Below are positions 1-64,000 of a DNA stretch of 64,000 nt, piece after piece. Position numbers and translations under genes: made by a program. Position 1 is the first letter of the stretch. Each line of letters opens with the position of its first letter. Below the pieces are notes generated by a model, which searched no databases, was not told where the DNA came from, and saw nothing but the letters and a program-made list of their open reading frames with translations. This DNA is from Candidatus Nanoarchaeia archaeon (GTDB lineage: Archaea > Nanobdellota > Nanobdellia > Woesearchaeales > GW2011-AR4): positions 10,065 to 74,064 of the forward strand of contig DATDZA010000018.1 in the NCBI GenBank assembly GCA_035288865.1. The letters run 5' to 3'.

Positions 1-113
1 CTGAACAGCCTTCTGTCTATCTAGAAATTCTTTAAACTTATTGCTCCCCATAGGGTTAGGATTATATATATCGGTATAAAAAGGTTGCGGGAACCTAAGC
101 TTTGTCCGAAAAG

Positions 114-509
114 TCATTTCCTCTTTATCAATCCAATAACGATAAAAATTATCCCTAATATTAAAGAAATTATTGACAAATAAAAGAACATATTAATAGT
201 TCTGCAAAAATTTAAAAATTCTTCAGAAATTGCACTACCCAATCCAGTCATCCAAGAATTACATACATTAAAACCTTCCAAAAGCGTGAAATATTGCCCT
301 TGTACATTTATCAACGAAAAATATATGTGACTAAAAAAAGTAGTTAATATCGATACAAAACCAAGAATCGACAAAACAAAACCTAAAAAAGTTAATCCTT
401 GATTCCTATTTTGAAATAATTTTCCTTCAGAAAATACACGCCAACTTAATCCAATTACTACAATTCCCAAAGAAATCAATGCGATTATAACCGTTTCATT
501 ATTACTCAT
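114..509 (-). CDS. hypothetical small integral membrane protein (131 aa, about 4 predicted TM helices)
   Basis: ORF is in the supplied track. It has long hydrophobic stretches and no recognisable catalytic motif. Confidence 0.35.
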   Translation of the reverse strand: MSNNETVIIALISLGIVVIGLSWRVFSEGKLFQNRNQGLTFLGFVLSILGFVSILTTFFSHIYFSLINVQGQYFTLLEGFNVCNSWMTGLGSAISEEFLNFCRTINMFFYLSIISLILGIIFIVIGLIKRK

Positions 510-645
510 GTATACTCATCAGAATATACTTTTTAATAAGGATATAAAAACTTTGTCATAAATACGCTTCGCCTCAAAACTACCATTGATTCAAAAGTAA
601 AATATTGACAGAAAGTAATATAAATATTCTTTATTTCAGGTCAAA

Positions 646-897
646 ATGGGTGAAAGTATGATTAAATGGAAAGATGAAAGGAAAGCATTGCTGGTGTGGC
701 TAATTTCAGATACTCCAGAGCATAGGGAATTTCTTATTAAAAACCTCGAAGGTAGTTCTGGGGCAATAAATACGATTTATGCTTCAAAAAAGAACATAAA
801 TGAGAATCTTAAATCACCTAAATTCTATAACGATAAAACTTATGACAAGATTTTAAAAAAATTTAGAGAACAAGGAATAAAACCTGATGTAGTTTAA
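646..897 (+). CDS. hypothetical small protein (83 aa)
   Basis: ORF only. Lys/Glu-rich with no recognisable motif. Confidence 0.25.
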   Translation: MGESMIKWKDERKALLVWLISDTPEHREFLIKNLEGSSGAINTIYASKKNINENLKSPKFYNDKTYDKILKKFREQGIKPDVV

Positions 898-910
898 AAT
901 GGGTTCATAA

Positions 911-1648
911 TCAAAACAACTTAAACCCTTTGCTCTCTTTTGCTGCTGTTATGCCTGCTTCAACTATTTTGAACAATAGCTCTTTTTCTGCCTGGATGTT
1001 TCTGTGTTTTCTTATGATGAGCCTCCGGTTTCCGTCCGGGGTTATCTGCAGCTCTATCAGGCATTTGCTTCCGTATTTGAGAATGTCCCCACCAACAATA
1101 TTGACCTTGTTCTTTTCATCAAAATCCATATAGATTTGATTGGTTATCAAAACAGGTATGTTTTTTTTTCTTGCAATTTCAGTAAGGTACCCTATTTGCC
1201 TTCCAAGTTCCCTGTTAACTTCCTGGAAATCTTCACTTTTGCCCAACTCCAGCCTGTAAAGCATTGCTATTGAATCAACAATAATAATTCCTATTTTATC
1301 ATTTACAATTTCCTTTAATTTTTCAAAGGATTTCTTTTGCTCGTCAAAGCTTGTTGGCCTAAGGAAAATCATGCCGTTTAATATTTCTTTGTAGTCATCA
1401 TTTGTGCTGGAAGCTACCTGTTTTAATCTTTCGACAGAAAAACCGCCTTCGCTGTCCACATAGATGACTTTCTTGCCGTTTTTGACTGCTGTCATCGCTG
1501 CCAAAATGCAGATTACCGTTTTGCCGGCGCCGGCAGGTCCGTAAATTGTTGTTATGACATCTTTTTCATAGCCGCCATTCAGTACTTCATCCAATATTCT
1601 GCTTCCGGTTGGCGTTTTGTTGTCAATGATATGATTTATTTCTTCCAT
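911..1648 (-). CDS. radB: RadB, archaeal RecA/RadA-family recombinase paralog
   Basis: Walker A GPAGAGKT, KaiC/RecA-like core (VDSIAMLYR..., PVLITNQ), and the 245-aa length typical of archaeal RadB. Confidence 0.8.
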   Translation of the reverse strand: MEEINHIIDNKTPTGSRILDEVLNGGYEKDVITTIYGPAGAGKTVICILAAMTAVKNGKKVIYVDSEGGFSVERLKQVASSTNDDYKEILNGMIFLRPTSFDEQKKSFEKLKEIVNDKIGIIIVDSIAMLYRLELGKSEDFQEVNRELGRQIGYLTEIARKKNIPVLITNQIYMDFDEKNKVNIVGGDILKYGSKCLIELQITPDGNRRLIIRKHRNIQAEKELLFKIVEAGITAAKESKGFKLF

Positions 1649-1799
1649 TCCTGATTAGTATAACCCAGATTATTATAAAATTTGCTATAAATCATCTTTA
1701 TCGTTACAATTTTAAAAATTAAAATTTTATTAGCAAAATTCCGAATGAACTAAACTTTTTTATCACAAACTTTTAATATCGAACCACTTAACTTAACTT

Positions 1800-2102
1800 A
1801 TGGAAAAAGCAGGCAATAAATTCAAGAAATCAAGCCTTAAAGCAATGATATCATTTATTTTTGGATTAACATTCTGGATACCTATACTTAATCTTATTTT
1901 TGGAATTGGGGCGATATATTTCGGCATGAGAGCTTTGATAAATATTAAAAAAGAACCGTCAAAATACGATGGGAAATGGCTTGCTTTAACCGGTATAAGT
2001 CTTGGAGCCTTAGTATGGATAACTTATTTTATTGGTGTTGGCATGTGCCTATTCGGAAATAAGAGCATATGCACCAGCATAGGGCTAAAATTCTTGGCCT
2101 AG
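1800..2102 (+). CDS. small membrane protein (two TM helices, DUF4190-like)
   Basis: Two hydrophobic helices flanking the conserved-looking segment KKEPSKYDGKWLALTGISLG. Confidence 0.35.
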   Translation: MEKAGNKFKKSSLKAMISFIFGLTFWIPILNLIFGIGAIYFGMRALINIKKEPSKYDGKWLALTGISLGALVWITYFIGVGMCLFGNKSICTSIGLKFLA

Positions 2103-2156
2103 CTATCAGAAACGTTTAAAAGCTCACCTGCTTATTCTTAATAACAATTTGACCCA

Positions 2157-3401
2157 ATGAAAGACATAATAATGCTTATATCCAGCGTGCTTTTCGGAGT
2201 GCTGTTTGCTTTTTTAGTTTTCATCTTTTCAGTTTTTGTTATTTCAAGATTTTTCAAGCATAAAACCGTGAAATTCGAGCCAAATGTAAGCATAGTGATT
2301 CCTGCTTATAATGAGGAAAAAAATATACAAGAGTGTGTGGATTCTGTTTTTAACTCTGATTATCCAAAAGAAAAGATGGAAGTCATAGTTGTTGATGACG
2401 GCTCAAAAGACAACACGCTGGAACTGCTTAAAAAATATAAAAAAATCAAAATACTCAGGCAAAACCATCTTGGGAAAGTCGAAGCGCTGAATTTGGGCGC
2501 AAGAAGTTCTTCCCATGATTTTATTTTTACAGCTGATGCCGACACAACTCTTGACAAGAACTGCCTCCGCGAACTGCTAATTCCCCTGGCTGATGAAAAA
2601 GTCGGGGCCACAACAGGAAACAACAACGTAAAAAATAAAAAATCCATTGCAAGCGCCTTTCAGAATGTGGAATACCATTTCATCAACCTGATAGCAAACA
2701 GCTTCTCAACAGTTTTTAACAACGGGATTTGGTTTTCCGGGTCGCTGGCATGCTACAGGAAAACTACTCTAAAAAAAATCGGCCACTTCAAAAAAGACAC
2801 ATTGGCAGAAGACCAGGACATAGCTTTGGAAATGAGAAGAGCTGGATATAAAACATTAAATTCGCCAATGGCATTCGGCTATACAGTTGTTCCTGATAAT
2901 TTTAAGGATTTATACAAACAGCGCTCCAGATGGTGGATTGGAACCCTCCAGTCAATAGTCAAAAACAAGACACTGTTTTCAAGGAAATCCTCCCCGTCGA
3001 TAATTTTTTTTTACATCAGCCAGTTCTGGTGGTCGTTCTATGCATTTCTGTCATTGCCGCTGATAATTTATCAAGTCAATTACTGGCTTCCATATAACAC
3101 TCAGAGTTTTTATGCTGTTTTCAGCTATTTTTTCAAGTGGTTCAGCCTGCTCGGCCCCGTTTATGTCATATACCAAATTCCTGATTCCGGCGTCTCAATA
3201 TACAGTATTTTTGGCGTGCTGTCGGGCCTGATGACAACTATCTTAAGCATATCTGCCCTCAAGATATTTAAAGATAGGATAACCTTAAAAAACGTGCTGG
3301 CAATCTTCTTTTACTTTCCTTATACAATAGTTTTAAATATAATAATCTTAGTCAGCTTATTGAGGAACCGGTTTTGGACCAAAAGCTACTATATAAAGTG
3401 A
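2157..3401 (+). CDS. processive-type family 2 glycosyltransferase (membrane-anchored)
   Basis: N-terminal TM helix, SIVIPAYNEE, DDGSKDNT, a DAD motif, and QRSRWW (QxxRW) followed by several C-terminal TM helices. This is the synthase-like GT2 architecture. Confidence 0.8.
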   Translation: MKDIIMLISSVLFGVLFAFLVFIFSVFVISRFFKHKTVKFEPNVSIVIPAYNEEKNIQECVDSVFNSDYPKEKMEVIVVDDGSKDNTLELLKKYKKIKILRQNHLGKVEALNLGARSSSHDFIFTADADTTLDKNCLRELLIPLADEKVGATTGNNNVKNKKSIASAFQNVEYHFINLIANSFSTVFNNGIWFSGSLACYRKTTLKKIGHFKKDTLAEDQDIALEMRRAGYKTLNSPMAFGYTVVPDNFKDLYKQRSRWWIGTLQSIVKNKTLFSRKSSPSIIFFYISQFWWSFYAFLSLPLIIYQVNYWLPYNTQSFYAVFSYFFKWFSLLGPVYVIYQIPDSGVSIYSIFGVLSGLMTTILSISALKIFKDRITLKNVLAIFFYFPYTIVLNIIILVSLLRNRFWTKSYYIK

Positions 3402-3405
3402 GATA

Positions 3406-4755
3406 ATGAGCCTAATTAATATCATAAAACAATATGTTGCCTTATTTGCGGACAGGGTAACAAGCTTTTTTTCATGGTATAGTTCTATCGGAAGAAATAT
3501 ATTGGACGTTTTGCATAATATATTTGAAAGCACCTTTAAAGTTCTACTGGTAATTACAGTTATTATGTCAGCAATATACCTGGTAATGGCAATTTATGCC
3601 GCCTTCCACAAACAAAAAAAGAAAGAAGATAAGGAATACAAAGGGGAACTGCCTTTTGTTACAGTGCAGATTCCTACATTTAATGAGCTCGTTGCGATAA
3701 GGTGCGCTGAGAGCTGTTTAAGATTTGATTACCCGCAAGACAAGTACGAGATAATCATTGGTGATGACAGCAACAGGCCGGAGGTTTCAGCAAAAATAAC
3801 GCAGTTTGCGCAAAAGCACGATTTGGTGAAAGTAATAAAAAGGGAAACTAACGAAGGCTACAAGCCAGGCAACCTGAACAATATGCTGAAATATTCCAAA
3901 GGAGAAGTTTTGGTTGTATTTGACTCTGATTTTGTACCCGAGCCGGATTTTCTTTCTAGAATTGTCACGCCATTTATGAAAGACGGGAATATTGCCGGAG
4001 TTCAGGCAAGATGGAAATTAATAAACCCGGGTCAAAATATGGTGACCTCGCTTGGCGCAACAATAATCTATACATGCCATTATGTGACTCTGCCTTTTAT
4101 TCACACTCAAAGAAAAATAAGCTTTCTGTGCGGCTCGGCAGAGGCTGTAAGAAAGAGCACTTTGATTGAATTAGGCGGATGGGAATCCGGAAATCTGACT
4201 GAGGACATTGAATTCTCTTTGAAGCTTCTCGAAAGTGGATATAAAATAGAATACATTGAAGGCCTTGATTGCGACGGGGAAGTGCCTCATACTTTGAGAG
4301 ATTTGTATCGACAGCAGATGCGGTGGGCTTATGGCGTCATATATTCATGGAAAAATCACTTTTTCACTATCTTAAGAAGCAAAAAAATCAGCCTGATTGA
4401 TAAAACTTACATGGCAATTTTCTTGAGCGGCTATCTTATTGCCGTGCTATTGGCAGCACTTTTTACAACCGGAACGCTGAGCTTCATAACACATGCTCCT
4501 GCTCCTGTCGAATGGGGGAAGCTCAGTTATGAATTGACAAGAAACATTCTCCTCACGAGCGGTTTGCTGATTGCAGGATGCGTGGCTTTGCTAAAAGCAA
4601 ACAAAAGCAAACTGACTCTGAAAATGATAGCATCGTCATTCAGCTACGGATTAGTTGTGACTTACTATGTAAACGTTGGCATAATAAAAGCCATTGCAAA
4701 AGTTCCAATGGAGTGGTATATGCTGAATAAGCATGGGAATAAGCTAATCGACTAA
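3406..4755 (+). CDS. processive-type family 2 glycosyltransferase (second tandem copy)
   Basis: VTVQIPTFNE, GDDSNRPE, DSD and RQQMRW (QxxRW) motifs with C-terminal TM helices. It starts 4 nt after the previous GT2 gene. Confidence 0.8.
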   Translation: MSLINIIKQYVALFADRVTSFFSWYSSIGRNILDVLHNIFESTFKVLLVITVIMSAIYLVMAIYAAFHKQKKKEDKEYKGELPFVTVQIPTFNELVAIRCAESCLRFDYPQDKYEIIIGDDSNRPEVSAKITQFAQKHDLVKVIKRETNEGYKPGNLNNMLKYSKGEVLVVFDSDFVPEPDFLSRIVTPFMKDGNIAGVQARWKLINPGQNMVTSLGATIIYTCHYVTLPFIHTQRKISFLCGSAEAVRKSTLIELGGWESGNLTEDIEFSLKLLESGYKIEYIEGLDCDGEVPHTLRDLYRQQMRWAYGVIYSWKNHFFTILRSKKISLIDKTYMAIFLSGYLIAVLLAALFTTGTLSFITHAPAPVEWGKLSYELTRNILLTSGLLIAGCVALLKANKSKLTLKMIASSFSYGLVVTYYVNVGIIKAIAKVPMEWYMLNKHGNKLID

Positions 4756-4779
4756 TATAATTCTTATCAGGCTGTTAAA

Positions 4780-6186
4780 ATGAAACTGAAAGATAATTCA
4801 GGGTTAGTTATTGTAATCATATTGTTCCTGATCCTCAATTTTGCTTTTATAAGTTTTGATAATGCTGGGTGGGACTCGGCAGTTTATGTCGGTATGGGGA
4901 AATATTTGTTTTCTCACGGCCAGGCAGGATTATGGGAGCCTATAAGGCCATTAACACTTCCGATAATTCTTGGATTCTTCTGGAAGATTGGATTAAATCC
5001 ACTAATATCTGGAGAAATATTTATTTTGCTGATTTCTATTGGAGTAATAATCTTAGCTTATACGCTATCCAATAAATTATTTGATAAAAATACTGCAATT
5101 GCCGCTTCAATTTTACTTGCTTTTTCTACTTTAATGCTAAAGGCAGGCCATCAGATACTGGTCGAGATTTTAGCTGTTTTCTTCCTATTGCTGGGATTTT
5201 ATTTTTATCTTGAGAAGAAAAATTTTATTTCTGGAGTTTTATTTGGTCTTGCTTTCCTGACCAAATTTCCTTCAGGACTTTTTTTGATTGTGATATTTAT
5301 TATAGAAACATTTTATTTATCTTTCAACAAGCATGATTTTTCTAAATATTTTAAAAAGATTTTTTATATAGGATTTGGATTCATCTTGATAATTTTCCCA
5401 TATTTCTTGTTTAATTATTTCAGCTATGATGCTATTTTATTTCCATTAAAATCCGCGCAATATGTCATAGACAATGTTGTCGGCTGCAACATACTTTACA
5501 GGCAGCCGTTTTATTATTATTTTCCCTTGATTGTACGGGATAATTTTCTGTTTTTATTTTTCATAATTGGGACTACCTTTGTATTTTTTAATAAAAACAA
5601 AATCAATAAGGTTCAAATTTTATTTTATGTCGCTGCATCCCTTATCTATTTTTCCAGCCTGGGCTGCAAGACGGAAAGATATCCCGTGCTTGTGCTGCCT
5701 TTTATTGCCATGATTTCCGGTTATGGTATTACCAGAATTTTTAGCAGATTGAACACGAAATATATCAAAATTGCATTAACCCTTGTATTTTTAATATCTT
5801 TATTCTTAGTTTTGAATTATACAATAAGAAATTTTCATCAAAACTTAAATAATAAGGAATTTTATTCTTATATGTCTTATAAAAAAATTAACGGAGAAGT
5901 ACTGACGACAAATCCATTTATTACAATATATTCCGATACAAAACTAAATTTGATTTATTATCCGCTTTATAATTCCAGCAGAATAGATTATTATCTCAAT
6001 TATGTTAATAAAAATAAATCCAATATTTCTTATATTTTAGTGGATACGGGAGATATACCCTGCCATCCAAAAGACTCTGAATGCCCCAAGAAAACCACAC
6101 AGTTCATTAATTTATTAAAGAATAATTTTAAAATTTCTTATTATAAAAAAATTAATGAGAATGAGCAGTTTATTTTTTCGCAATGA
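4780..6186 (+). CDS. GT-C fold membrane glycosyltransferase (ArnT/PMT-like, about 11 TM helices plus C-terminal soluble domain)
   Basis: Multi-pass hydrophobic N-terminal two-thirds, a short loop after TM1, and a C-terminal hydrophilic domain. No WWDYG motif is present. Confidence 0.5.
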   Translation: MKLKDNSGLVIVIILFLILNFAFISFDNAGWDSAVYVGMGKYLFSHGQAGLWEPIRPLTLPIILGFFWKIGLNPLISGEIFILLISIGVIILAYTLSNKLFDKNTAIAASILLAFSTLMLKAGHQILVEILAVFFLLLGFYFYLEKKNFISGVLFGLAFLTKFPSGLFLIVIFIIETFYLSFNKHDFSKYFKKIFYIGFGFILIIFPYFLFNYFSYDAILFPLKSAQYVIDNVVGCNILYRQPFYYYFPLIVRDNFLFLFFIIGTTFVFFNKNKINKVQILFYVAASLIYFSSLGCKTERYPVLVLPFIAMISGYGITRIFSRLNTKYIKIALTLVFLISLFLVLNYTIRNFHQNLNNKEFYSYMSYKKINGEVLTTNPFITIYSDTKLNLIYYPLYNSSRIDYYLNYVNKNKSNISYILVDTGDIPCHPKDSECPKKTTQFINLLKNNFKISYYKKINENEQFIFSQ

Positions 6187-6781
6187 TTATGAAGTGTGAA
6201 TAAAAGAAATTATCACACCTGATCGTTTCAGTCTTTATATTACTTTCTTTGAAAAAGGATTCAAACCATTCATGATTTCTAAAATAGAGCTTATCATTTA
6301 GGGTCATTATTTTGTCATGCATATAGTTCCATAAATACTTATGAAACGGCTTCCTGTCAATATCCTTGATTATAATTAAATTATTTTTTTTCATGGATTT
6401 TATTATGCTGTTCAATAGAAGAATCTGCTTATCATAAGAGATATGATGAAGAACATCAACCAATAAATGAATATCTGATTTTCTAATTATTATTTTTGAA
6501 GCATCTCCGACTTCAAATTTTACATTCGCGATATTCCTGCCGATTAATCTTGCTTTTTTAATTCTTTCAGCATTAAACTCTATTCCGATTATTTTCCTGT
6601 ATTTTGATGATAACCCGAGATAAAAAGAAATAATTCCAAAGCCGCACCCATAGTCTATTATTTTGCCGCTTTTTGGCACAATTTCATCGATATTCTTTAT
6701 GGGCAGGATTAGGAACCTCAGATAAGTGTATACTTTCAGTCCCAAAGTTGGGCATCTTTTGGCTATTTCATTTGTGCTCAT
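6170..6781 (-). CDS. class I SAM-dependent methyltransferase
   Basis: Motif I IIDYGCGFGIISFYL, then acidic motif II (IGIEFN) and LLVDVLHH. Confidence 0.7.
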   Translation of the reverse strand: MSTNEIAKRCPTLGLKVYTYLRFLILPIKNIDEIVPKSGKIIDYGCGFGIISFYLGLSSKYRKIIGIEFNAERIKKARLIGRNIANVKFEVGDASKIIIRKSDIHLLVDVLHHISYDKQILLLNSIIKSMKKNNLIIIKDIDRKPFHKYLWNYMHDKIMTLNDKLYFRNHEWFESFFKESNIKTETIRCDNFFYSHFIIIAKK

Positions 6782-6832
6782 TAATATCTGCAGATAAAAA
6801 CTTATTTAAATAACTATTGCGAATCTGTCGTA

Positions 6833-7684
6833 ATGAGGGCGTTTAACTATGTTAGGATAATGCGGCCAGAACAGTGGTACAAAAATCTTCTAGTTTTTCT
6901 TGCGATATTTTTCTCATTCAATATTTTTAATTTTGAAAAGCTGATATCAAGTTTTTTCGGTTTTTTAATTTTAATAATACTCTCGTCTGCAAATTATATT
7001 ATTAATGATGTTGCAGACAGAAGAAACGATCTTCAGGATATATCTAAGAAATCCAGAATGATAGCCTCGGGAAGAATACCTATTCAAAATGCAGCTATTT
7101 TCTCAATCATTTTGTTTTCTGCCGGCCTGTATTTATCTTATTTGATAAGCATAAATTTCTTTTGGCTTATGTTATTTTTTGTGATTATCTCAACTGCTTA
7201 CTCATTTTACCTGAAAAAAGAGATTTTTGCCGACATACTTTTGATTGCCGTTAATTTTGCAATAAGGGCGGTCGCAGGAGCAGTTATAATTAATGTTTAC
7301 ATATCTTCCTGGCTTATTTTGTGCCCTTTTTTTCTTTCACTTTTTCTTTCCGTCGGAAAAAGAAGAGTTGAGCTTGCAAATCTGGGCAAAAGAGCGGTAA
7401 TGCATAGGAATACATTGTTATATTATACTGAAGAAATGACCGCCGCCTTGATGATAATAACGACTGCGGTCCTTATTGTTGCCTATACTTTCTATACTTT
7501 GACTGTGGATTATGAATTAATTTTAACTTTGCCTGTTGTGCTTTACGCAATATTCAGATATTTTCAATTTATTTACACCAATTCAAAAATCGCCAGAAAT
7601 CCGGAATTGGTTTTGACCGACAAAAGGTTTGCTGCAGCCCTTATATTGTGGATTGTTATAACTTTTGCAGTGCTTTATTATTGA
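6833..7684 (+). CDS. UbiA-family prenyltransferase (membrane)
   Basis: NDVADRRNDLQD (NDxxDxxxD) motif and about 8 TM helices. Confidence 0.75.
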   Translation: MRAFNYVRIMRPEQWYKNLLVFLAIFFSFNIFNFEKLISSFFGFLILIILSSANYIINDVADRRNDLQDISKKSRMIASGRIPIQNAAIFSIILFSAGLYLSYLISINFFWLMLFFVIISTAYSFYLKKEIFADILLIAVNFAIRAVAGAVIINVYISSWLILCPFFLSLFLSVGKRRVELANLGKRAVMHRNTLLYYTEEMTAALMIITTAVLIVAYTFYTLTVDYELILTLPVVLYAIFRYFQFIYTNSKIARNPELVLTDKRFAAALILWIVITFAVLYY

Positions 7685-8163
7685 GTCTTTTTTATTTTTA
7701 TAAAATCTCCTAATGTGAAACCGCTTTCTGCCTTTGTTTTCTGCATCTGGTGCTTTTCTTCGTGCTCTTCCACTAATTTTATTCCAAGAATTCTCTCAAG
7801 CTTTCGTGCCATTTCCAAAGTAGGCTCAAAGGCGCCGGTTTCAATGTGATGAATCATTGATTCTTTTTCATTCAGCTTCATGGCAAAATCTTTTTGGCTC
7901 AAGCCCACCGACTCGCGTCTTTTTTTAATTAAATCCGCGTAATCCTCGACAAGAATTTGTATTTTTTCCTCTTTTGAAGCCTGCGGCTGGGCTCTTTGAA
8001 TCATTTTATGCTGCTCTTTTGGAGAATATCTTTTTACTTCTGCGATTACTTTTCCGAATTTGCTGCAGGCTCCGCATACAGTTAACTCAACACCTTCAAT
8101 AAGTGTTCTGCTTAATTGCTCACCAACTTTTCCGCATAAATCACAGTTAATTTGAATCACCAA
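7678..8163 (-). CDS. mbf1: archaeal multiprotein-bridging factor 1 (aMBF1; zinc ribbon + HTH)
   Basis: N-terminal CDLCG...CGAC zinc ribbon and a C-terminal XRE-type HTH (LSQKDFAMKLNEKESMIHHIETG). Confidence 0.8.
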   Translation of the reverse strand: MVIQINCDLCGKVGEQLSRTLIEGVELTVCGACSKFGKVIAEVKRYSPKEQHKMIQRAQPQASKEEKIQILVEDYADLIKKRRESVGLSQKDFAMKLNEKESMIHHIETGAFEPTLEMARKLERILGIKLVEEHEEKHQMQKTKAESGFTLGDFIKIKKTQ

Positions 8164-8557
8164 TAATTGTTACAACTATTTTTCTATCGCTTCGAGGCCC
8201 ATCAAGTTCACAAAATTGAAGCGCCTGCCACTGACCAAGCTGTAATTTACCATTATTTATAGGTATTGTTTCGCTGGCTCCCAGGATTGCTGATTTTAGG
8301 TGCGAGTCCGCATTGCCGTCAATTTTGTCGTGGCGCCAGATTCCGCTTGGTATTATTTTATTTAAAAAATCCAGCAAATCCAGGCAGATATTTGGGTCAT
8401 AGTTTTCGTTTATGATTATTGCTGCCGTTGCATGTGCCGTGAAAACATTGCACAAACCATTTTTTATTTTTGACTTTTTTACTAATGAATTGACCTGATC
8501 GGTAATATCCGTTAACTCCTGCTTTTTGGTGGTTGATAATACAATGCTTTCCTGCAT
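8147..8557 (-). CDS. YjbQ/UPF0047 family protein (secondary thiamine-phosphate synthase-like)
   Basis: Family-typical segments CNVFTAHATAAIIINEN...HLKSAILGASETIPI.... Confidence 0.7.
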   Translation of the reverse strand: MQESIVLSTTKKQELTDITDQVNSLVKKSKIKNGLCNVFTAHATAAIIINENYDPNICLDLLDFLNKIIPSGIWRHDKIDGNADSHLKSAILGASETIPINNGKLQLGQWQALQFCELDGPRSDRKIVVTIIGDSN

Positions 8558-8610
8558 AAATTAAGAAAAGACTAAGAATATTTAAATATAATCCTATAAA
8601 ACTGAGCAAT

Positions 8611-9135
8611 ATGAATATAATCGTAGTTACCGGAACACCAGGCACAGGAAAGACAACTTTGTCTAAATTGCTTGGTAAGAAATTGAATTTCTATTATCTT
8701 GATGTTAATAACTTTATTTCTAAGCATAAATTATCCGAAGGTTATGATAGGAAAATGCAAACTAAAATTATTGACGTTAATAAATTGAATGATAAACTTA
8801 TTAATGAAATAAAATTAATCCAGAAATCAAATAAAACTAATAAATATGGAAAATTTAAACAATTAAAAGGAATAATAATTGATTCTCATCTTTCACATTA
8901 TCTGCCACGAAAATATGCTGATTTCTGCATTGTTGCTAAATGTGGTATCAAAGAACTGAATAAACGGCTGAATAGGAAAAAATTTCATCAATCAAAAATA
9001 AAAGAAAATATTGAGGCTGAGATTTTTGATGTTTGCCTGAACGAAGCAAAACAAAGAAAACATAAAATCATTACAATAGACACTACAAAAGGTTTTAATA
9101 TTAATAGATTAATCAAGAGAATTGGTGGTCAATAA
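8611..9135 (+). CDS. P-loop nucleoside-monophosphate kinase (adenylate kinase isoenzyme 6/Fap7-like)
   Basis: Walker A VVTGTPGTGKTT and short NMP-kinase length. Ordinary housekeeping context. Confidence 0.55.
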   Translation: MNIIVVTGTPGTGKTTLSKLLGKKLNFYYLDVNNFISKHKLSEGYDRKMQTKIIDVNKLNDKLINEIKLIQKSNKTNKYGKFKQLKGIIIDSHLSHYLPRKYADFCIVAKCGIKELNKRLNRKKFHQSKIKENIEAEIFDVCLNEAKQRKHKIITIDTTKGFNINRLIKRIGGQ

Positions 9136-10302
9136 ATGCTATCTCAAAGGGCAAGAAATATAGCGCCGAGCGCTACTTTGGCGATTGATGCAAAAGCCAA
9201 GCAGCTGAAGAAAGAAGGGAAAGATGTAGTCATTTTCGGGGCAGGAGAGCCGGATTTTAATACTCCTGAAAATGTGAAGCAAGCTGCGAAAAAGGCGATT
9301 GACAATAACATTACGAGGTACACTCCTTCGGGCGGTATGGCTGAGCTGAAGAAAGCGGTGGCAGATAAATTAATTAGGGACAATAAATTAAGCTATGATG
9401 TTTCTGAAATTTTAATAAGCTGCGGAGGAAAGCATTCACTTTACAATATAATGATGTGCGTTCTTGAGAAAGGGGATGAAGCCATTTTGCCAACTCCTTA
9501 CTGGGTGAGCTACGATGAAATGGTTAAGCTTGCGGAAGCTAAGACGGTCTTATGTGAAACTGACAGTAAATTCAAGCTGACTGCAGAAATGGTTGAATCT
9601 AAGATAACTCCAAAAACAAAGATGCTTATTTTAAACAGCCCCAGCAATCCAACGGGAGCCGTATTTGACCAGGAAGAAATCAAGAAAATTGCCGAGCTTG
9701 CTGTGAGGCACAATTTTTATGTTGTTTCTGACGAGGTTTACGAGCATTTTGTCTATGGCAACAATAAACAGGTAAGCATCGCCTCTTTTGGGGAAGATAT
9801 CAAAAAGATTACACTCATCTCAAATTCTGTTTCAAAAACTTATGCAATGACAGGCTGGAGAATTGGATACACATCGGGTCCCAAGGAAATAATCAAAGCA
9901 ATGGATAACTTGCAGGGGCATTCAACTTCCAACCCCACAAGCGTAGCGCAGATGGCTGCCATTGAAGCGCTTTCCGGGCCGCAGGATTCTGTGAAAACCA
10001 TGGTCAAGGCTTTTGATGAGAGGAGGAAATTTATTTACAAGAGATTAAACGAGATTGATGGCATTTCATGCATTGAACCGGAAGGCGCTTTTTATGCATT
10101 TCCGAATATCGAAGAGACTGGAATGGATTCAATGACTTTTGCATCCAAACTGCTTGATGAAGCGCTTGTTGCCGTTGTTCCGGGCATTGCATTTGGAAGC
10201 GACAAGCATGTCAGATTAAGCTATGCAACTTCAATACATGAAATTACCCGGGGTATGGACAGGATAGAGAAGTGGCTGAAGCATAATACGATAAAGATTT
10301 GA
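9136..10302 (+). CDS. class I pyridoxal-phosphate aminotransferase (aspartate aminotransferase-like)
   Basis: SVSKTYAMTGWRIGY (PLP-lysine motif) and GEPDFNTP. The start codon abuts the upstream stop. Confidence 0.8.
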   Translation: MLSQRARNIAPSATLAIDAKAKQLKKEGKDVVIFGAGEPDFNTPENVKQAAKKAIDNNITRYTPSGGMAELKKAVADKLIRDNKLSYDVSEILISCGGKHSLYNIMMCVLEKGDEAILPTPYWVSYDEMVKLAEAKTVLCETDSKFKLTAEMVESKITPKTKMLILNSPSNPTGAVFDQEEIKKIAELAVRHNFYVVSDEVYEHFVYGNNKQVSIASFGEDIKKITLISNSVSKTYAMTGWRIGYTSGPKEIIKAMDNLQGHSTSNPTSVAQMAAIEALSGPQDSVKTMVKAFDERRKFIYKRLNEIDGISCIEPEGAFYAFPNIEETGMDSMTFASKLLDEALVAVVPGIAFGSDKHVRLSYATSIHEITRGMDRIEKWLKHNTIKI

Positions 10303-10327
10303 AAACCTTCTTAGGGGTAATAAACTT

Positions 10328-10915
10328 TTGACACACATGGCAACAATAAATCCAAGTGATATCGAAGCAATAATAAAAACTAAATTTCCAAGTGGGAAAA
10401 TTTCTATCAAGGCTGAAGGGGAAGAACCTGAGTTTAAGGGAGTTTCAAGATATTCTATAAGGTTTGTTTGCCTTGACACGCCTATAGAATTTAAATTGGG
10501 ATATAATTTGGTATTACTTATTGATGGAAGACCAACAAAATTCATGCCTCATATGCCAATCTCCGGCTCAGGTAGGGGCCTGACCCTAGGAGGTGTGCAC
10601 ATAAAAGGCGAATTTGCGGAAATAGAAGAATGGTTAGATCAAATTTCTAAATATATTCAGCAAGGAGAAGTGCCCAAGGTACAAGAACTTGCTAGGAAAT
10701 TTTTAGGTAAGGAAGAAAAAGTACAACTGAAGAAAGGAATGATAATAATTTATTATGACGTGTTCTTTGTTATTATCATTCCTCATTCTGGTGGTATTTA
10801 CAAGAATAAAGGCAACAGACTACTTTATTTAACCGAATTTGATAAAAAACCTATTGAAACTTTTTTTAGATTAGCGAAAGATTATGCAAACATGGTCAGG
10901 ACTGATCAACTTTAA
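10328..10915 (+). CDS. hypothetical protein (195 aa)
   Basis: ORF only, no recognisable motif. Confidence 0.35.
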   Translation: MTHMATINPSDIEAIIKTKFPSGKISIKAEGEEPEFKGVSRYSIRFVCLDTPIEFKLGYNLVLLIDGRPTKFMPHMPISGSGRGLTLGGVHIKGEFAEIEEWLDQISKYIQQGEVPKVQELARKFLGKEEKVQLKKGMIIIYYDVFFVIIIPHSGGIYKNKGNRLLYLTEFDKKPIETFFRLAKDYANMVRTDQL

Positions 10916-11288
10916 TAAAATGAAAATTAAGATTTTTGTAAATGATATTGAAGCGGAAGCCGAACTGAAGAATACTCCGACAGCAAAAGCTATTTTTAAG
11001 ATGCTTCCAACTGACGGAGCTGCAAACAGATGGGGTGATGAAATTTTTTTTGTGATTCCATTAAAAATAGATTTGGAGGGGGATGCAGATGATGTCGTTG
11101 AAAATGGAGACTTGGCTTACTGGCCGGAAGGGTGCTGCTTCTGTATTTTCTTCGGGAAAACTCCAGCTTCAACCGAAACAGAGATAAAAGCTGCTTCAAA
11201 AGTAAATGTGTTCGGCAAAATAAAAGGAGACCTGAGCGAGTTTAAGAGCGTCAGAAATGGCGATTTGGTTATTGTGGAGAAATCATGA
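10884..11288 (+). CDS. cyclophilin-like fold protein (DUF3830-like)
   Basis: ADDVVENGDLAYWPEGCCFCIFFG and the overall pattern resemble the TM1367/DUF3830 cyclophilin-like family. Confidence 0.45.
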   Translation: MQTWSGLINFNKMKIKIFVNDIEAEAELKNTPTAKAIFKMLPTDGAANRWGDEIFFVIPLKIDLEGDADDVVENGDLAYWPEGCCFCIFFGKTPASTETEIKAASKVNVFGKIKGDLSEFKSVRNGDLVIVEKS

Positions 11289-12388
11289 AAAAACAATTAT
11301 CTTCCCTGGACGCGCATTTTCTGGCCAAAGAATTAAGCCAATTAAAAGGATCCAAAATAGACAAGATTTACCAGCCGGAGGAAGATTTGATAATTTTCAG
11401 CTTTTACAAGACGAATGCAGGCAAAAAAATATTAAAGATTAAGGTTGGCATAAGTGCCTACCTAATTAATGAAAAAGAGAATTATGACGAAACTCTTGGC
11501 TTTGGAATGTTTTTAAGGAAGCATCTTGATGGCTTTTTTCTTGAAAATGCTGAGCAGCTTGAGCCTGAAAGGATTTTAAAATTCACTTTCAAAATCAAGG
11601 ATGAGAAGAAATTCTTTTATATAGAATTTTTTGGAAAAGGAAACGCTATTTTATGCAATGAAAATAATGCAATTCTCAATGCCCTTGAGCATCATGATTT
11701 CAGGGAGCGCTCTATAAGGCCGAAATTAAAGTATGTTTATCCTATGATGAATCATAATTTATTTGAGCTGAAAGATTTGAATATTATTTTTAAAAATTCC
11801 AAAAAGGATTCTGTAGTCACTTGTCTTGCGATAGAACTGGGATTGGGAGGACTGTATGCTGAGGAAGTATGTTCATTATCTCATGCTGATAAAACCATTA
11901 ATCCCAAGAATGTTGATGATAAGACAATAAAATTGATATATGATTCACTTGATAAAATAATAAGTAAAGAAATTGATGCTTATGTTATTCTTGAAAATGA
12001 TTTGGTTATAGACGTCATCCCTTTTGATATGGAGTTTTATAAAGGCAATGACAAAAAGAAATTTTTATCTTTCAGCGAGGCGCTTTCGTTCTTTTATCTG
12101 CAGTTTAGGGAGGTTAAGGAAACAGAGTTTGATAAAAAACTCAAAAACTTGCAGAGAATAATTGAAGAGCAGAAGCAGACAATCGAAGCGCTTGGCAAAG
12201 AAGAAATTGAGCTTCGGGAAAAAGGAGAATTGATTTATCATAAATATGCTTTGATTAAAGAAATTCTTGATGAGCTGAATAAAGCTTCCAAGAAATATTC
12301 GTGGAAAGAAATTAAAGAAAAAGTCAAAGGACATAATCTGATTAAGGAACTTAATGAGGAGGATAGGAAAGTTATTGTTGAACTCTAG
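11285..12388 (+). CDS. NFACT-N/HhH protein related to Rqc2/NEMF/FbpA, truncated form lacking NFACT-R
   Basis: N-terminal LDAHFLAKELSQLKGSKIDKIYQPEEDLIIFSF...FGMFLRKHLDG...ERILKFTF matches the NFACT-N signature. An HhH-like ELGLGGLYAEEVC follows, then a C-terminal coiled coil. No DUF814 domain. Confidence 0.55.
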   Translation: MKKQLSSLDAHFLAKELSQLKGSKIDKIYQPEEDLIIFSFYKTNAGKKILKIKVGISAYLINEKENYDETLGFGMFLRKHLDGFFLENAEQLEPERILKFTFKIKDEKKFFYIEFFGKGNAILCNENNAILNALEHHDFRERSIRPKLKYVYPMMNHNLFELKDLNIIFKNSKKDSVVTCLAIELGLGGLYAEEVCSLSHADKTINPKNVDDKTIKLIYDSLDKIISKEIDAYVILENDLVIDVIPFDMEFYKGNDKKKFLSFSEALSFFYLQFREVKETEFDKKLKNLQRIIEEQKQTIEALGKEEIELREKGELIYHKYALIKEILDELNKASKKYSWKEIKEKVKGHNLIKELNEEDRKVIVEL

Positions 12389-12605
12389 TAAAATACCATT
12401 TCATATCTCTTCCAGGTTGTTCTACAACATAAGATCCCGGTTCAATTTTCTCCTCGACTGCATGCAATAATGCGAGACCGAGATGTTTTTCTCTTGGATC
12501 ATTTAAGCTAATCATTGCTATGCCTCTTTTTGTGTCGTTTGATCTGTCTGCAGTTACAACTATATCTACAAGCGTTGCTGTTTCAGCAGGAATTGCTATT
12601 GCCAT
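12372..12605 (-). CDS. hypothetical small protein (77 aa)
   Basis: ORF only. Divergently oriented from the 5S rRNA gene. Confidence 0.3.
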   Translation of the reverse strand: MAIAIPAETATLVDIVVTADRSNDTKRGIAMISLNDPREKHLGLALLHAVEEKIEPGSYVVEQPGRDMKWYFTRVQQ

Positions 12606-12716
12606 AACCCTTAAGGATTTGGCGTCAGTATAAAAATCTTACTGAGATTTAGGAAAGTGTGCTGAACAAATGTTTACGAACTTTTTTTTATTTTCATATA
12701 CAAAAATTTACCACAA

Positions 12717-12724
12717 GCTTTTTA
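12717..12724 (+). promoter_or_regulatory. archaeal TATA-box-like element (TTTTTAAA) about 30 nt upstream of the 5S rRNA 5' end
   Basis: TTTTTAAA centred about 27-30 nt upstream of the inferred 5S start. Preceded by purine-containing ACAAGC as a possible BRE. Confidence 0.4.
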
Positions 12725-12747
12725 AACCGCATATTCTTCCTAATTGC

Positions 12748-12890
12748 CTTGGACGGCCATAGGGGCTTGGTATTACCTGATCCCATCTCGAAAGTAGGCA
12801 TTCAATGCCCGCCGAGTTCTCGGAAGTCAAGCAAGCCTCCGTTTCCAATCGTACTGTACTTATGTACGGGAGCCTGGAAAAGCTGTCCTC
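12748..12890 (+). rRNA. 5S ribosomal RNA (stand-alone gene) with an apparent internal insertion
   Basis: Matches conserved 5S blocks CCTGATCCCATCTCGAA, CTCGGAAGTCAAGC and GTACTG...GGGAGCCTGGAAA. The 5' GGACGGC pairs with 3' GCTGTCC as helix I. A T-rich tract (CCTTTTCTT) follows. Confidence 0.75.
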
Positions 12891-12896
12891 CTTTTC

Positions 12897-13685
12897 TTAT
12901 AATGTTTTTAATAATATGCTTAGATTTTTAAGAGATTCTTTAGTATCCCCATAAGAAGTGTTCTCGATTATCAGCTTCCCATCAAAGCCCTTGTTTTTCA
13001 ACTTTGAAAGTATCTTTTCGAAATTTATTTTTCCTTCCCCTATTACTTTGTGCTCGTCTATGCTCAAATTGTTGTCGTGAATATGAACATAATCCACATT
13101 CATTTTTTCCATAAGTTCGTTAATTTGATCTGTAATCACCCCGTGTGCAATATCAAAACAAAAGCCAGCTTCAGGAATCAATTCTTGAATTTTTATTATG
13201 TCTGATGCTCGGCTGCCTATGTTACTTCCATGAAGGTTCTCAACGACTATTTTTAACCCATTTTTTGAATATTTCTTGAATATTTTTCTAAATCTTTGCG
13301 CAAATAATCTAATGAAAAAATCTATGGATTTCTTATTCTCAATCATTGTATAGAATCTCGGTATGAGCCCGCCATGAATCACGTAATGTGAACATCCGAT
13401 ATCTGTCGCAGCTTTTAATGATTTTTCAATCAATTTTATTTGAGGAGCAGAAAAACTAGAATTAAGATGCGTAAACATAACGCCAATATAAGGGCAATGC
13501 ATTGAAAAATCCAGATTCCTGCTTTTCAGTATTTTTACTTCTTCAGCTGTTAAGATATTATTATATTCGTAGGATATTTCAATAGCATCAAAGCCAGCTT
13601 TTTCAAGCTCATTGACAGATTCAATTACCGGCTTATTAATCACTCCATAGCAAGTTGATGCCCCTATTTTCATAGTGGTATTCAT
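12897..13685 (-). CDS. sugar-phosphate isomerase/epimerase (xylose isomerase-like TIM barrel)
   Basis: AP-endonuclease-2/xylose-isomerase-like barrel pattern (FDAIEISYEY..., HGG..., IENLHG). Co-oriented directly downstream of the RHH-nucleotidyltransferase. Confidence 0.65.
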   Translation of the reverse strand: MNTTMKIGASTCYGVINKPVIESVNELEKAGFDAIEISYEYNNILTAEEVKILKSRNLDFSMHCPYIGVMFTHLNSSFSAPQIKLIEKSLKAATDIGCSHYVIHGGLIPRFYTMIENKKSIDFFIRLFAQRFRKIFKKYSKNGLKIVVENLHGSNIGSRASDIIKIQELIPEAGFCFDIAHGVITDQINELMEKMNVDYVHIHDNNLSIDEHKVIGEGKINFEKILSKLKNKGFDGKLIIENTSYGDTKESLKNLSILLKTL

Positions 13686-13713
13686 AAGTTTATAGTTTAT
13701 AAATTTTTTTAGT

Positions 13714-14517
13714 TTATTTTCTTAATTTCTCAGCATCTCTCTTAGAATGAACATGAATCTCTTTTTCAGAGCTTAAATGGCCGTTTAAAAGACCTTTTTT
13801 AGCCATCTCGGGAAAAACATCAGACTCAAGGCTTGAGCCTGAATATTCGAAAATCTGGGGCTCTGTGACGAATATTGGGGAGAATACAAGATAAATGTCT
13901 GATTTTTTTGGCTTCTGCTCAAATGTTAGAACTTTATTGCCTTCAACCCTCACAGTGCCTTTTTCGCTGGGCCTTGAGGAAGTGGTCAGCATTATGGTTG
14001 CAATTGAATTCTGCTTTATGTGGTCATTCCATAATCCATCTATACTTATCTTATTGAAAATAATATCACCATAAGCAACAAGAAAGTTTGTGCTGACTTT
14101 TCCTTTCAGATACTTTAAGGAATCTGCAGTCCCGTTGGAAGATTTTTCCTCAATGTAATTTATTTTGACACCGTAATCTGTTCCGTCTTTCAGCATTTCA
14201 AATAATTTTGTCAATAAAATATGGCGGGCTATAATAAAAATATTTTTGAAATTATTTTCCCGCAGTTTTTTTAATGCCATCTCAATAACAGAACTGTTTT
14301 TTATTCTTGCGGTTGGCCTGTAGTCGTCCCTTGAAATTTTGATTTTCGCTTCGTTTCCACCAAGAAGAATTACTGCTGTCTTGTTCTCGCCCAAAGCATT
14401 CTTGGCAAGATGCTCTATTGCCTGCGACCTGTTTCTGATGTAGATATTGTCAATTATGGAATCTATGTCCTGCAAAGTTTTTTCGTTGATCGTGATTGAG
14501 ATTTTGGTTTTGACCAT
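13714..14517 (-). CDS. sugar-1-phosphate nucleotidyltransferase with an N-terminal ribbon-helix-helix-like motif
   Basis: N-terminus KISITINEKTLQDIDSIID...RSQAIEHL looks RHH/CopG-like. Then AVILLGGNEAK...GTADSL...VAYGDIIF is a GlmU/RmlA-like nucleotidyltransferase core. Confidence 0.6.
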   Translation of the reverse strand: MVKTKISITINEKTLQDIDSIIDNIYIRNRSQAIEHLAKNALGENKTAVILLGGNEAKIKISRDDYRPTARIKNSSVIEMALKKLRENNFKNIFIIARHILLTKLFEMLKDGTDYGVKINYIEEKSSNGTADSLKYLKGKVSTNFLVAYGDIIFNKISIDGLWNDHIKQNSIATIMLTTSSRPSEKGTVRVEGNKVLTFEQKPKKSDIYLVFSPIFVTEPQIFEYSGSSLESDVFPEMAKKGLLNGHLSSEKEIHVHSKRDAEKLRK

Positions 14518-14543
14518 TTTGTTTAGTTATACAGTTTTTATTT

Positions 14544-14960
14544 TTAGTGCATTCTAAATTCTTTTACTATATGATGTTTTTCTAACAAATATTTCCTAAT
14601 TTTTTGGCGTCCCCAATGACCTTTGTGCCCTCTTTGCCTTATTGTAATGTGACTTGCGCTAATAACAATCCTAAATAACTCATTTTTTGTTGGGTTGCGC
14701 TTATTTTTGCGCTTGAATTTGTTGAGTAATTTGTTGAATTTCCTATCTGCCTTATTTTTTATCCTCCTGGAAAGCAAAATTCTCTTTCTTTTTTGTAATA
14801 TTTTTAGCAGGGACTTTATTATAATATATGCAACTATTATTAATCCTAAAATCAATAATAAATTTTGTGTAGTGTACTCCATTTCAATCATTAAAATTTT
14901 TATTATCAATCCCTTTCGTGCCATCAAAGATAGTGCAATTTTTGATAAACTTTTTCGCAA
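14544..14960 (-). CDS. hypothetical basic protein with one TM helix
   Basis: ORF only. Lys/Arg-rich C-terminal half. Confidence 0.3.
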   Translation of the reverse strand: MRKSLSKIALSLMARKGLIIKILMIEMEYTTQNLLLILGLIIVAYIIIKSLLKILQKRKRILLSRRIKNKADRKFNKLLNKFKRKNKRNPTKNELFRIVISASHITIRQRGHKGHWGRQKIRKYLLEKHHIVKEFRMH

Positions 14961-15027
14961 AAAGTTTGAGTAGGATGAAGTAGGATAATGGTAAGATATT
15001 TAAATAACTTGCGCTTCTAGAGGTACT

Positions 15028-17060
<2,033 letters not shown>

Positions 17061-17207
17061 AAATTCATTATTTTACTTGTGATCGTATTAAATAAATAAG
17101 TGCGATAAGTTAAATTACAGCAAAATAATAGTAATTTAAAATTATCATCAACAAGATTTGTTAATTTAAATATATTCAATTAAAAAAAAACGATTCAAAA
17201 CTTTAAA

Positions 17208-18143
17208 ATGGAAACAATTCTTATCACCGGCGGATCAGGCTTTATCGGAAGCCATCTGTGTGATTTTCTTATTGGCAAGGGATATAAAGTAATTGCAATG
17301 GATAACCTTATTACCGGAGACTTAAAAAATATTGAGCACCTGAGAGGAAACAAAAATTTTAGTTTTATTCATCATAATGTCAGCAGTCATATAGCCGTTA
17401 ATGAAAATCTTGATTTTGTGATGCACTTTGCGTCTCCGGCTTCCCCCATAGACTACCAAAAAATTCCAATTCAGACTCTTAAAGCTGGAAGCCTTGGAAC
17501 ACATAATGCCTTAGGATTGGCTTTGACAAAAAAAGCAAAATTTCTTTTAGCGTCAACCTCGGAAGTTTATGGCGACCCGCTGGTTAATCCACAGCCTGAA
17601 ACATATTGGGGAAATGTAAATCCGGTTGGAATTCGAGGCTGCTATGATGAAGCAAAACGATTTTCAGAAGCACTAACGATGGCATATCACCGAATTCATA
17701 AATTGGATACAAAAATTGTGAGAATATTTAACACCTATGGCCCACGCATGAGAAAAGATGACGGGAGGGTTGTTCCTAATTTTATCGGGCAGGCATTACG
17801 AAACGACCCTATAACTGTAAATGGGGATGGAAAACAAACAAGAAGTTTTTGTTTTGTAAGCGATTTAATTGATGGCATTTACAAATTAATGATTTCTGAT
17901 TTGAACGAGCCAGTCAATATCGGCAATCCCGAGGAAAAAACAATCATGGAATTTGCTGAACTTATAAAAGAACTTGCAAAAAGCAGGAGCAAGATTGCTT
18001 CTAACCCTTTGCCGGCTGATGACCCTCATGTAAGGTGCCCGGATATTTCAATGGCCAGGAAAGAATTAAAATGGCAGCCAAAGGTTAATTTAACGGAAGG
18101 AGTAATAAACACAATTGAATGGTTTAGAGAAAATTCCGATTAA
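17208..18143 (+). CDS. UDP-glucuronate decarboxylase (UDP-xylose synthase)
   Basis: Near-collinear with UXS1-type enzymes: [51 protein letters not shown]. Confidence 0.85.
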
Positions 18144-18224
18144 TTTTTATATGAAGTAAAATTGTCTGGAGTTTTTAAATGTAAACTGAAGAAGCAATAT
18201 TTCGAATGTTTGGCCCACGGCCCA

Positions 18225-19682
18225 TTAAAGAGAATTAGTTTTTGATATTTCTTTTATGTCAGCTTTGATGAAAATTTTCCTGAATATCTGATAATCCTCT
18301 TCTTCAAAAGTTCTTAATAATAAAATTACAGCAAAATAAATCAATACGGCTAACGGCATTATTAAAAACAATCTGAGCTTTGCATAAATTATGAAAGTCA
18401 CCATTATCCCAGTGGCAATCAACGGCTTAATTAATATTGGAGCGAAATTAAATCGGTGCAATGATTTTGATGTGTACCAATAATACAAAATAAATAAAAA
18501 TATTTCAGTGAAAAATGTCGAGACAGCAGCGCCTATATACCCCATTTTTGGAATTAAAATTAAATTGAGAACCACATTGAATGCCGCAGTCAAGCCTTGC
18601 CCAATCATTCTGCTGTTCTGCTGGTCAACTGACGATAATGCATATGCCATCAGATAATTCAGGAATTTGATGAATAAAAACCAGGATATAATCTGCAGTG
18701 CTATGACTGAACTTTTGTATGGCTCCCCATAAAAGAAAAATATTATCCTGCCTGCCAAAACATACAGTCCTGCTGAAATTGGCAATCCTATTATGTACAA
18801 ATACTTGAATGATTTTTTGTATAGGTAAATCAAATTTTCTTTTGAAGTTTTGTAGTATCTTGACATTACTGGGTAGACTGCATTTGTATAAACTGCTGGA
18901 ATGAATAAAATCGCCAAAGCAAGATTATACGCAACGCTGTAGATTGCGACTTCAACATCGCCTTTCATTTTTGAAAGCATTATGCTGTCAATATAGAAAT
19001 AGATTGAGCTGAAAAAGAATGCCATGCCGAGCGGAAAAGCGGTTTTTACAATATTTTTCATAAACCGTAGGCTTAAATCAAGTCTGATTTTTATGAAGTT
19101 TTTTTGGGCTATAATACACGCCAAACTGACCATGAGAATTTCAACAACGATGAATACAAAACTGAAAGCAAGGATGCCATAACCATTGATTAAAACATAC
19201 AGCCCCACAGATGCCAAAATTGACATTCTTAATATTTTTATCAATGAATCATAGAACATCCTCTCGAAAGCCCTGAAAATTGAATAAAACAAATCGGTGA
19301 AGGTTGAGATAATTGTAAAGATCCAGATTAAATAGACAATATATCTTGTATCTTTGGGGTAGTTTAATGCATTGAGCAAGAATATTATGAAAACCCATGT
19401 AATCAGTGCAAAAACCAATTTTACTACGAAAGCATTTATGAAATATTTGCCCGCATTTCCCTTGTCTCTTGCGATTTCTCTTATCAGCAATTGATTTATT
19501 CCAAGATCGGCTGTTATGATTGCTATGAATGACAGCGATAAAGCAAAGCTGAATTTGCCGAAAGAAGCCTGGTCTAAAATTCTTGCAGCATAGACCATCA
19601 AAACGAACTGCAGTATTTTTGAGATTATTTCCCCGCTGCTCAAAAACAATAAATTTCTGTATATGCTCCTGACGGTGCTCAT
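18225..19682 (-). CDS. Wzx-like oligosaccharide flippase (MOP/polysaccharide biosynthesis family)
   Basis: About 14 TM helices with the family-typical layout. Sits in the glycan cluster. Confidence 0.7.
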   Translation of the reverse strand: MSTVRSIYRNLLFLSSGEIISKILQFVLMVYAARILDQASFGKFSFALSLSFIAIITADLGINQLLIREIARDKGNAGKYFINAFVVKLVFALITWVFIIFLLNALNYPKDTRYIVYLIWIFTIISTFTDLFYSIFRAFERMFYDSLIKILRMSILASVGLYVLINGYGILAFSFVFIVVEILMVSLACIIAQKNFIKIRLDLSLRFMKNIVKTAFPLGMAFFFSSIYFYIDSIMLSKMKGDVEVAIYSVAYNLALAILFIPAVYTNAVYPVMSRYYKTSKENLIYLYKKSFKYLYIIGLPISAGLYVLAGRIIFFFYGEPYKSSVIALQIISWFLFIKFLNYLMAYALSSVDQQNSRMIGQGLTAAFNVVLNLILIPKMGYIGAAVSTFFTEIFLFILYYWYTSKSLHRFNFAPILIKPLIATGIMVTFIIYAKLRLFLIMPLAVLIYFAVILLLRTFEEEDYQIFRKIFIKADIKEISKTNSL

Positions 19683-19902
19683 ATCCTAAACCAACATATA
19701 TGCGTTTAAAAAGTTTGTTATAAACAGGCTCTAAAGAGAAAAGCTTAAATACATTTAATTTAATTTTCATATTTGGGGTTTAAATTAAAAAATTGGGGTT
19801 GATCTTCACTGCACTTATTTTTACTAGACTTGCTTATGTAAAAATTTACAAATTATTTTTCTTAATAATCCGTTCTAATCTAAAAAATATTCGAGGTGCT
19901 TT

Positions 19903-20541
19903 ATGAAAAAGACAAATATTTTTCTTATGACGGCTATAATTATTGTTTTGCTCTCAATAGTCGTATGGAGCCAGATTTCTCCAGTAAGCTATCTGCAAAC
20001 CAAAAATACTTCAATAACCCCCACAATAAAAATTGAGGAAACAAAAACATGCACAACTACTTTTTACAATCAAATACAAGATGTTTATGGCAACTGTGTT
20101 TATTACAGCAATTATACGAGCTGCCTAAATACCTCAGGACCATCAACAGACTGCTCATTAGAGCATAGTCAACGGAGTTTTAGCTGCAAGACAGGAGAGA
20201 CCATCATAGTAAATAATAGGACTGAATGCAAGCCGGATAATAAATTTCTGATAGTAATTGACAAAGGAAATGCCGTTGTTAAGAACCAAATAGATTCTTC
20301 AGATTGGGGACCTTGCGTTTACACCACTGAAAATAACTGCTTGATTGTAACTTGCGTATCTATCTATGATGGTGCACATAAAGGGCAATTTACAGACTGC
20401 AATAGCGGCAAAAGCTGCGAGAAATTTGAGATTTGTGATAATAGCGTGAAAACTTTCTACAAAAATTCAAGAGACGATTTTGCAGAGGATGATACAAGCT
20501 TCCATCTGAATAAATTATCAATTCAGGAGGTGGGACAATGA
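19903..20541 (+). CDS. secreted cysteine-rich protein (signal peptide, about 16 Cys)
   Basis: N-terminal hydrophobic signal (IFLMTAIIIVLLSIVVWS), many Cys, and several N-x-S/T sequons. Confidence 0.45.
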   Translation: MKKTNIFLMTAIIIVLLSIVVWSQISPVSYLQTKNTSITPTIKIEETKTCTTTFYNQIQDVYGNCVYYSNYTSCLNTSGPSTDCSLEHSQRSFSCKTGETIIVNNRTECKPDNKFLIVIDKGNAVVKNQIDSSDWGPCVYTTENNCLIVTCVSIYDGAHKGQFTDCNSGKSCEKFEICDNSVKTFYKNSRDDFAEDDTSFHLNKLSIQEVGQ

Positions 20542-21974
20542 AAAAGATTAATTTTATTTTAATCATCACAATGTTTTTATTAGTGTTACCTTTAGGATAC
20601 TCCCAAATTGCAGTTAATAATCTTGAAGAATGTTATTCTTTTGACATAGATGCCAATGGTGTAATGAACCGTTTTCCAGGAACAGTATCAGGAGCAACAC
20701 TTGTGCCAGGAGGCCCGGATGGGAATTATTATGCCTTTGATGGCAGCACATCTTATATCGATTTTGGCTCTGTAATTTTAAGAGATGAATCAAGAGCAGG
20801 AAATGGAACAATATACATAGTCTTTAAGATAAACACTACTTTAGGAAGTACTGTGGGAGTAGGGGGAAGGGAAGATGGAAGCAATAATAATTATCCTAAT
20901 TTAAGAAGAAATCCAGCCGCAGGAACAGGAGATGGCTTTAGATTTGCATGGATAAATGCTCCTCAAGACGATAACACAATAGACTTGACAACAGCCACCG
21001 CTTTCCCTGTAGATGAATGGCGAGGAGTGTTTATAACATGGAATTTAACTTCATCAGAAATGGCAATCAACGGAACAGTAAATGTCACATTCAATAATCC
21101 GAATACTGCTAATTTAAAGATGTATGCTGGTGCTAACAGCTTTGTTGTAGGGAAAGACCCAAGAACTTCTCCATTTTGGCTTCAGGGCGGAATAGCTGAA
21201 ATGGCAATATGGAATGCAACATTAAACGACAGAAATATGAGTGCATTATTTCCAAACGGCAAAATGGCAAATTGCACGCTGATAATCAATGGAACTCCAT
21301 CAGCAGCAGATACAACACCTCCAGAGATAAACTTTTACAATATGACTTCAGAAGGAGGCACAGGCTGCACTAACTGGAATGCAAATAAGTCAAACCCATG
21401 CGCAACAAACGACACAACTCCAACTACATTTTTTAGAACAAATGAGAATGCATTTTGTGCAGTAGGCATTTCTGATTTAAATTATTCTAATCTAGGAAGC
21501 AGCAGGAACTGCACGGGCGGGGAAGGCACAGCAGAACATACTTGCACTTTAACTATTCAAGACAAATTGACCCAAGCAAATTCAAACATTTATATAAGCT
21601 GCAAGGACTCTAATGAAAATCAAAATTCAACAAGCACAAGCGGTGCCTTGGCAATAAATCTATTCGCAAAGGAAACAGGCGCAGCCCAATCAATAGGAAT
21701 TGGCATACAAAACGCCCTGTTAAGTAGTTATTCTAATTACACAAACCAGCAAATTTCTGCGAGAGACATTAGCAATAACCAATTTCTTGGCACTTTTGAC
21801 TGGGTTGCAAGGAAAGGAAATAAAGTCTGGGCTTTAAATTACATCAGTTCTGGAGAAAGCCATGTTGCTGGCACTTTCAACATGACGCCTGTTTTGTATG
21901 TTCTGCAAATGACAAACACGACGCAGCAACAAGTCACTCTTGAAGTCGAAAGGATGATTAATGCAACTAAGTGA
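20538..21974 (+). CDS. secreted surface protein with concanavalin-A/LamG-like domain, sequon-rich
   Basis: Signal peptide. VPGGPDGNYYAFDGSTSYIDFG-type jelly-roll signature. More than 20 N-x-S/T sequons. ATGA overlap with the previous gene. Confidence 0.45.
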   Translation: MKKINFILIITMFLLVLPLGYSQIAVNNLEECYSFDIDANGVMNRFPGTVSGATLVPGGPDGNYYAFDGSTSYIDFGSVILRDESRAGNGTIYIVFKINTTLGSTVGVGGREDGSNNNYPNLRRNPAAGTGDGFRFAWINAPQDDNTIDLTTATAFPVDEWRGVFITWNLTSSEMAINGTVNVTFNNPNTANLKMYAGANSFVVGKDPRTSPFWLQGGIAEMAIWNATLNDRNMSALFPNGKMANCTLIINGTPSAADTTPPEINFYNMTSEGGTGCTNWNANKSNPCATNDTTPTTFFRTNENAFCAVGISDLNYSNLGSSRNCTGGEGTAEHTCTLTIQDKLTQANSNIYISCKDSNENQNSTSTSGALAINLFAKETGAAQSIGIGIQNALLSSYSNYTNQQISARDISNNQFLGTFDWVARKGNKVWALNYISSGESHVAGTFNMTPVLYVLQMTNTTQQQVTLEVERMINATK

Positions 21975-21980
21975 CTAATT

Positions 21981-23708
21981 ATGCTTATAGAAATATTTAA
22001 AACAAAAGTGCAGTTAAATAGCATTATTCTTTTTCTAGTTATTATTGTAATCTTAAATGTTGCAAGAGCCAATGAATGGACAGAATTTGGAGGAAATTTT
22101 AATGGAACCCATTACGTTCCTAATATTAGCAACGATAATTATGATTGGACCAATTTTAATATCTCAATAGGACAAGACCAAGAAATTTCAGTTGGCAATT
22201 TTGTAGGAGATTCTTCTATGGAAGCATTAATCTGGAATAACTCCAATTACAGGCTTTTTTTAATAAATTTGACTAATAGCGGCTCAATTATCCAGCAATT
22301 TAACATTAATGCCGCTTTATTAGGGGAGCCAACCGTTTTCAAAAGCAAATATTATGCTATTGTAAAAAGTAATATAGATACTAACAGCTATTTTTATGAA
22401 ATCAAGTTTAGTGAAAGCACATACAACGTAACTTATAATTTTAGCTTTGGAGATTCAAGTTTTGGAGTGCAAGTTGGCGTAAGATGTGCAACCACTAATG
22501 GCACTGATTATTGTATTTTTATTGATATTAACAATACAATATATCGTGTAGATGTTTCCAATAAGACATATACAAAATTTAAAAATGACTTTCTTGTACC
22601 TTTTGACTTAAGAGTTATGAAAAGAGTTCCAGCCTTAGCCGATATACAACAAGACGGCGGTCTAGATGCCATATTTACTTATACGAGCAATGACACTAGA
22701 TCTCCAGTAACTGTACAAACAGCTTCAATCTTTGTTTATGATATCCCAGCAAATGCGTCAAATAATGGATTTAATGGTAATGGACATGCTTTTGCATTAG
22801 ATGCAGGAACAAACGTACTTAACATTACACCAGCTTTCGTACATAAGTATAACAACCAAGACAATAGATTAGATATTACAACTGCAGCGCAAACAAATAA
22901 TCCTGAGTTAGTTATTTTTGATGCAAATGGAACTCGTTTATTTTACAGACATTCAAGCAATAACAGAGATTATACTACCATTCCTGTTTTATCAAATTGT
23001 AATTTTGACGGTCAATCAAGACTTGGAGTGCAATTTTTTACAGGTGAAGCTTCGTTATTTGATAATAGCTATCAGATGTTTTGGATACATCCTAATTTGA
23101 GCAGCGATTTTTCTGAACTAGGTCCAAGTGCAGGTGGAACTAACATAGAATCTTTTATAAAACAAACGCAAAGCATGGTAGCAGCCGACTTTAATGGAGA
23201 TGGGCAAAGCGAGCTTCTGTTTAGCTTTAGTAGATATGATAACGGGGCAACAACTTTATCTATAGTAAACTGCTCAAACTCCACTCATATTCTAAAAAAT
23301 TTGACAGGAATTGATAGCAACAAGCTAAGATACCATAACATAGTTGTTGATTTTGATAATGACGGAAGAAATGATATAATATTGACTACAGAAGGAAAAA
23401 CTTTGGTATTCAGGTCTAATCTTTTTGCTGATTTGGAAATAGTCAGCATCACTCCAGTTCAAGTCATTCCAGATGTAGACATGGTTCTTGGAAAGACTGG
23501 ATTGGTCAGAGTTAATGTTCGTAACAATGGCAATATAAACGCCAATGGGACGGTTACCATCACTTTCGAAGGAAACCAGCTTATTCAGTGGCAAGGTGAT
23601 AACAACACGAAACAAATCAATTCAAGCCTAACTGAGAATTTTGATTTTAGCTTTAGGCCAACAATGGCTGGAACGCAGATGTTTAGTACGAATGTGAGTA
23701 TTAGTTAA
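21981..23708 (+). CDS. secreted surface protein with FG-GAP/VCBS-like repeats and C-terminal CARDB-like domain
   Basis: Signal peptide. DFNGDGQSELLF and VDFDNDGRNDIIL match FG-GAP/VCBS repeats. A C-terminal β-sandwich segment (VRVNVRNNGN...TVTITFEG) looks CARDB-like. Many sequons. Confidence 0.45.
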   Translation: MLIEIFKTKVQLNSIILFLVIIVILNVARANEWTEFGGNFNGTHYVPNISNDNYDWTNFNISIGQDQEISVGNFVGDSSMEALIWNNSNYRLFLINLTNSGSIIQQFNINAALLGEPTVFKSKYYAIVKSNIDTNSYFYEIKFSESTYNVTYNFSFGDSSFGVQVGVRCATTNGTDYCIFIDINNTIYRVDVSNKTYTKFKNDFLVPFDLRVMKRVPALADIQQDGGLDAIFTYTSNDTRSPVTVQTASIFVYDIPANASNNGFNGNGHAFALDAGTNVLNITPAFVHKYNNQDNRLDITTAAQTNNPELVIFDANGTRLFYRHSSNNRDYTTIPVLSNCNFDGQSRLGVQFFTGEASLFDNSYQMFWIHPNLSSDFSELGPSAGGTNIESFIKQTQSMVAADFNGDGQSELLFSFSRYDNGATTLSIVNCSNSTHILKNLTGIDSNKLRYHNIVVDFDNDGRNDIILTTEGKTLVFRSNLFADLEIVSITPVQVIPDVDMVLGKTGLVRVNVRNNGNINANGTVTITFEGNQLIQWQGDNNTKQINSSLTENFDFSFRPTMAGTQMFSTNVSIS

Positions 23709-23734
23709 AAATGTTTTATGCAAGGTGATAAATT

Positions 23735-24106
23735 ATGAAAATTGCCGAAGAAAAAAGATATTTTAGTTATAAGAAATTCTTAATTGAATTTTTTAGACCA
23801 ACAAAATGGAAAATTATCTTAACTGCATTTTTTTCTCTATTAGTACTTCTAATATCTATTGGTATACCCTTACCTATATTAAGTAAGAGAGTCTATTTTA
23901 CTGATAGTTCTAAAATAGATCTCAACCCAATCCTTTACATGCCTATTAGTGCAATCTTAGAAACTTTTTCCATAAATATAAACTTTGGCAGTTTAGGCTT
24001 TTATATTTACATCTTATTACTACTTTTATATTATTATATAATTGCATCATTAAGTATTTTTATTTGTAGAATAGTTGTGAATTATTTAAAAAATGCAAGC
24101 AAATAA
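23735..24106 (+). CDS. hypothetical small membrane protein
   Basis: ORF with three hydrophobic helices. Confidence 0.3.
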   Translation: MKIAEEKRYFSYKKFLIEFFRPTKWKIILTAFFSLLVLLISIGIPLPILSKRVYFTDSSKIDLNPILYMPISAILETFSININFGSLGFYIYILLLLLYYYIIASLSIFICRIVVNYLKNASK

Positions 24107-26369
24107 AAGAAGTTTAATGTCGTTTTGTATATTTATAATGGTTTCGTACAGTGCATTAGGTATAGTAGATACTAATCCATCTAACAATTTTAAAAATATA
24201 ACTATAAGTGTTGCCACAACGCAGAAATTAGAGTTAACTTTCATCCCAATAGATAATCCGCTTGATTTTAATGTTACCGTTTTAGATTTCATAAAATTTT
24301 TTAATGCAACTTACCCAGTAGCAGATAATTACTTGACATTTACTTATGGTAAACCTTACGCAAGTCTACCAGAGGAAAAAAGTGACTTAGATAGGTTATT
24401 ATCTAAATTAGCAAGACGGGGAATACTAAGTTATAAGAGAACTATCGGTGTAGTTCCGAAATATTGGTTTAAGAACTATACAGTTTTAGCAACAGCTGAT
24501 GGGTATACCTTAGTTCAACATGGTATCGTGCTGTTTCCTGGTGGTATTGCCGAAGCAAGGAACCAAAGGCATATAGCCGCACATGAGATTGGGCATACTT
24601 TTGGATTGTGTGACGAGCACTCTTCAAGTTACTGGAATTCTCAGAATAAAATAGCAGCGGTGCCTGGCTTTTGTCCAAATGGCGATGTGGATAATAACGA
24701 AGTTTTAGATTCAAATTGTGAGCCTTTAGGTTGTGCTACATCCACAATAAATAGAGTAATACCCTGGATTAACTCTACTGGGGAGGTTAATTTATACAAT
24801 CTTATGGGTAGTGCCGACCAAGACTCTGCATGGATTTCCAATGAGAGTTATCTACATTTATTAAACAAATTCAAACAAAATTCTTTGATTGCTGTAACTG
24901 GACTAGTTTTGAGTGGGATAATTAATAAATCAAGTGAAGCTATAGACGTATATCCTTCTTATATAATCAACAATGTTGAAATAACACAACCAAATACAAC
25001 AGTGAATGGAAATTATTCAATAGAGATTCTAGATAATGATAGCCAAGTAACTTCAAAAATTAATTTTACTCCATCATTTTTAGATGTGGGTTTTAATGGA
25101 AGTAGTATTGAGACAAATATAATTTATTTCATTGTTGTCATGAACTTTTCTTCAAACAATAAAGGTTTCAGGATTAAAAATAATGATGTGGTGAAAAAAG
25201 AAATAAACAAAACGCCCAATACCCCCTCACTCAACCTTACCTTTCCCTTCGGCAACGAAGTTGTTTCCAACAAAATGAATATTACTTATAATTCTTCTGA
25301 TTCTGATGGGGATATCCCAAATTACGCAATCTTAATATCATCAGATAACGGAAGTTCATATTCAACCCTAGACATAGATGTAGTAAACAAATCTTTTTTC
25401 GTAAACACATCCGATTTGCCCGAGGGCAAAAATTACTTAGTAAAAGTCTTAGCAACAGACGGAATCAACACAAACACAACGGTTTCTGAAAATACTTTTG
25501 AGATTGATAATGATTTGAGAATAACAAATTTAACAACGCTAAATCAAAACAGCACTAAGGAAATATTTTATTATGAAACCAAGAACACTTTAGAAACTCC
25601 TTTAACAAATGTTTCTGAACAATTGAATACAGGCGAATCAACAGTCCAGTTCACAACAAATCATTCTTTAAACTCAAACGAAAATATTATGGTATTCGTA
25701 GCTTACGATTATAACACTACAGGAACTAAAACTTTAACAGCAACTGCAACCTCTGGCTCTTACGTTGAGATAGAATCATCAACCATAATAGTTCCAGACA
25801 TAGAAATAAAAGATTTTATGATTTTAAACCAAAGCATAACAAAAAGATTGTTTGGATTTATCATCTTAAACAACTTAAACCAGACTATAAGTAATCTGAA
25901 CTGGACTTTAAGCACTCAATTAGGAAATATCTCATTGCCGCAATTTGTTTCTTTAACATCAAATCAAAACCTGTTCAATTTCGTGTTTTATGATTTTGTA
26001 AATAAGGGAAATTATAATATAACTATAACCGCTTCAAACGGAAGCATTAATGCTTCACAAAGCATGGTAATTAAGGTTAAAGACATAAGAGTGGATAATT
26101 TAACAGTTGCATTTGACAACAACACAAACAAGATATTTAATTTCATAATAAGCAATGACTGGAATTCAAGTTTGCCTGCTGTGAATTGGACATTGAATAA
26201 CAGCCAAAACATTACCATATCTAATAATTTGATAAGTCTTGTTCCGGGTGAAAATATATTGGTTTATGTCAATTCTAACTTTACATCAACTGGAAACTTT
26301 AATGTAAATGCGAGTGCAATTAACGGAACAACTTTGGATTCGGAATTGACAAGCGTTAGTGTAACTTAA
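24093..26369 (+). CDS. secreted zinc metallopeptidase (metzincin-like) with three C-terminal Ig-like repeats
   Basis: Signal peptide. Zinc-binding HEIGHTFGLCDEH (HExxHxxGLxDEh, as in M6/M7/M64-type metzincins). The C-terminal third is three ~95-aa sequon-dense repeats. Confidence 0.6.
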   Translation: MQANKRSLMSFCIFIMVSYSALGIVDTNPSNNFKNITISVATTQKLELTFIPIDNPLDFNVTVLDFIKFFNATYPVADNYLTFTYGKPYASLPEEKSDLDRLLSKLARRGILSYKRTIGVVPKYWFKNYTVLATADGYTLVQHGIVLFPGGIAEARNQRHIAAHEIGHTFGLCDEHSSSYWNSQNKIAAVPGFCPNGDVDNNEVLDSNCEPLGCATSTINRVIPWINSTGEVNLYNLMGSADQDSAWISNESYLHLLNKFKQNSLIAVTGLVLSGIINKSSEAIDVYPSYIINNVEITQPNTTVNGNYSIEILDNDSQVTSKINFTPSFLDVGFNGSSIETNIIYFIVVMNFSSNNKGFRIKNNDVVKKEINKTPNTPSLNLTFPFGNEVVSNKMNITYNSSDSDGDIPNYAILISSDNGSSYSTLDIDVVNKSFFVNTSDLPEGKNYLVKVLATDGINTNTTVSENTFEIDNDLRITNLTTLNQNSTKEIFYYETKNTLETPLTNVSEQLNTGESTVQFTTNHSLNSNENIMVFVAYDYNTTGTKTLTATATSGSYVEIESSTIIVPDIEIKDFMILNQSITKRLFGFIILNNLNQTISNLNWTLSTQLGNISLPQFVSLTSNQNLFNFVFYDFVNKGNYNITITASNGSINASQSMVIKVKDIRVDNLTVAFDNNTNKIFNFIISNDWNSSLPAVNWTLNNSQNITISNNLISLVPGENILVYVNSNFTSTGNFNVNASAINGTTLDSELTSVSVT
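25510..26366 (+). repeat. three tandem ~285-nt intragenic repeats encoding sequon-dense β-sandwich modules
   Basis: Protein segments starting ITNLTTLNQNS..., IKDFMILNQSIT... and VDNLTVAFDNNT... share a NLT/NxS-rich pattern. Confidence 0.45.
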
Positions 26370-26418
26370 ATGACTTCAAACAGCTAAATTTATAAACCAT
26401 CTTCCTAAATTAAGCATT

Positions 26419-27612
26419 ATGAAAACAGCGTTAGTTTTAACATCAACTTTCCCAAGATGGAAGAATGACACAACTCCAAGATTTGTTTATGAACTAAGCG
26501 ACAGGCTGGCAGAGATGGGAACAAAAATAATAGTTATGGCTCCGCATGCTGATGGGGCTCTGAAGCAGGAAAATATAGAGCACGTTGATATTCACAGGTT
26601 TCGATATTTTTATCCGTATAAATTACAGAAGCTGGCTTACGGCGCTGGAATTATTCCTAATTTTAAAAGAAGCTTTGCAGCCAAGCTAAACGTTCCATTT
26701 TTTCTTTTGTCGGAATATTTTTCAGCCAGTAGATTAATTAAGCAGGAAAATCCTGACATTATTCATGCGCATTGGCTCATACCTCAGGGAATTATAGGCG
26801 CAATGCTGAAAAACAAGAAAACTAAACTTATTGTGACAGTCCACGGAAGCGATTTGTTTCCGCTGAAGAATTTTATTTTCAGGTTTTTGCAGAGAAATGT
26901 TTTAAAGAAAGCAGATTTCTGCACGGTGAACAGCGAAGCTACATGGAATGAATTGGTCAAAAGATTTCCGGAATACCAATCTAAAGTGAAATTAATTCCC
27001 ATGGGAGTTGACACAGACTTATTTGTCCGTAAAGATGTCAAATCCAAATTCAGGCAATACAAAAATAAAAAAATCATTCTTTATGTAGGCCGGCTGAACG
27101 AGCAGAAAGGCATAGGCTATCTGATTAAATCATTGCCAACAGTAAATAAAAAAATATCAAATTCAAGATTACTTATTATAGGGGAGGGAGCGTACAAAAA
27201 AGAACTTCAAAAGCTTGTGGATTCATTAAATCTGGAGAATGTAGAATTTCTTGGCTCAATTCCACACAAAAATCTTGTTGATTACTATAATCTTGCCGAT
27301 GTTTTTGTATTGCCGGCGGTGACAAGCAGGATTGGAACAGAAGGGCAAGGCCTTGTTTTGGCTGAAGCAATGGCATGTGGGGCCTGCGTAATTGGCACAG
27401 AAACAGGTGGCATCAAGTTTCTGATAAAAAACAATCAAAATGGACTATTGGTCAAGGAAAAAGATGAATCTCATCTGGCAGATAGCATTATTCAAGTTTT
27501 AAGCGACAATAAATTAAAGAAAAAATTATCAAAGAACGGAATTCAATTTGTAAAGAAAAATTATTCGTGGGGCACCATTGTCAGGAAATTTAATAATTTA
27601 TACAATAGCTAA
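26419..27612 (+). CDS. family 4 (GT-B) glycosyltransferase
   Basis: EGQGLVLAEAMACGACVIGTETGG (E-x7-E region) and the GT4 N-terminal domain. Confidence 0.8.
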   Translation: MKTALVLTSTFPRWKNDTTPRFVYELSDRLAEMGTKIIVMAPHADGALKQENIEHVDIHRFRYFYPYKLQKLAYGAGIIPNFKRSFAAKLNVPFFLLSEYFSASRLIKQENPDIIHAHWLIPQGIIGAMLKNKKTKLIVTVHGSDLFPLKNFIFRFLQRNVLKKADFCTVNSEATWNELVKRFPEYQSKVKLIPMGVDTDLFVRKDVKSKFRQYKNKKIILYVGRLNEQKGIGYLIKSLPTVNKKISNSRLLIIGEGAYKKELQKLVDSLNLENVEFLGSIPHKNLVDYYNLADVFVLPAVTSRIGTEGQGLVLAEAMACGACVIGTETGGIKFLIKNNQNGLLVKEKDESHLADSIIQVLSDNKLKKKLSKNGIQFVKKNYSWGTIVRKFNNLYNS

Positions 27613-28672
27613 GATGAAAAAATTAAAAATTGGATTGTATAATATGTTGAACATACCTTTAGGAAAGAGATCCCTGAAACTAATGTCAAAATCAGTTTAC
27701 GTTAAAAATCTTAAAGGCAATAATAAATCAACAAATAAAAGTAGTCCAAAAATCAAACACAAAAAATTCCTGATATCAATAACGATAGATACCGAATCTG
27801 GTTATGTAAAGAAAAATAATGAAAGAGTTTGGCAAAAAGAGAATCCGAAGGCTTACATCGGTTATTATAAAGGAATTGAAAACTGGAGGAATTTATTAAA
27901 CAGATACAATGCAAAAGCCACTTTTTTCTTATCTACAAACTGCTTTAGCGCCAAAAATTCAGAATTAAATAAAATCAACAATCAGTTAAAATCATTATTA
28001 AAAGAAAATCATGAAATTGGGCTGCATCTGCATCCTGACAGTGATTTGGCTTTGCAAAAAGAACTGAACAAGGAATTTGAATATACTAGCTCTAAATTTT
28101 ATAATAAAAAGGAAATAAATAAATTGATTTCAACTTCAAGGAAAATAATTAAAAATAATTTAAAAATTAATCCAACAAGCTTCAGATGGGGGAATTGGGC
28201 ATTGAATACCGATGCTGCAAAAGCACTGCAGGAGAATGGATTTAAAGTTGACAGCTCTGCAACGCCGGGAATTAAAGGGCATTTAAAAGATGGAATGCAT
28301 TTTGATTGGTCTAAAACAGATGAGCATTACCTTTGGAAACTGTCATTAAATAATTATCAGGACACTAAAACTCAAAATTCTAAAATTCTTGAGATTCCGA
28401 TTGCTACATTTAATTTCATGGGTAAGACATTAAGAGCAGATCCAGTTTATTCTGAATTATTAAAAGCAGCTTTTAATTATTATTATAAAAATGCTGACCG
28501 GTCAAAGAAACCATTTGTTTTTGTTGTTATATCCCACAGCATCGAGGCAACGCATGAAGATGGGAGCATTACTCAAGTTATTAAGGACACTGAGGAATTT
28601 ATCAAGCATTGCAAGAAGTTTAAGGAAGTTGAGTTTGTGACGGTAGATGAGGCTTATAAAAAAATTAAATAA
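27578..28672 (+). CDS. polysaccharide-deacetylase-like (CE4-like) protein with Lys-rich N-terminal extension
   Basis: ISITIDTESG (TFDDG-like), HEIGLHLHP (HxxxH) and FRWGNW resemble CE4 motifs. The real start may lie downstream of the overlap. Confidence 0.35.
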   Translation: MSGNLIIYTIAKMKKLKIGLYNMLNIPLGKRSLKLMSKSVYVKNLKGNNKSTNKSSPKIKHKKFLISITIDTESGYVKKNNERVWQKENPKAYIGYYKGIENWRNLLNRYNAKATFFLSTNCFSAKNSELNKINNQLKSLLKENHEIGLHLHPDSDLALQKELNKEFEYTSSKFYNKKEINKLISTSRKIIKNNLKINPTSFRWGNWALNTDAAKALQENGFKVDSSATPGIKGHLKDGMHFDWSKTDEHYLWKLSLNNYQDTKTQNSKILEIPIATFNFMGKTLRADPVYSELLKAAFNYYYKNADRSKKPFVFVVISHSIEATHEDGSITQVIKDTEEFIKHCKKFKEVEFVTVDEAYKKIK

Positions 28673-29539
28673 CTATTTCTTTCCTTTTCCCATCATCGCA
28701 ACATAATAATGGTAGATTGTATTGCCTTTGTAATGCACTATAAAAGAAATGATCTGAATTAAGACAGAAACGCTTCCGTATATCATTAAGTACCAATAAA
28801 GCATCGAGTATTTAGGCAATGCATTCCAGTAATAATTGTTTAATGTTTCCAATAAAACTAAGATGTTAATGTGGATTATGTTAAAAGGGGCGCCCCAGAA
28901 TTCCTTAATAAAATCATAAGTATGATATAATTTTGCTCCTGTTTCTGTTGAGCCGCCTTCAACATTTGGGCTCTTTCCGACTATTGAAGAGTATTTTTTT
29001 AATTTTTCGTCACTTCTGTTATTTTTTCTGTCTCTTATTGCATTCTTGACTACTGCAGACTTTATGGCTGACAGAACAGTTGACCTTGAAAATACTCCGC
29101 ACAGAAATCCGAAAATTACTGCTGACTTGTAGCCAGTTGCTAGAAATATCCCAAAACCCAAACTGAAAAAAATTAATGGGACTGACAATTCATGATAATA
29201 TTGCTCCAGAAAAGTTCCCATCATGCTTCCTTCTTTCCTGTACCGTGCGACTTCACCGTTAACGTTGTCTAAAATAACTGTGAAATGAATTATTAAAATT
29301 CCTATTAACATTAATTTTAATGTTCCAAATGTCATGAAAGCTGAACCCAGGATAGCCAATAAAATCATGCCAATCGTAATCATGTCCGCACTTATTGGGG
29401 TGTATAAAAGCAATTTAGTGACGTAAATAGAAATTTTCATGGTCACCCATTCCATGTACAATGGTCTTCTGCTTTTTGAATCCTTGTAGCAGATTTCCCT
29501 TAGTTCTTTTATGGATTCTACCATTGTAATTAAAGTCAA
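28673..29539 (-). CDS. CDP-alcohol phosphotransferase-family membrane protein (variant motif)
   Basis: LDNVNGEVARYRKEGSMMGTFLEQYYHE approximates DG(x)2AR(x)8G(x)3D(x)3D, with terminal E/H substitutions. Multi-TM. Confidence 0.45.
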   Translation of the reverse strand: MTLITMVESIKELREICYKDSKSRRPLYMEWVTMKISIYVTKLLLYTPISADMITIGMILLAILGSAFMTFGTLKLMLIGILIIHFTVILDNVNGEVARYRKEGSMMGTFLEQYYHELSVPLIFFSLGFGIFLATGYKSAVIFGFLCGVFSRSTVLSAIKSAVVKNAIRDRKNNRSDEKLKKYSSIVGKSPNVEGGSTETGAKLYHTYDFIKEFWGAPFNIIHINILVLLETLNNYYWNALPKYSMLYWYLMIYGSVSVLIQIISFIVHYKGNTIYHYYVAMMGKGKK

Positions 29540-29550
29540 GAATAGGATAT

Positions 29551-30426
29551 TTAAAGGTATCTTTTAAGATTTATGTGATTTCTTAGATTCTTTAGTACCG
29601 AATAAGGAATTTTCAGCTTTCCTAAAACCTGGTCGGGCCGTCCGTGAAAATCCGAGCCGCCGGTTTCCAATATATTTTTTTCTTTTACGATTTTTCTGAA
29701 TTCGCTGATTGTTTTTGCATTTGCCCTTTTTCCGGTGTGGTATCTTGATGTTTCATAAGAATAATATGTTTCAATCCCATCACCGCCATTTTTCAGGAAG
29801 TAGTCAATGAATTTGTCTATGTTAAAATTATTATAAACTCCCGGGTGCGAAATAAAAACCAAGCCATTTGCCGCATGAACTGCCTTTATCGCTTCTTTTA
29901 TGCTTATTTTATTTCTTCGTTCAACATAAGCTAATTTTCCGACTGACAAATATTTGTCAAAGGCTTCATCAAATGAATTTACTTTATCAGGATTATTTTT
30001 TATTATTATTTTTGCGATATGGGGCCTTCCAATTTCTCCTTTTGCTATTGCCTTTACCTCATCAAATGTTATCTTAAATCCCAGTTTCCTGAATTTAGTT
30101 ATTATTTCTTTTTTTTGCCTCTCTCTGCAAGTTCGCGCTTTTTTTATTAAAGACTTAAGTGTTTTGTTTTTGTGATTGATAAATAAACCCAAGATGTGCG
30201 TATCAACATAGCCTTTGTCGTCGCAGCTTATTTCGACTCCCGGAACTATTTCAATATTTTTTCCTTTAGCCGCTATTATTGCCTCATCAATTCCGTTGAA
30301 AGAGTCATGGTCCGTTATTGCGATTGCGCTGAGGTTTTTTTTTATAGCGAGTTCAACAAGCTTTCTTGGAGAAAGCTTACCGTCTGATGCTGTAGTGTGG
30401 CACTGCAAGTCTATATTTTTCATCAT
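29551..30426 (-). CDS. PHP-domain phosphoesterase (TrpH/YciV family; pAp phosphatase or RNase AM-like)
   Basis: IDLQCHTTASDGKLSP...AIAITDHDS N-terminal PHP metal-binding motifs, further His motifs (ISHPG..., GSDFHG) and ~290-aa length. Confidence 0.75.
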   Translation of the reverse strand: MMKNIDLQCHTTASDGKLSPRKLVELAIKKNLSAIAITDHDSFNGIDEAIIAAKGKNIEIVPGVEISCDDKGYVDTHILGLFINHKNKTLKSLIKKARTCRERQKKEIITKFRKLGFKITFDEVKAIAKGEIGRPHIAKIIIKNNPDKVNSFDEAFDKYLSVGKLAYVERRNKISIKEAIKAVHAANGLVFISHPGVYNNFNIDKFIDYFLKNGGDGIETYYSYETSRYHTGKRANAKTISEFRKIVKEKNILETGGSDFHGRPDQVLGKLKIPYSVLKNLRNHINLKRYL

Positions 30427-30429
30427 GGA

Positions 30430-30960
30430 TTATAAAATAATTTTAGATTTAATTACTTTCAGCAATTTACCTACAGATTCCTCGACTGACTCCCTGTCAG
30501 TATTAAGCGTCAAGTCCGGATTTTTAGGCTCTTCATATTTTGAAGAAGTGCTCAAGAAATTCTCAAATCCCTTTTCCTTTCTTTTGGCTTTCTTGTAATG
30601 CCCTTTTACATCCCTTTGTCTGCATATCTCGAGCGGGCATTTTACATGGACTAAAAGCATTTTTTTCAGAATACTCTTTGCGTATTCCCTTGAGCTTTCT
30701 GTAGGTGAAGCAACAGATGCTATAACAAGAACTCCATTTTTAGATATTATTCTGCATATTCCGGCTACTCTTTTCATGTGCTTATTTCTTTCTTCAACTG
30801 TGTATCCCAAATCAGAGGAAACAGTTTTTCTTATTTCATCTCCATCTACAATCACAACACTAATCTTATCATGCCTTAGCTTGTCTGCCAGCCCGGAAGC
30901 AATGGTTGACTTTCCAGCTCCGTGATGGCCTGTAAACCATATTGTCCAAGATTCTTTCAT
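30430..30960 (-). CDS. cysC: adenylyl-sulfate (APS) kinase
   Basis: FTGHHGAGKST (P-loop), VDGDEIRK and GFENFLSTSSKYEEPKNPDLTLNT, matching the CysC signature GFTGIDSPYEAPENPEL. Confidence 0.85.
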   Translation of the reverse strand: MKESWTIWFTGHHGAGKSTIASGLADKLRHDKISVVIVDGDEIRKTVSSDLGYTVEERNKHMKRVAGICRIISKNGVLVIASVASPTESSREYAKSILKKMLLVHVKCPLEICRQRDVKGHYKKAKRKEKGFENFLSTSSKYEEPKNPDLTLNTDRESVEESVGKLLKVIKSKIIL

Positions 30961-31844
30961 TTTCCTGCCGATTTGTTTCTTGTTTTAACTGCTTTTTTAA
31001 GGTTTTCCAAAATGTTTTCAGGTATCTGTATTTCTCCCAAAGTTGACCTGTACATATCATGGTGGTCATTCCCGCCGCTTTCGAGCAGGTTTTTTGATTT
31101 TACAATTTTTTTATAAAATTTATTTAATTGTTCATTACCATCCCTGTCAATTTTAAGCTCAGGGCATACTATGTGGTACGGGTAATAAGTTTCTATGCCG
31201 TCGCCGCCACTGGCAATAAAATGATCAACAAGCTTTAATGAATGTTCTCTTGGATAAATGCCCGGATGGGCAAGTATAGCCAATCCTTTTGCCTGCTTTA
31301 TTATCCTTATTGCATCTGCTACAGATACTCTGCTCTCAGTCTTTACAAAAGCTTTTTTCCCTCTTCCAATAAGTTTGTCAAAAACATCCCTCACAGAAGA
31401 GAATTTATCAGGATACTTTTTGATAAGGTATTTTGCAATATGCGGCCTTCCAAAAGTTCCGCCAACAGTTTTTTTTACATCGCTGTAAGTTATCTTGTAT
31501 CCTAAATACCTTAATTTTCCAATTATGAGCTTTTTGTTTTCCTCTCTTTTGAAATTTATGTGTTTAATTAGATTTAGAAGTTCTTTATTCTTATAATCTA
31601 TAAATAATCCAAGCACATCTATCTTTTCATAAGAAAAAAGCGGGTCATCACAGCTGAGCTCCACACCAGGGATTATTTCTATGTTTTTTCCTTTAGAGTA
31701 TTCTATGGCTTTTCTTAATGATCCAACAGAATCATGATCGGTAATTGCAATAGCGCTTAACTTCTTTTTTATCGCCAGCTCTATCAATTCCTCCGGGGAT
31801 AGTTCTCCGTCAGAGGCTGTTGTATGGCTTTGCAGGTCTATCAT
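30957..31844 (-). CDS. PHP-domain phosphoesterase (paralog of 29551..30426)
   Basis: MIDLQSHTTASDGELSP...AIAITDHDS. Collinear with the other PHP paralog. Overlaps cysC by 4 nt. Confidence 0.75.
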   Translation of the reverse strand: MIDLQSHTTASDGELSPEELIELAIKKKLSAIAITDHDSVGSLRKAIEYSKGKNIEIIPGVELSCDDPLFSYEKIDVLGLFIDYKNKELLNLIKHINFKREENKKLIIGKLRYLGYKITYSDVKKTVGGTFGRPHIAKYLIKKYPDKFSSVRDVFDKLIGRGKKAFVKTESRVSVADAIRIIKQAKGLAILAHPGIYPREHSLKLVDHFIASGGDGIETYYPYHIVCPELKIDRDGNEQLNKFYKKIVKSKNLLESGGNDHHDMYRSTLGEIQIPENILENLKKAVKTRNKSAGK

Positions 31845-31886
31845 TTTAGGTAATGGAAGTCAGTAACTATTTCACATTATTTCTTA

Positions 31887-32510
31887 TTATCTCTTCAGCA
31901 GCAATGCAAGCCTTTTTGCCAGCTTTTCAAACCTGCCCGAACCAATTTCAATTTTTTTTACAGGAATCATCTTCACGAACTCTTTTCCATTTTTATCTTT
32001 GAATATCTCTTTTTTGCCGAAAGAACTGTCAACAGTATAGGGCTGGCCTATATTGTCCCGGAATGGAAATACTTTGATGTGGAGGTGCTCCTTTTTCTCT
32101 TTCCATGTAGTGCACTTGCCATAGGCTGCAACAGGTGCGGAAGAGATTTTCTGTTCGGCGTTGGCCAATAAATTTTCGTTTTGCATCAAAATCACCGTCA
32201 TGGCCCTGCAAATCCTGGAAAATGACAATCCAAAATTTTCTGCCATTCCCTGATATGCGCCGATCTGGGAAAAATGAGTAAGATGGGATATCGGCATAAG
32301 CTGTATTGTAAAATCAAATTCAGGATTGCCCCCGGTTTGTGGGGACAAAGTAGCGAACCAGCCGTTTTTTTTATTCCCTATTTTAAAAATAACCGCACCA
32401 TATCCGGTTTTTTCTCCGACTTTATAGGCTGCATCTTTGCATAAATTACAATTCTTTTTTTGGCCGGCATTCTCCTGCAGAAGCTTTTCTGCTTCCTTGA
32501 CCGCGTGCAT
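31887..32510 (-). CDS. HIT-superfamily GalT/Apa2-branch-like nucleotidyltransferase/phosphorylase (tentative)
   Basis: N-terminal CNLCKD (CxxC, as in GalT/Apa2 zinc sites) and HLHIKVFPF (HxH-x-K in place of HxHxQ). The 207-aa length is typical of Ap4A phosphorylase/ADP-sulfurylase-like proteins. Confidence 0.4.
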   Translation of the reverse strand: MHAVKEAEKLLQENAGQKKNCNLCKDAAYKVGEKTGYGAVIFKIGNKKNGWFATLSPQTGGNPEFDFTIQLMPISHLTHFSQIGAYQGMAENFGLSFSRICRAMTVILMQNENLLANAEQKISSAPVAAYGKCTTWKEKKEHLHIKVFPFRDNIGQPYTVDSSFGKKEIFKDKNGKEFVKMIPVKKIEIGSGRFEKLAKRLALLLKR

Positions 32511-32511
32511 T

Positions 32512-33597
32512 TCAGTCGACCGCCTTTATGTATTCATAATCCCTTCTGCCGCTTAAATAAGAGTCAAAATAACCGACAACAAGCCTGTGATATTTTTTTC
32601 CGGATTTAGGAATCACTTCCTCAACAACGCCGCTCGCCTCAATTTTTTCATTTTTATATGCAAGCATGCAGTAGTCCCTTGAGTAAAAAACTACTTTGCT
32701 TATGGCGGCATTTGTGCACGTTGAATCGCCATCAAGAAATCTTGAATCAGAAATCAAATAGCAGCCAGGCCTGACCACTGAATTTTTATGGTCTCCGACC
32801 AAACCAATATATTTTGCCTGCCCAATTCTTCTGTATTTTTCACTGCCCCACTTGAACCATGCTTCATTTTCAAGCTCGACGGCGAATATTACAAACAAGG
32901 TCCCCTTGAAGAAGCCTTCTGACTTTTTTCTGTGCATATTTTCTATATATTTCTCCTTTTTATGCACCATATGCCTGTTGCGCTTTTTGTAGAATGATTC
33001 CCACTCGCTGTAAGTTTTCCACCTTAGGCCTTTGTTGGATGTTTTTTTAAGAAATTCCATAAGGCTCCAAAATTTATTTTTTCCATAAACCACGATGTTT
33101 ATGTCAGACATATTGGGTGAGTAATGGCCCATAAGTGTCGAGTAGGTTATCCCAAAATCTTCAGGCTTGAGGCCGCTTTTTAAAAGCAGCGACACAAGCT
33201 CAACCACATTCCTAAGGTGCTGGTCCAGGTCTTTATCCGGCATTCCCATAAGCTGTGCCAGGCCCTCTCTTGGGGAATATTCCCTTTCTATATTTTTTTT
33301 TGGCACTGCAAAAAACAGGGGGCTTTTGTCGTGAACAGGGCTCCTGAAAATGTACTGGGGATAAGCCTTTGCAAATGAATTAATGTATTGCGTAAGCTTT
33401 TCAGTGTCAATCCACAAATCCAGGCGGTTCATCTTTCTTCCGGAAATAAATCTGTAGGACAGAGCGTCGCTTGAAATTATATCGGTAGGAATATATTTTG
33501 GCTTGATCAAAACCCTGCCTTCAGGATGCTGATTGCCATAAACTTGGCAATGCAATCCGTCAATTGTGGTAATTATTGAAGATTCGTAAAAGTGCAT
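32512..33597 (-). CDS. Polβ-superfamily nucleotidyltransferase-domain protein, paralog A (DxN variant)
   Basis: Central MGHYSPNMSDINIVVYGK aligns with the minimal-NTase GS...SDIDL motif, with the second acidic residue replaced by N. The likely start is the MHFYES methionine at 33597, not the upstream ATG of the track ORF. Confidence 0.55.
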   Translation of the reverse strand: MHFYESSIITTIDGLHCQVYGNQHPEGRVLIKPKYIPTDIISSDALSYRFISGRKMNRLDLWIDTEKLTQYINSFAKAYPQYIFRSPVHDKSPLFFAVPKKNIEREYSPREGLAQLMGMPDKDLDQHLRNVVELVSLLLKSGLKPEDFGITYSTLMGHYSPNMSDINIVVYGKNKFWSLMEFLKKTSNKGLRWKTYSEWESFYKKRNRHMVHKKEKYIENMHRKKSEGFFKGTLFVIFAVELENEAWFKWGSEKYRRIGQAKYIGLVGDHKNSVVRPGCYLISDSRFLDGDSTCTNAAISKVVFYSRDYCMLAYKNEKIEASGVVEEVIPKSGKKYHRLVVGYFDSYLSGRRDYEYIKAVD

Positions 33598-33598
33598 T

Positions 33599-34708
33599 TT
33601 AAAAACCCGACTTAATAAATTCTTTTTCTCTCCTTTCATTGAGATAAGCGTCAAAATAACCGATTACCAGCCGGTAATATTTCGTGCCTTTTTTAGGAGT
33701 CACCATCTCAAGGAGCCCGCAGGCAGTTATTTCTTCCCCTTTCAGTGCCTGCTGCACAAAAGGGATTGAGTATGTCACAACTCTTTTGATTTCCAAAGAA
33801 CCATCAATTTTTATATTTTTTAAATGAAAATCTATTATTTTTCCGTTTGTAATTTCATAAAATCCTGGTCTCACATGGCTGTTATAATGATCTGTAACTT
33901 TTCCTTTTATTGTGACCGTTCCCAGCGGCTCAAATTTGTCCTCGCCCCATCTGAACCAGGTTTCCTGAGGCTCTTCAACAGTAAATAATGTGAAAACTGT
34001 GCCGGAGAACATTCCTTCATACCTTTTTCTCCTCATATGGTCGACATATTCTTTTTGCGTGAATTGCACTGATTCCGAAGTTTTATGCTCCTGATAATAT
34101 CTTTTCCATTCTTCATCAGTTTTCCAGTGCAATTTTTCATGCTTTGCATTTTTGAGATAATTAAAAATTTTCCATCCGTTGCCCTTGCCGTAGATTATTA
34201 TATCAATGTCGGACTTTCCAATAGTATAATTTCCCATTAAAGTAGAATGTGTTATGCCGAGATTTTCAGGCTTTACTCCGCTTTTTGCCAGGAATTCGAT
34301 GAGTTCCATTACGGAAATCAAATATTCATCCAAGTCTTTTCTTGGAACCTGCATTAGCTCCTGCAGGCCTTTCCGTGGATCATGGATTGCGATTATTTTT
34401 TCTCTCGGAACAGCAAAAAACCAGTTTTTGGTGTCATTGCAGTTATATATATAGTCAGGAAATTTTTTCTTGAACTGCACGACATAAGACTTGAGCTTTT
34501 CCTTGTCTGCAAACAAATTAAACCTTATCATGCATTTTTCAAATAAAAATCTGTACTTCAGGCCGCTGCCTTCCAGCGCATTTTTAGGTATGTATTTGGG
34601 CTTGACTATAACATATCCTTTGGGGTGCTCGTTCGAGTACGATTTGCACTGAAACCCGTCCACAGTATCCAGCAATATTGATTCGTAAAAATGCATATAA
34701 ATCACCAA
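33599..34708 (-). CDS. Polβ-superfamily nucleotidyltransferase-domain protein, paralog B (intact DxD)
   Basis: MGNYTIGKSDIDIIIYGK (G-S...DxD). Same tri-partite layout as paralog A. The likely start is MHFYES at 34696. Confidence 0.55.
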   Translation of the reverse strand: MVIYMHFYESILLDTVDGFQCKSYSNEHPKGYVIVKPKYIPKNALEGSGLKYRFLFEKCMIRFNLFADKEKLKSYVVQFKKKFPDYIYNCNDTKNWFFAVPREKIIAIHDPRKGLQELMQVPRKDLDEYLISVMELIEFLAKSGVKPENLGITHSTLMGNYTIGKSDIDIIIYGKGNGWKIFNYLKNAKHEKLHWKTDEEWKRYYQEHKTSESVQFTQKEYVDHMRRKRYEGMFSGTVFTLFTVEEPQETWFRWGEDKFEPLGTVTIKGKVTDHYNSHVRPGFYEITNGKIIDFHLKNIKIDGSLEIKRVVTYSIPFVQQALKGEEITACGLLEMVTPKKGTKYYRLVIGYFDAYLNERREKEFIKSGF

Positions 34709-34812
34709 AAACTTATTGTAAATGTATTATTCTATTCTATTTAAATTTAACTTAATGCGATAAGGAAACCAGTCTGTAATAAATTATGCTAGTTCAGATT
34801 TTAATCTGCATT

Positions 34813-35898
34813 TTATTTTAAATCTTTAAGAATTTTATTTAATTTTTCTGATAATTTTTTCCAGTCAAAGTTTATAACATCTTCACCATAATCTGGCCTG
34901 GAATTATTTTCAAGCTTGAGCATTATCTTCTCGCTGAAATCATCAACATTGCCGGGAGAAGCCAGGCTTCCATTATATTTCTTAAGCATAAATGAAACAT
35001 CTCCGATGTCGGTTGCAACAATCGGAACATTGCATGCCAAGTATTCCGCTAATTTATACGGGAAGCAGTATTTAGTAAATTCGTTTGCTGTATTTGGAAT
35101 AACAGCAACATCAGCAGAATTAATTCCCAGAACAACATCCTCCCTTTTTGGAAAAGCCCTAAATATGATATTTTTCTGCTTTATGTTAAGCCCTTTTTCA
35201 ATCTCTCCGCTCAGGAGAAGATAGGTATCAGGAAAATCCTGCTTTACTTTGCTAAAAGAATGAAGCAGTATATTGGCGCCTTTTAATTTCTCAAGATGGC
35301 CAATGTATACTATAATTTTGGATTTTAATGGTAATTTTAATTTTTTTCTTGCTTTTTCCCTATCTATAGGCTTGAATAAATCTAGCTCAATTCCGTTTTG
35401 AATAACGTACGTCGGCTTTTTCCTTGTCTTTGAAACATACTCCTTCAAACTCTCGCTGACCGTCAGAACAATATCAGCTTCATCAACAGCTTTTTTATGA
35501 AAATATGAAACAAAAGGAAACCTGTATGTATCATATGTTTCAAAATTATCCTGCAGGTCATATATTAAAGGTAAATGAAATTTTTTTGATAGGTGATTAC
35601 CCAGAGCACCAATTAACGGGTCAGATGATGCTACAATAACATCATAATTTTCTTTTTTAATTAATTTTTTTGCTTCATCGATAAAAGAAAATATTGAAAA
35701 AAATGATACCGGGGCAATAAAGAAACTCACACCATTTCTTTTAATAATCTTGGATTCTTTTTTTGTATAATCCGGGCATAGAAAATCAATTTGATGCTCT
35801 TTTGCCAGATTTTCAAACAATCTTATCTGGCGCCCGAAATAGGTGAGAACCATGTCCTTATTGGCGCCAAAGCGCTTCATTATGACGAGAATTTTCAT
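34813..35898 (-). CDS. family 4 (GT-B) glycosyltransferase
   Basis: GT4 fold, C-terminal CNVPIVATDIGD region, 361 aa. Confidence 0.7.
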   Translation of the reverse strand: MKILVIMKRFGANKDMVLTYFGRQIRLFENLAKEHQIDFLCPDYTKKESKIIKRNGVSFFIAPVSFFSIFSFIDEAKKLIKKENYDVIVASSDPLIGALGNHLSKKFHLPLIYDLQDNFETYDTYRFPFVSYFHKKAVDEADIVLTVSESLKEYVSKTRKKPTYVIQNGIELDLFKPIDREKARKKLKLPLKSKIIVYIGHLEKLKGANILLHSFSKVKQDFPDTYLLLSGEIEKGLNIKQKNIIFRAFPKREDVVLGINSADVAVIPNTANEFTKYCFPYKLAEYLACNVPIVATDIGDVSFMLKKYNGSLASPGNVDDFSEKIMLKLENNSRPDYGEDVINFDWKKLSEKLNKILKDLK

Positions 35899-35922
35899 TT
35901 TTTTAATTAGATTTTAATTATT

Positions 35923-36906
35923 TTAATTAATATTATTTTTATAATAATTTCTGTACCACTCAATCGTTTCTTTCAGGCCTTGTTCAATTGTGTATTTTGG
36001 CCGCCATTTCAGCAATTTCTGAGCTTTTTCCGTTGCAAGATACTGCCTGTCAATTTCATTTTTTGCCTGGCCGAGGATTTTAGGTTTTGTATTTTTTCCC
36101 ATCAGTTTTATTATTTTATTGTATAAATCAATGACGCTTATGGGTTTTGAAGTTCCAAAATTAAATGCCTGCCCGACAACTTCTTTCCTATGCAGGTTTT
36201 CTGCCAATGTCAAATAAGCGCTGACGGCATCCTTGATGTACAGATAATCCCTTTCTGGAGTGCCGTCACTTCTTATCACAGGCTGTTCTCCCAGAAGTAC
36301 AGTAGTTATCACATCCGGAATAATCCTGCTCATGTTCATATCAGCTGGGCCGTATGTGTTTGCATTCCTGGTTATAGCTAATGGCAGATTGTAAGTCATA
36401 AAATAGCATCTTGCAAGAATCTCAGCGCACGCTTTTGATGCGTCATAAGGATAATACCCGTTTAATGGGGATTCTTCGGTGTAAGGCAATTTTTTTTGTT
36501 GGCCGTAGGCTTTGTCTGATGATGCAATAATTAATCCTTTAACGGTCTTTGATAATCTTGAAGTTTCCAGAATGTTCCATGTTCCTTTTATGTTGGATTC
36601 GAATGTTGACAGCGGGCTTCTGTTCGCAGGGCCCACAATTGCCTGAGCTGCAATGTGGAAGACAAACTGAATGTCATATTCATTTATGGTTCTTTCGCAA
36701 TCATGAAAATTAACTAAATCACCGTGTATAATACTAACTTTATTTCTTAATCCCAAAACGTCAATGTTGCTTGTTTTTTTAACGTCCCGGACAATTGTTG
36801 TTACAACTGCTCCTTTGTCGACCAACGCTTTTGCAATATGGCTTCCTATAAATCCGTCTGCTCCGGTAACCAGAACATTCATGCCTTTCCAGCTTATTTC
36901 AGCCAT
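35923..36906 (-). CDS. rfbG: CDP-glucose 4,6-dehydratase
   Basis: SWKGMNVLVTGADGFIGSH, SSDKAYG, YDASKACAE (YxxxK). Collinear with DdhB/RfbG-type enzymes. Confidence 0.75.
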   Translation of the reverse strand: MAEISWKGMNVLVTGADGFIGSHIAKALVDKGAVVTTIVRDVKKTSNIDVLGLRNKVSIIHGDLVNFHDCERTINEYDIQFVFHIAAQAIVGPANRSPLSTFESNIKGTWNILETSRLSKTVKGLIIASSDKAYGQQKKLPYTEESPLNGYYPYDASKACAEILARCYFMTYNLPLAITRNANTYGPADMNMSRIIPDVITTVLLGEQPVIRSDGTPERDYLYIKDAVSAYLTLAENLHRKEVVGQAFNFGTSKPISVIDLYNKIIKLMGKNTKPKILGQAKNEIDRQYLATEKAQKLLKWRPKYTIEQGLKETIEWYRNYYKNNIN

Positions 36907-37586
36907 TTCATTTCTCCTTTATTATAAATTTCATTAAGCTCGATGACATCCTTCAGGGTATTCATTGACTTCCAATAACCTTTGTGTCTGAAAGCTGCAA
37001 TTTGTTTTGATTTTGCCAAATCTCTTAAAACATCCCTTTCCAAATCGTATCCTTTTTTCATGTATTTGAAAATTTTTTTATTGAAAACATAAAAGCCTCC
37101 GTTCATGAAATGTTCTAATTTTGGCTTTTCTTTAAAGCCAATGACTTCGCTTTTTTTGTTTAATTCCAAAATTCCGAATGGGGATTCAAGATTTACTGCA
37201 GTTAATGTAACTGTTTTCTTATTTTTCTTATGAAATTCCAATAATTTTTTCAGGTCAACATCACTCAAGTCATCGCCGTATGTGACAAAAAAATTATCAT
37301 CCTTGATTAAGTGCTTCACTTTCTGTATTCTTTCTGCCTTGTTTGTTTCTGCGCCAGTATCAATGAATTGAATTTCTATTTTTTTTTCATTTTTGAAATA
37401 TTCTCTGATTTTTTCTCCCTTGTAGCCCAAGCAGAAAACAAAATCTTTATGGCCAAATCTTTTGTACATCTGAACAAGATGCCATAAAATCGGCTTATTG
37501 CCTACATTAATCAAGGGCTTAGGAATTTCCTCAGTATATTCGCTTAATCTGGTACCTTTCCCCCCGCATAACACGATAACTTGCAT
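36894..37586 (-). CDS. rfbF: glucose-1-phosphate cytidylyltransferase
   Basis: VIVLCGGKGTRLSEYTEEIPKPLINVGNKPILWHLVQMY is near-identical in pattern to RfbF/DdhA. Confidence 0.85.
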   Translation of the reverse strand: MQVIVLCGGKGTRLSEYTEEIPKPLINVGNKPILWHLVQMYKRFGHKDFVFCLGYKGEKIREYFKNEKKIEIQFIDTGAETNKAERIQKVKHLIKDDNFFVTYGDDLSDVDLKKLLEFHKKNKKTVTLTAVNLESPFGILELNKKSEVIGFKEKPKLEHFMNGGFYVFNKKIFKYMKKGYDLERDVLRDLAKSKQIAAFRHKGYWKSMNTLKDVIELNEIYNKGEMKWLK

Positions 37587-37639
37587 ATCAGCTAAGGTTA
37601 GAATTCAGTTTAAAAAGATTGCGGATTAGATTGGTAGTC

Positions 37640-38290
37640 TTACTTTTTCTCAGCAACCACAAAATAATAAGTCGGGAACCTCGCTGTTTTATCTAGAAAA
37701 TCCAGAATGCTGAATATTTGTGATATAATATAAAATGGCCATAAAATACAAGTCAATATTTGAATAAACTTCCTAATTTGCTTTGGAAATAATAATGGAA
37801 TTCCTTTAATTAGTGAATGCAAAATCACAGCAGGCACATTGAAAATTCCGCCTATGGTTTCAATTCTTTTAATTTTAAAATCTTCTTCCAATAAGGTTCT
37901 TAATCCATATTCTGTAAAGCGGTATTTATCATCGGGCGCATCGTGGATTGGATAAAAAAATGGCACTATCAGAATTAATTTTCCGTCATTTTTTAATATT
38001 TTATTTATGGATTTTATAACAATAAACGGATTTTTGAAATAATAAAATGAATTCACAGAAATAACTTTGTCAAAAGAATTGGATTTGAAGGGAAGATTAT
38101 TAGCGTCAGAAACGATGTGCGTTCTGGAAGTTTTGTTTATGTCCAGGCAAACAATTTTTCCTTCAATATCTTCGTGATAATATGGCTTTGAGCCGCAGCC
38201 CAAATCAAGAATTTTGTCTGATTTTTTGTCAAACCATTCATTAATTAATCTTTTTATTTTTTCTTTTATAAAAAAAAATTCCCCTATCAT
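37640..38290 (-). CDS. class I SAM-dependent methyltransferase
   Basis: ILDLGCGSKPY motif I and the acidic loop HIVSDANNLPF. Confidence 0.65.
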   Translation of the reverse strand: MIGEFFFIKEKIKRLINEWFDKKSDKILDLGCGSKPYYHEDIEGKIVCLDINKTSRTHIVSDANNLPFKSNSFDKVISVNSFYYFKNPFIVIKSINKILKNDGKLILIVPFFYPIHDAPDDKYRFTEYGLRTLLEEDFKIKRIETIGGIFNVPAVILHSLIKGIPLLFPKQIRKFIQILTCILWPFYIISQIFSILDFLDKTARFPTYYFVVAEKK

Positions 38291-39012
38291 TTTATTGCCT
38301 TCACAACGATATAATGGCTATGGTAAATATCAATCTTTGATAAAAAAACCGATATGAAATGCGGAAATGGATAGTATCCAAATCCTTCTGAACTCTTAAT
38401 TTTGAAATTAAAATCTTTTAATAAGCCAATCAATGCTTTTGTCGTCATCACTTTGACATGGTCCAATGTTTCAGATTCCTCTGAAAAAATTTTTTTCATT
38501 CTGGCTTTGTTTAATTGTTTTACAATGCCGCAGTCAGATTTGTAATCCGGCTTTATTGTTGGGCCGGAAAATGGCTGGATTCCCATAAATAAGGCAAAAA
38601 CATTATGCCAGCTTGCGAGATTTGGGGTGCCTATAATTACATACCCATTTTTTTTTAATATCCTGTGCAGTTCGGAAACAAAAAGTCGCACATTGACCAG
38701 ATGTTCTATCACATGATAGGCTATTATGACATCAAAAAGATTGTCATTGTAAGGCAATTTTTTGTTTAAATCTGAAATCTTAACTTTAATCCCATTTTTT
38801 TGAGCTTCCAGCGCCTTGTTTTTATTTAATTCAATTCCGTGCAGAAATTTTGTTCCTATAATGCTGCCAAATTTTTTTGTGTTGATTCCGTCCCAGCATC
38901 CACAGTCCAGCAGAACTGCATTTTTATATTGCTCAAGCATAGACTCGGCAGCTATGCCTGAATTTTTTGCAGTATTCTCGTATAGGTTAGAAAAATAATT
39001 TCTTAGCATCAA
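38287..39012 (-). CDS. class I SAM-dependent methyltransferase
   Basis: VLLDCGCWDGINT motif I and DVIIAYHVIEHL. Confidence 0.65.
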   Translation of the reverse strand: MMLRNYFSNLYENTAKNSGIAAESMLEQYKNAVLLDCGCWDGINTKKFGSIIGTKFLHGIELNKNKALEAQKNGIKVKISDLNKKLPYNDNLFDVIIAYHVIEHLVNVRLFVSELHRILKKNGYVIIGTPNLASWHNVFALFMGIQPFSGPTIKPDYKSDCGIVKQLNKARMKKIFSEESETLDHVKVMTTKALIGLLKDFNFKIKSSEGFGYYPFPHFISVFLSKIDIYHSHYIVVKAIK

Positions 39013-39951
39013 TTATCTGCCCTCAAACATATCAGCTAGTAATGCAAATGTCAAAAGCTGAAATCCTATGCTTAGGATTATCACGTCCAGCATCATCAAT
39101 GCAAGATGTCCCGCAATTCCGGTTGTCAAGTGGAGGTAAATCAGGTAAACCCCAATTAGGATGCCAAATGAAAAGATTAATGTTCCCAGAACTCCAAAAA
39201 ATTTTAGTGGCTTGTAATCGCGGTATATCCTTAAAATATTTATCCATGCTTTTAATGCATAACTGAATGGGTTGCTTATCAGCCTGCTTTTATCCTTTCT
39301 CTTTGCAAAATAAATCGGAACTTCTTTAATTTTAAATTTATTTTTAGCAGCTCGTATTATCTGCTCCTGCGTGTATGTGTGGTCTGACCTTATTATAACT
39401 TTTTTTGCAAAGTCTTTTGTAAACGCCCGGAACCCTGTCTGCGCATCTGAAATTTTTATTCCTGCAATGCCGGAAACAACGTCGGAAAATGCTTTATTGC
39501 CAAACCTGTTTATCATTGGCATATATTCTATTTTTCCCAAGAATCTGCTTCCCAAAACCAAATCATACCCTTTATTTATTTCATTAATCAGTATTGGAAT
39601 CTCATTTGCCTGATACTGCATGTCCGCATCAATGTGCACAATCACATCTGCGCCAAGCTCCAAAGATTTTTCTATCTCGGTTCTGAAAGTTTCCGCCAGC
39701 CCATAATTTTTTGCGTGCGAATAAACAACCGCTTTTGCGCTCTTTGCAGCTTTTGCTGTCTTGTCAGAGCTACCATCATCGAGAACGAGAATTTTATAGC
39801 TATATCTCTTTTCTTTCATTACCTTATGGATATTGCCAACCAAAGCGCCTATTGTTTTTTCCTCATTATAGGCGGGAATAGTGACTACAATCATCATGCA
39901 TTGCAATAAGAAAGTTCGGTTTAAATATGTTTCTAAATTTGTATTATTCAA
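39013..39951 (-). CDS. GT2 dolichyl-phosphate sugar synthase-like glycosyltransferase (DPM1/AglD-like, C-terminal TM)
   Basis: VTIPAYNEE, LDDGSSDKT, DADMQY and C-terminal membrane helices. The true start is probably the internal MMIVV. Confidence 0.75.
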   Translation of the reverse strand: MNNTNLETYLNRTFLLQCMMIVVTIPAYNEEKTIGALVGNIHKVMKEKRYSYKILVLDDGSSDKTAKAAKSAKAVVYSHAKNYGLAETFRTEIEKSLELGADVIVHIDADMQYQANEIPILINEINKGYDLVLGSRFLGKIEYMPMINRFGNKAFSDVVSGIAGIKISDAQTGFRAFTKDFAKKVIIRSDHTYTQEQIIRAAKNKFKIKEVPIYFAKRKDKSRLISNPFSYALKAWINILRIYRDYKPLKFFGVLGTLIFSFGILIGVYLIYLHLTTGIAGHLALMMLDVIILSIGFQLLTFALLADMFEGR

Positions 39952-39990
39952 TCCAAAAAGCTTTTAATATGCATTAATTTAATTCATTAA

Positions 39991-42051
39991 ATGGTATACC
40001 TTTCGATATTAGTATTTTTTGCATTGACGTTTTTTCTCGGATATAGTGCAACTTCTTTTGTCAAAAACTCCGGGAATTTTCTTGAAAGAAACCTTATGAG
40101 AATCGGAATCGGTTTGGCTTTGATTCCGCTTGTGGGGCTAATGCTGAATATTATTCACGTTCCGATTGACTGGAAAATTATTTTGGGATTGAGCTTGATT
40201 TATCCGGTTTATTATGTTATACGATTCAGACCAAAACCGAAGTTTGAATTCAAGCTTACAAAAGCGGATATAGGCATTTTGGTGATGCTGCTAATTTTCC
40301 TTGCGAACTTCTATGTGTACGCTTCGGGCGCATTCCGCTATCCTTACCTTGAGGATGATGACTCATGGAGCCATGCGATTGGAGCAAAATATGCATCTGT
40401 CGAAAAAAATGTTTTTACGCAGCAAAGGACCCTTCATTATGTTGATCCTTATCCTCCGTCTTATGATATGGTGATGGGAATTATGCATCAAGCAAATGAT
40501 TCACTTTACTTTACATTAAAATTTTTTAATGCTCTAATAATTTCATTATCAATAATCTTCTTTTATTTTTTTGTGAATGAGTTATTAGGGAACCGGAACA
40601 AGGCTTTGTTTGCAGCTTTCGCCCTTGCATCTGTGCCTGCATTTATGTCACATTTCATCTGGGCAATATCGCTTGCAGTTCCATTATATTTTGTATGCTT
40701 CTATGCATTAGAAAAGATAAAACAAGACAATAAATGGTGGATTGTTGCAGGCTTAAGCATGGCAACAACATTTACTGTGACACCAACTCATTCAACTTAT
40801 TTTGGCCTGATGCTGATTTTGTATGTTGGCTCTAAAATGATTGTAGAAAGAAAAATTTTATTTTACCATCTCGGGGCTGGAATTCTCGGCGCCTCTTTGT
40901 CATTTTTGCTGTGGTGGCTGCCAATGCTGCTCAAGCACGGGTTTGTTGGTGTACTGGAGGGGATTGGATTCAGCACTGAAATATTGAGCACGGTGGGGAG
41001 CGCTGCGGCTTTTAGAGGCACTGGCGATAGGGCATACAATTTTGCTGATTTTTTTATAGCCCAGAAGCAAAACATGGTTAACAATCCAATCGGCATCGGT
41101 ATTGTCTTATTTATTCTATTACTCCTTTCGATTATTCTGGCTTATTATCTTGTTTATAAAAATTCGAAAAATCTCAAAGAGCAATCAAAAGCAAAATACT
41201 ATATTCTGAACGGGATTGAAATAAGTTCAATAATTCTTTTTATTATCGGAATATTTCTTTTTGTCACCTCCAATAATTATGACATAACCAAAGCCGATCA
41301 AATCTGGCAACTGACAAGCCACATGAAGACTACACTTCCGTTCTTATTCATTTCATTATTAATAGTAATTTTACTTTTATTTTATCTTTCTGAAAAAATT
41401 CCTGAAGAAAGCAGATGGGTTTCAATTGCGCTTGTGTGGCTCTTATTTACTTTTTATGCTGTTAATGCGTCCATTTATCCGATAAAATTGTCAGCTTTCA
41501 GAACGTGGATGCTTTTTGTAATTCCTTTATGCATGCTGGCAGCAGAAGCGGCATTTGGAATTATGAATCTCGCCAAGGGATTGGCTGGAAATGCTGCTAA
41601 ATATATCATACTAATTTTATTGATTGGCGGAATATTTTTTACATCAACTCAGCAGAAAATCGCTGTGAATACCTCCCCAAACTGGCCACCGGGTGGATTT
41701 TGGACTTCTGCGGATGAAATAACGTCTTACATCTGGATGAAGGACAATCTTCCAAAGAACAGCCACGTTTTTACTTTTGCAAATGACGGCACAGTTATTG
41801 GGATGGATATGTATACATGTAAATGGTGCGATGAAGTAAAAGAATACAAAAAGAACGGATTTAACCAGACAGCGCAGGATACTTATGATTGGTTCAAATC
41901 AAATGATTATGATTATGTAATAATCGACGGGCAGACTGTCAGCAAATTTGGATTAAATGAGTCCCTCAGCAAATTAAAAGAATTTGAGGCCTCCGGAAGG
42001 TTTCACGCAGTTTTTTCCAATAATGGCGGAGTGATTTTTAAGGTAGCTTAG
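39991..42051 (+). CDS. large GT-C-like membrane glycosyltransferase (about 13 TM helices plus C-terminal extracytoplasmic domain)
   Basis: Multi-TM N-terminal region with acidic loop YPYLEDDDSWSH and a ~130-aa hydrophilic C-terminal domain. No WWDYG motif, so not a canonical AglB. Confidence 0.45.
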   Translation: MVYLSILVFFALTFFLGYSATSFVKNSGNFLERNLMRIGIGLALIPLVGLMLNIIHVPIDWKIILGLSLIYPVYYVIRFRPKPKFEFKLTKADIGILVMLLIFLANFYVYASGAFRYPYLEDDDSWSHAIGAKYASVEKNVFTQQRTLHYVDPYPPSYDMVMGIMHQANDSLYFTLKFFNALIISLSIIFFYFFVNELLGNRNKALFAAFALASVPAFMSHFIWAISLAVPLYFVCFYALEKIKQDNKWWIVAGLSMATTFTVTPTHSTYFGLMLILYVGSKMIVERKILFYHLGAGILGASLSFLLWWLPMLLKHGFVGVLEGIGFSTEILSTVGSAAAFRGTGDRAYNFADFFIAQKQNMVNNPIGIGIVLFILLLLSIILAYYLVYKNSKNLKEQSKAKYYILNGIEISSIILFIIGIFLFVTSNNYDITKADQIWQLTSHMKTTLPFLFISLLIVILLLFYLSEKIPEESRWVSIALVWLLFTFYAVNASIYPIKLSAFRTWMLFVIPLCMLAAEAAFGIMNLAKGLAGNAAKYIILILLIGGIFFTSTQQKIAVNTSPNWPPGGFWTSADEITSYIWMKDNLPKNSHVFTFANDGTVIGMDMYTCKWCDEVKEYKKNGFNQTAQDTYDWFKSNDYDYVIIDGQTVSKFGLNESLSKLKEFEASGRFHAVFSNNGGVIFKVA

Positions 42052-42052
42052 C

Positions 42053-43264
42053 CTATTTTTTCACAAAACTTTCATAAACTTTCATTAGTTTCTTTACAGA
42101 CGCCGATACCGAGAATTCAGCTGCTCTTGCAAGCAATTTCTTCTTATTCCATTTTCTATTCATGGCAAGAATTATTTTTTCTGCCAGTTCGCTCACGTCT
42201 TTTGGCTTGACTAAAAATCCTACATCACTATTAACCAATTCCGGAGTTCCAGCAACATTTGTTGCAACAACAGGCTTCCCGCATGCTAGAGCCTCGCATA
42301 AAACAACCGGAAGGCCTTCATTCAGACTGGGCAAAACAAATAAATCGCAGGCATTCATGTAATCTGCGACCTCGTCATTTGTTCTCATGCCAAGAAATGT
42401 TATATTGCCGCAGAGATCCAAGTCAGACGCTAGTTTTCTTAAGCCAGAGTCCAGGTCGCCTCTTCCTATAATCAGGCATAAAATATTTTTTTCTTTTTTA
42501 GTTATTATTTTCATTGCCTTGATAAGATATTCTACTCCTTTTCTTGTGAAAAGATGCCCGACAAAAAGTATTATTTTCTTGCCTTTGGGCAGATTTAGCT
42601 GTTTCCTTGATTTGGTATTATCCTTGGGCTTGAATCTATCAAGCCTTGCACCCATTGGAATTATATGGAACTTTTTATCTTTGATTCCCAAGCTTTCAAT
42701 CTCCCTTTTTAAAAAATCACTTTGGCATATTATTACATCAGAATTTCTCAATGTGGATTTAGTCAAAATGCTTGAGGGAAATTCATGCGCAAGCCTGGTT
42801 ATATCCTCCCCGTAAACTGTGACGCATAGCGGCACGCTGTATTTTTTCTTTATATGGCTTCCTAACAATCCCTCGCTTAAAGAGCCGTGCATATGTATAA
42901 TGTCGGGGTCCCATTCTTCAACAATTTTCTCTGCGAGCTTTTTGGATGCATAATATGAGAAAAAGCTTTCAAATGGCAGATAGAAATTGAGCAGTTTCAG
43001 CTTGAATATAACCCTTGGCATCATGAAATATTTTGGATGGTAAACTTCCATGCCATTGACTTTTTCTTCGGCAGGAATTTCAGAAAACCTGTGATACGGA
43101 TTAAAAGCCTTAATTTTTGGGACATAAGCATGAGGAAATATTATCTTTATTTTACAAAATTTTTTTAATTCATCGAGATGATTTAAAAGAAAAACTGAAG
43201 CTATGGGATTATGCTTTGTCGGTAAAGTATGCGTCAAAACAAGAATTTTTAATTTTTTACTCAT
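42053..43264 (-). CDS. family 4 (GT-B) glycosyltransferase
   Basis: EGLPVVLCEALACGKPVVATNVAG region and GT4 N-terminal domain. Confidence 0.75.
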   Translation of the reverse strand: MSKKLKILVLTHTLPTKHNPIASVFLLNHLDELKKFCKIKIIFPHAYVPKIKAFNPYHRFSEIPAEEKVNGMEVYHPKYFMMPRVIFKLKLLNFYLPFESFFSYYASKKLAEKIVEEWDPDIIHMHGSLSEGLLGSHIKKKYSVPLCVTVYGEDITRLAHEFPSSILTKSTLRNSDVIICQSDFLKREIESLGIKDKKFHIIPMGARLDRFKPKDNTKSRKQLNLPKGKKIILFVGHLFTRKGVEYLIKAMKIITKKEKNILCLIIGRGDLDSGLRKLASDLDLCGNITFLGMRTNDEVADYMNACDLFVLPSLNEGLPVVLCEALACGKPVVATNVAGTPELVNSDVGFLVKPKDVSELAEKIILAMNRKWNKKKLLARAAEFSVSASVKKLMKVYESFVKK

Positions 43265-44237
43265 CTTTATTTGATTGGCTTTTATCAGCTTTGTTTTCCC
43301 ACCATCTTTTGTTGGACTTATACCATTCTATTGTCTCGTTCAATCCGTCTTCAAAACTGTATTGCTGCATCCACCCCAGCGCTTTTATTTTTCTGGTATC
43401 CACACTATACCTCCTGTCATTGAATGGCCTGTCCTCAACAAAATCAATATGGCTGTCATCTTTTCCAAGTTTTTTTAAAATCAATGTGGCGAGCTTAAGG
43501 TTTGACATTTCATCAGATGTTCCAAGATTGTATATTTCACCTATCCTGCCTTTGTTAAATACCAAGTCAAGCGCATTTGCAAAGTCATTGACGAACATGT
43601 AAGTCCTTATGTTTGAGCCGCTGCCGTGCAAGGGGATTTTTTTGTTCTTCAGGAGCCTTGTTATAAATCTAGGTATTATTTTTTCGGGATACTGGAATGG
43701 CCCATAAACATTGTTGCTTCTGACCACTGTTAAAGGCATCCTGTATGTCTTGTAATAGGATCTCGCTATCATCTCAGCGCCTGCTTTTGATGCAGAGTAA
43801 GGGTTATTGGGGCTTAGTATAGAATCTTCCTTGAAAGAACCTTTTTCTATATCACCATAAACTTCGTCAGTTGAAACGTGCAAAAATTTTTTTATTTTAT
43901 TTAATCTCGCAGCCTCAAGCAAAACATGAGTGCCATAAGTGTTAGACATTGTAAATATCAGCGAATTGCCTATTGAATTGTCAACGTGGCTCTCTGCAGC
44001 TAGATGCACGACGCAATTGACATCTTTAAGAAGTTTAATCAGGAATTTAAAATTACAAACATCGCCATTTACAAATTTATAGTTCTTCTTGTTTTTTATG
44101 TCATCAAGGCTTTTTAAGTCTGCCGCGTAAGTGAGCTTGTCTAAATTAATTATTTGATGCTCAGGATACTTATTAACCATGAGCCTTGTAAAATTACTGC
44201 CCATGAATCCTGCGCCGCCTGTTACTAGTATTTTCAT
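43257..44237 (-). CDS. rfbB: dTDP-glucose 4,6-dehydratase
   Basis: MKILVTGGAGFMGSNF, HLAAESHVDNS, YSASKAG. Collinear with RmlB. Confidence 0.85.
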   Translation of the reverse strand: MKILVTGGAGFMGSNFTRLMVNKYPEHQIINLDKLTYAADLKSLDDIKNKKNYKFVNGDVCNFKFLIKLLKDVNCVVHLAAESHVDNSIGNSLIFTMSNTYGTHVLLEAARLNKIKKFLHVSTDEVYGDIEKGSFKEDSILSPNNPYSASKAGAEMIARSYYKTYRMPLTVVRSNNVYGPFQYPEKIIPRFITRLLKNKKIPLHGSGSNIRTYMFVNDFANALDLVFNKGRIGEIYNLGTSDEMSNLKLATLILKKLGKDDSHIDFVEDRPFNDRRYSVDTRKIKALGWMQQYSFEDGLNETIEWYKSNKRWWENKADKSQSNKDE

Positions 44238-44238
44238 T

Positions 44239-45192
44239 CTAATCCTCTACTCTCCTATGGAATTCTATAGCTTTTTTGAGCCCGTCATCAAGATTTGTTT
44301 TTGGCTTCCATCCAAATGTTTTTTTTGCCTTTGAAATTTCAAAATAAAAACTTCCCAATTCAAAATCCGAAATTTCATTCGGGAAAGGGACAAGCTTGAA
44401 TTTACCGGACTTGCACATTGATATTATTTTTTCAGCAACTTCCTTCAAAGTCACTTTTATGCCGGAGCCGGCATTGAAAATTCCGTCTTCGTGGCCTGAA
44501 TTTATTATTTTAATTATCAAGTCAATTAAATCATCAATGTACACAAGGTCTTTGATATCTTTCCCGTATCCGTTTACATAGAAAGTTTCATTTTTTAGTG
44601 CCATTTTTATGAACTTGTCCAGCACGCTGTACGTTTGTTCGCCGCTCAGGCTTGGCCCATAAACCTGCGATAGCCTTATTATTACTGACTTAAGTCCAAA
44701 CGCACGTCTGTATAACTCACAATAGCCCTCTGCTGCCTGCTTGTTTATACCATACAATGATATTGGTTTTTTGCAGTAATCTTCTTTAACGGGCTGCTTG
44801 GGATCCTTTACTATTCCAAACTGCGCCCTAGTGCCGAAGAAAATATATTTTGAATTTTTATTTATTTTTCTTCTTGCCTCAAGCACATTAATCTGGCCTT
44901 TGCAGTTTATATCAAGATCATCGTAAGGATTAAATATCGGCCCGTGATTGACAACAGAAGCAAGGTTAATTACAATATCTTTTCCCCCCACTGCGCTTTC
45001 AACCGATTTGTAATTGCAAATATTCCCTTCAATAAACTTTATATTTTTTGCAAAGCCAAGTTTTTTGATTTTAGAAGAATCTTTTGAGAATATAACTACT
45101 TCCTGCTCTAGCTCAACAAGCTTTTTTGCAAGGTGGAGCCCTATGAAGCCTGCACCACCGATTAAAAGAATTTTTTTGTTTTTTAGTCTCAT
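44239..45192 (-). CDS. NAD-dependent nucleotide-sugar epimerase/dehydratase (GalE/WbpP-like)
   Basis: ILLIGGAGFIGLHL, YGINKQAAE (YxxxK), 317 aa. Confidence 0.7.
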   Translation of the reverse strand: MRLKNKKILLIGGAGFIGLHLAKKLVELEQEVVIFSKDSSKIKKLGFAKNIKFIEGNICNYKSVESAVGGKDIVINLASVVNHGPIFNPYDDLDINCKGQINVLEARRKINKNSKYIFFGTRAQFGIVKDPKQPVKEDYCKKPISLYGINKQAAEGYCELYRRAFGLKSVIIRLSQVYGPSLSGEQTYSVLDKFIKMALKNETFYVNGYGKDIKDLVYIDDLIDLIIKIINSGHEDGIFNAGSGIKVTLKEVAEKIISMCKSGKFKLVPFPNEISDFELGSFYFEISKAKKTFGWKPKTNLDDGLKKAIEFHRRVED

Positions 45193-45251
45193 TTTATGAT
45201 TTACTTAAGTTTTTTACTGAGCTATTTTTAGGCGGGAACCATAAACGGTGA

Positions 45252-46100
45252 TTATTTCTTAAAATTATAAAGAGCATCGGTAATGTATCTATGGCGCTCC
45301 ATATTGTAATAAAAAGCCAAAATCCATATTAATTTTGCAATAAATAATACTAACAAATATGGCACAATAAACCCCACCACTGAGATTGGATAGTCCATTT
45401 TGTTTCTAAAAATATACTCCGTTAATGTTAAGATGATTAGTATAGGGCAGGAGAAATATGCTGAATAAAATAGGCCGTTGAATGGGTAAATCCCGAATAG
45501 CTTATGGATTATGCTTGTCTTAGACCACACGATCTTTTTTTGAGTATTCCATAATAATCTGCCCATCACTGGCCTGTAATTTTTTAGTGGCATACCCATT
45601 TCCATCATGCCGGTTTTTATTGATGACCTCATTGCGTAAGTTATAGAATGTTCTAAAGTTATAATCAGGGTGATGGCCAATCCCAGGTATAAATATAATC
45701 CATTGCTGTAAATTTTTGAGAGGCCAACACCAATTCCAGTACCAAAGCATATAGACCAAACGTAATGGCTCATCTCATCGAAGAAGATACCCTCAAAACT
45801 TTTTTGATTAAGTATTCTTGCGATGTCCCCGTCTGAGCTGTCTAGAGTATAAAATAAAAAAAATAATGCAATCCCGACTGCGAAATAAATATATGTGCCT
45901 AAGGATAAGAATATGTAGCCCAAAACTCCCAAGAGATACGTGAATAGGGTTAGCTTGTTTGGTGTAGCGCCTAATTTTATCAGAATATATGTAAACGGAA
46001 GAGAAATTTTAACATATATTGTGTTCCCCTTTTTCTTTGATTTTATATCCGCTTCCTGCCTCGCTGCTAAATCTTTAAATGAAATATTCTTGCTCGTCAT
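45252..46100 (-). CDS. CDP-alcohol phosphotransferase-family membrane protein (variant motif), paralog of 28673..29539
   Basis: DSSDGDIARILNQKSFEGIFFDEMSH approximates D(x)2DG(x)2AR(x)8G(x)3D(x)3[D>H]. Multi-TM. Confidence 0.5.
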   Translation of the reverse strand: MTSKNISFKDLAARQEADIKSKKKGNTIYVKISLPFTYILIKLGATPNKLTLFTYLLGVLGYIFLSLGTYIYFAVGIALFFLFYTLDSSDGDIARILNQKSFEGIFFDEMSHYVWSICFGTGIGVGLSKIYSNGLYLYLGLAITLIITLEHSITYAMRSSIKTGMMEMGMPLKNYRPVMGRLLWNTQKKIVWSKTSIIHKLFGIYPFNGLFYSAYFSCPILIILTLTEYIFRNKMDYPISVVGFIVPYLLVLFIAKLIWILAFYYNMERHRYITDALYNFKK

Positions 46101-46197
46101 TTATCTAATAATCAATGTAATCTATTTAAATCTTTACCTCTAAAATAATTACTTTATTACCGCAACTTATTTATATGCTGCTGTACTTAATTAGTTT

Positions 46198-48072
46198 ATG
46201 TGCGGAATATGCGGTTTCAATTTTGAGGATCCGAAGCTTGCCAAAGTGATGAATGATTCCATAAGCCACAGGGGTCCGGATTCCGATGGAGTTTACACAG
46301 ACAAAGGGATTTCTCTTGGCAACAGGAGGTTGAAAATAATTGATTTGTCAGCCAACGGCAGAATGCCCATGGCAAATATAGAAGGAAATTTGATAATAAC
46401 TTTTAATGGAGAAATTTACAATTTCCAGAAAATCAGAGACCAATTGGAAAAAAAAAGGCATAAATTTAATTCCCACTCAGATACGGAAGTTATTTTATAC
46501 GCTTATCAAGAATACGGAAGCAAATGCCTGGGACTGTTCAATGGGGATTTTGCATTTGCAATATGGGATTCACAAAAAAAAGAATTATTTCTTGCTAGGG
46601 ACAGGATTGGGATAAAGCCGCTGTATTATTACAATAAAGATGGCAAATTTATCTTTGCGTCTGAAATAAAAGCGATACTTCAGCACAAGGATGTCAAGCG
46701 GGCTGTCAATGAAAATTGCCTGAGGCAAATTATTCTTTATGCCTATCCAATAAGGGAAGAAACTCTGATTGAGAATATAATGGAGTTAAAGCCCGGGCAT
46801 TTTCTCATCGTAAAAAACAACAAAATAAAGATTGAGAAATATTGGGATTTGCAAGCAAATGAAACAAACAAGACAGAAAATTTCTACAAAAAAACTGTCC
46901 AGCACCTGCTTTCTGAGTCGGTTAAAAGAAGAATGGTGGCCGATGTCCCATTGGGAGTATCACTATCCGGCGGCATTGATTCAAGCGTTCTTGTTGCGAT
47001 GGCTAGCAGGCACAGCAAAGAGCCGGTGAAGACATTTACCGTAGGCTTTGGCGCAAATGATGAAGACTGCAGGCATGCGAGGATAATTGCTGACCACTTT
47101 GGAACAGACCATAGAGAAATTCATCTTGAATATGGAGACATGACAAAAGCTTTGGTCAAAGTGCTGTGGCACATGGAAATTCCAATTTCAAGGCCCGCAA
47201 TGACCCCTCTTTATTATCTCTACAACAAAATAAGAGAGAAACTCACCGTCAGCTTAGCCGGGGAAGGTTCGGACGAGATTTTTGCCGGATACAATCGATA
47301 TGATGCATACACCAAATTACCAAAGCCCGGCGAGGTAAAAGATAAAACCTATTACGATCAGTTAAAAGAAAAAATAAGCATGCCCCTTAACAAAAAAATA
47401 GAATATGTATCTTCAGGAGTTTTCAACAAGGATAAAAAGAAATTTTTTGGCAACAAGTTATTGAAAATCCCAAAAAATATCAATGTTATGAACACTTTTG
47501 GGCCTTACCTGAAAAACACAAAAAACGATGGAAAACAGCTTAACAAGACACTGCTTTACGAACTCAAGACGGAAATACCTTATTTCCACTGCAACAAGCT
47601 GGACAAGCTTAGCATGGCAAATTCTCACGAGGTAAGAGTGCCATACCTTGATCACACTCTTGTCGAGTTTGCCATGACAATACCGTCGGAATACAAATTT
47701 TACGGCGCAGGGAAAAAAATAATCCTGCAAAAAATTGCCAATGAGCTGCTTCCGAGGGAAGTTGCAAAAAGAAGAAAAATGCCGATGGCAGTCCCATTGC
47801 ATGATTTTTTCAATAAAGAATTTATTGATATTGCAGACAATTTGCTTTCAGAACCGCAGATTAAGAAAAGAGAATATTATAAAATACCGGGAGTCAGGAA
47901 ACTGGTAAGCAATATAAAACAAAACAAAGTTGTATTAGATAAAAATAATGTGACCGAAGACAATGCTTACAGGCAGCTTTTGTTTTTTACAAACTTGGAG
48001 TTGTGGATAAAATTATTTATTGAGAATGATAACTTCAGAAACCCTGACCTTGATATTAATTCTTATTTGTGA
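46198..48072 (+). CDS. asnB: asparagine synthetase (glutamine-hydrolysing)-type amidotransferase
   Basis: MCGICGF (N-terminal nucleophile Cys2), SGGIDSS (PP-loop), 624 aa. Confidence 0.85.
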   Translation: MCGICGFNFEDPKLAKVMNDSISHRGPDSDGVYTDKGISLGNRRLKIIDLSANGRMPMANIEGNLIITFNGEIYNFQKIRDQLEKKRHKFNSHSDTEVILYAYQEYGSKCLGLFNGDFAFAIWDSQKKELFLARDRIGIKPLYYYNKDGKFIFASEIKAILQHKDVKRAVNENCLRQIILYAYPIREETLIENIMELKPGHFLIVKNNKIKIEKYWDLQANETNKTENFYKKTVQHLLSESVKRRMVADVPLGVSLSGGIDSSVLVAMASRHSKEPVKTFTVGFGANDEDCRHARIIADHFGTDHREIHLEYGDMTKALVKVLWHMEIPISRPAMTPLYYLYNKIREKLTVSLAGEGSDEIFAGYNRYDAYTKLPKPGEVKDKTYYDQLKEKISMPLNKKIEYVSSGVFNKDKKKFFGNKLLKIPKNINVMNTFGPYLKNTKNDGKQLNKTLLYELKTEIPYFHCNKLDKLSMANSHEVRVPYLDHTLVEFAMTIPSEYKFYGAGKKIILQKIANELLPREVAKRRKMPMAVPLHDFFNKEFIDIADNLLSEPQIKKREYYKIPGVRKLVSNIKQNKVVLDKNNVTEDNAYRQLLFFTNLELWIKLFIENDNFRNPDLDINSYL

Positions 48073-48151
48073 TAGAGAATAACATAAACTTTTGGCAAAC
48101 AAAATTATAAAACTTATTATACAACGCCTATAGCTTCTTTCGTTTTATATT

Positions 48152-48958
48152 TCATAAAGGTATCTCTTTAATCCTTGTCTTGCTTGATTTTATCCCCACA
48201 CCAACCCAATTCTCGCCAAATAATCTCTCCAGCTTTAATATATCTATAAGTTTTGCTATCGGCTTTGGAAATAGTGTCATGCCAAATGCTTTGCTTTTGT
48301 AATCAAAGAAAACCCCCATCCTATACTTTGTTGCTTTAATCTTGTAAGGAAACAATTTTTCAAATTGCCTTTTTGAATAGACTTTTAGCAACGGAGCTCC
48401 CCATTCTTCCGTATTTTTATCTTTTTTTGATTCTGACATGAATCTAAAATAAAATTTCCTAAAAATGTAATGCTTCCATCCTTTTGCATACAGATGAATT
48501 AAAATCTTGCCATTAGGTCTTAGAACTCTATATGCCTCCCTTATTGCTTTTTCCGTATCTGGAGTATGATGCAGCACGCCAAGAGAATAAACAAAATCAA
48601 AAGTATTATCCTCAAAAGGCAGGTTTTCTGCATCGGCTTGAATGAAAGTGCCTTTTAAATTATAAATATCAAATCGCCTTTTTGTTATTTTTATTGCAGT
48701 TTCTGTTAAATCTATTCCAGTTACTATTGCTCCGTTCTTGGCAAACTGAAGTATATCAGTTCCACCTCCGCAGCCTATCTCTAAGACTTTCTTTCCTTTC
48801 CACTTATCCCATTTCAGAATTTCTGGAAAATACTTGTAATAAATTTCATATCTTTTTTGCTCCTGTTCATCAAAATAAGGTTTTGTATTAATCTTTTTGC
48901 TTGAATAAGCATCCTGCGGAAGATGGTTCTCCCACCAGTTCTTTATTTTTGTTTTCAT
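48152..48958 (-). CDS. class I SAM-dependent methyltransferase
   Basis: VLEIGCGGGTDILQFAK motif I and DFVYSLGVLHH. Its 5' end lies inside the tandem duplication. Confidence 0.7.
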   Translation of the reverse strand: MKTKIKNWWENHLPQDAYSSKKINTKPYFDEQEQKRYEIYYKYFPEILKWDKWKGKKVLEIGCGGGTDILQFAKNGAIVTGIDLTETAIKITKRRFDIYNLKGTFIQADAENLPFEDNTFDFVYSLGVLHHTPDTEKAIREAYRVLRPNGKILIHLYAKGWKHYIFRKFYFRFMSESKKDKNTEEWGAPLLKVYSKRQFEKLFPYKIKATKYRMGVFFDYKSKAFGMTLFPKPIAKLIDILKLERLFGENWVGVGIKSSKTRIKEIPL

Positions 48959-49088
48959 CTTCTGTCATCTTAAACTGTTATTTATCTTTTTCAAACAATG
49001 AATTTTATTCTCCCACCAGTTCTTTATTTTTGTTTTCATCTTCTGTCATCTTAAACTGTTACTTGTCTTTTTCAAACAATGAATTAAT
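48927..49088. repeat. perfect-register tandem duplication of an 81-bp unit (2 copies, 3 mismatches)
   Basis: TTCTCCCACCAGTTCTTTATTTTTGTTTTCATCTTCTGTCATCTTAAACTGTTA... occurs at 48927 and again at 49008. It spans the stop of the GAPDH-family gene and the start of the methyltransferase gene. Confidence 0.85.
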
Positions 49089-50105
49089 CAAGTCAATAAC
49101 CCTGCAGCTGTAACCCCACTCGTTGTCGTACCATAAAATTAATTTTAAATAATTGCCACTGTTTATTGTTGTCCATCTTTGGTCTATAATTGCAGAGTAC
49201 TCGCTTCCCTTGAAATCAATAGAGACAAGGGGGTCATAATTGTTATAGAATATATTGAATTTTTGCTTTTTCGCCGCATTTTCAAACAACGATCTAATTT
49301 CATCGACAGTAGTTTTTTTCCCTAGTTTTACTGATATATCGGATGAAGACACAGTAGCAGTGGGCACCCTGTATGAAAACGAATCAAACTTTCCCTTGAG
49401 GAATTTCAGCACTTTGCAGGCTGCCTCGACTGTCGTAGTGGGCTTTGGCAGCAGTGAAAACGTGCTTGCGCGCCCGAAAATATAATTGGAGTATATGTGG
49501 CCCGGATATGAAAAGGAAGGGCTCGGGCCGTCAAGAAGATTTTGGTACTGGAGCCAGGGATGCAGCGTCGTGATAAAACCGTGCTCTACCCCAAATTCCT
49601 GGTTCAGTACATTCATAACCGGCCCGAAGGCATTCGCATCACAAATGCTGTTTGAAATCACAAAATCTTTCTTGACATCAATATCATCTTCGTTTATGCC
49701 CACGATTACTGACTTGTCAACCAGTTTTTCTTCCGGGGAATGAGTCAATATAACCTGCCTGACCTTATTTTTTAAGTTTCTCGCCTTAACAACGTTTTCG
49801 TGAACACCGGAAGCATCAATTACCCTTGTTATGCCGTGCAAATCCCAGGGAACTTCATCAATATTATTTTCGTGATAGATTAAAATTTTCTTTCCATTTA
49901 CAACCATACCGGTCTGATTGGACTTGATATCCTGCTTTAGTATGCCGTACAAGGAATCATATTTTAATTGATAAGCAATATTGTTGTTGTCCGGATTTAT
50001 GTCGTTAATTACTACAACATCAAAATCCCTGCTCTCCAGAACTTTCCTGAACACAGCCCTGCCGATGCGCCCGAATCCGTTGATGCCAACAAGTTTATTA
50101 ACCAT
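49059..50105 (-). CDS. type-I (bacterial-type) GAPDH-family dehydrogenase with divergent active-site region
   Basis: VGINGFGRIGR (NAD motif) and ITTLHPW (cf. TTVHA). The catalytic-Cys region reads SNSICDAN instead of SNASCTTN. Confidence 0.65.
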   Translation of the reverse strand: MVNKLVGINGFGRIGRAVFRKVLESRDFDVVVINDINPDNNNIAYQLKYDSLYGILKQDIKSNQTGMVVNGKKILIYHENNIDEVPWDLHGITRVIDASGVHENVVKARNLKNKVRQVILTHSPEEKLVDKSVIVGINEDDIDVKKDFVISNSICDANAFGPVMNVLNQEFGVEHGFITTLHPWLQYQNLLDGPSPSFSYPGHIYSNYIFGRASTFSLLPKPTTTVEAACKVLKFLKGKFDSFSYRVPTATVSSSDISVKLGKKTTVDEIRSLFENAAKKQKFNIFYNNYDPLVSIDFKGSEYSAIIDQRWTTINSGNYLKLILWYDNEWGYSCRVIDLINSLFEKDK

Positions 50106-50150
50106 ACAATTTGGTATGCCCCGGGCATTTAAAAATATTCCTAAATTCCT

Positions 50151-50594
50151 TTAAACATATTTTTCTATAGATATAAATTCGAGATTATTTGAATCATTAT
50201 CTTTTGCATAAACCACAAGCCTTCCCCTGTTTGGCCCTTTGGGAATTATCTGCGGCCTGCCGGCAAGTTTCACTTTATTTTTTTTGAGCTTATTCATAAG
50301 ACTCATAAATCCATCAACATTAAAACAAATGTGTGCGCTGCCAATGTTGCAGGTTGCCGTGTCCAGCTTCTTGCCTTTCGGTGATAAATATTGGATAAGC
50401 TCTATCGAGCAATTGTTGCCGGATAGATAAGCAATTTTCAACTCAGCTTTTGGTATCCCGGTCACTTTTTCTGAGAACTTTGAATCTCGCATTGAAATAT
50501 CCATCAGCCTAAGCCCAAGAATATCTTTATAAAATTTTACAGAGTTGTCCAGGCTGCGCACAGTAAAACTCAAGTGATTCACGCTTGTAATCAT
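50151..50594 (-). CDS. VOC (glyoxalase/bleomycin-resistance/dioxygenase) family protein
   Basis: INHLSFTVRSLDNSVKFYKDILGL is the βαβββ VOC N-terminal module, repeated. 147 aa. Confidence 0.6.
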   Translation of the reverse strand: MITSVNHLSFTVRSLDNSVKFYKDILGLRLMDISMRDSKFSEKVTGIPKAELKIAYLSGNNCSIELIQYLSPKGKKLDTATCNIGSAHICFNVDGFMSLMNKLKKNKVKLAGRPQIIPKGPNRGRLVVYAKDNDSNNLEFISIEKYV

Positions 50595-50595
50595 C

Positions 50596-51732
50596 TTAAT
50601 AATCCAACTCCTCTTTTTTTATATAATTTGCGCAGTCTTCTATCAAATAATCATAAGTTTCGATGAACTCCCCCAAGAACGCTCTTACAAAATCCGGAGT
50701 GGTCCTATAGAAAGGAACGCCTTTTTTGGAATAAGGCCGTGCAATGCCGTTAATCAAAACAAGATTGATGCCCGTGCTCGAAGACTTTTTGTCCCTCATC
50801 ATGAAATTAACAAGATTATCCACATTAATATTCCGGTCAATATATATATTCAATCCCAATTCTTTCATCAGGCTTATTATGCGCTGAACAGATTTAGAAT
50901 CAATAATGCCGAGTTTTTTTGAAAAATGCAATGACATAACGGTTCCGGCGCTTATGGCATCTCCATGAAGTATTTCAAAATTTGAAATCTTTTCTATCGC
51001 ATGGCCAAAGGTGTGGCCAAGATTGCTCGCGAGAGGATTTATTTTTCTTATTTTTATTCTAGTCTCTGAAGCTAATTTTATTATATTCATAAGCAAATTG
51101 GGAGATGGTTTTTTTGAATATAGTCGCATCATGCCTATCAGCCTTGACGAGCCAAGAAGCCCGTATTTAAAAATTTCAGAATATCCCTGCCTTAAATGAT
51201 ATCTAGAATTTGTGCTGAGAAAATTGATGTTGTTGTATACTTTTAAGGGATAATAAAAAGTTCCAAGGAGATTTTTTGAATTTGAAGTATTAAGGCACGT
51301 CTTGCCTGCCGTTGAAGCATCAATCTGCCCAATAAGCGTTGTTGGGATGGCATAAAACGGCATGGCCCTCATGTAAGTGGAGCATGTGAAGCTTACAAGG
51401 TCTATTACTATACCGCCGCCAATGGCGATAACAAGGTCGGATAGATTGGACTTGTGCTTTTCAAGAAAATCCACAAGCTTAGGGTAGAAATTGATAGACT
51501 TGCTCTGCTCGCTAGCCTCAACCTCAAAGAAGAACATCGGCTTTTTGTGTGTGTTCAATCCCTTTCGTATTTTGCTGCCCCAAAGCCTACTTACTTCTTC
51601 GTCCATTATTACAAAAAATCTTTCAAAGCTGTGGCTGTCAAAATCGCCAATCCAGGTCATATTTGGGTCGTCATCAATTATAAAATCAATAGTATCCTTT
51701 TTTACATAAGTTGTTTTTATGTTCTTTATCAT
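50596..51732 (-). CDS. 3-dehydroquinate-synthase-family sugar-phosphate cyclase
   Basis: IAIGGGIVIDLVSF...AIPTTLIGQIDASTAGKTCLN and NLGHTFGHAIE...HGDAISAGTV align closely with AroB-type DHQS motifs (GGGV.GDL..F, PTTLL.QVDSS.GGKT, LNLGHTFGHAIE, HGEAV..GM). Confidence 0.75.
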   Translation of the reverse strand: MIKNIKTTYVKKDTIDFIIDDDPNMTWIGDFDSHSFERFFVIMDEEVSRLWGSKIRKGLNTHKKPMFFFEVEASEQSKSINFYPKLVDFLEKHKSNLSDLVIAIGGGIVIDLVSFTCSTYMRAMPFYAIPTTLIGQIDASTAGKTCLNTSNSKNLLGTFYYPLKVYNNINFLSTNSRYHLRQGYSEIFKYGLLGSSRLIGMMRLYSKKPSPNLLMNIIKLASETRIKIRKINPLASNLGHTFGHAIEKISNFEILHGDAISAGTVMSLHFSKKLGIIDSKSVQRIISLMKELGLNIYIDRNINVDNLVNFMMRDKKSSSTGINLVLINGIARPYSKKGVPFYRTTPDFVRAFLGEFIETYDYLIEDCANYIKKEELDY

Positions 51733-51733
51733 A

Positions 51734-52501
51734 TTAAAGTGCGTCCGTTTGATTCTGGACTAAATATTTTCCGCCGCTTATTTCAATATTTGCGCCCGTT
51801 AGATAAGATGCACCATCTGAGCACAGAAAAAGGACGGCCTGTGCAACTTCATCTGAGTTGCCATAGCGGCCAAGTGCAATCGCATCGGCAAGATTTTTCT
51901 TTTTTCTTATCAGGACTTTGTTCATGTCTGTCTCAATTACGCCGGGGCAATAGCTGTTGACTCTGATTCCATAGGGGGCAAGCTCAGCTGCCATGCTTTT
52001 TGTGATGCTTGCGACACCAGCCTTTGAAGCCGCATATACACAGCTTCCCACAGAAGGCATGACTGCGGCAAATGAAGATGCATTAATGATAACTCCATTT
52101 CGGTTTTTTTTCATGTGCTCGGCGGCAAACAGGGATAAAAAAAACAGTGATTTTAGGTTTGTTTCAAAAGTCCTATCCCAATGCTCTTCGGTTACTTGCA
52201 GCAGTTTTGATTGCAGGCACACTCCGGCATTGTTTACCCAAATGTCAATTCTTTTCCCATTTTTTGTGTAGCTTTCAATCCAATCTTTTACAGATTTAAG
52301 ATTTGTTATATCAAGCTGCACAAATTTATAATTATTACCTGCAGGCTTTTTTGTATTCTGAGGCGATCTTGAGATATTAATGACATTCGCCCCACTTTTG
52401 AGGAAGCTTTTAGCTATAGAAAACCCGATTCCTCTGGATGCACCTGTTATGACTACATTCTTTGCCCTGAAATCGAACTTTATGCCGCTCATATTATTCA
52501 T
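51734..52501 (-). CDS. short-chain dehydrogenase/reductase (SDR)
   Basis: VVITGASRGIGFSIA (TGxxxGIG), NNAG, and YAASKAG (YxxxK). Confidence 0.8.
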   Translation of the reverse strand: MNNMSGIKFDFRAKNVVITGASRGIGFSIAKSFLKSGANVINISRSPQNTKKPAGNNYKFVQLDITNLKSVKDWIESYTKNGKRIDIWVNNAGVCLQSKLLQVTEEHWDRTFETNLKSLFFLSLFAAEHMKKNRNGVIINASSFAAVMPSVGSCVYAASKAGVASITKSMAAELAPYGIRVNSYCPGVIETDMNKVLIRKKKNLADAIALGRYGNSDEVAQAVLFLCSDGASYLTGANIEISGGKYLVQNQTDAL

Positions 52502-52545
52502 AATTGCAAAAGTTATAGCTATTTAAATAAATTTCTTTTATTTTT

Positions 52546-53886
52546 TTATTTGCCTTGAAGGTAAACATTGATATCTCCCACATTTGTGTTAGTTGGCTTT
52601 GTTAAAATCAATGTATTAAGTATTTTATGGAGATCAAATGAATTGTTGTTTTTTATAAATGCCCCAATATCAAGCCTCAATTTCTGAGATTTTGAATAAG
52701 TGCTGTTGTCCGCAATTGCCCCCCCTACACCCGGCAGAAAATCAATGCCATCCGAATCTATGGAAGCAGCGACGCAATTACTCAAGTTTTTTATTTCATT
52801 AATTAAATATGCAATGTACTCCTGATTCCTCCCGCCTTTGCCCTTGCCTTTAACAGTGACGGTGTTCTCGCTACTGTAGATAAACGCAAACTTACCTTTC
52901 TGCAGCTTCTGCTTCCGTTTGAATATTTTTGACATTTTCGCCGCGACATTTTTAACTTCTCCTTCAGTATGCTCTGGGAGTATCTCAGTATCAAACCCAA
53001 GCTCAGCGGCTTTTTCTCCCATTGCTTCAAGGGCAGTTCTGTAGTCTGCAATAGTGTAATTATGGACATTTCCAAGAAATTTTTCATTTGGTTTCACAGT
53101 TTCTGGTATTTTGCCTTGCATGCCTTTTTTTATGTGACGTGTGACGCTTTGTGGCACTTTTTTCCATAATTTGTGTTTCTTTAATATCTCATAAGATTGC
53201 CTGAAGGTTGAATTATCAGGGCATGTAGGGCCTGACGCAGTCACATCATTTGGGTTTATCACATCAGATAAAATCAGCGAGATCACTCTTGCAGGCTGCA
53301 GGGTTCTTGCAAAATTTCCGCCTTTTAGCATTGATGTGTGCTTTCTGAGATTATTTAATTCGTAGCTTTTTGCCCCAGATTTTATCATCATTTCCGTCAT
53401 TCTCTTAAGATCTTTTAGCGTTATCCCTTCTGCAGGATCCGGAAGTAATGCAGAGCCGCCGCCGGAAATCAAGAATATTACTGTGTCACCCTTACGCGCT
53501 TTTTTTGCAATATCGAGCATCCGCTTTGTTCCATTTACACCCCTTTCATCGGGAACCGGATGAGATGCCATGTTAATTTTTATTTTTTCTGTTTTTATGC
53601 TGTTTGTGCTGCAGTTTACAATTCCAGCAGTTATGTGTTCTTTTGGAATAATCTTTTCCAAGGCACTTGCCATGGCTGCAGATGCTTTTCCGAAGCCTAT
53701 GACATAGATTTTTCCTTTTGATATATTAAGTTCGTCCCCGCAAATCTTGAGAATTCCATTGTTGAAGGCGACTTTTTTTGGCAATGCAGTCTGAGGCATT
53801 ACACTATTCACTCCAGCTAAAAGGATATCAAGTGCATCTCTCTTGAGGGGAGCTGAAGCAATTTGGCTATAATTTTTAATTATCAT
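52546..53886 (-). CDS. MOFRL-family glycerate kinase-like protein
   Basis: VIGFGKASAAMASALE and DTVIFLISGGGSALL (MOFRL/GckA-type motifs), 446 aa. Confidence 0.7.
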   Translation of the reverse strand: MIIKNYSQIASAPLKRDALDILLAGVNSVMPQTALPKKVAFNNGILKICGDELNISKGKIYVIGFGKASAAMASALEKIIPKEHITAGIVNCSTNSIKTEKIKINMASHPVPDERGVNGTKRMLDIAKKARKGDTVIFLISGGGSALLPDPAEGITLKDLKRMTEMMIKSGAKSYELNNLRKHTSMLKGGNFARTLQPARVISLILSDVINPNDVTASGPTCPDNSTFRQSYEILKKHKLWKKVPQSVTRHIKKGMQGKIPETVKPNEKFLGNVHNYTIADYRTALEAMGEKAAELGFDTEILPEHTEGEVKNVAAKMSKIFKRKQKLQKGKFAFIYSSENTVTVKGKGKGGRNQEYIAYLINEIKNLSNCVAASIDSDGIDFLPGVGGAIADNSTYSKSQKLRLDIGAFIKNNNSFDLHKILNTLILTKPTNTNVGDINVYLQGK

Positions 53887-54628
53887 TTTTTAAAATAAGT
53901 TTTAACCTCTTATTGGCCTTTCTTAGATCATTAGCATTATCAATTTCCTGCCATGCGTATTTTCCAGTTTTTATTATATAAAGATTAGAGTGCATGATAA
54001 ACTGGTGAATGGCCATTTCAATCTGTCCGAAACTCTTTCCCAGAGATATCTGATTTTTATTTTTGGAAATTACTTTTTTTATCTCCATGAAATACTTTCT
54101 TGCGCCTTTTGGAGAATACCTATATATCCCTATTGCCCTTGCATTACTATCTCTTAAGTTCCTTCCAATTCCGATAATTCTGTTGCGCGCTACTTTAACT
54201 TTCATAGCATTTTTTTCTAATTTGATTTTATTGTCTATAACTGCTATATCTGGGTAAGCGGCAGAAATAAGATTTTTTAATATGTTTATATTAAATAATA
54301 CGTCAGCATTGAGAAAAATAAACCCATCATCAATATCGTCTCTAGCTTCCCATAAAGAATACATATTGTCAGTTTTACCATAGTTCTTGTTTATGCGGTA
54401 TTTTATTCTGCAATTCTTGTATCTGGTTCCAATCATTTTTCTGAATTTTTTTGACTTATAACCGGCCACTATAATGACTTCATTTATGCCGCACGCGGAC
54501 AGATTATCCAAAGCATATTCAATAATCCTTTTTCGCCCGATTCTGATTAAGCATTTGGGAATATTATCTGTGTAAGGCCTCAGTCTTCTTCCCTGCCCGG
54601 CTGCGCATATTATAGCTTTCATTATCAA
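53876..54628 (-). CDS. LicC/MobA-like nucleotidyltransferase (sugar- or alcohol-phosphate cytidylyl/guanylyltransferase-like)
   Basis: AIICAAGQGRRLRPYTDNIPKCLI and NMYSLW. Overlaps the kinase gene by 11 nt. Confidence 0.65.
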   Translation of the reverse strand: MIMKAIICAAGQGRRLRPYTDNIPKCLIRIGRKRIIEYALDNLSACGINEVIIVAGYKSKKFRKMIGTRYKNCRIKYRINKNYGKTDNMYSLWEARDDIDDGFIFLNADVLFNINILKNLISAAYPDIAVIDNKIKLEKNAMKVKVARNRIIGIGRNLRDSNARAIGIYRYSPKGARKYFMEIKKVISKNKNQISLGKSFGQIEMAIHQFIMHSNLYIIKTGKYAWQEIDNANDLRKANKRLKLILKNDN

Positions 54629-54811
54629 GTAAGAGTATTTGTAATCTTATCTTATTAAAATTATCCATTATTTAATAAATGTATATTATTAAAATAGGCA
54701 GCACTTTTTATGGATATAAACCCAGTTACTCAGTTATGAACATGAATAATTCATATAACAATTGGAGTAATAAATAAATCAAGCTAGAAGCCTAAGCATA
54801 AGATATATAAA

Positions 54812-56206
54812 TTGACAAGTTTGTCCAGAACAAGTGAAATGATGAATATTTTGCTGCTTATTATAGATGCTTTAAGACCCGATCATTTAGGTGCATGTGG
54901 TTATAGCCGGGAAACCAGCCCAAATATTGATAAGCTTGCAAATGAAGGAGTAGTATTCTTGAATGCTTATTGCACACTGCCAAGATCCGACCCTTCTATA
55001 ACTTCGATGCTTACCGGAAACTACCCATATTCCCATGGGGTAAGGATGATTACAAACAACAAAGTAGATCCTTCGATTTCCACTCTCCCCGAAATACTCA
55101 AGAGCCACGGTTACAGGACAGGATTCATAAAGCCGGGAACAATCCCTCCGGAAGGATACAGCAGGGGCTTTGATGATTATGATTTGGTTGGATGGAAAAT
55201 CAAGAATAAAATTAAGAGGGGAATATTCAAGATAAAAAATCCCGGAAATTTCTTGGGACCGGCAGCACAAAGATTTTCAACAGCCGTTAAGTGGATTAAT
55301 AAAAATGCACACAAAAAATTCTTTTTAGCTGTGCATACGCACGACTTGCACTGGCCATATCCCGTGCCCAAGCCATATGACCATATTTTTGACCCCGGCT
55401 ATAAAGGTGCACACACATTTGCTGATTTGGGCAAAGGGACAATCAGCAGGGGCGACCTCAGTTTTGGAGTCAAGAAACTCCCTAAAGAAGAAATTGACCA
55501 CGCGATTGCCCATTATGATGGCGGAATAAAGTATGTTGACGAATCGCTCAAAACAGTTTTCGATGCGCTGAAGGAAAAAAATATCTATGACGATACTTTA
55601 ATTATTATAGTTTCAGACCATGGCGAACACTTTGATGAGCATGGTTATTATTTTCAGCATGGCGCCAGCCTTTATGAACCCAGTGTAAAATCAACTTTTA
55701 TTATGAGATATCCAAAAAGGATTCCTCAGAAAAAAATAATTGAAAGCAGAGTTCAGTTGCTGGATATAACTCCAACAATTCTTGACATCCTCAATATACC
55801 TTTAATAGAAAAGAAAGAAGGCGTAAGCCTTATGCCACTTATAGACGGAAAAGTCAATGAAGCCCGTGATTTTGTATTCGTTGAGGGAATCGAAGAGTAT
55901 TTTAGCCAGCACAAGAGGATTTATCTGAAAGGCATAAAAGGAAAATGGCGAATGATTATTGTCGGTGACTGGAAACTTATATATATACCACATCCTGAAA
56001 AAAATATTTTTGAACTTTACAATCTGCGCCAAGACCCAAAGGAAGAAAGCAACCTGGTTGGCAAAGAGCAGGAAATATTTTTATCACTAAAGACGAAATT
56101 ATTTGATTTTTTGAGCTTGCAGAGCAATGAAGGCGAAGTCAACATTAAGGATTTGTCACAAAAGTCAAGGCAATTGCTGATTAAAGCTGGCTATCTGGAA
56201 AAATGA
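54812..56206 (+). CDS. sulfatase-family (alkaline-phosphatase superfamily) protein, cytoplasmic, non-canonical Cys motif
   Basis: NILLLIIDALRPDHLG N-terminus and SDHGEHFDEHGYYFQHG. A candidate formylglycine site CTLPRS sits where CxPxR is expected, with P shifted one residue. No signal peptide. Confidence 0.65.
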   Translation: MTSLSRTSEMMNILLLIIDALRPDHLGACGYSRETSPNIDKLANEGVVFLNAYCTLPRSDPSITSMLTGNYPYSHGVRMITNNKVDPSISTLPEILKSHGYRTGFIKPGTIPPEGYSRGFDDYDLVGWKIKNKIKRGIFKIKNPGNFLGPAAQRFSTAVKWINKNAHKKFFLAVHTHDLHWPYPVPKPYDHIFDPGYKGAHTFADLGKGTISRGDLSFGVKKLPKEEIDHAIAHYDGGIKYVDESLKTVFDALKEKNIYDDTLIIIVSDHGEHFDEHGYYFQHGASLYEPSVKSTFIMRYPKRIPQKKIIESRVQLLDITPTILDILNIPLIEKKEGVSLMPLIDGKVNEARDFVFVEGIEEYFSQHKRIYLKGIKGKWRMIIVGDWKLIYIPHPEKNIFELYNLRQDPKEESNLVGKEQEIFLSLKTKLFDFLSLQSNEGEVNIKDLSQKSRQLLIKAGYLEK

Positions 56207-56220
56207 TATTGTGAACGAGA

Positions 56221-57369
56221 ATGAAAATTCCATTTCTCTCCGGAAAAAGAAAACCCAACATCGTAATGATTCTGATAGATTGCGGCGGGCGAGAAGATGC
56301 CATCACGAAAGTGCCGTTCTACCAGAAGCTAAAAGAATCGTCTGTACTATTTTCAAGTTTTATAACTTACGCCCCTTATACCATCGGGGCCCTAAATGCA
56401 ATGTTTTCAGGAATGTACGGCAATTTGAATGGCGTTCAGGGATATTATAAGAGTTATAGCTTTGACAAGGACCACGTTTTTACATTGACGCAATACCTGA
56501 AAGACGAGGGATATTACACCGAGATGGATTTTCCGATTGAAGACGTACTTCCCCAACAGGGTTTTGATAAGGTGAGGCTTTTCGGCAAGGACGAAACTAA
56601 AGAGATAGACCTTTTACAGCGCCATTGCGAGGTCCTTAACCAAATAAAAGACAAACAGCCATTCTTCCTTTTCCTTGAATACAACAAACTGGGATTGACC
56701 CTTATGAGGGAAGTAATAAAGAAATATGATGATTACAATGAAGATTATTTCAGGAACAAGGAAAAAAACTTTTCCAGATATTTAAAAGAGCTCGAGGAAA
56801 GCGGTAATTACCTGGAAGGATACTTCACAAAGATGAAAGAGCTTGATTTGTTTGAAAATTCAATAATTGTAGTGTTTGCCGACCACGGAAGCAGTGTGGG
56901 TGATAAACCAGGGGAAAAAGTCTATGGTACATATCTGTATGATTACACCATAAAATGCTGGGCCTATGTGATTGGCAATGGCATACCTAAGAATCTGGAA
57001 ATTAGGCAAGTTGTGAGGAATATAGACTTGCTTCCAACTATTCTGGAATTATTAAAAATATCAGTAAAGAAAAAATATAAACCAATTCAGGGCAGGTCGC
57101 TGCTGCCATTGCTGACGGGAAAAAAAGAAGCTAGGATTGCTTATTCGGAAACAGGCGGCCTTGGAGGACCAACACCTTCGCCGGAAAAACACAATATCAG
57201 GGCGGTAAGAACTGACAAATGGAAATTGATCTATAATGAAACCAACAAGAAAAAAGAGTTATATGACTTGGAGAATGACAGAGAGGAAATAAATAACCTC
57301 ATAGGCAAGGGGCTGGATATAGAAAAATTACTGTGGGATGAGCTGCAGAGACAGGGCGAGCTTCTTTAA
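56221..57369 (+). CDS. sulfatase-like alkaline-phosphatase-superfamily protein lacking the C/S-x-P-x-R motif
   Basis: NIVMILIDCGGRED and VVFADHGSSVGD (DHG). No formylglycine motif and no signal peptide. Confidence 0.55.
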   Translation: MKIPFLSGKRKPNIVMILIDCGGREDAITKVPFYQKLKESSVLFSSFITYAPYTIGALNAMFSGMYGNLNGVQGYYKSYSFDKDHVFTLTQYLKDEGYYTEMDFPIEDVLPQQGFDKVRLFGKDETKEIDLLQRHCEVLNQIKDKQPFFLFLEYNKLGLTLMREVIKKYDDYNEDYFRNKEKNFSRYLKELEESGNYLEGYFTKMKELDLFENSIIVVFADHGSSVGDKPGEKVYGTYLYDYTIKCWAYVIGNGIPKNLEIRQVVRNIDLLPTILELLKISVKKKYKPIQGRSLLPLLTGKKEARIAYSETGGLGGPTPSPEKHNIRAVRTDKWKLIYNETNKKKELYDLENDREEINNLIGKGLDIEKLLWDELQRQGELL

Positions 57370-57769
57370 ATTTTAAAATAATGAAAAAGAATTAAGATTT
57401 TAATGCAGTAAAATGTTGGAAATTTTACACTAGTCAAAGGCTAGTAGCCGAAATATAATTGATTTGGTAATTGTATAAAATTTTCAAGCACATTTAAGAA
57501 TGACTTGTCTGTCTGGGGAATGTAAGCTAACGTTTTATTTTACCAGTCTGTAACTGCTGGTTCTGGTATTCTACAAGACAATATTTTGGGCGGTATACAA
57601 TAAATATCATAAAATAGTCATGACGCCAAATTAAATGCGCAAAACAATGGAATCAGGCATAGAAACATTTAAATAATTTGGTCAAGTATCTGGAGGAACC
57701 TATAAGTGGAATTATTAGACACGGGGGATAATTAATGATATACTCTTCGCAGTATAATTAAGATGACCA

Positions 57770-59188
57770 ATGAGCACACAAGAAAAGACTGGCAGTCAGA
57801 TGCCCAAGCCAAGTTCTGGGAAATATGCTAACCAGATTTATGGCGATTTCTGCATGGCTTCAGCGAAGCAATTAAACTTAGTTCCTATTGATATGGGATA
57901 TGGTGACCCTGCGTCAGATAAGTTTATACCCAAGGAATTGCTGAGACATTTTCTAGATCAGCTTCATAATAAGAATGCAGGAGCCTATCCGGATGTTAAA
58001 GGTGATATAAATCTTATCAATAAATTCAAGGAATTCATAAAAAATGATGAGGGACTGTCATATGATTACGACGTTGCAGTTGTCAGCGGCGGCGGCAGGT
58101 CTGCAATTACAAATATTTTAAGCATTTTCTTAAAGCCGAAAGACATCGTCCTTATACCTTATCCGGCATGGAGCGGCTATAAATCACTGGCAAGATTTGT
58201 GGATGCAATTATTTACCCAATTACTACAACAATGAATAAGCGGTTCATCCCTTCTGTAGCAGACATAGAATCGGCAATAGCCGAATCCAAAAAAAGCCAC
58301 CCCAACAGTAATGTTAAGCTGATGATTTTAAACACGCCACATAACCCTACAGGATCAGTTTACTCAAGCGATTCCATAAGGGAAATTCTGCAGATTCTGC
58401 ATAAGCATGGAATAGCCTGTCTTGCAGATTATACTTATAGGGCGATTAGGGACAAGGGCACGCCCATGCAGTCAGTCCATAAAATTGCTGAAGATATTGA
58501 GTTTGAGGAGCAGCTTCCAAAAGGCACATTTACTGATAACATAGTGGCTATGCAGACAGTCGGTAAAGTATCGCTTACGCCTGGGTTCAGGATAGGATAT
58601 GTAGCAACTACCAACTCAAAGGTCATCGAGGCGTTTTGCACCAAAAAACAAGCAATAGACTTCTCGGGAATTTTATTCATACAAAAAGCATTTTCAGAAT
58701 ACCTGCTTACGCAAAGCCAGGCAAATGAATTTGAGCAAACAATCAACTTATTTGATAAAAGAAGAAGCACATTTATAGACCAGATAAGTAAATATGGATA
58801 CGCTCCAGATAAACATAACATAATTATAAACAAATCTGGATTTTACATCTCTTTTGAGATACCACGCCAATATCACAAAAAATACCCCCTGGAGCAGTTT
58901 CATCAACTGGTGCAGAAATACCCTTTTATTGAAAAGTGCATTAACCTTGACGAATACAAGGGATGGTTTGCGGAAAGAGGATACATACCGGCTTCTGAAA
59001 TATTTGTCTTGGATATTATTAGTAAAACGGCTATTAATCTGCTTCCCGGATACCTTTTCTGTTCCGTGAACAAGCAATTTCCGAATGAGTATGAAAATTG
59101 GGTTAGGGTTGCATTAATACAAGATGAAAGTTCAATTAATGAGGCGTTTAAAAGAATAGAAAATCATAAGGATTTGCTTAAGTGGTGA
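57770..59188 (+). CDS. class I pyridoxal-phosphate aminotransferase with ~90-aa N-terminal extension
   Basis: VGKVSLTPGFRIGYV is the fold-type I PLP-lysine region (cf. SVSKTYAMTGWRIGY in the other aminotransferase). 472 aa. Confidence 0.7.
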   Translation: MSTQEKTGSQMPKPSSGKYANQIYGDFCMASAKQLNLVPIDMGYGDPASDKFIPKELLRHFLDQLHNKNAGAYPDVKGDINLINKFKEFIKNDEGLSYDYDVAVVSGGGRSAITNILSIFLKPKDIVLIPYPAWSGYKSLARFVDAIIYPITTTMNKRFIPSVADIESAIAESKKSHPNSNVKLMILNTPHNPTGSVYSSDSIREILQILHKHGIACLADYTYRAIRDKGTPMQSVHKIAEDIEFEEQLPKGTFTDNIVAMQTVGKVSLTPGFRIGYVATTNSKVIEAFCTKKQAIDFSGILFIQKAFSEYLLTQSQANEFEQTINLFDKRRSTFIDQISKYGYAPDKHNIIINKSGFYISFEIPRQYHKKYPLEQFHQLVQKYPFIEKCINLDEYKGWFAERGYIPASEIFVLDIISKTAINLLPGYLFCSVNKQFPNEYENWVRVALIQDESSINEAFKRIENHKDLLKW

Positions 59189-59901
59189 ATATTATGGCAA
59201 AAGCAGTAATAATGGCGGCGGGCATGGGCAGGAGATTGGAAGGCGCTATCGGTGATATACCAAAAAGTTTGATTAATCTTGGTGGAGAGGCGCTTATAAC
59301 TAAACAGATTAACATGCTTAAGGAATGTGGCATAAAAAAAATTGCAGTTGTAGTTGGCTATAGAAAAGAAAAGATTAAAGAGTTATTGGGGAATAATGTG
59401 ACTTATTATTTTAATCCATTTTTTGAAACGACAAATAGTGTTACATCCTTGTGGTTCGCCAAGGAATTCTTTTCTGATGAGGATGTTATAGTAATGAACG
59501 GCGATATGCTCGTTGAATCTTCTGTTGTTAAGGATTTATTAATTGATAAGAACCCCGTATGCGTAACTGTAGAAGTGGGAAAATACAATGAGATTGGCTA
59601 CAAGGCGAGAATAAAAAATAATTTTGTTGATTTTATGGGAATGAATATACATAAAAGTGAAGTTGCAGGAGAATACGTCGGCGTATCTAAAGTATCACGT
59701 AACATATTTCCAATTTTTATCAAAACTCTGGAAAATTTCATGGAAAAAAAAGAATTTGGAACATGGTACGAGACGGCGTATGTGCAGATGATCGGTGAAG
59801 GAGTCAGAATATCTTTTGTTGACACTAACCAAAGGTCCTGGCTTGAAATTGACACGCCTGATGATATTGAAAAGGCAATCCAGTATTTTAATTTGCAATA
59901 A
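59182..59901 (+). CDS. LicC/MobA-like nucleotidyltransferase (paralog of 53876..54628)
   Basis: AVIMAAGMGRRLEGAIGDIPKSLI and NSVTSLWFA. Overlaps the aminotransferase by 7 nt. Confidence 0.65.
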   Translation: MVNIMAKAVIMAAGMGRRLEGAIGDIPKSLINLGGEALITKQINMLKECGIKKIAVVVGYRKEKIKELLGNNVTYYFNPFFETTNSVTSLWFAKEFFSDEDVIVMNGDMLVESSVVKDLLIDKNPVCVTVEVGKYNEIGYKARIKNNFVDFMGMNIHKSEVAGEYVGVSKVSRNIFPIFIKTLENFMEKKEFGTWYETAYVQMIGEGVRISFVDTNQRSWLEIDTPDDIEKAIQYFNLQ

Positions 59902-59906
59902 AAGGA

Positions 59907-60626
59907 ATGACAATCGGAAAAGTCGCTTTAATAACTGGTTCTAGCAGGGGAATAGGGCTTGAGATAGCAAAAACATTATACAGAAATAACTATTCAGTCA
60001 GCTTGATTAGCAGAAACAAGGATGAACTACAGCGCTCATTTGGCAAAAGCAAGAATGCACTATTCATAAAATGTGATGTCTCGTCTGTGGATGACATTAA
60101 ATCTGCAGTAGCGCAAACAATAAAGAGGTTTGGCAGGATTGACATTCTCGTAAATAACGCAGGCGTTAACTTAAGAACTGATTTCATGCATACTACTAAA
60201 GAAGAATGGAACGAAGTGATTAATACAAACCTTACGAGCGTGTTCTTCATTTCCCAGTTTGTTGGGAACATCATGCTCAAGCAGAAAGGAGGCTCCATCA
60301 TAAATATATCATCTGTACTCGGTATAAAGGCAGATTCTGTTTCTGTTCAATACGGGGTGTCTAAAGGGGCAATAATTACATTAACAAAATATCTGGCAAA
60401 AACGTTTGCGCCCAACATCAGCGTGAACTGTATAGCTCCGGGCTTTGTAAACACCGGCTGGCATTCTGATAAATCTCCTGAACGTATCCAGAGTATAATA
60501 GAAAGGATACCGATGAAGCGCTTTGCCGAGCCCAAAGAAGTTGCACAATTGGCGTTCTTTTTGGCATCACAGGGAAGGTATATAACAGGCGAAACAATAA
60601 TTATGGATGGAGGGTATAGCTTGTGA
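59907..60626 (+). CDS. short-chain dehydrogenase/reductase (SDR, FabG-like)
   Basis: ALITGSSRGIGLEIA, NNAG, YGVSKGA (YxxxK). Confidence 0.8.
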   Translation: MTIGKVALITGSSRGIGLEIAKTLYRNNYSVSLISRNKDELQRSFGKSKNALFIKCDVSSVDDIKSAVAQTIKRFGRIDILVNNAGVNLRTDFMHTTKEEWNEVINTNLTSVFFISQFVGNIMLKQKGGSIINISSVLGIKADSVSVQYGVSKGAIITLTKYLAKTFAPNISVNCIAPGFVNTGWHSDKSPERIQSIIERIPMKRFAEPKEVAQLAFFLASQGRYITGETIIMDGGYSL

Positions 60627-60635
60627 CTTACAGGC

Positions 60636-62126
60636 TTAATGAATAACTCTTTTGTACAGCATTTTTAATTCTTCTATCGTTACTGCCCTGAACAGAAAGA
60701 GCAGAATTACATAAGATGATGATGCTATGGCAAGCACTATAAAAGTCTCAAGCCACACATTCAAAACGAGCCCTCTTTTTAATACCCATATAATAGAGGT
60801 AAAAATGATTCCGGCGCTAAATGTTTTTACCCATAAACCCACTGGAAACTCTATATTAATAAATTTCTTTATATAAAATAATCCGACAGCCATCATTATG
60901 AAATAGCTTATGGTTGTAGTTATTGCAGCGCCTATAATTCCAAATATGGGGATCAAAATTATATTACCAACAAAATTAAAAGCTGCGGCAGCATAAACCA
61001 CTATTGCAGTAATTCTCGGCTTCCCTATCCCGGCAAAAAAACTTATGTTTATTCCGTATAAGACTGCAAAAATCATCCCTATGCTCAGCACTTTCATTGA
61101 ATTGCTGGCCATTATATAACCCTTCCCATAAAGAACCGTTATAAGGAGGTCGCTGAACGAAAACATGATAAAAACTGCCGGAATTATAAGAATGATTGAA
61201 TATTTGTACAGTGATTCTATTCCAATCTTCAGCAGATCATTTTTCTTTTTTACCCACAATTCAGATGTCAATGGCAATAAAACGCCGCTGATCGCTCTAG
61301 GAAAGTACAGTAAGACTTTTGTTGTAGGCAATGCCACGCTGTACAGGCCGACACTTTTCAGGTCGGAGAAATAAGTCAGTGCCACGATATCAGTATAATA
61401 AAGAATCATTCCAGCTGCACTTGTTTCTGTGACAAAAATGCTGTATTTTGATATTTTTTTTATCAAGCCCATGTCAAAAGAGAATTTGGACGTTGAAAAA
61501 TCTGGAAAAACATTTTTCAAAAGTATCCAGCCGAATACAAGCAGCAGAATAAATGGTGTTATAGTATATGCTATCACTGGTCCCAGCAGGCCATAATTCA
61601 TTTTTATCCCAATAAATATTATGATTAAAATGAGAATCATCCTGACGATATCTATCACTGAAAAATAAATCATTTTTTTAAATCCCTGGAATGCAAATTT
61701 GACAACCATAACAAAGCTGTCAACAAAAAAAGCAATTGCAAGAAGCTTAAGGACAATGCCTGCCTTTGGGCTTTGGAAAAAATTCATGCTCAAATAACTG
61801 GAAAATAAATACACGCCTAAAATTATTATTATGTTTATCACCAGCATTATGATGCATACATAAAAAATGGAGCTTTTTATGAAATCTTTTTTATTTTCGT
61901 GCAGAAATTCTGGAATAAATTTTATAAGCGCCTTGTCAAAACCCAGGCTTTTGAATACCCCCAGCAATCCTAAAAAAGAAAAAACTGAATTGAACAATCC
62001 AAAGTCCTCAACGCTAAGATTTCTTGCCATCACAAGCCGTACAAGGTAGCCAAGAAATGCCGCAAACAAGGATATGACTAATACTGTAATAGTCCCCCTG
62101 ACTGCGAATTTTGTGTAATTTGTCAT
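60636..62126 (-). CDS. Wzx-like flippase (MOP superfamily polysaccharide biosynthesis protein)
   Basis: About 14 TM helices and family-typical topology. Second flippase in the island. Confidence 0.7.
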   Translation of the reverse strand: MTNYTKFAVRGTITVLVISLFAAFLGYLVRLVMARNLSVEDFGLFNSVFSFLGLLGVFKSLGFDKALIKFIPEFLHENKKDFIKSSIFYVCIIMLVINIIIILGVYLFSSYLSMNFFQSPKAGIVLKLLAIAFFVDSFVMVVKFAFQGFKKMIYFSVIDIVRMILILIIIFIGIKMNYGLLGPVIAYTITPFILLLVFGWILLKNVFPDFSTSKFSFDMGLIKKISKYSIFVTETSAAGMILYYTDIVALTYFSDLKSVGLYSVALPTTKVLLYFPRAISGVLLPLTSELWVKKKNDLLKIGIESLYKYSIILIIPAVFIMFSFSDLLITVLYGKGYIMASNSMKVLSIGMIFAVLYGINISFFAGIGKPRITAIVVYAAAAFNFVGNIILIPIFGIIGAAITTTISYFIMMAVGLFYIKKFINIEFPVGLWVKTFSAGIIFTSIIWVLKRGLVLNVWLETFIVLAIASSSYVILLFLFRAVTIEELKMLYKRVIH

Positions 62127-62231
62127 TACCAGAGGCTCGGATTGTTGTTATTTAAAGCTTTCTGGACAGCAAGCACAGTTTAGAAAATTTTATATACCAA
62201 CTTAAAAACGTCTGAATAGGGGCAAAATACA

Positions 62232-64000
62232 ATGGTAGAAAATACTATAATAGGCATACGCTCGTATTTTACTGGCCAGAACGCTGATGAGTTGGAAATG
62301 CAGCTGAGGGGGGCAAGGAAATATTTTCCCGAAAGCAAAATCGTGGTTGCATTGTGCGGGGACGAGCCCACTAAAGCAATAAAAGGCTACGCAACAAAAA
62401 TCTTCCATTACAGCAAAAAACCGGTTGGATGGACGCAGCCATGGAAAATACTCACAGATTATGCAAAATCATCCAAGGCAACCGAGCTTATAGTGGTTGA
62501 TGGTGATGGTCAGCACATATTCTCAGAAATAAGGAGAATCTATGATAAAAATCGGGGGAAAGTTGTAGTGCCTGAAAGGGAAAAGAGAATAATTTTTCTT
62601 TCGGACTCGGAAATAAGCAGGGTGACTTTGGAAGATCTTGAAAATACTTTCTTAAGAGTGAAATACAATTGCACCTTAAAAGACCCGCAGCCAGGATTAT
62701 TTATGATTCTGAATAGGAATGTCATATACAAAATAAATTTTAATAATATAGACCCATGGATTGGAGATGCCGCGTTTCTTGCGCATCTTTATGAAAACAA
62801 AGTGAAAATAGCCTCCCCAAAAATAAAAGTAAGGAGCCAGACAACAACCTCCCTGAATTTGGATATTGTATTCAAGGGAATAATAGAGCTTGAAAAATAT
62901 TTTGGCATAAGTTTTTTGGATATCATAAACGCCATGAAAAAAAGGCCTGAGCAATATCTCTACCAGGGACGGTTGACGGAACTAGATTATATCAAGAAAA
63001 AATATGGTGAGTTCCAGAATAAAACAAAAATAAAAAGTATGAAAGGCCTTATACTAAGTGGCGGACACGGCACAAGGCTCAGGCCGATAACGCACACAAA
63101 ACAGAAGCAGCTGATACCAATTGCAAACCGTCCAATTCTGTTTTATGTTATTGATGATTTGGCGAAATCCGGAATTACTGAAATAGGAATAATAACTGGT
63201 CCAAACAAGGACCAAATTCAAAATATTGTCGGTGATGGCTCAAAGTGGAATGTCAAAATCACATACATGGAGCAGCAAAGCCCTCTTGGACTGGCTCACG
63301 CTGTCAAAATTTCAAGAGATTTTATCCGAGATGATGATTTTATCATGTATCTGGGTGATAACCTTCTTAATGACAATATAACTGAATTTGTTTCAAACTT
63401 TCAAAATTCGAATGCCGATGCGAGCATCCTGTTGAATCCGGTAAAAGATCCAAGTAATTTTGGTGTTGCAACACTGAATAAAAAAGGGGAAATTGTCAGG
63501 CTAGTTGAAAAGCCTAAAAATCCATCATCAAATCTGGCTGTTGTTGGAGTTTATGCATTTAGAAAATCAATCTTCAAGGCAATAGACCACCTGAAGCCCT
63601 CTGCACGTGGAGAATTGGAAATAACCGACGCAATACAATGGCTCGTTGAGCATTCTTACAAGGTAACATCAGAGCTTGTTGAAGGCTGGTGGAAAGATAC
63701 TGGAAAAGCAGACTCTCTTCTCGAAGCAAATCATCTTATTCTTGACGGCAAGCTTGAAGTTCTAAACAAAGGAACAATAGAAGACGGTGCAATCGTGAGT
63801 GGAAGAGTAAATATAGGGGATGGCACTGTTATCAAGAAAGGAGCATCAATAAGGGGTCCAGTCATAATCGGGCAAAATTGTTTTATAGGTCCGAATGTTT
63901 TTATAGGTCCATTCACTTCAATTGGAAATAATGTACAGGTTTTAAGCGGTGAAATTGAATACTCAATACTTCTTGCCGATTGCAAGATCAACACAAACCA
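62232..64000 (+). CDS. partial CDS (runs off the window): GT2-like domain fused to glucose-1-phosphate thymidylyltransferase (RmlA-like) with left-handed β-helix tail
   Basis: Open frame from ATG 62232 to the window end, absent from the track because there is no in-window stop. N-terminal VVDGDGQH (DxDxQH-like). Then GLILSGGHGTRLRPIT...LGDNLL is classic RmlA, followed by hexapeptide repeats (GDGTVIKKGASIRGPVIIGQNCFIGPNVFIG). Confidence 0.6.
   Translation, partial: MVENTIIGIRSYFTGQNADELEMQLRGARKYFPESKIVVALCGDEPTKAIKGYATKIFHYSKKPVGWTQPWKILTDYAKSSKATELIVVDGDGQHIFSEIRRIYDKNRGKVVVPEREKRIIFLSDSEISRVTLEDLENTFLRVKYNCTLKDPQPGLFMILNRNVIYKINFNNIDPWIGDAAFLAHLYENKVKIASPKIKVRSQTTTSLNLDIVFKGIIELEKYFGISFLDIINAMKKRPEQYLYQGRLTELDYIKKKYGEFQNKTKIKSMKGLILSGGHGTRLRPITHTKQKQLIPIANRPILFYVIDDLAKSGITEIGIITGPNKDQIQNIVGDGSKWNVKITYMEQQSPLGLAHAVKISRDFIRDDDFIMYLGDNLLNDNITEFVSNFQNSNADASILLNPVKDPSNFGVATLNKKGEIVRLVEKPKNPSSNLAVVGVYAFRKSIFKAIDHLKPSARGELEITDAIQWLVEHSYKVTSELVEGWWKDTGKADSLLEANHLILDGKLEVLNKGTIEDGAIVSGRVNIGDGTVIKKGASIRGPVIIGQNCFIGPNVFIGPFTSIGNNVQVLSGEIEYSILLADCKINTN

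Follow-up and report, generated by a model that had tools for sequence, protein, structure and literature searches.

Three adjacent genes in a DPANN archaeal glycan island form a self-contained cassette that, in the reading we hold to be moderately probable, was exchanged horizontally among archaea and bacteria and makes a CDP-activated donor of an amine-bearing phospho-alcohol (or phospho-amino acid) for the cell envelope. They lie in the 64,000-nucleotide stretch of Candidatus Nanoarchaeia archaeon DNA analysed here, hereafter the window, and encode an aminotransferase (AT), a nucleotidyltransferase (NT2) and a short-chain dehydrogenase/reductase (SDR2). The proposal is built on family membership, catalytic residues, gene linkage and independence from the neighbouring cyclase block, all directly observed.

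Cassette layout

The triad is surrounded by a 40-kb glycan island with GT2 and GT4 glycosyltransferases, epimerases and flippases. The three same-strand open reading frames described in an earlier note on this DNA were all present, with the families assigned there (Table 1). The overlapping stop and start codons reported at the same time were found only if NT2 begins at the upstream GTG (59182). The start favoured by gene callers and homologues is the ATG at 59194, which leaves a 5-nt spacer after the AT stop codon (TGA, 59186-59188); a spacer of the same length separates the NT2 stop codon (TAA, 59899-59901) from the SDR2 start (ATG, 59907). No supported open reading frame of at least 25 aa and no Rfam family was detected in the 400 nt upstream of the cassette.

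Table 1. Position of the cassette genes and of candidate partner genes in the window.
Feature	Coordinates	Strand	Description
Intergenic region, 400 nt	57370..57769	+	AT-rich, 5' of the cassette; presumed to hold the cassette's own promoter region
AT	57770..59188	+	472 aa; AspAT-subgroup-like fold-type I PLP enzyme
NT2	59194..59901	+	235 aa; LicC/PntC/IPCT-like nucleotidyltransferase; alternative GTG start at 59182
SDR2	59907..60626	+	239 aa; classical SDR with NADP(H)-type signature, FabG/glucose-1-dehydrogenase-like
CDP-alcohol phosphotransferase	28673..29539	-	288 aa; PF01066; archaetidylinositol-phosphate-synthase-like
Second CDP-alcohol phosphotransferase	45252..46100	-	282 aa; PF01066 (E 1e-7)

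The aminotransferase

In a profile search, AT matched PF00155 above the gathering score (E 2.8e-36), and the only other Pfam families matched at E ≤ 0.01 were PF01212 and PF01053. The PLP lysine is Lys266 (codon 58565-58567). Together with D220, Y223, N192, R274 and R446, it is invariant across the AT family and aligned with canonical AspATs, so that the Schiff-base Lys, the pyridine-N Asp, the O3' Tyr/Asn, the PLP-phosphate Arg and the alpha-carboxylate Arg are all covered. Arg110, also conserved, aligns with Lys109 of the AspAT Igamma subgroup, the lysine that binds the distal carboxylate there. This complete set of transaminase catalytic residues, with Arg110, is compatible with either Glu or Asp serving as amine donor.

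An N-terminal extension of about 90 aa had been attributed to AT; alignments to canonical AspATs, beginning at query residues 36-40 against target residues 32-38, left no room for it. The approximately 80 extra residues were instead distributed over five internal insertions (about 18-29, 172-179, 244-254, 370-408 and 433-441). The AF2 model (pLDDT 86.8) had residues 1-16 as its sole low-confidence tail, and its best Foldseek matches were an AspAT (8wou), a prephenate AT (6f5v) and BacF (6l1n), with target-normalised TM-scores of 0.8-0.88. Overall, AT belongs to the class I/II, fold-type I PLP enzymes of an AspAT-like subgroup, and is presumed to be the aminotransferase that installs the amine.

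No named specificity (LL-DAP AT, AspAT, GntC, Tyr AT or others) could be assigned, as the 25 best NCBIfam models were all far below their cut-offs; the highest-scoring model, NF006756 (cut-off 507), gave 122.6 bits. Only 6 representative clusters among 1.84 billion contained relatives with E ≤ 1e-30, and the whole family comprised about 18 clusters at 90% identity. Beyond it, scores fell from 466 to 112 bits, a gap of about 350 bits to every other sequence. By these comparisons AT is the founder of a very small and isolated family, patchy across phyla, with about 20 known sequences and no characterised member.

The best profile matches of AT were LL-DAP AT and AspAT (E 1e-35 to 1e-33), as would be expected of a housekeeping aspartate, aromatic or LL-DAP aminotransferase with an incidental adjacency to an NTase and an SDR. 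We find this explanation scarcely credible: AT scored at most one quarter of any curated cut-off, a canonical archaeal-type AspAT only 26% identical to it is encoded separately in the window (9136-10302; 423 bits), and members of the AT family are extremely few, scattered over phyla and conserved in their linkage to cytidylyltransferases.

The nucleotidyltransferase and the reductase

NT2 matched PF12804 (8.7e-13; 49.2 bits, cut-off 27) and PF00483 (9.8e-9; 35.6 bits, cut-off 21.2), and kept the nucleotide-binding signature G-x-G-x-R...K as A8AGMGRRL...PK24. Its best solved relatives were LicC (1jyk, 2.2e-12), PntC-AEPT (6pd1, 1.4e-10) and IPCT (4jd0, 4.5e-8), the latter two aligned over the full length. 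The match to the IPCT domain profile NF041135 was likewise whole-length, at 64.5 bits, far below the equivalog cut-off. More distant homologues were named phosphocholine cytidylyltransferase family or L-glutamine-phosphate cytidylyltransferase. As had been proposed, NT2 is paralogous to the product of 53876-54628 (NT1), with 29% identity over the full length (E 1e-26) and an SLW motif common to both, for which LicC has SLY. In PntC the amine is contacted by Glu104, whose reported counterpart in LicC is Asp105, in 'IDAD' (PMC6697681); NT2 carries an Asn at this position ('VMNGD'). The substrates of LicC and PntC are amine-bearing phospho(no)-alcohols (PMC6697681).

We presume that NT2 is a CTP:phospho-amino-alcohol cytidylyltransferase. 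The use of CTP and of a phospho-alcohol is suggested by the best solved relatives, all of them cytidylyltransferases, and by the TagD-like replacement described below.

SDR2 matched PF13561 (5.7e-60) and PF00106, scored 228.6 bits against NF005559 (cut-off 215), and had CylG (9cly) and FabG (2uvd) as its best PDB matches (about 2.6e-47). The classical SDR signature was complete (T10GSSRGIG, S35-R36, N83NAG, S135/S136 and Y149xxxK153). It is indeed a second SDR, 35% identical to the one at 51734-52501; orthologues were found at 64%, 53% and 36% identity in lineages L025, L026 and L014, respectively. SDR2 may carry out a redox step of the cassette, although its role is the least certain of the three.

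Gene order in other lineages

Downstream sequence was available for 11 other AT lineages (L025, L014/L022, L024, L007, L016, L017, L020, L021, L009, L011 and L026), and in all 11 a cytidylyltransferase gene lay directly 3' of AT. NT2 orthologues directly followed AT in L025, L014/L022 and L024 (46-68% identity) and in L007, L016, L017, L020 and L021 (about 32%), and remnants of the pairing were present in L009. The order AT-cytidylyltransferase-(SDR) recurred across genomes ranging in GC content from 25% to 59%, with AT identities of 35% to 67%, which is more than chance would give, and upholds the suggestion of a co-functioning mini-operon.

Two archaeal loci, L011 and L026, had in the LicC-like slot an unrelated cytidylyltransferase of the TagD/GCT fold (TIGR01518; 93 and 108 bits). 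Such a non-orthologous displacement suggests that what the loci conserve is the activation of a small phospho-alcohol by cytidylyl transfer. Moreover, a glycerol-1-phosphate-dehydrogenase-like gene (141 bits) adjoins the cassette of L026 and is compatible with C3 (DHAP/glycerol-P) chemistry. No kinase gene of the LicA/choline kinase type was found within or beside any cassette examined, from which we infer that the substrate should already be phosphorylated.

The third gene was either an SDR or a class V aminotransferase, the latter replacing the SDR in four bacterial lineages, so the chemistry of the cassette is not uniform. This class V enzyme was PhnW/AepZ-like (140-150 bits, far below the cut-off of 360 bits), with weak SerC-like matches (E 1e-8 to 1e-15). 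Phosphonate tailoring of the Pnt kind, in which AT would make an aminophosphonate such as phosphonoalanine or AEP and NT2 would form its CMP conjugate, draws on this variant: NTase, PhnW/AepZ-like enzyme and LicD mirror the Treponema denticola PntC-AEPT fusion (PMC6697681), and NT2 itself resembles PntC. However, neither PEP mutase nor phosphonopyruvate (TPP) decarboxylase was present among the called genes of the loci examined or the approximately 40 window ORFs scanned, and the PhnW-like scores are low, which makes this explanation very improbable.

Overall, the triad is best read as an independent accessory cassette, rare, common to archaea and bacteria, and horizontally moved.

Relation to the neighbouring cyclase block

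The earlier note had placed the triad in the service of the nearby cyclase operon, supplying transamination in an aminocyclitol or C7N pathway. In such a scheme AT would aminate a keto-cyclitol from the NT1-kinase-SDR-DHQS-like-VOC-GAPDH-like operon and NT2 would activate the aminocyclitol phosphate. The arrangement in the window is suggestive, since the two modules are about 3 kb apart, the genes of the cyclase block do not include an aminotransferase, and NT1 and NT2 are both LicC/IPCT-like. Sugar-phosphate-cyclase pathways, in addition, often include transamination.

Elsewhere, however, the AT and cyclase genes are not co-inherited. No homologue of the DHQS-like, VOC, MOFRL or GAPDH-like genes occurred within 10 kb of AT in any of the eleven other lineages, and cyclase homologues numbered 645, against about 18 for AT. 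Conversely, the cyclase block was conserved without the triad in L028-L032. Among these, the sister genome L028, which comes from the same sample as the window, is collinear with it (Wzx 66%, Sulf2 64%, GAPDH 87% and AsnB 85% identity) and lacks precisely the triad; its flippase and sulfatase (Sulf2) genes abut exactly at the triad's position. Nor did the profile check reveal an aminocyclitol-type AT, as neither PF01041 (DegT/DnrJ/EryC1; BtrS/StsC) nor PF00202 (class III) was matched. GabT1 is a class III enzyme. ValM is reported to be 50% similar to GabT1 (PMC8382821).

These results leave the aminocyclitol scheme improbable; judged from sequence and synteny, the triad does not appear to be part of the neighbouring cyclitol operon, and an aminocyclitol link is not supported. 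A triad standing apart from the cyclase genes and tied to amino-acid metabolism had been named as the contrary outcome; the separation was found, but the linkage was to CDP-alcohol and glycan genes.

CDP-alcohol transferases

A CDP-alcohol phosphotransferase or LicD was encoded beside the cassette in 6 of the 11 other lineages. CDP-OH_P_transf (PF01066) genes were found in L009, in L011, where a cytidylate kinase gene accompanies it, and in two copies in L026, and resembled archaetidylinositol-phosphate synthase and DIPPS; LicD was found in L007, L020 and L021. No recognisable transferase was present within 10 kb of the cassette of L014 (Verrucomicrobiales).

The triad in the window has no adjacent CDP-alcohol transferase, the nearest being 12 and 29 kb away. 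The more distant copy (28673..29539) scored 73-77 bits against the cassette-adjacent transferases of L011 and L026, versus 46-68 bits for the copy at 45252, and is by this similarity a tentative candidate for the consumer of the cassette product. The 45252..46100 gene more likely works with the cyclase block than with the triad: a counterpart (32% identical) was found in the cyclase island of L028, and in L031 the gene immediately upstream of the NT1 orthologue encodes a CDP-alcohol phosphotransferase. The suggestion of two separately activated donors, one for each NTase, gained ground, as NT1 and NT2 fall into different conserved modules and two CDP-alcohol phosphotransferases are encoded in the window.

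Proposed pathway

In the pathway that we favour, AT would transfer an amino group from Glu or Asp to a phosphorylated carbonyl metabolite, and NT2 would condense the aminated product with CTP to give CDP-X. A CDP-alcohol phosphotransferase in archaeal-type loci, or a LicD-type enzyme in bacterial ones, would then attach phospho-X to its acceptor, which could be a glycan, a lipid or another polyol phosphate, and release CMP. SDR2 would perform a pathway-specific redox step on the precursor, CDP-X or the acceptor. The parts of this scheme that we infer are the nucleotide (CTP), the sequence of reactions, X itself, its acceptor and the task of SDR2.

The best single guess for the AT reaction would be the conversion of dihydroxyacetone phosphate (DHAP) to serinol phosphate, as performed by Cj1437 (PMC11800397); a further PLP-enzyme precedent is the amination of fructose-6-phosphate at C2 (PMC8382821). 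CDP-serinol is possibly the cassette product. DHAP as the substrate leaves SDR2 without an assigned step. No description of CDP-serinol or a related donor was found in the literature searched. A more specific version of the proposal would be a novel donor (e.g., CDP-serinol or another CDP-amino-polyol) formed by an AspAT-type enzyme recruited to a phosphorylated non-amino-acid carbonyl and attached via CDP-alcohol phosphotransferases or LicD in DPANN archaea and a few bacteria; we regard it as possible, on balance doubtful.

Several points count against our main reading: the window has no transferase next to the triad and L014 no recognisable one within 10 kb, NT2 has an Asn where PntC contacts the amine, SDR2 lacks a step if DHAP is used, the third gene varies, the searched literature has no such donor, and AT may be a decarboxylase instead of a transaminase. 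An enzyme of the CobD/Cj1436/FrbH kind would convert O-phospho-L-serine, phosphothreonine or a CMP/CDP-linked amino acid to ethanolamine or aminopropanol phosphate, leading to a CDP-ethanolamine-like donor. ECT and CCT activate 2-aminoethyl-type phosphates. Both cytidylyltransferase folds found next to AT have members acting on 2-aminoethyl phosph(on)ates, PntC being another (PMC6697681), and such decarboxylases do occur among the fold-type I enzymes of PF00155. Cj1436 yields ethanolamine-P from L-serine-P (PMC11800397), phosphoserine could come from the weakly SerC-like class V enzyme of the bacterial variant, and FrbH is mentioned as acting on an amino-phosphonate alongside a LicC-like domain (PMC6697681). 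Nevertheless, the closest profiles and structures of AT are all true transaminases, no CobD-type model was among its 25 best NCBIfam matches, and Arg110 and Arg446 suit the binding of a dicarboxylate amino donor. The role of SDR2 would be unexplained here too, and we consider decarboxylation unlikely.

If the transaminase-based pathway is true, it would be a new way of decorating surfaces with a phospho-amine, functionally analogous to tailoring with phosphocholine, phosphoethanolamine or AEP, and would give a function to a recurrent accessory module in the glycan islands of DPANN archaea, about whose envelope chemistry hardly anything is known. The alternation of LicC and TagD folds would be a clean non-orthologous displacement that pins down a pathway step. 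Should the CDP-amino-polyol version also be true, the surface glycans or scavenged lipids of archaea would carry a zwitterionic decoration of a new kind, and the cassette and the CDP-cyclitol-like block would together reveal that ultra-small archaea have a family of 'CDP-alcohol' modules for surface tailoring. The analysis also corrects an attractive annotation, that of an archaeal 'aminocyclitol' cluster, which the results do not support.

Comparison with known systems

The window resembles the validamycin pathway (ValA cyclase, ValM aminotransferase and ValB nucleotidyltransferase) in having a sugar-phosphate-cyclase-like gene, VOC, kinase, NTases, SDRs and an AT. The cassette AT is AspAT-like and never occurs with the cyclase outside the window, whereas ValM is GabT1-like (PMC8382821).

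The small soluble CDP-alcohol donor of IPCT/DIPPS (inositol-1-phosphate cytidylyltransferase/CDP-inositol phosphotransferase) and Kennedy-type pathways is another parallel, and the cassette-adjacent transferases also belong to PF01066. Unlike IPCT/DIPPS, the cassette is unfused, has neither a MIPS gene nor a thermophile context, scores far below the equivalog cut-offs and includes an aminotransferase. The CDP-alditol synthases TarI/TarJ and Bcs1 combine a ketose-phosphate reductase with a cytidylyltransferase, TarI being IspD-like. Like the cassette, they combine an NADPH-type reductase and a cytidylyltransferase at a locus for surface polymers, but they have no aminotransferase.

In PntC-AEPT of Treponema denticola (Tde1415; PDB 6pd1/6pd2), a LicC-like cytidylyltransferase and an aminotransferase give a CMP-activated 2-aminoethyl head group (PMC6697681). 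NT2 aligns with it as described, and the bacterial cassette variant adds a PhnW/AepZ-like class V AT; in contrast, the cassette AT is of the class I AspAT type and not class V, the genes are unfused, and the cassette loci examined carry no PEP mutase or decarboxylase. By their described reactions, the Campylobacter jejuni HS:2 enzymes Cj1437, whose product is (S)-serinol phosphate, and Cj1436 are PLP enzymes that likewise make an amino-alcohol phosphate for a surface glycan (PMC11800397), although the product is joined there by an ATP-dependent amide ligase and not through CTP activation.

Finally, the Lic pathway of Streptococcus and Haemophilus (the phosphocholine cytidylyltransferase LicC and the phosphotransferase LicD) also turns a small amine-bearing phospho-alcohol into a CDP conjugate destined for a glycan; NT2 is a LicC homologue and bacterial cassettes carry LicD. 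The cassette differs from it in having no LicA-type kinase or LicB transporter, in having a PLP enzyme that apparently makes the amine de novo, and in the use of CDP-OH_P_transf instead of LicD in archaeal-type loci.

Organization and genomic setting of the cassette

Three adjacent plus-strand genes encode an AspAT-like PLP aminotransferase (AT), a LicC-like nucleotidyltransferase (NT2) and a classical SDR (SDR2). Pfam matches to Aminotran_1_2, NTP_transf_3/NTP_transferase and adh_short confirmed that the three ORFs and the families assigned to them in the earlier note are real. The overlapping stop and start codons described there would occur only if NT2 translation began at the upstream GTG 59182. 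With ATG 59194, which was chosen by gene callers on six independent contigs, the GxGxR motif of NT2 falls at residues 10-14, matching its homologues; the genes are then separated by 5-nt spacers, since AT stops at TGA 59186-59188, NT2 stops at TAA 59899-59901, and SDR2 starts at ATG 59907. A 400-nt AT-rich spacer, within which no credible ORF was found, separates the cassette from two upstream sulfatase-family genes.

Features of the aminotransferase cassette and its surroundings in the window
Feature	Position	Strand	Details
Canonical archaeal-type AspAT (aspartate aminotransferase)	9136-10302	+	423 bits
Archaeal RqcH-like protein	11285-12388	+	
Stand-alone 5S rRNA gene	12749-12891	+	
APS kinase, flanked by two PHP-domain proteins and CDP-OH_P_transf	28673-31844	-	
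Two sulfatase-family (alkaline-phosphatase superfamily) proteins	54812-56206, 56221-57369	+	
AT	57770-59188	+	472 aa; Aminotran_1_2, E 2.8e-36
NT2	59182/59194-59901	+	239/235 aa by start; NTP_transf_3, 8.7e-13; NTP_transferase, 9.8e-9
SDR2	59907-60626	+	239 aa; adh_short/adh_short_C2, about 1e-55 to 1e-60

The GC content of the window is about 36%, and in public MAGs the relatives of its genes carry the labels Pacearchaeota, Nanoarchaeia or Nanoarchaeota. Together with the archaeal-type RqcH and AspAT and the lone 5S rRNA gene, this makes a DPANN archaeon the probable source. No tRNA gene was found in its 64 kb. Long ORFs of the glycan island (207-758 aa; 4780-6186, 20538-23708, 24093-26369, 31887-34708 and 39991-42051) had no match in the single library scanned for each, which was Pfam at E ≤ 1e-4 for some and NCBIfam at E ≤ 1e-10 for others.

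The aminotransferase belongs to a rare family

AT retained Lys266, Asp220, Tyr223, Asn192, Arg274, Tyr73 and Arg446, the last of which is the alpha-carboxylate arginine. In the alignment, Arg110 occupies the position of the lysine that, in subgroup-Igamma AspATs, binds the distal carboxylate. Residues specific to the AT family include K138, R224, R227, K293 and R331/R332. Scores against curated NCBIfam models were all far under the cut-off (at best 122.6 bits versus 507), and the best structural neighbours, namely AspAT 8wou, prephenate aminotransferase 6f5v and BacF 6l1n, shared about 20% identity with AT. Alignments with canonical enzymes already began at residue 36-40 of AT, and the N-terminal extension of about 90 aa initially attributed to it does not exist; instead, some 80 surplus residues are distributed among insertions at about 18-29, 172-179, 244-254, 370-408 and 433-441.

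The AT family comprised 18 clusters at 43-95% identity, with the next match at E 3e-12. When 1.84 billion representatives were searched exhaustively with HMMER, six clusters reached E ≤ 1e-30, after which the score fell from 466 to 112 bits. A housekeeping AspAT or DapL was rejected as the identity of AT because of the scores below cut-offs, the rarity of the family and the separate canonical AspAT in the window, to which AT is 26% identical. The MAG labels of the family cross phyla (Nanoarchaeota, Verrucomicrobiales and "Ca. Anammoxibacter") and the GC content of its contigs ranges from 25% to 59%, which indicates horizontal spread.

The pairing of AT with an NADPH-SDR also prompted a sphingoid-like reading, combining an alpha-oxoamine synthase with a ketoreductase. 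This was discarded, as no alpha-oxoamine synthase model was present among the 25 best NCBIfam matches listed and AspAT-type residues are kept.

The nucleotidyltransferase and the SDR

The closest solved relatives of NT2 were LicC (2.2e-12), the PntC domain of Tde1415 (1.4e-10, full length) and T. maritima IPCT; beyond six close homologues, annotations read phosphocholine cytidylyltransferase family or L-glutamine-phosphate cytidylyltransferase. At the amine-contacting positions of LicC and PntC, the alignment placed Asn at one and a conserved Glu at the other. As proposed earlier, NT2 is paralogous to NT1 (53876-54628), the nucleotidyltransferase of the neighbouring cyclase block (29% identity, E 1e-26, SLW motif in both). 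SDR2 resembles FabG, CylG and glucose dehydrogenase, is 35% identical to SDR1 of that block (51734-52501), and carries an NADP-type pattern (TGSSRGIG plus S35-R36) common to the orthologues of three loci on other contigs (L025, L026 and L014).

Gene order around the aminotransferase in other lineages

Eleven further non-identical AT lineages were compared with the window proteins by tblastn. The order AT, LicC-like nucleotidyltransferase, SDR (variant A) was observed in the window, L025 (AT 67% identical to that of the window) and L014/L022 (55%; Verrucomicrobiales). L024 (50%) probably belongs here too, as does L009, in which the second and third genes are reduced to fragments. In variant A', found in L011 (Nanoarchaeota, 43%) and L026 (35%), an unrelated TagD/GCT-fold cytidylyltransferase stands in place of the LicC-like gene. 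This gene is followed in L011 by an SDR, a cytidylate kinase and CDP-OH_P_transf. In L026 there are two CDP-OH_P_transf genes; its SDR is 53% identical to SDR2, and a glycerol-1-phosphate-dehydrogenase-like gene is present as well. Variant B (L007, L020, L021 and L017) ends with a class V aminotransferase, BhcA/PhnW-AepZ-like, after AT and the LicC-like gene; LicD is also present in L007, L020 and L021, adjoining nonulosonic-acid genes. L016 holds at least AT and the nucleotidyltransferase before the contig ends.

Because the three variants differ elsewhere, AT and a cytidylyltransferase are the invariant core of the cassette. That one cytidylyltransferase fold has taken the place of another argues more strongly than any other observation for cytidylyl activation of a small phospho-alcohol as the conserved step. 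No kinase was found in any cassette examined.

Several other features were observed at these loci. A conserved protein of 249-269 aa lies directly 5' of AT in both TagD-type loci (L011 4932-5741 and L026 4470-5219; 35% identity); it had no Pfam or NCBIfam match and no counterpart in the window, and may be an extra pathway component. Near NeuB and the AT cassette, L007 (5172-7115) and L020 (10501-12555), which carry the bacterial variant, encode a protein in which CTP_transf_3 (CMP-nonulosonate synthetase type) is fused to a class III aminotransferase. The window order Sulf1-AT-NT2-SDR2 was kept in L009/L013 (149-2580 of JAIQZO010000072, a MAG labelled Ca. Anammoxibacter). There, AT of L009 is 60% identical to that of the window, only pieces of 51-95 aa remain of Sulf1, NT2 and SDR2 (55-67% identity), and CDP-OH_P_transf follows the nucleotidyltransferase and SDR fragments in L009. 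The locus is a decayed cassette; its contig (36% GC) is possibly a misbinned DPANN-like one.

Relationship to the cyclase block

The earlier note had the cassette supplying transamination to the cyclase operon, in an aminocyclitol pathway. Forward and reciprocal synteny, as well as presence/absence in a sister genome, spoke against this functional link. Homologues of the DHQS-like, VOC, MOFRL and GAPDH-like proteins were not found within 10 kb of any AT locus besides the window. Conversely, 645 homologues of the DHQS-like protein, DHQS::VOC fusions among them, were obtained at E ≤ 1e-20. The NT1-MOFRL-SDR1-DHQS-VOC-GAPDH block with a divergent AsnB was kept in L028-L030 (70% identity) and L031/L032 (61%), and the triad was not found in any of these five loci. 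L028 and the window derive from one sample and are collinear (Wzx 66%, Sulf2 64%, MOFRL 75%, GAPDH 87% and AsnB 85% identity). In L028 the flippase (Wzx) and Sulf2 abut (4726/4727), whereas in the window a 3.3-kb segment (57370-60635), consisting of the spacer and the triad, stands between them; Sulf1 and a methyltransferase are also rearranged (L028 3236-6010 versus window 56221-62126). Since L028-L032 have the block without the triad and L028 is collinear, the triad is a presence/absence cassette that the cyclase block does not need.

The block itself, located at 48152-54628 (-) and 46198-48072 (+) in the window, 6114-14548 in L028 and 6450-14528 in L031, is conserved and uncharacterised in DPANN/CPR genomes. 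It encodes a LicC/IPCT-like nucleotidyltransferase, a MOFRL/DUF4147 kinase, an SDR, a DHQS-like cyclase scoring under the AroB cut-off, and VOC, GAPDH-like and divergent AsnB proteins; in L031, CDP-OH_P_transf lies directly 5' of it. It resembles a CDP-cyclitol-type pathway and may surpass the triad both in spread and in interest.

Sulfatase, sulfation and salvage-type genes

Both window sulfatase-family proteins lack an N-terminal membrane domain, and no canonical C/S-x-P-x-R motif was seen on reading their sequences; they are candidate phosphatases, phosphodiesterases or sulfatases. Proteins related to them are encoded next to the cassette at L009 and L026 and, in L028, next to the cyclase block. 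Genes of the sulfation type are another recurrent component of these islands, present in the window and in L026. The latter encodes an APS-kinase::inositol-monophosphatase-family fusion as well as a PAPS_reduct protein (1141-2454 and 14595-15449). In L028 (14604-19855), two more LicC-like nucleotidyltransferases adjoin an ABC importer with a binding protein of the Phosphonate-bd/NMT1 type, and CDP-OH_P_transf comes next. In this triad-less genome, the region may serve to salvage a phospho(no)-alcohol head group.

Proposed function of the cassette

The product of the cassette is most likely a CDP-activated, amine-bearing phospho-alcohol or phospho-amino acid, a donor that would be used by CDP-alcohol phosphotransferases, two of which are encoded in the window (28673-29539 and 45252-46100), or by LicD. 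Precedents for the steps are provided by LicC and PntC (PMC6697681), by Cj1437, which converts DHAP to serinol-P, and Cj1436, which converts Ser-P to ethanolamine-P (PMC11800397), and by azasugar biosynthesis, in which C2 of fructose-6-phosphate is aminated (PMC8382821). Our most specific guess, conversion of serinol phosphate to CDP-serinol, is rather unlikely to be correct. It would give the SDR no needed step, unless glycerol-P or CDP-glycerol is oxidised and aminated or the SDR prepares the acceptor. Nor does the proposed pathway as a whole account for variant B, where a class V aminotransferase stands in for the SDR. No description of CDP-serinol, CDP-serine or phosphoserinol donors was found in the literature searched.

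A phosphonate pathway was rejected, as neither ppm nor ppd was present in any locus examined. The aminopentanetetrol lipid head group of Methanomicrobiales was also considered but dropped as unsupported: the literature searched offered no pathway for it, and the AT family is absent from that order. Our verdict is that the cassette would represent LicC/Kennedy-type head-group activation in an uncharacterised form, with a new and very rare AspAT-like family at its centre.
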